From Synechococcus elongatus PCC 6301 (GTDB lineage Bacteria > Cyanobacteriota > Cyanobacteriia > Synechococcales > Synechococcaceae), in NCBI RefSeq assembly GCF_000010065.1, contig NC_006576.1:570001-602000 (forward strand): DNA of 32,000 bases, given 5' to 3'. Position numbers and translations under genes: made by a program. Below the pieces are notes generated by a model. It was not told the DNA's origin. It made no database searches and worked only from the letters and a program-made list of their open reading frames with translations. Below are positions 1 through 32,000 of this stretch, in pieces (the stretch's first letter is position 1; every line of letters begins with the position of its first letter).

Positions 1-243
1 TATTCCAGCTCACTCGGTAACCAGCGGGTTGGGGCAGTCAGGATGGGCATCGCGTTAACCCTGAAAGTGCTTAACCATCCAAGCTAGGCTGGCACCAGCT
101 TTCAATTCGTAGCTGTAGCTACTGTTTGCGCTGGCAGCGCTAGGGTTGTTGCAAGTCTTATTCAAGTTCGTGGCGATCACTGACTTCACTTAATCTGTTG
201 CAAGCTGAAGTTGAGTGCTTCCCCGTCCGTTTCCCCCCTTTGC

Positions 244-1038
244 ATGACCTACTGCCTCGGCATCGTCACCCAAGCTGGCCTGATCATGGCGGCTGACTCT
301 CGCACCAATGCGGGCATCGACTACATCTCGACTTATCAGAAACTGTTTGACTTTTCGCTGCCGGGTGACCGCACCATTGTCATCTGCTGCTCGGGTAACC
401 TCTCGATTACCCAAGCGGTGCTGAGTCAACTCCGGCGGGATCTCGCCGGTCATTTCGACATCAATCTGCACAGTCTGCCAACGATGTACGACTTGGCTCG
501 CTACCTCGGCCAAAAAGTGCGGCAACTGCAAGAGAGCGACCGCGATTGGCTGAAGCAAGATGGCATCGACTTCTATTGCAACTTCTTGCTGGGCGGACAG
601 ATTCGCGGCGGCCCGATCGAGCTTTACTTGGTCTACGGCCAAGGTAACTGCATCCACGCCACCCCCGAAACGCCCTATCTCCAGATCGGGGAAACCAAGT
701 ACGGCAAGCCCATTCTCGATCGCACGATCAGTTTTGATACCTCCCTCGACATGGCCGCCAAATGTGCGCTGATGTCCTTAGATTCCACGATGCGATCGAA
801 TCTTTCCGTCGGGCCACCCCTCAACCTGGCTCGCTACGAACGCGATAGCTTGGTGGCTCCGATGCTAGTTCAGTTCCCCGCCGGCCATGAATATTTGGTG
901 GAAATGCGCCGTCGCTGGGAAATTTCCCTCAAGGATGCCTTCATGCGGCTACCAGATATCGACTGGAGTCGACAGTTAATGCGATCGCTCAGTCCAGTAA
1001 GCGAGTCAGTGCCACTTGATAGTTCAGAGTTGAACTAA
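244..1038 (+). CDS. Anbu-type (ancestral beta subunit) proteasome homologue, Ntn hydrolase
   Basis: The track ORF 211..1038 begins at a TTG. The internal ATG at 244 gives the N-terminus MTYCLGIVTQAGLIMAADSRTNAG, with Thr directly after Met and no propeptide. Asp17 and Lys32 (numbered from Thr1) sit where proteasome-type catalytic residues are expected. The gene lies beside the transglutaminase/alpha-E/ATP-grasp trio that typically accompanies Anbu. Confidence 0.8.
   Translation: MTYCLGIVTQAGLIMAADSRTNAGIDYISTYQKLFDFSLPGDRTIVICCSGNLSITQAVLSQLRRDLAGHFDINLHSLPTMYDLARYLGQKVRQLQESDRDWLKQDGIDFYCNFLLGGQIRGGPIELYLVYGQGNCIHATPETPYLQIGETKYGKPILDRTISFDTSLDMAAKCALMSLDSTMRSNLSVGPPLNLARYERDSLVAPMLVQFPAGHEYLVEMRRRWEISLKDAFMRLPDIDWSRQLMRSLSPVSESVPLDSSELN
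981..988. repeat. HIP1 (highly iterated palindrome, GCGATCGC), one example of a window-wide dispersed octamer
   Basis: I verified exact GCGATCGC at 981, 1514, 1614, 4404 and 25952. Many more copies are visible by eye in nearly every gene. I did not make a total count. HIP1 over-representation is a known hallmark of many cyanobacterial genomes. Confidence 0.9.
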
Positions 1039-1852
1039 TTCCAGGGGCGTAGTAAGTGCCCTCAGTGGGTGCTGTCTGAGCTGGTAGGGGAGCACTGGCC
1101 ACAGCAATGTGGGTTTCGGCCGTGGCGAGGCCGATGGTTGGATCAAAACCTCGCCAGCCTGCTCCTGGCAAATAGATTTCGGCCCAAGCGTGGAGGTCGA
1201 ACTGCTCTGCTTCGGGGCCACCCCAGTGGTAGCCACTGACAAATCGGCCTGCCAGTCCCACAGCCCGACAGACCTCTAGAAAGACCGCCGTAGTATCTCG
1301 GCAGGAGCCTTGACCCAGGGCTAGAGTTTGACCGGGCCAACGGGGATCGCCGAAGGGGCGCTGAACGTAGCGGATTCGCTCGTAGAGGTATTGATTGAGC
1401 AGCAGCAAAAACGAGATCGTGTCGTTTTTAGCCTGCTCCAAGAGCTGCTGAGCCAAGCGCAAACAGGCTGGATCAAACCCGCCTGGTAGGTAGCTCTGGC
1501 GATAGGGCAGCAGGCGATCGCTCTGGGATTGCGCCTCAGAGCGCAGGGGTAGGCGAACGGCCCAAGGCTCTAGCAGGAACTCAAACGGATTTTCGAGACA
1601 GGTCACGACTTCAGCGATCGCTTGCAGCTTGACATGATCGCAGGGGTCATTGAACCAAGCGCGCTGACAGAGATTGCCGTCGAGCTCTTGAACTTCGAAC
1701 AAGCGATCGGGCTGGGGCTGAATTTGCAACTGAAACGATCGCAATTGCTGGAAGTGATTGCCACGCGGTTGCAGCCGGATCCAGTGAGGATGAAGGTCGA
1801 CCGGAGCATCGTAGTAATACTCAATCTGATGCTGAATGCGAAAGTGGGGCAT
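989..1852 (-). CDS. transglutaminase-like family protein (bacterial N-terminal domain plus Cys-His-Asp core)
   Basis: 287-aa ORF with an ATG start at 1852. The core motifs are GQGSCRDTTAVFLEVCRAVGLAGRFVSGY (catalytic Cys) and DLHAWAEIYLPGAGWRGFDPT (His/Asp). It begins 3 nt after the alpha-E gene stop. Confidence 0.85.
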   Translation of the reverse strand: MPHFRIQHQIEYYYDAPVDLHPHWIRLQPRGNHFQQLRSFQLQIQPQPDRLFEVQELDGNLCQRAWFNDPCDHVKLQAIAEVVTCLENPFEFLLEPWAVRLPLRSEAQSQSDRLLPYRQSYLPGGFDPACLRLAQQLLEQAKNDTISFLLLLNQYLYERIRYVQRPFGDPRWPGQTLALGQGSCRDTTAVFLEVCRAVGLAGRFVSGYHWGGPEAEQFDLHAWAEIYLPGAGWRGFDPTIGLATAETHIAVASAPLPAQTAPTEGTYYAPGISSTLNYQVALTRLLD

Positions 1853-1855
1853 AGG

Positions 1856-2812
1856 TTACGCCACAATCGCATCGAGCGTGAAGAAGGTCTCAAAAATTTG
1901 CTGATCAACGTGGTTCATTTTTTGTTCGAGATCATCGAGAAATTCATGTAAGCCAATCTCAAAAATTTCAGCCATTGTTAAATAGCCTAATTCAGCGCTG
2001 AGCCGCCCGATCGCCCGTTGCGCCAAGTTCGACCAAGTTCCAGAGGGCGTCCCACAAATCGTATGGAGAGAGGATTCGACACGGCCGAGGCAATGGCGAA
2101 TCGATCGCGGAAAAATGGGATTGAGGATGAGGAATTCTGCCACTCCCAAGGGCGTAATCCGGCGTCTGCCCTGTTTTCGGAACATTTCGTAAGCGCTAGC
2201 CGATCGGAGCAGCGCAATCCATTGCAACTCATCGAGCAACGTCCCTACATCCTGAGGTGAGGGCAGCAAGATGAAGTATTTCACATCTAAAATACGAGCT
2301 GTTTTATCCGCTCGTTCCAGCATTCGTCCGAGATGTCCAAAGTGCCAGCCTTCATTGTGGGAAAGGGTAGCATCCATCACGCCAGCAAATAGGTGGCTCG
2401 ATAATTTTACCTCTTGAAAAAAACGAGGTAGATCGACCTCACCCGCATGACTAGAAGTGTCTTTGATCATCCAGTAGAAGGAGTTAACTTGCTCCCACAT
2501 TTCAGAGGAGATGATCTCGCGAATTGAACGCGCATTTTCTCGTGCTGCAGCCAAGCAGCTGAAAATTGAGTTGGGGTAATCGCGATCGAAGGTCAAAAAT
2601 TTGAGCACATTTTCCTCTGTTGCCTCACCATAGCGATCGCGGAAGAGTTCATGATCGCCAGTGGTGACAATCAGGGGTTCCCACTGTTGCGAGGTGCTCG
2701 AACCGATATCGAGGTTGAGGCTAAAGTTGACATCGACAAAACGTGCAATATTCTCAGCCCGTTCGATATAGCGATTGAGCCAATAGATAGAGTCAGCAAC
2801 ACGACTGAGCAT
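1856..2812 (-). CDS. alpha-E domain protein (COG2307-like)
   Basis: 318-aa ORF with the N-terminus MLSRVADSIYWLNRYIERAENIAR, which is typical of the alpha-E family. An AGGAGG Shine-Dalgarno sequence lies 8 nt upstream of the ATG. The gene is sandwiched between the ATP-grasp and transglutaminase genes. Confidence 0.8.
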   Translation of the reverse strand: MLSRVADSIYWLNRYIERAENIARFVDVNFSLNLDIGSSTSQQWEPLIVTTGDHELFRDRYGEATEENVLKFLTFDRDYPNSIFSCLAAARENARSIREIISSEMWEQVNSFYWMIKDTSSHAGEVDLPRFFQEVKLSSHLFAGVMDATLSHNEGWHFGHLGRMLERADKTARILDVKYFILLPSPQDVGTLLDELQWIALLRSASAYEMFRKQGRRRITPLGVAEFLILNPIFPRSIRHCLGRVESSLHTICGTPSGTWSNLAQRAIGRLSAELGYLTMAEIFEIGLHEFLDDLEQKMNHVDQQIFETFFTLDAIVA

Positions 2813-2831
2813 ACAAATATCCTCCTGCTTA

Positions 2832-4298
2832 TTAAGCTTGCGACTGACTAGAATTAAAATCTGATGACTCAGTCAGAACCCAGGTGTCTTTACTGCCGCC
2901 ACCCTGCGATGAGTTGACGACAAGTGAACCCTTACGCATTGCGACGCGCGTGAAGCCACCCGGTGTGATGTGAATGGTTTCTCCACAGAGAATATAGGGC
3001 CGCAAGTCGACGTGGCAACCAACAAGTTCACCATCAATTAACGTCGGCGATCGCGACAGACTGAGAGTTTTTTGAGCAATGTAATTGCGAGGATTTTCTT
3101 GAATTAAGCGGGCAAATTTTTGCCGTTCTTCTTCACTGGCTTGGGGGCCAATCAGCATACCATAACCTCCTGATTCACCCGCTGCCTTAACCACTAACTC
3201 ATCTAAGTGATCAAGGACATAGGCTCGCTGGTCTTCTTCCCAGCAGAGGAAGGTCGGCACATTATTCAAAATTGGATCTTCACCCAAGTAGTAGCGAATC
3301 ATCGCCGGCACGTAGGTGTAGATCACCTTATCATCTGCTACGCCGGTGCCTAGGGCATTGGCGATCGCAACCCGTCCCTGACGATAGACCTCCAGCAAAC
3401 CAGGAATCCCCAAGAGCGAATCTGGCTTGAAGGCAAGGGGATCAATAAAGTCATCATCAATGCGCCGATAGATGACGTCCACACGTTTCAGACCACAGGT
3501 AGTTCGCATTTGTAAGTAACCATCCGCGATCACCAGATCTCGACCTTCAACTAACTCGGCACCCATCTTTTGAGCCAAATAGGCATGTTCAAAATAGGCC
3601 GAATTGTAAATACCTGGGCTGAGAACGACAACGGTTGGGTTATCAACCTGATCAGGCGCAAGGTGCAGTAAGGTATCTAGCAGATGCCCCGGATATTCAT
3701 CGACCGGCAAAACGCCGCCGCGACTAAAGACCTCTGGGAAGGTACGCTTCATCACTTGGCGGTTTTCTAAGAAGTAGGAAACTCCGGACGGGCAGCGAAC
3801 ATTATCTTCGAGAACATACCAAGCACCACTGCGATCGCGGACCATATCAATGCCGGCGATATGGCACCAGATGCCATGGGGTGGCTTCAGGCCAATACAA
3901 GGCTTAAGAAACCCATTAGCTGAGAGAATTAATTCCTCAGGAATGACCCGATCCTTCAGGATTTTTTGGTCATTGTAGATATCCTGTAAGAAGCAGTTGA
4001 GTGCTGTAATTCGTTGCTTTAACCCTCGCTCTAAAGGCCACCATTCTGTGGCACTCATTAAACGGGGGATAATATCGAAGGGGATAATCCGCTCGATCCC
4101 GCCTTCCGCTCCATAGACATTAAAGGTCGCCCCCATTTTCATCAGGAAGTTTTGGGCTAATTGCTGCCGGCGCTGAATTTCTTCAACGGGCAACGTATCA
4201 ACCTTGCGCACTAGGAGCTCTGCTTCAGGACGAGGTTGCCCTGGGGCCAAAAATAGCTCGTCGTAGAAGTCCCCCGGATCGTAGCTTTGAAAGAGCAC
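2832..4298 (-). CDS. circularly permuted ATP-grasp (type 2) amidoligase-like protein (COG2308-like)
   Basis: 488-aa ORF with a GTG start at 4298 and no in-frame ATG further upstream. The N-terminus is MLFQSYDPGDFYDELF. It is the first gene of the minus-strand trio. Confidence 0.85.
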   Translation of the reverse strand: MLFQSYDPGDFYDELFLAPGQPRPEAELLVRKVDTLPVEEIQRRQQLAQNFLMKMGATFNVYGAEGGIERIIPFDIIPRLMSATEWWPLERGLKQRITALNCFLQDIYNDQKILKDRVIPEELILSANGFLKPCIGLKPPHGIWCHIAGIDMVRDRSGAWYVLEDNVRCPSGVSYFLENRQVMKRTFPEVFSRGGVLPVDEYPGHLLDTLLHLAPDQVDNPTVVVLSPGIYNSAYFEHAYLAQKMGAELVEGRDLVIADGYLQMRTTCGLKRVDVIYRRIDDDFIDPLAFKPDSLLGIPGLLEVYRQGRVAIANALGTGVADDKVIYTYVPAMIRYYLGEDPILNNVPTFLCWEEDQRAYVLDHLDELVVKAAGESGGYGMLIGPQASEEERQKFARLIQENPRNYIAQKTLSLSRSPTLIDGELVGCHVDLRPYILCGETIHITPGGFTRVAMRKGSLVVNSSQGGGSKDTWVLTESSDFNSSQSQA

Positions 4299-4794
4299 GC
4301 CCGTCTTACCCCATAAATGTCATGAAAGGACTATAGAAATCGCTCAGAGTCCACTTCTGTAGTTCGGGATACGGCAAGATAAACTTTTGGATTTGGTTAA
4401 GGTGCGATCGCTAGAAGGTCGTAGCAGTATCTCTGCTAGCCCTTTGGTTGGAGCTTTGGACACACCTACGACAGATTCAAGCAGCCGCAATCGCCAAAAT
4501 TGACACAGTTGCGAGATCCCTGTCTAAAATTTGGATCCCTGTGTGGTGCATCACAGAGGTTCCGATAATTTTGCGGTCTAATGAAATCGAGTTCAGTCTC
4601 CGACCTATGATGAACTTCCGCTTTTTACAGCTTGGCAAGTCAGTCGGTTCTTGCTTGATTCTGCAAGGACTCTTACTACTGTTAATCTCTAGCATTCTCA
4701 AGGTAGATCCCCTGCAACCCGCCCATAACAGTAGCGCTAGTTTCTTTTGGGAAAACTGGGCTCTTGACCAGCCTCCCGCTGTCCCCTAACTGCC

Positions 4795-5916
4795 CTAGAC
4801 CGTCGCTGGTAATGATTGAGTGATTGCTGTTTGCAGATGAGCTAAAGTCCGCTCATTTTCTGCTGGGCTACCAATCGTAATTCGCAGTCCGTCAGCGGTG
4901 TGGCGCACCAACGTTCCCTGAGCTTTGAGTTGTGCGGCTAACGCTGCAGTTTGTGAGGAAGACTGCGTTTTTAAAAATAGGAAATTGCTAGCGCTAGGCC
5001 AGACTTGAAGCTGGGAAACGACTTGCAGTTTTCGATAGAGGCGATCGCGTTCAGTGATCAATCTAGGGATGGCTGAGAGTAGTTGCGATCGCGCCTCGAG
5101 GGCAAGAGTTGCTGCCAATTGAGCCACGCTTGGCAGATTGTAGGGTAACCGAATTGCTTCGAGGGCAGCAATCAGTTGGGGATCCCCAATGCCGTAGCCA
5201 ACACGATGGGCGGCCAGTCGCAACGCTTTAGAAAAGGTACGGGTAATCAGCCAGTTGGGGTGTTGGGGTAACTCAGCCAGCAGGGTTTCGCCGCTGAATT
5301 CAAAATAGGCCTCATCAATTACCACTAAAATCTGGGGCGGGACTTGGCGCAGCCAGTCTTTTTCCGCTTCCGTCAGCGGGTTTGCGGTGGGTGAGTTGGG
5401 ATGGACAACGAAACAGAGGCGAACTGGCGTGCCCTCCGTTTGGGTAATCGCAGTTTCGGCCGCCGCCAGATCCATCTCCCAAGTTTGGGGATCGCGGCCG
5501 ATCCGCACTACAGGAATCCCCAAAGTCTCTGCCACAATCCCGTACATCGAGAAGGTTGGCTCCGCCACCAAGACCGAGCCTTGTCCACCCAGGCACGTGG
5601 CAATCAAGATCGAGCGAATCAGCTCATCGGAGCCGTTGCCCACAGTGACGTGCTCTGGCCCCGGTTGCCATTGCCCAGCGGTTTGCTCACTCAAGTAGTC
5701 GACGATCGCCGCCTTGAGATCCGTGTGGCTGCCATCGGGATAGCGGTTGGACGCGATCGCCTCCACATAGCGATCTGCCAGCGTTTGCTTGAGATCGGTC
5801 GGTAGATCATAGGGACACTCATTAGTGTCGAGAATGTCCATCGCCATACCAGTCCCGCCCGGATTGGGGTGGTGGGGCTGGCAACGAGCAAGCTCAGAAC
5901 GCAAAAACGGCAGCAT
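4795..5916 (-). CDS. hisC: histidinol-phosphate aminotransferase
   Basis: The track ORF 4795..6051 has an implausible Arg/Ser/Pro-rich leader. The ATG at 5916 gives MLPFLRSELARCQPHHPNPGG...LDTNECPYDLP. The PLP-lysine region is RTFSKALRLAAHRVGY, and the overall pattern is class I/II aminotransferase. Confidence 0.9.
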   Translation of the reverse strand: MLPFLRSELARCQPHHPNPGGTGMAMDILDTNECPYDLPTDLKQTLADRYVEAIASNRYPDGSHTDLKAAIVDYLSEQTAGQWQPGPEHVTVGNGSDELIRSILIATCLGGQGSVLVAEPTFSMYGIVAETLGIPVVRIGRDPQTWEMDLAAAETAITQTEGTPVRLCFVVHPNSPTANPLTEAEKDWLRQVPPQILVVIDEAYFEFSGETLLAELPQHPNWLITRTFSKALRLAAHRVGYGIGDPQLIAALEAIRLPYNLPSVAQLAATLALEARSQLLSAIPRLITERDRLYRKLQVVSQLQVWPSASNFLFLKTQSSSQTAALAAQLKAQGTLVRHTADGLRITIGSPAENERTLAHLQTAITQSLPATV

Positions 5917-5945
5917 GGCGCGGCAGGGGTGAGGAGGAGCAGAAA

Positions 5946-6860
5946 TTAACGAAGAGCGATCGGAAAGACCCAGTCTTGGTAGGCGGCCAAGCGCCCTTCG
6001 GTGATCAAGGTCAGTTGTTGGCGAATTTGATCGGTGATCGGGCGATCGCACGGTGTCAAGTAGTTCTCAACTTGTTTGACCGGCGTCACCTTGGCGGCAG
6101 TACCACTCAGGAATACTTCGTCGGCAATGAACAATTCCGACTTATCAATCGGGCGTTGATCGACGGGGATCCCCAGGTCTTGTGCCACCCGAATCACGCT
6201 GTCGCGGGTGATGCCTTCTAGGATGTCTTGGTCGTAGCCAGGGGTGATCAGACGGCCATTGCGAACCATGAATAAGTTCATGCCCGTGGCTTCGCAGACC
6301 TTGCCCTGACTATTCATTAGGATGGCTTCATCAAACCCAGAGGCGACCGCTTCAGTTTTGGCGAGCGATGAGGCGATGTAGGCACCGCTGATTTTGCCGC
6401 GCAGCGGTAGGCTGCGATCTTCTTGGCGATACCAAGAGCTAATTCGGCAACTGACCCCTTCGGGTGAGAGATAGTCGCCCAGCTGCAGACCGTAGATGAA
6501 GAAGTCTTTTTCGATGTTGTGCAGGCGCGGCGCAATCCCCAAATCCGAGGTGTAGACGAAGGGGCGGATGTAGAAAGATTGGCTAGGCTGGTTTTTCTGA
6601 ACGAAGGCTTCGATTGCCTTGAAGATCTCCTCGGCACTCAATTCAAAGTGGAGAAACTTAGCACTTTGACTCAGCCGTTGGCAGTGGCGATCGAGCCGAA
6701 ACAGTAAGACGCGATCGGGATTTTCAGGATCGGGGATCCCGCGCAGCCCGCCAAAGGCACCGGTGCCGTAGTGGAGGGCATGAGTTGCAATTGAGAGTTG
6801 TGCCTCAGGGAAGGGAACCAACTGTCCGCGAAAAAAAGCGTAGGGCAGAAAGTCGTTCAT
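5946..6860 (-). CDS. ilvE: branched-chain amino acid aminotransferase (class IV)
   Basis: The track ORF 5946..6887 starts at a TTG, and the ATG at 6860 gives MNDFLPYAFFRGQLVPF. Supporting motifs are LHYGTGAFGGLRG and EATGMNLFMVRNG. The gene ends 29 nt upstream of the hisC start. Confidence 0.9.
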   Translation of the reverse strand: MNDFLPYAFFRGQLVPFPEAQLSIATHALHYGTGAFGGLRGIPDPENPDRVLLFRLDRHCQRLSQSAKFLHFELSAEEIFKAIEAFVQKNQPSQSFYIRPFVYTSDLGIAPRLHNIEKDFFIYGLQLGDYLSPEGVSCRISSWYRQEDRSLPLRGKISGAYIASSLAKTEAVASGFDEAILMNSQGKVCEATGMNLFMVRNGRLITPGYDQDILEGITRDSVIRVAQDLGIPVDQRPIDKSELFIADEVFLSGTAAKVTPVKQVENYLTPCDRPITDQIRQQLTLITEGRLAAYQDWVFPIALR

Positions 6861-7195
6861 GGTCCCGATCGAGACTCCCAGTGGCAATGGATAGAGAAAC
6901 GTCTCAGTGCGGCGACTGAGCCTGCGTTATTTTCTCACCATCTTTATTGAGTCTACAAATCCTGAAATTTCTACCCGTTCCTCAAAGACAGGACTGAGGT
7001 AGAGCGATCGCGGTAAGTGCTGGGCTGGCATGGGTGACTCGGAGAAACCGCTCAACTGAGCGAGGTGCCGGGCTGCAGAGCGCCTTCCCCAGACTTTAAA
7101 GAGGAGCGATCGCGAAAGCCCCCAACAATTCGCCAGCTTTCAGCGAGACAGTCGGGGGCAGGGGAGTTAACGACATCAAACACAACCGACGGCGA

Positions 7196-7315
7196 CTAGA
7201 CCGCCGCTTCCATGCCTTCAAACAGGCGATCGCGGATCACAGAGGTGAGCTGAGGGTCGCGGTTGACATCGCGATCGGTCAGCAGGAACCACCAAAGTTG
7301 TAGGTTACTCAACAT
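7196..7315 (-). CDS. hypothetical 39-aa protein (below the ORF-track length cutoff)
   Basis: My hand translation of the minus strand gives MLSNLQLWWFLLTDRDVNRDPQLTSVIRDRLFEGMEAAV followed by a stop. By my count 27 of 39 codons end in G or C, which is coding-like for this genome. A GAGG lies about 10 nt upstream of the ATG. I recognise no homologue. Confidence 0.3.
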   Translation of the reverse strand: MLSNLQLWWFLLTDRDVNRDPQLTSVIRDRLFEGMEAAV

Positions 7316-7535
7316 AATGTAAAGACCTCGAAAGAATTCTTAACGCTTGTTAACAATTTAGCAGTCCTTGTCTCAGTTGGGAGTTGGGGAAACCGACCCT
7401 GGTGGATCGGTTGTCTGGACAGAAGGGTGGCGCCAAACCTCGAAAGTCCTGTCCCTGGGGCGTATGGAGGCATTGCGATCGCAGGGCAGGGAGAGTGCGT
7501 CAGAATGCGAAAGCACCTTTCGAGACCAAGACTGC

Positions 7536-8420
7536 ATGACTGTCGCCATGGCTGCCGCGATCGCCCAGGATTGGCAATGGCAAGGGCACAAGATTCGCTG
7601 GACGGTGGCGGGCGAAGGTCAACCGCTGATCCTGCTCCATGGTTTTGGAGCCAATCTCGGCCACTGGCGCAAAAATATTCCTGCGATCGCTGCGGGGGGC
7701 TACCGAGTCTACGCCTTGGATCTACTCGGTTTTGGCGCGTCCGATAAACCTGATCGCGACTACAGCCTCGACCTCTGGGCAGAATTGGTCAACGACTTTT
7801 GGACGACGCACATCCAGCAGCCGGCTTGGGTGGTCGGCAATTCGATTGGCGCCCTGCTGAGCCTGATGTTGTTGGTGGATCAGCCCGATCGCTGGCGGGG
7901 CGGCGTCTTGCTCAACTGTGCTGGTGGTCTCAACCATCGCCCCGAGGAAATGATCTGGCCCTTGGGTTGGGTGATGAGCAGTTTTGCCAAAGTCGTCAAT
8001 ACGCCCAAGATTGGCCCATTTTTGTTCAATCAAGTCCGCCAGCGCTTTCGCATCCGGCAGACGCTGCGGCAGGTTTACGGCAATCGCAACGCAGTGACCG
8101 AGGAGCTGGTTGACTTGCTCTACGGCCCCTCCTGCGATCCCGGAGCTTACGAAGTCTTTGCCGCAATTTTGCGATCGCCCGCTGGCCCCTCGCCTCAAGA
8201 GCTGTTGCCACAACTACAGCGGCCGTTGTTGGTGATTTGGGGTGAGGCAGATCCTTGGACGCCCGTCTCTGCGAGCAAAATTTTCCAGACGGCGGACAGC
8301 GAGGCGGTGATTGAGTACCTAACGTTGCCGGCGACGGGGCATTGCCCCCACGATGAGCGACCGGAGTTGGTCAATCCGCTGATTTTGAATTGGCTGGATC
8401 GCCAAGCGATCGCGGCTTAA
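7536..8420 (+). CDS. alpha/beta-fold hydrolase
   Basis: The track ORF 7368..8420 starts at a TTG, and the ATG at 7536 gives MTVAMAAAIAQDWQWQGHKIRW. Motifs are LILLHGFGA (oxyanion region), VVGNSIGA (G-x-S-x-G nucleophile elbow) and GHCPHDE (catalytic His). The substrate cannot be inferred. Confidence 0.85.
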   Translation: MTVAMAAAIAQDWQWQGHKIRWTVAGEGQPLILLHGFGANLGHWRKNIPAIAAGGYRVYALDLLGFGASDKPDRDYSLDLWAELVNDFWTTHIQQPAWVVGNSIGALLSLMLLVDQPDRWRGGVLLNCAGGLNHRPEEMIWPLGWVMSSFAKVVNTPKIGPFLFNQVRQRFRIRQTLRQVYGNRNAVTEELVDLLYGPSCDPGAYEVFAAILRSPAGPSPQELLPQLQRPLLVIWGEADPWTPVSASKIFQTADSEAVIEYLTLPATGHCPHDERPELVNPLILNWLDRQAIAA

Positions 8421-8458
8421 GACAGGCTCTGCTGGTTGAGAGATCCGAGCTTTCTGTC

Positions 8459-8514
8459 CGTGGGGGTGTTTGCGCACCCTCACACCCACGCACTGGGGGA
8501 CTCGACTCCCCCAG
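8459..8514. terminator. two adjacent GC-rich hairpins between convergent genes (possible bidirectional terminator)
   Basis: Hairpin 1 pairs CGTGGG (8459-8464) with CCCACG (8485-8490) and has an inner GGTG/CACC stem. Hairpin 2 pairs CTGGGGGA (8493-8500) with TCCCCCAG (8507-8514) around a 6-nt loop. No clear U-tract follows on either strand. Confidence 0.3.
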
Positions 8515-8689
8515 CCCCCCGCAACAAGATTTCGGGTAGGACTGATCGGTAGGGAAGCGATCGTGGCGGGTAAGACTAACCGATGTTGATCGCTGGTGAG
8601 AGGCTCTGTGAATCGGGTAGTAGCGTCCTAACTGTTCCAATCAATGAAATAAGTTTCTCTGGCTTCTGGTGGATGAGGAGGCAGTCTGC

Positions 8690-8953
8690 TCAAGCGCCGC
8701 TGAGGTCGCCGCGACTGTTGAGGATGCGGCCCGCGATCGTTTCTGGCTGCAGGGCGGAGAGAATCACATGGCCTGAATCGGCGATCAGAACTGCCTTTGT
8801 GCGCCGACCGCAGGTGACATCGACGAGTTGCCCACGTTCGCGGGCTTCACTCACTGTGCGCCGGATCGGAGCGGAGTCAGGACTGACGATTGCAATCAGG
8901 CGATCGGCGGCGACAAAGTTACCGAAACCGGCGTTGAGTAAGGCTTGAGCCAT
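8690..8953 (-). CDS. remA: RemA-family (DUF370) DNA-binding protein
   Basis: The ATG at 8953 within track ORF 8690..9004 gives [76 protein letters not shown]. From memory, this is colinear with Bacillus RemA (INIGFGN...IVSPESAPIKR...GRRTRAV...ILSAVQPET). Confidence 0.8.
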
Positions 8954-9078
8954 TGTTGAAGTGGTCGGGGGCAGTGGCCCCATCCTAGGAGCTGTCTGTT
9001 CCATGGGCCCTAGGTCAGCCCAAAGCTGAGGCTCCCGCTGGCCTGATAGGCTGGCATCAGTCTGCCTGCCGAAGTCCC

Positions 9079-10833
9079 ATGCAACCTGTCGATTACACCA
9101 CGTTGGTCGCGGTCTGCCGGGAACTCCAAACAGCGGTTGTGCCGGCTCGGCTCGAACAGGTCTATCAACGCGATCGCTTCAGTCTGTCTCTCGGTCTGCG
9201 GACCATGAGCGATCGCCCCTGGCTGTTGCTGTCGTGGCATCCAGAAGCTGCGCGACTGCATTTAGATACGCCGCCACCCCGCGATCCTGACACCTTTACT
9301 CTCAGTCAACAGCTGCAAGCGGTGTTGAAGGGATTTGCCCTGATCGATCTGCACATTCCACAGCCCTGGGAGCGCATTGTGACGCTCTCCTTTGGCGATC
9401 GCCCAGGAGATCCGCCGCGCTTTCGGCTGTTACTAGAGGTGATGGGCAAGTACAGCAACCTCGTCCTCGTCAATGGCGACAGTGAGATTGTGACGGTGGC
9501 GCATCAGGTCAGCGATCGCCAGTCGCGCTTGCGCACGGTACGCACGGGTGAACCTTACGAGTGGCCACCAGCGCTGACGACGCCAATTCCCGATTTGGAT
9601 GAACCCTTCGATCGCTGGTGCGAACGCCTACAACTCGTGCCAGGACGCCTCGATCGCCAGTTGATTCAGTGCTATCGCGGCCTCAGTAGTCGCTTGGTGC
9701 AGCAGCTTTGTCGTCAAGCGGATTTGGATCCGCAGCAGAATACAGCAGCGATCGCCCCGGCTGCGTGGCAGCAGTTGTACGGGGCTTGGCAGGATTGGTT
9801 GCGAGGCTTACAGGCTGAGACTGCTTTTCAGCCCCAGTTGCAAGAGTCGGGCTATCGCCTCTTGCCCACAGGGCCAGACTCTGCCAATAGCGTCAACGCG
9901 GTGATTGCCACCTACTACGATCGCCAGCTGCTCTCGCAACAATTTCAGCAACTCCGTCAGCAACTGTCGCAACGATTGCAACAACAGCAGCAGAAACTGC
10001 AGCAAAAACAACAGGATTTTCAAGGTCGATTACTAGCGGCGGAAGATGCCGATCGCTGGCGGCAGCAGGGCGATTTGCTGATGGCTTCCCTTGATCAGTG
10101 GCAGCCTGGCATGGAGTCTCTAACCTTGCCAGATTTTGAGACGGGCAAGCCGCAGCAGCTTCAGCTCGATCCGGCCTTGAATGCGGTGCAAAATGCCCAG
10201 CGTTTCTATCGCCGGCACCAAAAAGCCAAGCGATCGCGGCAGGCGGTTTTACCGTTGCTGGCAGAAGTAGAAGCTGAACTACGCTATCTCGACAGCATCG
10301 CGACGGCTTTAGCTCCGCTACAAACGGCCCAGACCCGTGCCGATTGGTTGGCACTGCAGGATATTCGTGAGGAGCTGGCACAACAAGGCTACTGGCCTTA
10401 CAAGACCGATCGCCCCAGACCAACGCGATCGCAACCTGATTTTCTGCGCTACCAAAGCCCCAGCGGCTATGAAGTTTGGGTGGGGCGCAACAATCGCCAG
10501 AACGAAATCCTCACCTTCCAAAGCGCCACGGATTACGATCTCTGGTTTCACGCCCAAGAAATTCCCGGCAGTCACGTCCTGCTGCGCTTACCCGCAGGCG
10601 ATCGCCCCGATCCAGTTGACCTTCAGTTCAGCGCTGATCTGGCAGCACTCCACAGTCGCGCAGCTCAAGCCGATCAAGTGCCCGTCGTTTGGACGGAACC
10701 GCGCAATGTCTGGAAGCCAAAGGGTGCCCATCCGGGTATGGTGCTCTACCGGCAGGAGCGAGTGATTTGGGCTCAGCCCCAACAGCGGCGATCGCAACTC
10801 ACTGATAACGTAGCGTTATCAACCGCTAGGTAA
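9079..10833 (+). CDS. NFACT-family protein (fibronectin-binding protein A / RqcH-like ribosome quality-control factor)
   Basis: 584 aa. The N-terminus is NFACT-N-like ([17 protein letters not shown]...[10 protein letters not shown]). The middle is a Gln-rich coiled coil ([23 protein letters not shown]). The C-terminal module is NFACT-R/DUF814-like ([18 protein letters not shown]...[16 protein letters not shown]). Confidence 0.85.
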
Positions 10834-10984
10834 TTATCCCTAAATCCCTATGAGCTGAAAACGTAGCCACGATTACACTCTTGTTACACTTGAGTCATAA
10901 GGGTACTCCCAAGCTTTGCAGGGGCTGTCTGAGGATTGGGACCACAGCACGGCCACCCACCTGTATCAACTTCATTCAATCAGT

Positions 10985-11011
10985 AAGGTCAGCGCCAGCG
11001 CTGGCCTTTTT
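10985..11011 (+). terminator. rho-independent terminator
   Basis: AAGGTCAGCG-CCAG-CGCTGGCCTT forms a 10-bp stem with one G-U pair and a 4-nt loop, and runs into TTTTT. It lies 152 nt downstream of the NFACT stop codon. Confidence 0.7.
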
Positions 11012-11103
11012 GTTCATCACTATTGCGAGCATCAATCGAATAGCAATCGTGCTGGCCCAACTCAGGCTATATCGTTACTGGATTGACACTCAATATTTCC
11101 CTT

Positions 11104-11133
11104 CTAGAAAGAATGGTTACTCTCTGGAGTAAC
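11104..11133 (-). terminator. probable rho-independent terminator of the TPR gene
   Basis: The minus strand reads GTTACTC-CAGA-GAGTAAC (7-bp stem at 11116-11133) followed by CATTCTTTCT. It sits 33 nt downstream of the stop codon obtained once the TPR frameshift is repaired. Confidence 0.5.
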
Positions 11134-11165
11134 AGACAATTGCAGGTCGGCATGATCAATGCAGC

Positions 11166-11637
11166 CTAGGATAGCCGGGCTGTGCATTCCAGAATCAAGC
11201 GTTGGTTGATCAGAGCGTAGGGCTGGATCTCAAGGGCGGCGCGAAAAGCAGTGATCGCCTCTCGATACTGACCGAGGGGCTGCCAAGCTCAATCCCTTGC
11301 CGTGCAAAGCCCCAAAGTGAATGGGGTTGAGGTCGATGACGCGATCGCAATCTTCCAAGGACTCGGAATAGCGCCCTTGCAAGTAGTGCAGAACCGCACG
11401 ACGGTTCCACGCTTCAGCAAAGTCTGGCAGTTGGTTAATCAAGTCACTTAAGAGTTGCTCCGCCTCTGCCATTTCACCAGCAGTCATCAGCACTTCCGCC
11501 CGCTGTAGCCCATTCAGACCATAGGTTCCTTTCTGGCGATACCAGCGCTGCCAAAGTTGCTGAGTGGCGCGATCGCGCACTTGAGGTTCAGTGTCTTTGA
11601 GATCCGACAGCAGCGCTGCCAAGCTAGGGTCTTCCAT
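11166..11637 (-). pseudogene. TPR-repeat protein with an apparent 1-nt frameshift near the 3' end
   Basis: The likely start is the ATG at 11637 (MEDPSLAALLSDLKD...). As read, the frame ends ...ALHGKGLSLAAPRSVSRGDHCFSRRP at 11230. Removing one G from the GGGG run at 11276-11279 gives ...GKGLSLAALGQYREAITAFRAALEIQPYALINQRLILECTARLS with a stop at 11166, which is a canonical TPR helix pair. Confidence 0.6.
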
Positions 11638-11706
11638 CCGTGTCTTGGTGGGGTTGCTAGGTGCCCGGAGCTCAGCCGGCGTCGCCCACAGCTTATCAAC
11701 AACGAG

Positions 11707-12699
11707 ATGGGTGATGATCAGAGCGATCGCCTCCGCTGTGCGGGTTTGCCCTTGAAATTTCCTGTTTCGCTGCAACTAGCGATCGCCACAGCCCTGTGGG
11801 GTGGCACCTTTACGGCTGGTCGAATTGCGGTGCAGCAACTGTCGCCCTTGGCTGTCGCTTGCGGTCGCTATCTGTTGGCAACCACCGTGCTGCTGCTGAT
11901 TCTTTGGCAGCGAGAGGGCTGGCCCCCACTGAATCGCCGTCAGCAGCTATTGCTATTCGGCTTGGGCGTGAGCGGCATTGCCCTCTACAACTGGCTGTTT
12001 TTCATTGGCCTCAGCCTCATTCCCGCCAGTCGCGCGGCACTGATCATTGCCCTCAATCCAACCGCGATCGCACTGGGAGCGGCGATCTGGACTGGCGATC
12101 GCCTGCGATCGTGGCAGTGGGCTGGGGTAGGTCTGTCGTTGATCGGCGCAATCCTGCTTTTGGGTAGCCGTCAGGCTGGAGCACTGACGCTACCGGGCTG
12201 GGGTGATCTGGCCTTAGTTGGCTGTGTCCTCTGCTGGACGGTCTACAGCCTGCTAGCTCGACAGGCCCTGCGATCGCTCAGTCCTCTGACCGTCACGACT
12301 GGTGCTTGCTGCTGGGGCAGTGTTTTGCTGATCGGACTCTGGCTTGGGCAAGGGGCACAGCTGCCAGTCAACGTCTCGTTCTCGACTGGATCAGCGATCG
12401 CGTTTCTCGGTCTGGGTGGGACTGCCCTAGCCTTTTGTTTGTATGCCAATGGCATCGAGCGCTTGGGGGCAGCGCGGGCCGGTCTGTTTATCAACCTTGT
12501 GCCCGTGTTTGGTAGTGCGATCGGAGCGCTGTTGCTGCAGGAACCGCTCTCGGGTTTGACGCTACTCGGGGGCTTGCTGGTCTTGGCAGGGGTCGGTCTG
12601 GGTACGTTGCAGCGATTGCAACCGGTACCAATCTCAACGACAGAACCAGTGGGAGGCGATCGATCACCGGGCCCGCCAGCCCTTGGGCACGATCGCTAA
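11707..12699 (+). CDS. EamA/DMT-superfamily permease
   Basis: The first third of track ORF 11557..12699 runs antisense through the TPR gene. The ATG at 11707, or alternatively the TTG at 11752, precedes LQLAIATALWGGTFTAGRIAV. The sequence has the pattern of two EamA repeats and about 10 hydrophobic helices. Confidence 0.85.
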   Translation: MGDDQSDRLRCAGLPLKFPVSLQLAIATALWGGTFTAGRIAVQQLSPLAVACGRYLLATTVLLLILWQREGWPPLNRRQQLLLFGLGVSGIALYNWLFFIGLSLIPASRAALIIALNPTAIALGAAIWTGDRLRSWQWAGVGLSLIGAILLLGSRQAGALTLPGWGDLALVGCVLCWTVYSLLARQALRSLSPLTVTTGACCWGSVLLIGLWLGQGAQLPVNVSFSTGSAIAFLGLGGTALAFCLYANGIERLGAARAGLFINLVPVFGSAIGALLLQEPLSGLTLLGGLLVLAGVGLGTLQRLQPVPISTTEPVGGDRSPGPPALGHDR

Positions 12700-12718
12700 G
12701 ATCAGGAAAAACGCTGCC

Positions 12719-12964
12719 GTGATTGATGCGTTTAGCGCCGAGCCACCGCCCTGGGCTAAATCAGCCCGTCACTCCCTGACTTTTAGCTGTCCGGTCTGTG
12801 ACGCTTCGGCACGGGCCGCAGAGAGCGCCTGGATCAATCGCCGATCGCCCGTCTATGGCTCCGACGGCCGTCGCAAATGGCAAGAGTTTTATCACTGCAG
12901 CTGTGGTTGCAGTTGGTGGAGCTGGAGTAGCGATCGCCCTGCTCCGTCAACTGAGGAGTCTTGA
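12719..12964 (+). CDS. small Cys-rich (zinc-ribbon-like) hypothetical protein
   Basis: The GTG at 12719 is preceded by AGGA about 12 nt upstream. The Cys pattern is CPVC ... CSCGC. The stop codon lies 3 nt before the DUF1350 ATG. The start is uncertain, since the track uses the TTG at 12683. Confidence 0.5.
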   Translation: MIDAFSAEPPPWAKSARHSLTFSCPVCDASARAAESAWINRRSPVYGSDGRRKWQEFYHCSCGCSWWSWSSDRPAPSTEES

Positions 12965-12967
12965 CCA

Positions 12968-13756
12968 ATGGCAACCCCACTCTGGCAAACGATTTACAAC
13001 AATGCAGTGCTCTTGCCCGAGTCGCCCAAGGCAATCGTGCATTTCTTGGGTGGAGCATTCATTGCAGCTGCGCCTCAGGTGACTTATCGCCGCTTGTTGG
13101 AAGGCTTGGGCGATCGTGGTTTTGCGGTGATTGCCACGCCGTTTATCAACACCTTCGACCACACGACTCTGGCCGATGAGGTCGGCCGCAGCTACCGCTT
13201 AGCCTACGAGCGCCTCCTCGCCTTGGGGCTGATATCGCCAGAACTGCCGATCTTTGGAGTCGGTCACAGCATGGGCAGTAAGTTGCATTTGCTGATGGGT
13301 TGCGCCCAAACCAGCGATCGCCGTGGCAATGTCTTACTGGCCTTCAACAATTACTCAGCGCGGCGATCGATTCCGCTACTGGGGCAGTTAGCACCAGCGT
13401 TGGATGTCACGGTCGAGTTTTCACCTTCGCCAGCTCGTACCCTGCGCTTGATCCGCGATCGCTATAGCGTGGCGAATAATCTGCTGGTCAAATTCCGCAA
13501 TGACGAAATTGACCAGACCCGCGATCTGATTGGGGCATTACGCGATCGCTTCCCTGAAACGAGTGAATGGCTGCGCCTGTCGGGTAATCACCTGACGCCG
13601 GTGGGGCAATCTCTGCCGCAGCAAACCGGCTTGGCTTGGTTGGATGGCGTTTCGCAGTTGGCCAGTCGGGAGTTGGGGCGTGATTTAGAGGTTGTGACGA
13701 CCGCGATCGCGGACTGGTGCGATCGCCAGCTCACAGCGCCGGCAACGGTGGTCTAG
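12968..13756 (+). CDS. DUF1350-family protein (alpha/beta-hydrolase-like, cyanobacteria/plastid lineage)
   Basis: 262 aa. The sequence LPESPKAIVHFLGGAFIAAAPQVTYRRLLEGLGDRGFAVIATPF and the GHSMGSK nucleophile-elbow-like motif support the assignment. Confidence 0.75.
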   Translation: MATPLWQTIYNNAVLLPESPKAIVHFLGGAFIAAAPQVTYRRLLEGLGDRGFAVIATPFINTFDHTTLADEVGRSYRLAYERLLALGLISPELPIFGVGHSMGSKLHLLMGCAQTSDRRGNVLLAFNNYSARRSIPLLGQLAPALDVTVEFSPSPARTLRLIRDRYSVANNLLVKFRNDEIDQTRDLIGALRDRFPETSEWLRLSGNHLTPVGQSLPQQTGLAWLDGVSQLASRELGRDLEVVTTAIADWCDRQLTAPATVV

Positions 13757-15074
13757 CCGCGAATAATTGACGGACGGCAGTGCGATCGAGTTTGCCCTGG
13801 CTCGTGCGGGGTAAAGCGCTGCAGTTCAGCCATTGCTTAGGGTGCTTGTAGGGTGCAAGCTCCGGCGCGATCGCAGCTTTGAGTTGTTCCGGCGTCACAG
13901 CTTGTTGCTGAGGCACATAGGCTGCGGCCACCACTTCCCCCCAGTCAGGATCAGCCAAACCCACAACACAGACTTCTCGAACCAGACCACTGTTGTAGAG
14001 CACCGTTTCTACTTCCAGTGGCCAAATTTTCTCGCCACCACTGAGGATGCGATCGCCCTGTCGCCCCAGTAAAATCAGGCTGTGATCCGCTGACCATTCG
14101 CCACGATCGCCGCTCTGCCAAAAGCCCTGGGCATCGATGATCGGCTCTACTTGGCCCGGCCCCTGCCAGTAGCCCAAGGCCAAACTGGGGGATTGAATCG
14201 CTACGGTTCGATCGGCATTGAGTTGGATCATGACGCCCGGTAGCGGTTTTCCGACGCCGCGAGAAACTGCCAAAAACTGCTGTGGGAAAAGAACGCTAAT
14301 GAAAGCAGCCGTTTCGGTCGCGCCGTAGCAAGGCGCGATCGGGAGTTGTAGGTTCTGCGCCTGCTGGAGCAGGGTCGGCCAAGCTGGTGCGCCTCCCAGC
14401 AAAATCAGCAATCGCTGCTGGAGCCACTGCGATCGCAGCGGTAACAAGCGCTGTAACTGAGTCGGTACCAACGACAGGACAGCCTCAGAACAGGTTGGCA
14501 AGCATTCCGCGGATTGCAGCTCGGACCAAGGCAGCAGCCAGAGCGGGCCACCCGTCACTAAACTGCGCACCGCCACCATCAAGCCGCTGACATGGTGCAG
14601 AGGCAGGCTACAGATGCCTGCGATCGCTTGACCGTCAATTAGGGGCGATCGCTGAAATGCCAAAGCAGCTGCCGTCAGTCGCTCCCAAGTCTGCACCGCA
14701 AAGCGCAACCCGCCACTACTTCCTCCCGTCGCAATGCCAATCCAGCCCGTCTCAAGGGGATCGGCAATGCCCACAGAAGTCGCGATCGGAGCCTCGCCCC
14801 AAATCTGCTGCGGCTGTAGTTGCGTGGCGATCGCCTCCCATTCCTGCCGCCGCCAATGTGGGTTACCGAGGATGACCGGCCAACCAGCACTGACGGCTGC
14901 AATCCAGTCAGCAAGATAGGCGATCGCATCTGTATGAACGATCAACACCCGCTGAGCTGGACGTCCTTGCAGACTCAGCCAGCGCTGCTCTGCCAACTGT
15001 CCAAGGCGATCGCCCTGACCACTGGCTAACCAATCGGGTCCCCAGCAGGTCAATAGTTCTAGGGGTGTTGCCAT
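13731..15074 (-). CDS. menE: O-succinylbenzoate-CoA ligase (adenylate-forming enzyme)
   Basis: AMP-binding motifs are IATGGSSGGLRFAV, YGATE, SGDRG and LPRTSQGKLDR. The gene lies immediately downstream of menC. The start is either the ATG at 15074 (MATPLELL) or the one at 15101, and both overlap the menC 3' end. Confidence 0.8.
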   Translation of the reverse strand: MATPLELLTCWGPDWLASGQGDRLGQLAEQRWLSLQGRPAQRVLIVHTDAIAYLADWIAAVSAGWPVILGNPHWRRQEWEAIATQLQPQQIWGEAPIATSVGIADPLETGWIGIATGGSSGGLRFAVQTWERLTAAALAFQRSPLIDGQAIAGICSLPLHHVSGLMVAVRSLVTGGPLWLLPWSELQSAECLPTCSEAVLSLVPTQLQRLLPLRSQWLQQRLLILLGGAPAWPTLLQQAQNLQLPIAPCYGATETAAFISVLFPQQFLAVSRGVGKPLPGVMIQLNADRTVAIQSPSLALGYWQGPGQVEPIIDAQGFWQSGDRGEWSADHSLILLGRQGDRILSGGEKIWPLEVETVLYNSGLVREVCVVGLADPDWGEVVAAAYVPQQQAVTPEQLKAAIAPELAPYKHPKQWLNCSALPRTSQGKLDRTAVRQLFAARPPLPAL

Positions 15075-16009
15075 AGGGCTGCTGCGGTCTTGCTCTCCCA
15101 ATCATCGGTAAACCAAGCGGTAGTTCCCAAGCCCTGGGCTTGATCGGCTCGCCCCAGTTGCGCCGCGATCGCGGCAACCGCTCGCCAACCAATGGGACTT
15201 TCAAACATTGATGAGACCACGACGGGCAGGTGATGCACCTGACAAAACTGCCGGACGGTTTGGGGCCAGCCCGCGATCGCCGGTTTGAGGACATAAAGTC
15301 CGGGCCAGCCTTGGGCCTGCCAAAACTGCAGGGATGACAGCTGACTCACTGATTCATCCAACGCGATCGCGACCAGCGGCCAGTCCTGCACGAGTTGGAG
15401 AAGGTCATCGACTTGACTAGGATCCAGCGGTTGCTCTAGCCACTCAATCCGACCAGACCGACGTTCGTTAATCGCAGTCAGCACTTGTAGCAAGCGATCA
15501 GCTTGTGCTTTGGTCAGACCGCCATTGGCATCCAGCCGCAGCTTTGCTGCTGAGGGTAACAGGCGATCGAGTTGCGGAAGAAGATCTAGTTCGCTTTCCA
15601 GATCCAGACCGATTTTCCACTTGTAGGTGGTGGCAGGCGATGCCGTCGCGATCGCGGTCAAAGCAGCAGCCCCAGCAGGTAGCAGCACCGCACTGGTCGG
15701 GAGAAAGTCAGTAGCGTTCGATTCCCGCAGGCAACCAAAGCCAAACTGACAAGCTGGCAGCGAGTCGGGCGCCGTGGCGAGATCCTCCCACTCAGGGTCT
15801 GGGGGAAAAGCCTCGCAGAAAGCGATCGCCTCTGCCAAAGTCTCACTGCCGAAGGAGGGCCAAGGCGCAATTTCGCCCCAGCGGACTTCCGTGTCGGTTT
15901 CGAGGCGCAACCAAATCCCCAATCGCACCGTGATCTGGGCATCCCGCGCAGTACGGAGGGGTTGCCGCAAGCGGCGCTGATAGGGCCGAAACGCGAACCG
16001 AAAACTCAT
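15059..16009 (-). CDS. menC: o-succinylbenzoate synthase (enolase superfamily)
   Basis: 316 aa. Motifs are YKWKIG (K-x-K), LRLDANGGL, IEWLEQP and ALDES, which fit the metal-ligand pattern of the MR/MLE-type enolase superfamily. Confidence 0.8.
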   Translation of the reverse strand: MSFRFAFRPYQRRLRQPLRTARDAQITVRLGIWLRLETDTEVRWGEIAPWPSFGSETLAEAIAFCEAFPPDPEWEDLATAPDSLPACQFGFGCLRESNATDFLPTSAVLLPAGAAALTAIATASPATTYKWKIGLDLESELDLLPQLDRLLPSAAKLRLDANGGLTKAQADRLLQVLTAINERRSGRIEWLEQPLDPSQVDDLLQLVQDWPLVAIALDESVSQLSSLQFWQAQGWPGLYVLKPAIAGWPQTVRQFCQVHHLPVVVSSMFESPIGWRAVAAIAAQLGRADQAQGLGTTAWFTDDWESKTAAALWQHP

Positions 16010-17505
16010 CTACAGCGTCCATAGAGCTGCGAGAGTCGCCGCAGGCGTTGGGCACGATCGCCCGTCAGCCAGTCGGCACTGAAGCGCCAGTCCCAGTTGC
16101 CGGTGGCTTGCCCCGGTCGATTCATGCGGGCGCTGCTATCCAGCCCGAAGACATCTTGGAGCGGTGCGATCGCCCAATCTGCCGTCGAGCTCCAAGCCAA
16201 GCGGATCAGCTTCCACTCAATTTCCCAGCCCGACTCTGCGCCCAGATAATCCAGCACCGTTTGGCGATCGCTGTCATTGCGGGACAGGAACCAGCCGACG
16301 GTCGTGTCATTGTCGTGGGTGCCGGTGTAAGCCACCCAGCGACGACCCCAGTAGTTGTGCGGTAGATAGGCATTGCCGGCCCCAGAGTCAAAGGCGAACT
16401 GCAGAATCTTCATGCCCGGCAGCTCAAAGCGATCGCGCAGCGCTTCCACCTCCGGCGTAATCACACCGAGATCCTCTGCCAGAATCGGTAGCGCTCCCAG
16501 TTTTTGGCGAATCGTGCTCAGCAGATCAGCGCCTGGGGCTTTGACCCACTCTCCGTCGATCGCCGTTTCTTCACCAGCGGGAACCGACCAAAACGCCTCT
16601 AAACCGCGGAAGTGGTCGATGCGAATGTAGTCCACTAAGCTGAGGAGCTGTTGCAGCCGTTGCAACCACCAGCGATAGCCATCCGCCTGCAGCGCAGCCC
16701 AGTTGTAGACGGGATTGCCCCAGAGTTGGCCGGTTTCGGAGAAATAGTCAGGCGGCACACCGGCCTGCTGATCAACTGCGCCCGTTTCAGGATCGAGGGC
16801 AAAGAACTGAGGATTGGCCCAAACGTCCGCACTGTCATGAGCGACGTAGATCGGAATATCGCCAATCAGCGAAATATGGCGGGCTTGGGCTTCTTCCCGC
16901 AGGGCCAACCACTGCTCGCGAAATTGCCACTGCAGAAACTGCTGGAAGCCAATTTCGCCGCCCCAGCGATCGCGGGCTTTAGCCAAGGCTTGAGGTTGCC
17001 GCTGACGCAGCGCTTCCGGCCATTCTGTCCAAGGCTGACCTTGGCTAGCCAGCTTAATCGCCATGAACAGGGCGTAGTCATCCAGCCAATGGGCTTCCTG
17101 TTCACAGAAAGCTTGAAAGAGTTGGCGATCGCTGGAAGCCGCTCTTTGCAGGAATTGGCTGTAGGCACGGCGCAGCAGTTGATCGCGATAGGGCAAGACG
17201 CTGGCAAAATCGACGCGATCGCTCGGAAAAGCAGGACAGTCTGCCCAGTCCGATTCTTGGAGCCAGCCATCTTCTGCCAAGAGTTCAGGGCTGATCAGAG
17301 CGGGATTGCCAGCCAAGGCGGAATAGCAGAGGTAAGGCGAATAGCCATAGCCTGTCGGCCCAAGGGGCAACACTTGCCACAGTTGTTGTCCCGCCGTTGC
17401 CAACCAGTCAAGAAACTGCCGCGAGGCCGGACCAAGGTCGCCGCTGCCGAATGGCCCCGGCAACGAAGTGGGATGTAACAAAATGCCGGCGGCTCGTGTA
17501 AACAC
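16006..17505 (-). CDS. malQ: 4-alpha-glucanotransferase (amylomaltase, GH77)
   Basis: 499 aa. Motifs are AGILLHPTSLPGPFGSGDLG, YSPY, IGDIPIYV, IRIDHFRG, ILAEDLG and YTGTHDNDT. Its stop codon overlaps the menC start as ATGA. Confidence 0.92.
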   Translation of the reverse strand: MFTRAAGILLHPTSLPGPFGSGDLGPASRQFLDWLATAGQQLWQVLPLGPTGYGYSPYLCYSALAGNPALISPELLAEDGWLQESDWADCPAFPSDRVDFASVLPYRDQLLRRAYSQFLQRAASSDRQLFQAFCEQEAHWLDDYALFMAIKLASQGQPWTEWPEALRQRQPQALAKARDRWGGEIGFQQFLQWQFREQWLALREEAQARHISLIGDIPIYVAHDSADVWANPQFFALDPETGAVDQQAGVPPDYFSETGQLWGNPVYNWAALQADGYRWWLQRLQQLLSLVDYIRIDHFRGLEAFWSVPAGEETAIDGEWVKAPGADLLSTIRQKLGALPILAEDLGVITPEVEALRDRFELPGMKILQFAFDSGAGNAYLPHNYWGRRWVAYTGTHDNDTTVGWFLSRNDSDRQTVLDYLGAESGWEIEWKLIRLAWSSTADWAIAPLQDVFGLDSSARMNRPGQATGNWDWRFSADWLTGDRAQRLRRLSQLYGRCR

Positions 17506-17592
17506 GGCGCAACTCCAAGGGGCAAGACGTTTTCAGCGTACCCGCAGGCGTTGACCGATCGCGGCCGGTTGCTGCTGGGCTCCCCACCAGAC

Positions 17593-18228
17593 TCAGTCGT
17601 TTCTGGGACAAAGCCTGACTGTGGCGATCACATCCTGGTGAGTCACCATGTAGTCCAGCTCACTGTAAATCTCTAAAAGATCTGGGGGTAGCGCCGCCAA
17701 CAGCCGCACTTCTGCAATCTCTAGGAGCTGCCGGAGTTGGGGTTCACCCAAACGGTGCCCCAGCATTTGCAACTGATTGAGTACTTGCGATCGCGACCAG
17801 CGATAGGTGTAGGTCAAGGCTAGTAGCAGGCGATCAATGCCGGGCAGATTGGCGATCGCGACTTGGGTATACACCCAGAGCGGTGGCGGCATCGAGGGTA
17901 AGTCGTAGGCGATCGCTTCAGTTGGCGGCAGCCAGAGATCTGCCCAGTAGCGTTCCGCCAAAGCTTGATAGTCGGGCCAGTCCCACGCTGTTTCTGCTAA
18001 CTGCAACGCTTGCCAAATTTGCCGCCAAGCCTGCGCCACAGCCCAATCCGCTTGCGTGGGTGCCCCAATGCGATCGGTGGTAAGGGCTTGCAGCGGTTCC
18101 CCATAGCGCTCGTAGAGGGCAACAAAGGGAGCGGCAGTCTGCCACGGATTGGCTTGAAAAGCCTGCTGAATCGCCGGCGTTTCCTGTTGCAGCCAGTCGT
18201 GAACGGAGGGATGGGCAGAAGGGGGCAT
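17593..18228 (-). CDS. hypothetical protein with a C-terminal sigma-70 region-4-like helix-turn-helix
   Basis: The ATG at 18228 lies within track ORF 17593..18249, which starts at a TTG. The C-terminal segment LTYTYRWSRSQVLNQLQMLGHRLGEPQLRQLLEIAEVRLLAAL resembles an ECF sigma region 4. I see no recognisable region 2. The function is unknown. Confidence 0.55.
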   Translation of the reverse strand: MPPSAHPSVHDWLQQETPAIQQAFQANPWQTAAPFVALYERYGEPLQALTTDRIGAPTQADWAVAQAWRQIWQALQLAETAWDWPDYQALAERYWADLWLPPTEAIAYDLPSMPPPLWVYTQVAIANLPGIDRLLLALTYTYRWSRSQVLNQLQMLGHRLGEPQLRQLLEIAEVRLLAALPPDLLEIYSELDYMVTHQDVIATVRLCPRND

Positions 18229-18346
18229 CAGAACCAAGCAGCCCAGCAAGAATGCTCAGCAGTCTACCAAGATCCGCCACTGGCTTCGGGCTGGGCCGGG
18301 GGCGACAGCATCTTTTAGGCTGAGTGAAGACAGCATTGAGAGGATC

Positions 18347-19108
18347 ATGGCTGGTCACAGTAAATGGGCCAATATCAAGCGCCAAAAAGCGCGAGTTGAT
18401 GCCAAAAAAGCACAGGTTTTTGCCAGACTTTCGCGGGCGATGATTGTTGCAGCTCGACAAGGACTGCCGGATCCTGCCGCCAATTTTCAGCTACGGACGG
18501 CGATCGAAAAAGCCAAGGCGGCCGGCATCCCTAATGACAACATTGAGCGAGCGATCGCCAAAGGGGCAGGCACCCTCAGCGGCGACGGGCGGCAATTTGA
18601 GTCAGTGCGCTACGAAGGCTATGGCCCCAGCGGTATCGCCATTTTGATCGAAGCCCTAACCGATAACCGCAACCGTACCGCCGCCAATCTCCGCGCCGCT
18701 TTTAGTAAGCAGGGTGGCAATTTGGGCGAGACCGGCTGTGTCAGTTGGATGTTTCGCCAGCGCGGCGTGGTTCAGCTGACTGGGGCAATCGCTGAGGCGG
18801 ATCTACTAAAAGCCTTACTGGATCTGCCGGCTGAGTCCTATGACCTCGATGAGAGTGGCGCGATCGTCTACTGCAGCATTGCCGATCTCGAAGCGTTATC
18901 TACACAACTGCGGCAACTGGGCTACCCCGTCGAGGATAGTGAACTGCGCTGGATTCCCAACGACTATCAATTGGTCACGGACGGGGAACAGGCGCGATCG
19001 CTCCTGCGCTTATTAGACACCCTCGAAACCCTCGAGGACGTCTGCAGCGTCACCGCCAATCTCGAACTCCCGCCCGAACTGGTCACCGCCCTTGAGGCCA
19101 CGCTCTAG
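18347..19108 (+). CDS. yebC: YebC/PmpR-family protein (DUF28)
   Basis: 253 aa with the signature N-terminus MAGHSKWANIKRQKA. A GAGAGGA Shine-Dalgarno sequence lies just upstream of the ATG. Confidence 0.92.
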   Translation: MAGHSKWANIKRQKARVDAKKAQVFARLSRAMIVAARQGLPDPAANFQLRTAIEKAKAAGIPNDNIERAIAKGAGTLSGDGRQFESVRYEGYGPSGIAILIEALTDNRNRTAANLRAAFSKQGGNLGETGCVSWMFRQRGVVQLTGAIAEADLLKALLDLPAESYDLDESGAIVYCSIADLEALSTQLRQLGYPVEDSELRWIPNDYQLVTDGEQARSLLRLLDTLETLEDVCSVTANLELPPELVTALEATL

Positions 19109-19321
19109 ATGTTGAATTCAATGTCGAATCATCTATCCACCGACCTTGGCGCTGATGAGGATTACGCTGAAGAGTTTCAGGATCCACCGTTATCTCCCTG
19201 TTCCGGTGATTGGTCTGCCCACTGGGAGGAGCCCAATTCAGTCGCGATCGCTCCCGAGAGGCATCTCCAAGAGATAGTGACCACCGACACGGTTTTGTCC
19301 ATGTACTCGTCTGAACAATAG
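19109..19321 (+). CDS. hypothetical 70-aa acidic protein (uncertain)
   Basis: The ATG directly abuts the yebC TAG. The sequence is rich in Asp and Glu. By my count 40 of 70 codons end in G or C, but it also uses rare-looking codons (ATA, AGG, TTA, CTA). I recognise no family. Confidence 0.3.
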   Translation: MLNSMSNHLSTDLGADEDYAEEFQDPPLSPCSGDWSAHWEEPNSVAIAPERHLQEIVTTDTVLSMYSSEQ

Positions 19322-19369
19322 ACGTACGCTACAGTTTGGTGCAGGTTTAGGGCTGCAAATACCCTCGCT

Positions 19370-19852
19370 ATGGCCGATCCCATCTCCACCGAGCCCCAGT
19401 CGCAGGGGGATCCCTATCTTGCTTTTCAAGTCAGCAAGGGGGAAATTTTTGCGTTTGCGGCAACTAGCGTGCGAGAAGTGATTCTCCAACCCGCTGATTC
19501 GATCACGCCAATGCCCAATGTTGCTAAGCAGGTCTTGGGTATGTTCAATTTACGCGGTCGCGTGATTTGGGTAGGTGACCTAGCTCAGTTGTTGGGCCTG
19601 CCGAGTCAATTCCGCTCGGATCGTCCCGAGGTGCCGCTGCTGGCGATCGAGCATGGCAATGTTCTGATGGCCGTGATGATCGATCAACTCGGCGGCATGG
19701 TTTGGTTGAATCGACAGGAGCTACAGCCGATTAGCGGCCCTGCAAAACTCCAGACCTTTTGTCGGGGTGAACGCCCTGCCACGGAAACTGGGCGGGCAAT
19801 CCGTGTCTTAGACCCCACCGTTATCCTCAACCCCCAGCACTGGTCCCTCTAG
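19370..19852 (+). CDS. cheW: CheW-like coupling protein
   Basis: 160 aa with a CheW-domain pattern (YLAFQVSKGEIFAFAATSVREV...PNVAKQVLGMFNLRGRVIWVGDLAQLLGL). It is the first gene of the cheW-MCP-cheA run. Confidence 0.9.
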   Translation: MADPISTEPQSQGDPYLAFQVSKGEIFAFAATSVREVILQPADSITPMPNVAKQVLGMFNLRGRVIWVGDLAQLLGLPSQFRSDRPEVPLLAIEHGNVLMAVMIDQLGGMVWLNRQELQPISGPAKLQTFCRGERPATETGRAIRVLDPTVILNPQHWSL

Positions 19853-19867
19853 TTCCCCCTAAGCGCT

Positions 19868-22387
19868 ATGACTTCGATGGCATCTGAAGACCGCAGCCTC
19901 TCCTACGAGCAAGTTGAACAGGAGTACCTCAGTGGCCACTACAGTGAAGCAGCTGAGCTAGCTGAGGCACTGGTTCAGACTGAGCCGCAGAATCCTCGCC
20001 TGCGCTTGCTGCGCGGTCATATCTTCTACAGCTTGGGGCGCAATGACCAAGCACGGGTCGAGTACGAGCTGATCCGGGGAATCACGCCCGATCCCGACAT
20101 TCTCGAGCAGGCTCTGCTGGGAATGGACCGTTGTGATAGCCGCCCCCACGAGGACGTTAGTTCGGATATGGAAGGCACGGTGATTGTGCCGATTGGGGCA
20201 GCTTTGCCGGTGATCGAACAAGTGGATCCGTCGGCCCTAGCACTCGATTTGCCCCCGCTGAGTGGTACGGATACGATCGCAGAGGAACCTAGCTCCGATC
20301 GCGATGATGGCGACAATCCTTTTGCCACCGATCCGGCTAGCCCTGCCGCCTCTGAGACCGAGGCTGAGGCACCAGCCTGGTTAGCGGACATAGAAGAATC
20401 AGCATTTTCGTCCACGGATGAATCGAGTCCCGAACCTTGGGCAGAGGCTGCGGAAGCTGAAGAGACAGCGGTAGCGGAGCCAGCAGTAGAGGAAGCGATC
20501 GCCCCAGCGGCAGAAACGCTGATCGCCAGTGAGCCTGAGGCGATTCCAGAGCCGCTGTCGCCAGAAGTCGATCTTGCTGAATCGCAGCCGCCGATCACAG
20601 CGGACGAGACTGTCGTAGAAGTTGATCTGGCCGCAGAGTTCGCCGCCTTGGCTGAGCCAGAAGAGGTTGCCAGTGAGCCAGCCGCTTCTACTGCTGGGCT
20701 GGAGGAACCGGGGCCGGTCAGTTTTGACGCGATCGCTGATGAAGTGGCCAAAGAGGTGCTCGGTGCAGCAGAAACTGCCGTTGCGCCTCAGCCCGAGCTG
20801 AAAGCCAGTCCTGCCCCCGTTCTCGAGAACCTACCCACGCCGCCCAACCTCGCTGAAGCTGCCGCGATCGCTCGGCAACCAGTGACGTCCCCGCTGCGCC
20901 CCCAAGAGACCAAAGCCAATCGGGCAGCTGTTGCGGCCACTCCTGCCAGCAATGCACCCAAAGCCTTACCAACCCCGCCCAAGCAAACAGCAGAAACCCG
21001 TGTTGGCTTAATCGCCCTGGTCTCAGCCCTAGCTGCTGCTGCCGTAGGGGTGGTTGGCTGGCAAGCTTCAACACCCGAAGCCCGCAACCGCGTTGTGCTC
21101 GCCAGCATGGCCAGCATGGCTGTGGCTGGGGCTGCCTCTGCTGGTATTGCTCTGCAGCTGCAGAACCGGACGGGCAAGCGCTACCGCGATCTGCTGGAGC
21201 GACTTAATGAACAGTGCCAGCAGATGAGTAATGGCGACTTTGAAACGCCTCTCCAAGTCGGTGGCAACGATGATGTCGGGATGTTGGCCCTGCGCTTCGA
21301 TCGTATGCGCAGTGTCTTGGGCGATCGCATCAACCGCCAAGAGAAGCGCCTGACCACCCTAGAGCAGCAACGGGAAGGCCTCCAAAACCAGGTGATTCGT
21401 CTGCTGGACGACGTAGAGGGGGTAGCCCACGGTGACTTGACCGTTCAGGCTGAGGTGACGGCCGACGTTCTCGGGGCCGTGGCGGACTCGTTCAACCTGA
21501 CGATTCAGAACCTACGCGAGATCGTGGCCCAGGTGCGCGATGCAGCACTGCAGGTCAACGCAGCCGCAACCGACAACGAACAGTCCGCGAAAAACCTGTC
21601 AGCGGAAGCGCTCCACCAAGCCGAGGAACTCGCCGCTGCCCTCAACTCAGTCCAGGTGATGACGGAGTCGATTCAACGGGTTGCCATCAGTGCCAGCGAA
21701 GCGGAGTCGGTCGCCCGCGCTGCTTCGCAAACAGCTCTCAAGGGCGGTGAGGCGGTTGACAAGACCCTCTCAGGGATTTTGCGGATTCGCGAAACGGTGG
21801 CCGAAACAACCCGCAAGGTGAAGAAGCTGGCCGAGTCTTCCCAAGAAATTTCCAAGATCGTGGCGCTGATCTCGCAGGTCGCTTCACGAACCAACCTGTT
21901 GGCACTCAACGCCAGCATTGAGGCAGCTCGGGCCGGTCAAGCCGGACGAGGGTTTGCGATCGTTGCGGATGAGGTTCGCCAGCTGGCCGATCGCGCCGCG
22001 AAGTCCTCGAAGGAGATTGAGCAGATCGTGCTCAAGATTCAGAGTGAGACAGGTTTGGTAATGACTGCCATGGAGGAGGGTACCCAGCAGGTGATTCAAG
22101 GGACGCGACTGGCAGAACAGGCCCGTGGTGCTCTTGATGAAATCATTCAGGTTTCGACCAAAATTGACGACCTTGTCCAATCGATTACGGCCGACACTGT
22201 GCAACAGACCGCCATGTCTCGCAGCATGGCCGAGGTGATGCAGTCGGTGGAGACCACCGCTCAAAACACCTCTCAAGAGGCGCAGCAAGTGGCTGCTTCC
22301 CTGCAGGGCTTGGTAAATATTGCAGGGACGTTGCGAGAGTCTGTGGACCGCTTCCGCCTACAAGCATCGGCTGCTAAGGAGAACTGA
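19868..22387 (+). CDS. methyl-accepting chemotaxis protein with N-terminal TPR head, long acidic disordered linker, 2 TM helices, HAMP and MA domains
   Basis: 839 aa. The N-terminus is TPR-like ([41 protein letters not shown]). Roughly aa 95-375 are rich in E, A, P, S and D. TM helices lie at about 21000-21062 and 21091-21160, separated by only about 10 residues. The HAMP motif is [13 protein letters not shown], and the MCP hairpin tip is [31 protein letters not shown]. Confidence 0.9.
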
Positions 22388-22389
22388 GC

Positions 22390-25176
22390 ATGTCGTCCAC
22401 CAGTGATAACGTTTTGCGATCGCTGTTTCTACGAGAAACGCGTGAAAATCTCCAGCTGCTGACCCAGATGATTGGCCAGATGGAAGCTGGGCTGCCGGAT
22501 GCAAAAACCTTTGCAGACGCTTCGCGGGCCGCGCATTCGCTCAAGGGTGGAGCCGCCCTGCTCAAGTTCGAAACCTTCCGGCAACTGGCAGCTGGACTCG
22601 AGACTTGCCTGTCTCTGCTATCTGAAGCCGAGTTGCCCGACTACGAGGTGAGTCTCCCGCTGTTTCAACGGGCCGCCGCGCTGCTGATTACGGCGACCGA
22701 TCGCATTGAAGCGGGCGTTGAAGAGCAGGCTGTGGTGCCCGAGGAAGGGAACCCCCTGATTGAACAGCTCCAGGTTTTGCAGGAGATGCTGCAGGCAGCT
22801 GTGCAAGTGCCACCGGATCAATCCGCCGTTACCAGCACGCTCGAAGACTTGCTGACCCAAGATTTTGAGACAGTCTTGCTGCCGCCGACTCCTGATTTGG
22901 AGCAGACCCTCGATCAGCTCCTGGGCGACCTCGAGGAAACTCCCAGCCCGATCGCTGGCCAGGGAAGCGACGGCGATCGCCCAGCTTTAGAGGACCTCAA
23001 CTTTGACCTCGAGGACTGGATTGAGGCCAGCGAAGAAGAGTCTGAGACGGTCGAAATCGACATTGTGGCCCAGGTCAAAGCCCTGGAAGCTGCGATCGCT
23101 GACTTGACGCAGCACCCCCACGAGCAGCCCCTCAGCTTGGGCATCAAGGACGACATTCTGAGTGCGGTCATCCAAGCCGCTCCCCGTCTGCCGGTGGCCC
23201 TGACGCTAGAGCCAGTGGCTAAGGCCCGTACCCAGGACAATGGCAAAACCCCCGTTGTCTTTGAACAGACTCTGCGGGTGCCGGTGCGTCAGTTGGATAA
23301 CCTCAGCAACCTAGTCGGGGAGATTGTCGTCAGCCGGAATACCCTCGAAAGCGATCAGTCCCACCTACGGGAAACCCTCGAAAACCTGATGCTACAGGTG
23401 CACCAGCTGGGTGATTTGGGTGAGCGGATGCGGGAGCTCTACGAGCGATCGCTTCTGGAAACTGCCCTCGCTGCACGTCGCCAACTAGTTGGTAGTTCTA
23501 CAGCCGCTGGCTCTGCCGGAGCTTCGACCTTTCCCACCGAGCAATTCGACGACCTCGAACTCGATCGCTTTAGTGGTTTCCATTCCATTTCTCAAGAAAT
23601 GATGGAATTGCTAGTCCGTCTGCGCGAGGCAGCCTCGGACATTGACTTCATGGTCAATGAACCCTTTGACCAACTGACCCGCAACTTCCAGCAAATTACC
23701 CTGCAGTTGCAAAGCGAGTTGAACCAGACTCGAATGGTCCCCTTCTCGGACCTGACGGATCAACTGCCACGGGCTGTCCGCGAAATCTCACGGCGCTGTG
23801 GCAAGGGTGCCCGTCTGGAGATCGAAGGGAAAGACATCTTGATTGACAAGATGATCCTGCAGAAACTGCAGGCGCCCATGACTCACCTGATCAACAACGC
23901 CCTCAGTCATGGCATTGAAACGGCAGAAATTCGCCAATACCGCAATAAATCAGCGGAGGGAACCCTGGTCGTTCGTGCCTCACTCCAGGGCAATCGGACC
24001 CTAATCACTGTTACCGATGATGGGGCCGGGATCGATGCTGAGCAGGTCAAGCTCAAAGCTTTGGCACGGGGTTTGATCACCCCAGAAGAAGCCGCAGGGA
24101 TGCGGGTGCGGGAGATCTATGAACTCCTGTTCCGACCCGGCTTCAGTACCCGAGATCAGGCCGATGAATTGGCGGGCCGCGGGGTGGGGCTAGATGTGGT
24201 TCGCCGGGCGCTCCATGAAATTCAGGGCGAGATCGTGGTGGATTCGGAGCTGGGGAAAGGGACAACCTTTACCTTCCGCTTGCCCCTCGCTCTCTCGATT
24301 ACCAAGGCTTTGACCTGCCTCCACGAACGGGCGCGTTTGGCCCTCCCGATGGATAGCGTTGAGGAAATGCTGGATATTCCCCAGCAGCGCCTCGCGATGG
24401 ATCCCCAGGGGCAGTTGCGCCTGGATTGGCACAATTTGTCGCTCCCCGTCTTCCCGCTCTCATCCCTCCTCGACTTCCATCTGCCGTTTGGGCGATCGCG
24501 CTATTACAACAGTCTGGGCGATGACGGTGTCGTCTCGATTGTCGTTCTGCGTAATGACAACGAGTACCTCGCCGTTCAGACCGATCAGATTGAAGGGGAA
24601 CGGGAAATTGTGATCAAGCAGATCGAAGGTCCGATCGCCAAACCCCTCGAGATCTTGGGCATCACCGTCCGCTCTGACGGTCAGGTCATGCCGATCGTGG
24701 ACGTCTTGGAACTGTTTGATATTGCCTACGGCCGCGTCCGTCAGCGTCAAGTAGCCCCCGTAGCCCCCAGTGCTGGCGAGACGAGAACCAATACAGAACC
24801 GATGGTGCTGATCGTCGATGACTCGATCACGGTGCGTGAGCTGCTGTCGATGACCTTCAAAAAGGCGGGCTATGTGGTGGAACAAGCGCGCAACGGCCAA
24901 GAAGCCCTAAAGAAGCTCTATTCGGGTCTGCCCTGCGATTTGGTTTTCTGCGATATCGAAATGCCGAAGATGAATGGGCTAGAGCTCTTAGAGCGGCTTC
25001 AGGCTGATCCCAAGCTGCGGAGTTTACCGGTGGCGATGCTGACATCGCGAGGCGCTGATCGCCATCGTCAAATTGCTGCCCACTTGGGCGCTCGGGCTTA
25101 CTTCACAAAACCCTATCTAAAAGAGCAGCTGTTGGAAGCCTCGGCTCGCTTGAGAAATGGCGAACGACTCATTTAA
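22390..25176 (+). CDS. cheA: hybrid CheA histidine kinase (Hpt - linker - dimerisation/HATPase - CheW-like - receiver)
   Basis: 928 aa. The Hpt motif is AAHSLKGGAA, with the His codon at 22534-22536. HATPase motifs are DDGAGID, GRGVGLDVV and GKGTTFTF. A CheW-like region follows. The C-terminal receiver reads MVLIVDDSITVRE...DLVFCDIEMPKMNG...LTSRG...TKP. Confidence 0.92.
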   Translation: MSSTSDNVLRSLFLRETRENLQLLTQMIGQMEAGLPDAKTFADASRAAHSLKGGAALLKFETFRQLAAGLETCLSLLSEAELPDYEVSLPLFQRAAALLITATDRIEAGVEEQAVVPEEGNPLIEQLQVLQEMLQAAVQVPPDQSAVTSTLEDLLTQDFETVLLPPTPDLEQTLDQLLGDLEETPSPIAGQGSDGDRPALEDLNFDLEDWIEASEEESETVEIDIVAQVKALEAAIADLTQHPHEQPLSLGIKDDILSAVIQAAPRLPVALTLEPVAKARTQDNGKTPVVFEQTLRVPVRQLDNLSNLVGEIVVSRNTLESDQSHLRETLENLMLQVHQLGDLGERMRELYERSLLETALAARRQLVGSSTAAGSAGASTFPTEQFDDLELDRFSGFHSISQEMMELLVRLREAASDIDFMVNEPFDQLTRNFQQITLQLQSELNQTRMVPFSDLTDQLPRAVREISRRCGKGARLEIEGKDILIDKMILQKLQAPMTHLINNALSHGIETAEIRQYRNKSAEGTLVVRASLQGNRTLITVTDDGAGIDAEQVKLKALARGLITPEEAAGMRVREIYELLFRPGFSTRDQADELAGRGVGLDVVRRALHEIQGEIVVDSELGKGTTFTFRLPLALSITKALTCLHERARLALPMDSVEEMLDIPQQRLAMDPQGQLRLDWHNLSLPVFPLSSLLDFHLPFGRSRYYNSLGDDGVVSIVVLRNDNEYLAVQTDQIEGEREIVIKQIEGPIAKPLEILGITVRSDGQVMPIVDVLELFDIAYGRVRQRQVAPVAPSAGETRTNTEPMVLIVDDSITVRELLSMTFKKAGYVVEQARNGQEALKKLYSGLPCDLVFCDIEMPKMNGLELLERLQADPKLRSLPVAMLTSRGADRHRQIAAHLGARAYFTKPYLKEQLLEASARLRNGERLI

Positions 25177-25179
25177 ACG

Positions 25180-25416
25180 ATGGAACGTTTTGCGGGCATT
25201 GCCCTCGCTCTCTTCGGGCTATTTTGCCTTTTCCTACCCACGACTCGTCGCGATCGCTGGTTATCAGCGGTTCCGGCGATTGTGGCTGGTGGAATGTTGC
25301 ACTGGCAATCGGAACGCGATCGCCAAGAGCAGGCTCAGCGTCAGGCAGATCAGCCTTTGGATCTAGAAGCAGGGGACGTTTTGGACCCGACTCGGAACAA
25401 GCCTGGCCGTACCTAA
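25180..25416 (+). CDS. hypothetical small membrane protein (two hydrophobic segments)
   Basis: The ATG lies 3 nt after the cheA stop codon. The hydrophobic segments are FAGIALALFGLFCLFL and WLSAVPAIVAGGML, followed by a charged Gln/Arg/Asp-rich tail. Codon choice looks coding-like. Confidence 0.5.
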   Translation: MERFAGIALALFGLFCLFLPTTRRDRWLSAVPAIVAGGMLHWQSERDRQEQAQRQADQPLDLEAGDVLDPTRNKPGRT

Positions 25417-26062
25417 GAACAGCTGCTTTGGGATTACTGACTGAGACCCATTAGGGGAAGCAATCGAGTGTTATCAACCTGAGATCACGAATCAATAAAC
25501 AAATAAGAAAAGGCAGCACCATGGCAGGTCTAAAAGACAAACTGTTGTGGTGTGATTAATCAACATAGTGCGACAGAAGCGGTTATAGGCACTCTCTAAT
25601 CGCATCATGTGGGTCTTGCTATCTTGTCTGCTTCTAGACAGTTGTGTGGTGGTGGTTTGAACCTCGACAGCCCGAGCGAGCCTGCCGGTGGTCACTGTTC
25701 CAGCGTTGAGACTGGCGCTTCGGTTTTGATGCTCAGGGCATCACCAACCAATCAAGCCGTTGCGTTTCGCTTCGGCGCAGACAGCATTGAGAGATACCCG
25801 ATGCTTTCGCTGAATCTCATCCAAATTGATGGATTGCGCTTGGTTCAAGGGCTGAAACAGCAGGGAACTCGATCTTGCAAGCCATAGGCATCGAGGACGG
25901 CAAGAACCTCGCTCATCGTGAACTTGCTCGAGGATGAATCCCTCTCTCCTCGCGATCGCCGGCTGTCAACCCCAATGCCGATCGTCTAAGCTCGCGGCAG
26001 TGTATTGCTGGCGACGTAGCGATCGCTGCACTCTGTGGCTGGCTAGACAATAGGCTGATCCA

Positions 26063-26836
26063 ATGACCTCCAACCCACTCGATGAATCCATGGAATCGCT
26101 GACCGTCGTGCCCCCAGCCGCGTCACCGGCGTCGCGCATCCTGGTGGTTGAAGATGAAGCCGTGATTCGGGACATGGTGGCGTTAGTGCTGCAGCAGGAG
26201 GGCTTCACGGTCGATGTGGCAGCGGACGGCCGAACTGCTCTCAATTACTTCCGCAGCGATAGTCCTGAGGCCGGATCGGTGACTGAAAACCCCGATCTCG
26301 TTGTCCTTGACCTGATGTTGCCGGCAGTCAATGGCCTAGATTTCTGCCGATTATTGCGGCGGCAGGGGGTGACAGTGCCGATTTTGATGCTCAGCGCCAA
26401 GGATACGGAAACCGATCGCGTGGTTGGGCTTGAAATTGGAGCCGATGATTATTTGACAAAACCCTTCGGTACCCGCGAGTTGGTGGCGCGGTGTCGAGCG
26501 CTGCTGCGGCGCAGCCAAAATCAGCCCGCCGAGACTCCTGCCGTGTTGCGCTACGAAGGCTTAAAACTTTTTCCAGAAGAATGTCGGGTCTTGCTAGACG
26601 ATCGCGAGCTGACCTTGTCGCCCAAGGAGTTTCGGTTATTAGAGCTCTTCATGCGCCACCCGCGTCGGGTTTGGTCGCGCGATCAGTTGCTCGAAAAAAT
26701 TTGGGGTATCGATTTCATGGGGGATAGCAAAACGATCGATGTGCATATCCGCTGGCTACGCGAAAAGATTGAAGCCAATCCCAGCAACCCCAGCTATCTG
26801 CTCACCGTTCGAGGCTTTGGCTACCGCCTAGGTTAG
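26063..26836 (+). CDS. sphR: OmpR/PhoB-family response regulator, probably the phosphate regulator SphR
   Basis: The receiver reads RILVVEDEAVIRD...DLVVLDLMLPAVNG...LSAKD...TKPF. The winged-helix output reads LSPKEFRLLELFMRHPRRVWSRDQLLEKIWG...TIDVHIRWLREKI...TVRGFGYRL. The lengths of 257 aa here and 413 aa for the downstream kinase match my recollection of S. elongatus SphR/SphS. The gene symbol is an inference. Confidence 0.75.
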   Translation: MTSNPLDESMESLTVVPPAASPASRILVVEDEAVIRDMVALVLQQEGFTVDVAADGRTALNYFRSDSPEAGSVTENPDLVVLDLMLPAVNGLDFCRLLRRQGVTVPILMLSAKDTETDRVVGLEIGADDYLTKPFGTRELVARCRALLRRSQNQPAETPAVLRYEGLKLFPEECRVLLDDRELTLSPKEFRLLELFMRHPRRVWSRDQLLEKIWGIDFMGDSKTIDVHIRWLREKIEANPSNPSYLLTVRGFGYRLG

Positions 26837-26848
26837 TCAGAGAATGCC

Positions 26849-28090
26849 ATGGCTGCATGGGAATTTGCACTCGGTCTCCTCACGGCCAGTCTTTGGCGCT
26901 GGGCTCGCAAATGGCGATCGCCCGTCAAGGTTAAGCCGATGCTGGCGGCTGTGAGTTCCCTGGAGCCTCAGCTCGAGCAGATCACAACGGATCTCCGCGA
27001 TCGCGATCGCCTACTAGAAGATCTGCCCGTTAGTTTCCTGTTGCTAGATGCCGACAATCTGGTGCTGGAGGCCAATCGCTCCGCTCGGGTCCTGTTAGCC
27101 CTACCACCCGAGGATTACTGTCGTCCCCTACTAGAGGTGGTGCGCTCCTACGAGCTCGACCGCTTGGTGGCCCGCTGTCGGGCGGCCAATGCCCCCCAAA
27201 CCGATCGCTGGACCTTGACCCCAGTCAACCCCGATCCGTTGCAGGTAGTTCCCCAAACACCACGCCCTGTGCAGGGTCAGGCAATTCCCCTCAGCAATGG
27301 TCAGATTGGAGTGTTGATCGAAGACCGGCAGGAGCTGGTGGACTTGGCACAGCAACGTAACCGCTGGGTCCCGGATGTTGCCCATGAGTTGAAAACGCCC
27401 CTGACGTCGATTCGCCTATTGGCAGAAGCCCTGCGCGATCGCCTTCAGGATGAACCGCAGGTTTGGGTCGATCGCTTGTTGGGCGAGACCCAACGGCTTG
27501 GGCAGTTGGTGCAGGATCTGCTGGAGTTAAGCCGGCTGGAGCAGGGGCCAAGTGGCTTGCAGAAGCTCGAAGCAGTGGACCTTGTCGCCCTGCTGACCTC
27601 GGTGCGCAATAGCTTAGAGCCGCTGGCAGAACCGCTGCGACTGGGTTGGGCTTATCAAGGGCCAGAGCAGGGATTTGTGCGGGGCGATCGCCAAAGGCTT
27701 TTTCGTCTCTGGCTCAATCTAGTGGATAACGCCATTCGCCATAGTCCCAGCGGCGGCTGTCTCTATGTAGAACTACGGCAGCGCGGCGACACCTGGATCT
27801 GCGATCTCTACGACGACGGCCCTGGCTTTGCCGATGCCGATTTGTCCTACCTCTTTGAGCGTTTCTATCGTGGCGATCCCTCACGCGTGCGACCAGCAGC
27901 AGCGAGTTCTAGCAGTCCCGGTAGTGGCTTGGGTCTGGCGATCGCACGGCAGGTCGTCGAAGCCCACCAAGGGCGAATCTCGGCGCGCAATCATCCCGTC
28001 ACCGGCGGGGCTTGGCTGCGGGTACAACTGCCCCAAGAACCATCCCTCACCCCTGCGCTTAAGATCGGAACTGGACGTCGCAGCGGCTGA
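26849..28090 (+). CDS. sphS: sensor histidine kinase, probably SphS
   Basis: The N-terminus is hydrophobic and is followed by a PAS-like region. The H-box is VAHELKTPLTSI, the N-box NLVDNAIRHSP, G1 DDGPGF and G2 GSGLGLAIA. The gene starts 12 nt downstream of the response regulator gene. Confidence 0.75.
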   Translation: MAAWEFALGLLTASLWRWARKWRSPVKVKPMLAAVSSLEPQLEQITTDLRDRDRLLEDLPVSFLLLDADNLVLEANRSARVLLALPPEDYCRPLLEVVRSYELDRLVARCRAANAPQTDRWTLTPVNPDPLQVVPQTPRPVQGQAIPLSNGQIGVLIEDRQELVDLAQQRNRWVPDVAHELKTPLTSIRLLAEALRDRLQDEPQVWVDRLLGETQRLGQLVQDLLELSRLEQGPSGLQKLEAVDLVALLTSVRNSLEPLAEPLRLGWAYQGPEQGFVRGDRQRLFRLWLNLVDNAIRHSPSGGCLYVELRQRGDTWICDLYDDGPGFADADLSYLFERFYRGDPSRVRPAAASSSSPGSGLGLAIARQVVEAHQGRISARNHPVTGGAWLRVQLPQEPSLTPALKIGTGRRSG

Positions 28091-28104
28091 GCCGTAGTGA
28101 GAGC

Positions 28105-28836
28105 ATGGCCGAACGGCTGCAGAAGATTTTGTCGCAATTGGGTGTCGCCTCCCGACGACAGGCGGAACAGTGGATCCAACAAGGACGAGTTACGATCAAT
28201 GGCCGCGTCGCTGAAATTGGCCAGCAGGCTGACCTCAAGCGCGATCGCATTCACTTGGATGGCAAACGGCTACGCCCCAAGCATCGGCCCGAGGCCCGTT
28301 ATCTGCTGCTCCATAAACCTGTGGGTGTAGTCTCCACCTGCCGTGATCCGCAGCGGCGGCGCACCGTCATTGATCTCGTCGATCCAGAATTTCGGCCGGG
28401 GCTGCATCCGGTGGGACGGCTGGATACCGATAGCAGCGGCTTGCTCTTACTCTGCAATGACGGCGAACTGACCTATCAAATCAGCCATCCCCGCTTTCAC
28501 ATCGAGAAAACCTATCGCGTTTGGGTCGAAGGTCATCCGCCAGCCTCGGTGCTAGAGCACTGGCGATCGGGGGTTTGGCTAGACGACTATCAAACGCTGC
28601 CGGCAGGTGTGCGAATCCTGCACGATCGCGCTGAATCGACGCTGCTCGAAGTGATTTTGCACGAAGGCCGAAATCGGCAAATTCGTCGGGTTGCCGAGCA
28701 GTTGGGGCATCCAGTTTTACGCCTGACCCGAGTCGCGATCGGGCCATTGCGTTTGGGATCGTTACAGCCAGGGGAGTATCGTTCTTTAACGGCGGCCGAA
28801 GTTTATCGCCTCCGTCAGCTCGCACAAGGAACCTGA
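28105..28836 (+). CDS. pseudouridine synthase, RsuA/RluB family, with S4 RNA-binding domain
   Basis: The S4 domain reads RLQKILSQLGVASRRQAEQWIQQGRVTINGR. The catalytic Asp motif is HPVGRLDTDSSGLLLL, and GRNRQIRR is also present. Confidence 0.9.
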   Translation: MAERLQKILSQLGVASRRQAEQWIQQGRVTINGRVAEIGQQADLKRDRIHLDGKRLRPKHRPEARYLLLHKPVGVVSTCRDPQRRRTVIDLVDPEFRPGLHPVGRLDTDSSGLLLLCNDGELTYQISHPRFHIEKTYRVWVEGHPPASVLEHWRSGVWLDDYQTLPAGVRILHDRAESTLLEVILHEGRNRQIRRVAEQLGHPVLRLTRVAIGPLRLGSLQPGEYRSLTAAEVYRLRQLAQGT

Positions 28837-28854
28837 GTCCAGTAAGTCCTCCCT

Positions 28855-29456
28855 ATGTTGTTTCGTCGTCCGAGCGCCACTCCGCCACCGATAGAGCAAT
28901 GGCAGCAGCGCTTTCAGTCCACGGGGGCTGTTGCTGCGCGAGCACCGCGAAAGCCTAGGTTTATCCCTAGAGGAGCTCGCTCGTCTGACCCGGATTCAAC
29001 GGGCGACAGCTCTGGGCGATCGAAGAAGGGCGCAGCGAGAGTTTGCCCGAGCGGGTCTACATCCAGGGGATGGTGCGCCGCTATGCCGACGCCCTCGGTC
29101 TCGACGGCCAGCAGTACGCCGATGAGCTGCGAGCACTGATTGCCTTACCTATCTCTCGCAGCGATCGCCCCAGTGATCAGCCACTCGGTCGCCTGCGAAC
29201 TTGGCAGTGGTATCTGCTCTATCTGCTCTTTGTGCTGTTAGCCATCAATGGTTTGAGCTGGTTGATGCGCCGTGCCGCCCTGCAAGGGGTGAACTTGCAG
29301 CAGCCGATTCCGGCCCTGCCAGTCGAGGAGTTTTTGCCACCACCGGCTCCAGCTCCCCGGCCACCTCAGCAGCAGGCCCAGCCCCTCGATGCAGCGCCTG
29401 CCAACTTAACTGAGCAATTACGTCAAATTCCGACAACGTCAGCACCAGTGCAGTAA
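28855..29456 (+). pseudogene. RodZ-like HTH (HTH_25-type) membrane protein, interrupted by two 1-nt frameshifts
   Basis: Three consecutive reading frames each carry one colinear piece of a single protein. The first frame gives MLFRRPSATPPPIEQWQQRFQSTG. The second gives LLLREHRESLGLSLEELARLTRIQR. The third gives RQLWAIEEGRSESLPERVYIQGMVRRYADALGLDG, followed by a TM helix (WQWYLLYLLFVLLAINGLSWL) and a Pro/Gln-rich tail. The junctions fall at the GGGGG run (28923-28927) and the GGG run (29001-29003). From memory, the repaired TRIQRRQLWAIEEG matches Bacillus RodZ TKIQKRYLIAIEEG. Confidence 0.7.
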
Positions 29457-29494
29457 GCCGCCGGTTGCTCGGCAAGCCTGATAAAGTGACAGAT

Positions 29495-29517
29495 CGTGCC
29501 CTTGGCACGGCTTTTTC
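29495..29517 (+). terminator. rho-independent terminator after the sphR-to-RodZ-like gene string
   Basis: CGTGCC-CTT-GGCACG (alternatively a 5-bp stem with a 5-nt loop) is followed by GCTTTTTC. It lies 39 nt after the stop codon at 29456. Confidence 0.6.
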
Positions 29518-29620
29518 TGGCAATCGGGCGATCGCTACCCTCGGTAGTGGTTCTATTCCCAGGAAAGGTCCCCTCAATGTCCCTCTTGTTTGGCAGCACA
29601 GAGCTGCGTCGCAGCCCCCG

Positions 29621-30475
29621 ATGAAACGCCCCACCGCTACGCTGCTGATCTCCTGTCCTGATCAGCAAGGTCTCGTCGCCCGCATTTCCAATTTCATCTT
29701 TGCGAATGGTGGCAACATTATTGACGCCGACCAGCACACGGATTTTGAGGCGGGGCTGTTCCTGAGTCGGATTGAGTGGGAACTCACTGGATTTAACCTC
29801 GATCGCGAGTTAATTGGCCCTGCGTTTGAAGCGGTCGCTCGCCCCTTGGGAGCGCAGTGGCAATTGCATTTTTCCGATCGCAAACCACGGCTTAGTCTCT
29901 GGGTTAGCAAGCAGGATCATTGCCTCCTCGACCTACTGTGGCGACAGCAAGCCGGAGAACTGGATGCAGAAATTCCACTGATTATTAGCAATCACGACAA
30001 ATTACGTCCGATCGCTGAACAATTTGGTATTGATTTTCTTCATTTGCCCATTACTCGCGAGACGAAAGCAGAGCAGGAAGCTCGCCAGCTAGCAGCGATC
30101 GCTGACTATGGGATTGATCTCGTGGTGCTCGCGAAATACATGCAAGCTCTGAGTTCTGAGTTCTTGGCTCAGTTTCCCCAAGTAATTAATATTCACCACT
30201 CCTTTTTGCCTGCTTTTGCCGGTGCCAATCCTTACCAACGGGCCTATGAGCGAGGCGTCAAAATTATTGGAGCCACAGCTCACTATGTAACGCCCGATTT
30301 AGATGAAGGGCCAATTATTGAACAAGATGTAGTGCGGGTTAGTCATCGTGATGATGCTGATGATCTCGTTCGTAAAGGCAAGGACTTGGAGCGGATCGTC
30401 CTAGCGCGTGCGGTGCGTTTACACCTGCAACATCGGGTGCTGACTTACCGGAATCGCACCGTTGTGTTTGCTTAA
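29621..30475 (+). CDS. purU: formyltetrahydrofolate deformylase
   Basis: The track ORF 29465..30475 starts at a TTG, and the ATG at 29621 gives MKRPTATLLISCPDQQGLVARISNFIF, an ACT domain. The formyltransferase core motifs are IINIHHSFLPAFAGANPY and GATAHYV. Confidence 0.9.
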   Translation: MKRPTATLLISCPDQQGLVARISNFIFANGGNIIDADQHTDFEAGLFLSRIEWELTGFNLDRELIGPAFEAVARPLGAQWQLHFSDRKPRLSLWVSKQDHCLLDLLWRQQAGELDAEIPLIISNHDKLRPIAEQFGIDFLHLPITRETKAEQEARQLAAIADYGIDLVVLAKYMQALSSEFLAQFPQVINIHHSFLPAFAGANPYQRAYERGVKIIGATAHYVTPDLDEGPIIEQDVVRVSHRDDADDLVRKGKDLERIVLARAVRLHLQHRVLTYRNRTVVFA

Positions 30476-30511
30476 GCTGTTGATTTGAAGTGGCAAGACA
30501 AGGAAATTGAT

Positions 30512-31903
30512 ATGACTGAGACTGCGAATCAACGCCGTGAAAGCGACAGCATGGGTGAAGTGCTGGTGCCCACCGATCGCTATTGGGGTGCCCAAACTCA
30601 GCGATCGCTGCACTATTTCTCGATCGGTCAAGATCGAATGCCCATTGAAGTCTGTCATGCTCTGGCGATTGCGAAGAAAGCCTCTGCCCTTGCCAATCGA
30701 GATTTGGGTGTTTTATCGGCAGAAAAAGCTGATCTGATTGCTCAAGCTGCTGATGAAATTATTGCAGGTCAACTAGATGACCATTTCCCGCTTTATGTCT
30801 GGATGACGGGCAGCGGCACGCAAGCCAACATGAACGTTAATGAGGTGATTGCCAATCGGGCGATTGAAATGGCTGGGGGTGTACTTGGGAGTAAAACACC
30901 CATTCATCCCAATGATGATGTCAACCGATCGCAGTCCTCGAATGATGTCTTTCCAACCGCAATGCATATTGCTGCAGCTCAAGCGATCGGCCGGCAACTA
31001 CTGCCCAGTATCGAACGACTAGAACAGAGTCTCCAAGCCAAAGTTGATGAATGGCAAGGCATTGTCAAAATTGGCCGGACCCACCTGCAAGATGCAGTGC
31101 CATTAACGCTGGGTCAGGAGTTCTCCGGTTTTGTGGCCATGCTAGCTGAAAATCGTCAGCGCCTACATAATGCTTTGCAAGAACTCTATCCCCTAGCTTT
31201 GGGTGGAACAGCGGTTGGTACTGGTCTGAATGCGCCGACTGGATTTGATGTTGCAGTCGCTGATTACATCGCGCAATTGACAGGACTTCCGTTTGTCACG
31301 GCAACCAATAAGTTTGCGCAAATTGGTGCCCATGATGCATTTGTTGCTTTAAGTGGCAGCTTGCGAGGACTAGCAGTCTCGCTCTACAAAATTGCTAATG
31401 ATATTCGCTTGCTAGCCTGCGGGCCACGCTGTGGTTTTAACGAGTTGAGTTTGCCTGCAAATGAGCCTGGTTCATCAATCATGCCCGGCAAAGTGAATCC
31501 GACTCAGTGTGAAGCGTTAGCAATGGTTGCCGTGCAGGTCATGGGCTATGACGCTGCGGTCGCTTTCGCTGGGGCTAGTGGTTATTTAGAACTGAATGTC
31601 TATAAGCCGTTGATGGTTTATAACGTTCTGGAATCCATTCGAATTCTCTCGGATGCTAGTGATAACTTCCGACGTTTCACCGTGGAAGGAATGACAGCGA
31701 ATACCGACCAAATCAATACTTACTTAGAGCGATCGCTGATGTTAGTGACAGCGCTGACCCCTGCGATCGGTTACGACCAAGCAGCTAAAGTAGCCAAGTA
31801 TGCTTTTGAGAAAAATCTCAGCCTCAAGGAAGCGTGTCTAGAACTGGGTTGTATTAGTTCTGAAGAATTCGATCGCTGGGTGGACCCAGCCCAATTAGTG
31901 TGA
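30512..31903 (+). CDS. fumC: class II fumarate hydratase
   Basis: The ATG at 30512 ([32 protein letters not shown]) is preceded by AAGGA. The fumarate lyase signature is [15 protein letters not shown], and [14 protein letters not shown] is also present. Confidence 0.95.
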
Positions 31904-32000
31904 TGGTTAAATTGAATCTGATCGAGGATTTTAGTGCCCAATAAGAAGTCTCCAAGCCGGTAAACACTCAAGACCTAGGGAATACTTAGTAATCTGCTAG

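Follow-up and report, generated by a model that had tools for sequence, protein, structure and literature searches.

Anbu, a proteasome-like Ntn hydrolase, and its companion genes have posed a functional question since 2008, and crystal structures exist. The DNA analyzed here (the window, a single stretch of 32,000 nucleotides) carries Anbu adjacent to genes for a transglutaminase-like protein, an Alpha-E protein, and a circularly permuted ATP-grasp ligase, which raises the question of whether these four proteins act as one machine and under what condition they are used. The four-gene Anbu operon is known from Valas & Bourne 2008 (PMC3235984), and PMC5666114 and PMC6376114 both relay a peptide-ligation prediction by Iyer et al. 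2009, the second of these papers calling the hypotheses on the operon's role unconfirmed. An initial annotation of this DNA summarized the literature in the same way, and its summary agrees with these three papers. We found no papers from 2018 onward linking Anbu with ATP-grasp. ORF and profile analysis shows that all four ORFs, which together span positions 244..4298, are full length with intact catalytic residues. The cassette is an intact copy of the known kind described by Valas & Bourne, and its identity and anatomy are practically certain.

The Anbu ORF (244..1038, plus strand, 264 amino acids) scores 35 bits with the Pfam Proteasome profile and 193-254 bits with five PDB Anbu entries, in which the query Thr2 aligns to chain residue 1. 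Scores with 20S beta subunits in the PDB are ≤18 bits, the NCBIfam archaeal beta model gives 20 bits (cut-off, 224), and no HslV or BPH entries are found among the PDB matches at E ≤ 10. HslV, the 20S proteasome beta subunit, and BPH have the Ntn-hydrolase fold in common with Anbu, as well as a Thr1/Asp17/Lys33 catalytic set, but the window protein differs from them in these scores and in having neither an ATPase partner nor a propeptide. The product is therefore Anbu rather than HslV or a 20S beta subunit, as the initial annotation had proposed. The active-site residues named there are also in place: Thr1, Asp17, and Lys32 (T2, D18, and K33 with Met as 1) show no variation across 81 sequences, comprising the window protein and 80 cyanobacterial homologues. 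The N terminus reads MTYC, and ATG or GTG stands immediately 5′ of the Thr codon in 80/80 homologues, many of which have an in-frame stop upstream and no alternative start. A TTG at position 211 was rejected as the start since it is not conserved in the sister lineage described below, where a one-base alignment gap at about window position 229 falls between it and the ATG, and since all 80 homologues start with Met/Val-Thr; the Met-Thr N terminus assumed at the outset is thus retained.

The companion proteins are equally clear. The ORF at 989..1852 (minus strand, 287 amino acids) matches Bact_transglu_N and Transglut_core at 70 bits each, both over the Pfam cut-offs, and its Cys184, His221, and Asp237, which fall on the triad region of 6g49 in the alignment, do not vary among 20 sequences (window plus 19 homologues), in keeping with the Cys-His-Asp motifs reported earlier. 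The Alpha-E protein (1856..2812, minus strand, 318 amino acids) scores 360 bits with its Pfam profile; the pairs E17-R18 and E166-R167 are conserved without exception across 44 sequences, and the AF2 model is all-helical (pLDDT, 86.9), with no structural relative found for that model that would suggest a role. The predicted ATP-grasp ligase (2832..4298, minus strand, 488 amino acids, GTG start) matches CP_ATPgrasp_2 at 558 bits, CP_ATPgrasp_1 at 495 bits, and PDB entry 3n6x at 570 bits over residues 12-476. Coverage of the profiles end to end substantiates the statement that the ATP-grasp and Alpha-E proteins are full length, and the Pfam search recovered every family that had been named (Proteasome, Bact_transglu_N, Transglut_core, Alpha-E, and CP_ATPgrasp). 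The homologous ATP-grasp protein of Yersinia bercovieri liberates phosphate from ATP (PMC6376114). PADLOC models for anti-phage defense gave no match to the four cassette proteins.

The gene set itself is not new, because it is orthologous to Synpcc7942_1032-1035 (RefSeq SYNPCC7942_RS05300-RS05315), already annotated in Synechococcus elongatus PCC 7942. Gene lengths are identical, including the RefSeq length of the Anbu orthologue, and the two loci share a 50-nt gene overlap, flanking genes, and promoter boxes. Synteny with Synpcc7942_1029-1037 takes in ilvE, hisC, a small ORF, the ATP-grasp, Alpha-E, transglutaminase, and Anbu genes, and a hypothetical gene. The cassette proteins are 89-99% identical to those of S. 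elongatus CP144288 (Alpha-E matches an S. elongatus protein at 99% identity), but DNA identity is only ~81%, with the differences mostly at third codon positions, and because of this low DNA identity we assign the window to a distinct lineage. A database look-up gave no identical match on record to the window Anbu protein, and the best Anbu identity among genome representatives is 66%. The small ORF (4607..4789) and a 167-aa neighbor were rejected as further components, for example a tag or precursor peptide, as they stand beside the cassette in no other locus. The leader of the small ORF, although 100% conserved, showed no significant RNA structure (z = −0.73), and the window gave no match to Rfam families or in a tRNA scan.

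The four genes do not form a single co-directional transcription unit. Anbu lies on the strand opposite the transglutaminase, Alpha-E, and ATP-grasp genes, and the ORF coordinates confirm the convergent arrangement originally described. The coding sequences of Anbu and the transglutaminase overlap tail to tail by 50 nt (989..1038), a region that holds the palindrome TAGTTCAGAGTTGAACTA at 1020..1037. In PCC 7942, the transcript map gives a single three-gene mRNA with a 25-nt 5′ untranslated region (UTR) (1046481..1049817, transcript 972) and a monocistronic Anbu mRNA (1050679..1049751), the two overlapping by 67 nt (PMC3219970 supplement). Among 61 informative cyanobacterial loci, the three companion genes are within reach of Anbu in only 16, always in convergent arrangement, and are unlinked to it in 45; in most metagenome loci, the three-gene module occurs without Anbu. 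Where cyanobacteria keep the genes linked, a convergent Anbu is the norm and no peculiarity of the window. Genes inserted among the cassette members in other cyanobacteria were rejected as conserved accessories because they form a heterogeneous set. From their ORF translations, the putative inserts are a J-domain-like protein, a methyltransferase, a TauE-like protein, an MBOAT, and a HicA-like protein.

The promoter of the three-gene operon provides a link to nitrogen. Read on the minus strand, the predicted NtcA box GTATCCCGAACTAC (4359..4372) is followed by 23 nt, a −10 box TATAGT that matches TAN3T (4330..4335, minus strand), 6 nt, and the start nucleotide A 4323, from which a 25-nt 5′ UTR (4299..4323, minus strand) leads to the ATP-grasp gene. 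Mapping in PCC 7942 (transcript 972, PMC3219970) puts the transcription start exactly at the predicted position, with the center of the box at −42.5. The published pattern for NtcA-activated promoters combines GTAN8TAC near −41.5 with TAN3T (PMC3898017, PMC5714215), and the operon has the sequence features of a class II NtcA-activated promoter, with the start at 4323 taken from the PCC 7942 mapping. Between the window and S. elongatus CP144288, conservation reaches ~96% over approximately 80 nt of promoter and UTR, compared with ~81% for the whole locus.

A perfect NtcA box also lies upstream of the ATP-grasp gene in 10/13 informative cyanobacterial genome loci and in half (3/6) of the cyanobacteria-like metagenome loci, while the other three loci in each group lack one. 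Boxes were counted within 350 nt upstream of the gene (in one set 500 nt were scanned, and all matches fell within 300 nt), and the background rate of GTAN8TAC is 0.12 per kb, or ~0.04 per upstream region. The resulting frequency is ~70% of cyanobacterial relatives versus ~4% expected, although the counts are not independent because the loci are phylogenetically related. The N8 cores vary between loci, and a TA-initial hexamer usually lies 23 to 24 nt downstream of the box. Papers on NtcA ChIP in Synechocystis and Anabaena make no mention of the cassette gene families.

Published transcriptome sequencing (RNA-seq) data for PCC 7942, the sister lineage at ~81% DNA identity rather than the window's own organism, are consistent with this promoter. 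From control to nitrogen-deprived conditions, RPKM values rose from 291 to 765 for ATP-grasp, which was called differentially expressed, from 507 to 1097 for Alpha-E, and from 209 to 468 for the transglutaminase. Log2 fold changes on nitrogen deprivation were 1.0 and 1.29 for ATP-grasp (significant) and 0.6-0.7 for Alpha-E and the transglutaminase (nonsignificant); the induction of the operon is thus only ~2-fold, with significance limited to the first gene. Anbu was unchanged (83 to 89) and was not co-induced with the operon. In its GTAN8TAC box ~42 nt upstream of the start, its TAN3T −10 box, and its apparent rise in expression on nitrogen starvation, the operon resembles canonical NtcA-activated promoters of the glnA, urtA, and nirA type, from which it differs in its weak induction and in having an NtcA site predicted from sequence. 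We infer NtcA binding from these features, and direct control of the ligase operon by NtcA and nitrogen is quite probable.

Anbu appears to be transcribed on different terms. The 119-nt 5′ UTR of PCC 7942 transcript 856 (PMC3219970) and the intergenic alignment place its 5′ UTR at about 125..243 (plus strand). A second NtcA-type box, GTAGCTGTAGCTAC, lies in the divergent intergenic region at 109..122, its center ~9.5 nt upstream of the Anbu start so placed. On the minus strand, TAGCTT (86..81) comes 22 nt after this box, a spacing that positions the box to activate the leftward neighbor, the Synpcc7942_1036 orthologue (ATG at 50..48). We rejected it as an activator of Anbu: only 18 nt separate it from the plus-strand −10 box, it stands instead 42.5 nt from the position where transcription of the neighboring, nitrogen-induced gene has been mapped to begin, Anbu itself is not nitrogen induced, and the regions upstream of Anbu in 80 relatives hold no excess of NtcA boxes (4 versus 2.9 expected). 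We found no paper text naming Synpcc7942_1032-1036.

The proteobacterial Anbu operon (e.g., in Pseudomonas and Y. bercovieri) has the same four families in the same order, and the window Anbu matches type structures from P. aeruginosa and Y. bercovieri at 231 bits with shared catalytic residues. The operon responds to nitrogen limitation, as the window cassette probably does to judge from PCC 7942, and both are without an AAA+ partner gene. In contrast to the proteobacterial gene, the window Anbu is turned around and overlaps the transglutaminase gene tail to tail, and its PCC 7942 orthologue is transcribed from a promoter of its own as a monocistronic mRNA that is not induced. Nitrogen control apparently runs through an NtcA box in the window and through NtrC/sigma-54 in proteobacteria, where the cassette homologues depend strongly on NtrC/sigma-54 (PMC5491218); among noncyanobacterial relatives, 20/73 loci instead carry a sigma-54-like TGGC-N8-TGC motif, versus 3.7 expected. 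Furthermore, the cassette domains covary with urea-metabolism domains in marine metagenomes (PMC3597751). Since induction by nitrogen limitation was already known in proteobacteria, a physiological lead exists.

We lean toward a ligase/hydrolase module that serves in nitrogen starvation, with a loosely coupled and separately transcribed Anbu. In this scheme, the two convergent transcription units with overlapping 3′ ends would be expressed independently, NtcA and 2-oxoglutarate turning on the ATP-grasp/Alpha-E/transglutaminase unit under nitrogen limitation. The ATP-grasp enzyme, together with Alpha-E, would spend ATP on an amide or isopeptide bond in a peptide-like substrate, and the Cys-His-Asp enzyme of transglutaminase fold would then hydrolyze or transfer that bond. 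Anbu, as a constitutive Thr1 hydrolase under its own promoter, would trim the resulting peptides, and the net outcome would be nitrogen salvaged from peptides or proteins. The substrate, the individual chemical steps, and any physical link to Anbu are our inferences, and we hold this biochemical part to be less likely than not.

The same genes could instead encode a pupylation-like, tag-and-degrade system, a single co-regulated machine in which ATP-grasp and Alpha-E ligate a peptide or amino acid tag to target proteins, a tag that the transglutaminase can edit or take off, with Anbu as the obligate protease of the tagged proteins. The linkage of the four genes in many phyla, retained in 16 of the cyanobacterial loci, the predictions of Valas & Bourne 2008 and of Iyer 2009 as relayed in the later papers, and the complete proteasome-type active site of Anbu, which binds proteasome inhibitors (PMC5666114), all fit such a machine. 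It is hard to reconcile with the separate, noninduced Anbu mRNA, the loss of linkage in 45 of the 61 loci, and the metagenome modules that have no Anbu; moreover, purified Anbu showed neither peptidase activity nor a complex with the other operon proteins, and no activity has been found so far for any Anbu (PMC6376114). We consider this explanation unlikely.

A small-molecule pathway, in which a ligase and a cysteine amidase make and break an amide on a low-molecular-weight nitrogen compound, as in the glutathionylspermidine synthetase/amidase or gamma-glutamyl-putrescine (Puu) route, would leave Anbu as a mere neighbor or a further amidase. Ligase and Cys-hydrolase pairs occur in nitrogen-regulated catabolic routes, and strong nitrogen control together with covariation with urea utilization is typical of scavenging. 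The inactivity of Anbu on peptides (PMC6376114) agrees with this pathway, as does the closest solved ATP-grasp structure, 3n6x, which was deposited as a “putative glutathionylspermidine synthase,” but that name is a deposition label and not an assay result. The nearest kin of Anbu are proteasome beta subunits, its pockets bind peptide inhibitors (PMC5666114), and we found no transporter or further catabolic gene conserved beside the module, which makes a small-molecule role improbable. A protease locus for general stress or quality control that has no particular tie to nitrogen, its NtcA-like boxes due to chance and the 2-fold change to noise, would suit the shortness of GTAN8TAC, the small induction, nonsignificant for two of three genes, and the general degradative role that Fuchs et al. 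favor for Anbu (PMC5666114), but it is very improbable given the placement of the box 42.5 nt upstream of a start mapped by experiment and together with a TAN3T −10 box, the frequency of the NtcA-type box among cyanobacterial relatives, and the independent nitrogen control of the proteobacterial homologues.

A stronger form of the nitrogen-starvation reading would make the cassette a direct NtcA target under reciprocal control, with one box activating the ligase/Alpha-E/transglutaminase mRNA and the second activating the leftward neighbor while covering the Anbu −10 region. With mRNA 3′ ends overlapping by 50 to 67 nt, the ligase module would rise relative to Anbu on starvation, possibly at Anbu's expense. 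Taken with the NtrC/sigma-54 control in proteobacteria, two unrelated regulators would have converged on one module, and the role of the Anbu system would be nitrogen salvage via ATP-dependent modification of peptides or proteins, testable in a tractable phototroph. We regard this stronger form as rather doubtful.

What is added here is not a new system but the convergent norm in cyanobacteria, the canonical NtcA-type promoter of the operon, and the modest nitrogen induction that published PCC 7942 data give for the operon and not for Anbu. The separate and noninduced Anbu transcript cautions against assuming that the four proteins are one machine. The window places an intact cassette in the S. 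elongatus lineage, among the best genetic models of phototrophs, and ties its ligase half to NtcA, the central nitrogen regulator of cyanobacteria, by way of a promoter open to mutation and direct assay. Because the same module is apparently under NtrC/sigma-54 in proteobacteria and NtcA in cyanobacteria, nitrogen limitation is the condition in which to search for a substrate or phenotype.

The four genes of the Anbu cassette lie at 244..1038 (+; Anbu, 264 amino acids [aa] counted from the ATG), 989..1852 (-; transglutaminase-like, 287 aa), 1856..2812 (-; Alpha-E, 318 aa), and 2832..4298 (-; circularly permuted ATP-grasp, 488 aa, GTG start), exactly where the initial annotation placed them, and Pfam matches bear out the families named there: Proteasome (35 bits), Bact_transglu_N and Transglut_core (70 bits each), Alpha-E (360 bits, spanning the whole profile), and CP_ATPgrasp_2 and CP_ATPgrasp_1 (558 and 495 bits). 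Among all PDB sequences, the 244..1038 product matches five Anbu entries (5loy, 5lox, 5nyw, 5nyj, and 5nyf) at 193 to 254 bits; the next best matches, 20S beta-6 subunits, reach ≤18 bits, and no HslV or BPH chain matches at an E value of ≤10, which by sequence similarity places the protein with Anbu, as proposed, rather than with HslV or 20S beta. Its match to the NCBIfam archaeal beta subunit is only 20 bits, versus a cut-off of 224. Thr2 of the ORF pairs with residue 1 of the crystallized Anbu chains, and Thr1, Asp17, and Lys32 do not vary among 81 sequences (80 cyanobacterial homologues and the window). Cys184, His221, and Asp237 of the transglutaminase-like protein are likewise invariant in 20 sequences and align to the catalytic region of 6g49, so that the residues read as intact in both enzymes hold. 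The structural-genomics entry 3n6x matches the ATP-grasp protein over nearly its full length (570 bits). No solved relative of Alpha-E was found by sequence; structure prediction gave a good model (pLDDT 86.9, pTM 0.86), which had no PDB fold match (best E value, 0.69; TM < 0.37) and thus provides no mechanistic clue. Defence-system models match none of the four proteins.

DNA identity between the window and the S. elongatus chromosome CP144288 is only about 81%, which sets the window apart as a lineage of its own within the S. elongatus group. Mismatches fall mainly on third codon positions, and the four cassette proteins are 89 to 99% identical; in this alignment, purifying selection is visible in the coding regions, and conserved noncoding blocks stand out. 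The Alpha-E protein has 99% identity to an S. elongatus protein. Orthologues of the cassette are annotated in strain PCC 7942 (RefSeq), with which the order of Synpcc7942_1029 to 1036 is shared (ilvE, hisC, a small ORF, ATP-grasp, Alpha-E, transglutaminase-like, Anbu, and a 167-aa hypothetical protein).

The exposed Thr depends upon the start at 244, and a TTG at 211 had been named as the alternative that could overturn it. A start codon lies directly 5' of the Thr codon in all 80 related cyanobacterial loci (75 ATG and 5 GTG), and most of these have an in-frame stop upstream with no other start between it and Met-Thr. The TTG is not kept in CP144288, and alignment with that chromosome opens a gap of one base around 229, between the TTG and the ATG. 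These three observations rule out TTG 211, and on comparative grounds the Met-Thr N terminus stands. The PCC 7942 orthologue is likewise 264 aa in RefSeq.

The Anbu and transglutaminase-like coding regions converge with a 50-nt overlap, and the ORF coordinates confirm that Anbu is on the strand opposite the other three genes. At 61 cyanobacterial Anbu loci, 4.5 kb or more of sequence was available downstream; the transglutaminase-like gene is convergent with Anbu in 16 of them, most of which also have Alpha-E and ATP-grasp; the orientation in these linked loci is always convergent and never codirectional, with stop-to-stop distances from -50 nt to several kilobases. The three partner genes are not within reach in the other 45. 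Together, these counts indicate that a three-gene ligase module, with Anbu tail to tail with it or elsewhere in the genome, is the cyanobacterial norm as judged from gene order and not a peculiarity of the window, whereas the four genes of the proteobacterial operon are codirectional (PMC6376114). Genes intervening between cassette members in other species are mutually unrelated. In seven metagenome loci from non-cyanobacterial relatives, the gene order is also unlike that of the textbook operon: a distant Anbu-like gene (25 to 32% identity) sits between Alpha-E and transglutaminase, all codirectional.

Because the proteobacterial Anbu operon was reported to be induced by nitrogen limitation (PMC3235984), we searched for NtcA motifs. 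The window contains four GTAN8TAC matches (1.0 expected), two of them in the two cassette upstream regions; the others (10736..10749 and 10863..10876) lie around the 3' end of an NFACT/RqcH-like gene (9079..10833). Upstream of ATP-grasp, a putative NtcA box (GTATCCCGAACTAC; 4372..4359, -) is followed by a 23-nt spacer, a -10 box (TATAGT, 4335..4330), 6 nt, and an A at 4323, 25 nt before the GTG. This predicted anatomy is that of a canonical class II NtcA-activated promoter, which has GTAN8TAC at about -41.5 and a TAN3T -10 box (PMC3898017; PMC5714215). The transcript map of PCC 7942 has a single three-gene mRNA (1046481..1049817) with a 25-nt 5' untranslated region (UTR) (PMC3219970 supplement), and thus the measured start is the base predicted by the promoter anatomy, with the box centered at -42.5 relative to it.

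The box also appears to be conserved. Across roughly 80 nt of promoter and UTR, the window and CP144288 have only three differences, and the sequence just upstream is poorly alignable. A perfect GTAN8TAC is found upstream of the ATP-grasp gene in 10/13 informative cyanobacterial genome loci and 3/6 cyanobacteria-like metagenome loci, against a background of 0.12 per kb (about 0.04 per upstream region), these loci being related rather than independent trials but carrying at least 10 distinct core sequences. Every conserved match is within 300 nt of the ATP-grasp start; the N8 cores vary among lineages, and a TA-initial hexamer usually follows 23 to 24 nt after the box. In 73 non-cyanobacterial ATP-grasp relatives, GTAN8TAC is near background (5 found versus 1.7 expected) and a sigma-54-like TGGC-N8-TGC is enriched (20 versus 3.7). 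This pattern agrees with published work, in which the Burkholderia cenocepacia cluster was reported to depend on NtrC/sigma-54 (PMC5491218) and sigma-54 promoters to be enriched for COG3484 (PMC12316311).

In RNA-seq of nitrogen-starved PCC 7942 (PMC4973221 supplement), RPKM values (control to N-minus) rose from 291 to 765 for ATP-grasp (log2 changes of 1.0 and 1.29; called differentially expressed), from 507 to 1097 for Alpha-E, and from 209 to 468 for the transglutaminase-like gene, the latter two changes not being significant; Anbu was unchanged (83 to 89). Direct nitrogen control of the ligase operon through predicted NtcA binding is likely. The Anbu mRNA is monocistronic (1050679..1049751, with a 119-nt 5' UTR) and ends 15 nt beyond its stop codon, within the transglutaminase gene (PMC3219970 supplement), so the two mRNAs share 67 nt at their 3' ends. 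Of the coexpression raised in the initial annotation, the PCC 7942 data thus uphold two transcripts and a modest nitrogen response of the ligase unit but not a response of Anbu. A palindrome (TAGTTCAGAGTTGAACTA, 1020..1037) spans the Anbu stop codon within the gene overlap, and RNA of the minus strand over 980..1050 is predicted to fold more stably than its shuffled controls (z = -2.84); both features may represent 3'-end hairpins for the two convergent mRNAs.

In the minus-strand direction, a 22-nt spacer and TAGCTT (86..81) come after the second predicted NtcA box (109..122). The box was first read as an Anbu element, a reading we dropped, since it is positioned for the leftward neighbor and such motifs show no enrichment upstream of Anbu (4 found versus 2.9 expected in 80 relatives). 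That neighbor, the Synpcc7942_1036 orthologue (5' end at 1..50, -; ATG 50..48), continues beyond the window edge and has a predicted canonical NtcA promoter of its own, with the box 42.5 nt away from the base that corresponds to the mapped start; the 167-aa hypothetical protein has no Pfam domain, and its gene is not kept beside Anbu in other cyanobacteria. Synpcc7942_1036 is 3.4-fold up on nitrogen starvation. The GTA, TAC, and -10 box are kept in CP144288, with an altered N8 core. Transfer of the 119-nt UTR would put the Anbu start at about 125, so the box would cover the Anbu -10 region, and NtcA occupancy might hinder Anbu transcription; the PCC 7942 RNA-seq has no significant Anbu drop on nitrogen starvation.

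Divergent from ATP-grasp, a small ORF (4607..4789, +; 60 aa, hydrophobic in its N-terminal half) is orthologous to Synpcc7942_1031, which is about 7-fold up on nitrogen starvation (RPKM 80 to 428). Its first 40 aa are the same in CP144288 despite synonymous changes, which suggests that it is probably a real gene. An older 113-aa annotation (TTG 4448) is unlikely, as 4503-4560 is 100% conserved in DNA without synonymous-type changes. The mapped Synpcc7942_1031 start corresponds to about 4434, roughly 70 nt from the center of the 4359-4372 box. The perfectly conserved 58-nt block (4503-4560, +), between lineages otherwise about 81% identical, lies in a region (4500..4560) containing TTGACA (4500-4505), TAAAAT (4525-4530), and a direct repeat of GATCCCTGT (4515-4523 and 4534-4542); this region has no Rfam match and no significant RNA fold (z = -0.73), and it might serve the nitrogen-induced small gene either as a leader element or as a site where a regulator binds. 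For the hisC-like aminotransferase, the longest reading frame (4795..6051, -; 418 aa, GTG) overlaps the ilvE-like gene; RefSeq has the PCC 7942 orthologue at 373 aa, which puts the probable start near 5916 and makes the extra N-terminal stretch a likely ORF-calling artefact. The remainder (9079..31903) is ordinary chromosomal context, encoding the NFACT/RqcH-like protein, an EamA transporter, DUF1350, MenE- and MenC-like enzymes, MalQ, YebC, a CheW-MCP-CheA-type cluster (19370..25176), a response regulator and histidine kinase pair, a pseudouridine synthase, a PurU-like protein, and fumarase. Scans of the window found no tRNAs or Rfam families.

The Yersinia bercovieri ATP-grasp protein releases phosphate from ATP, Anbu had no activity on standard proteasome substrates, and no stable complex of Anbu with the other operon proteins was seen (PMC6376114); Anbu does bind proteasome inhibitors (PMC5666114). 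In marine metagenomes, the Alpha-E, CP_ATPgrasp, and Bact_transglu_N domains covary with urea-metabolism domains (PMC3597751). Combined with the regulatory evidence, these reports lead us to read the cassette as a probable nitrogen-starvation module. The ligase and Alpha-E would modify a peptide-like substrate by forming an amide or isopeptide bond on it, which the Cys-His-Asp transglutaminase-like enzyme would resolve; the outcome would be nitrogen salvage, and Anbu would be a loosely coupled, constitutively expressed peptidase. We hold this biochemical scheme only tentatively, and a purely small-molecule ligase/amidase pathway is a serious rival to it. The classical tag-and-degrade model is weakened, in that Anbu is on a separate transcript, is not coinduced with the ligase unit, and is often unlinked.

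Anbu structures date from 2017-2018. A 2008 paper (PMC3235984) already described these genes as a linked set and reported them from cyanobacteria, and the overall interpretation of the cassette in the initial annotation is supported. In the literature searched, we found no description of a canonical, conserved NtcA promoter at the mapped start of the cyanobacterial ligase operon, of the contrast between this box and the sigma-54-type motifs of other phyla, or of the regulatory decoupling of Anbu. The value of the window is less that it surprises than that it brings a long-standing question within reach of experiment, in a phototroph amenable to genetics and with the growth condition specified.
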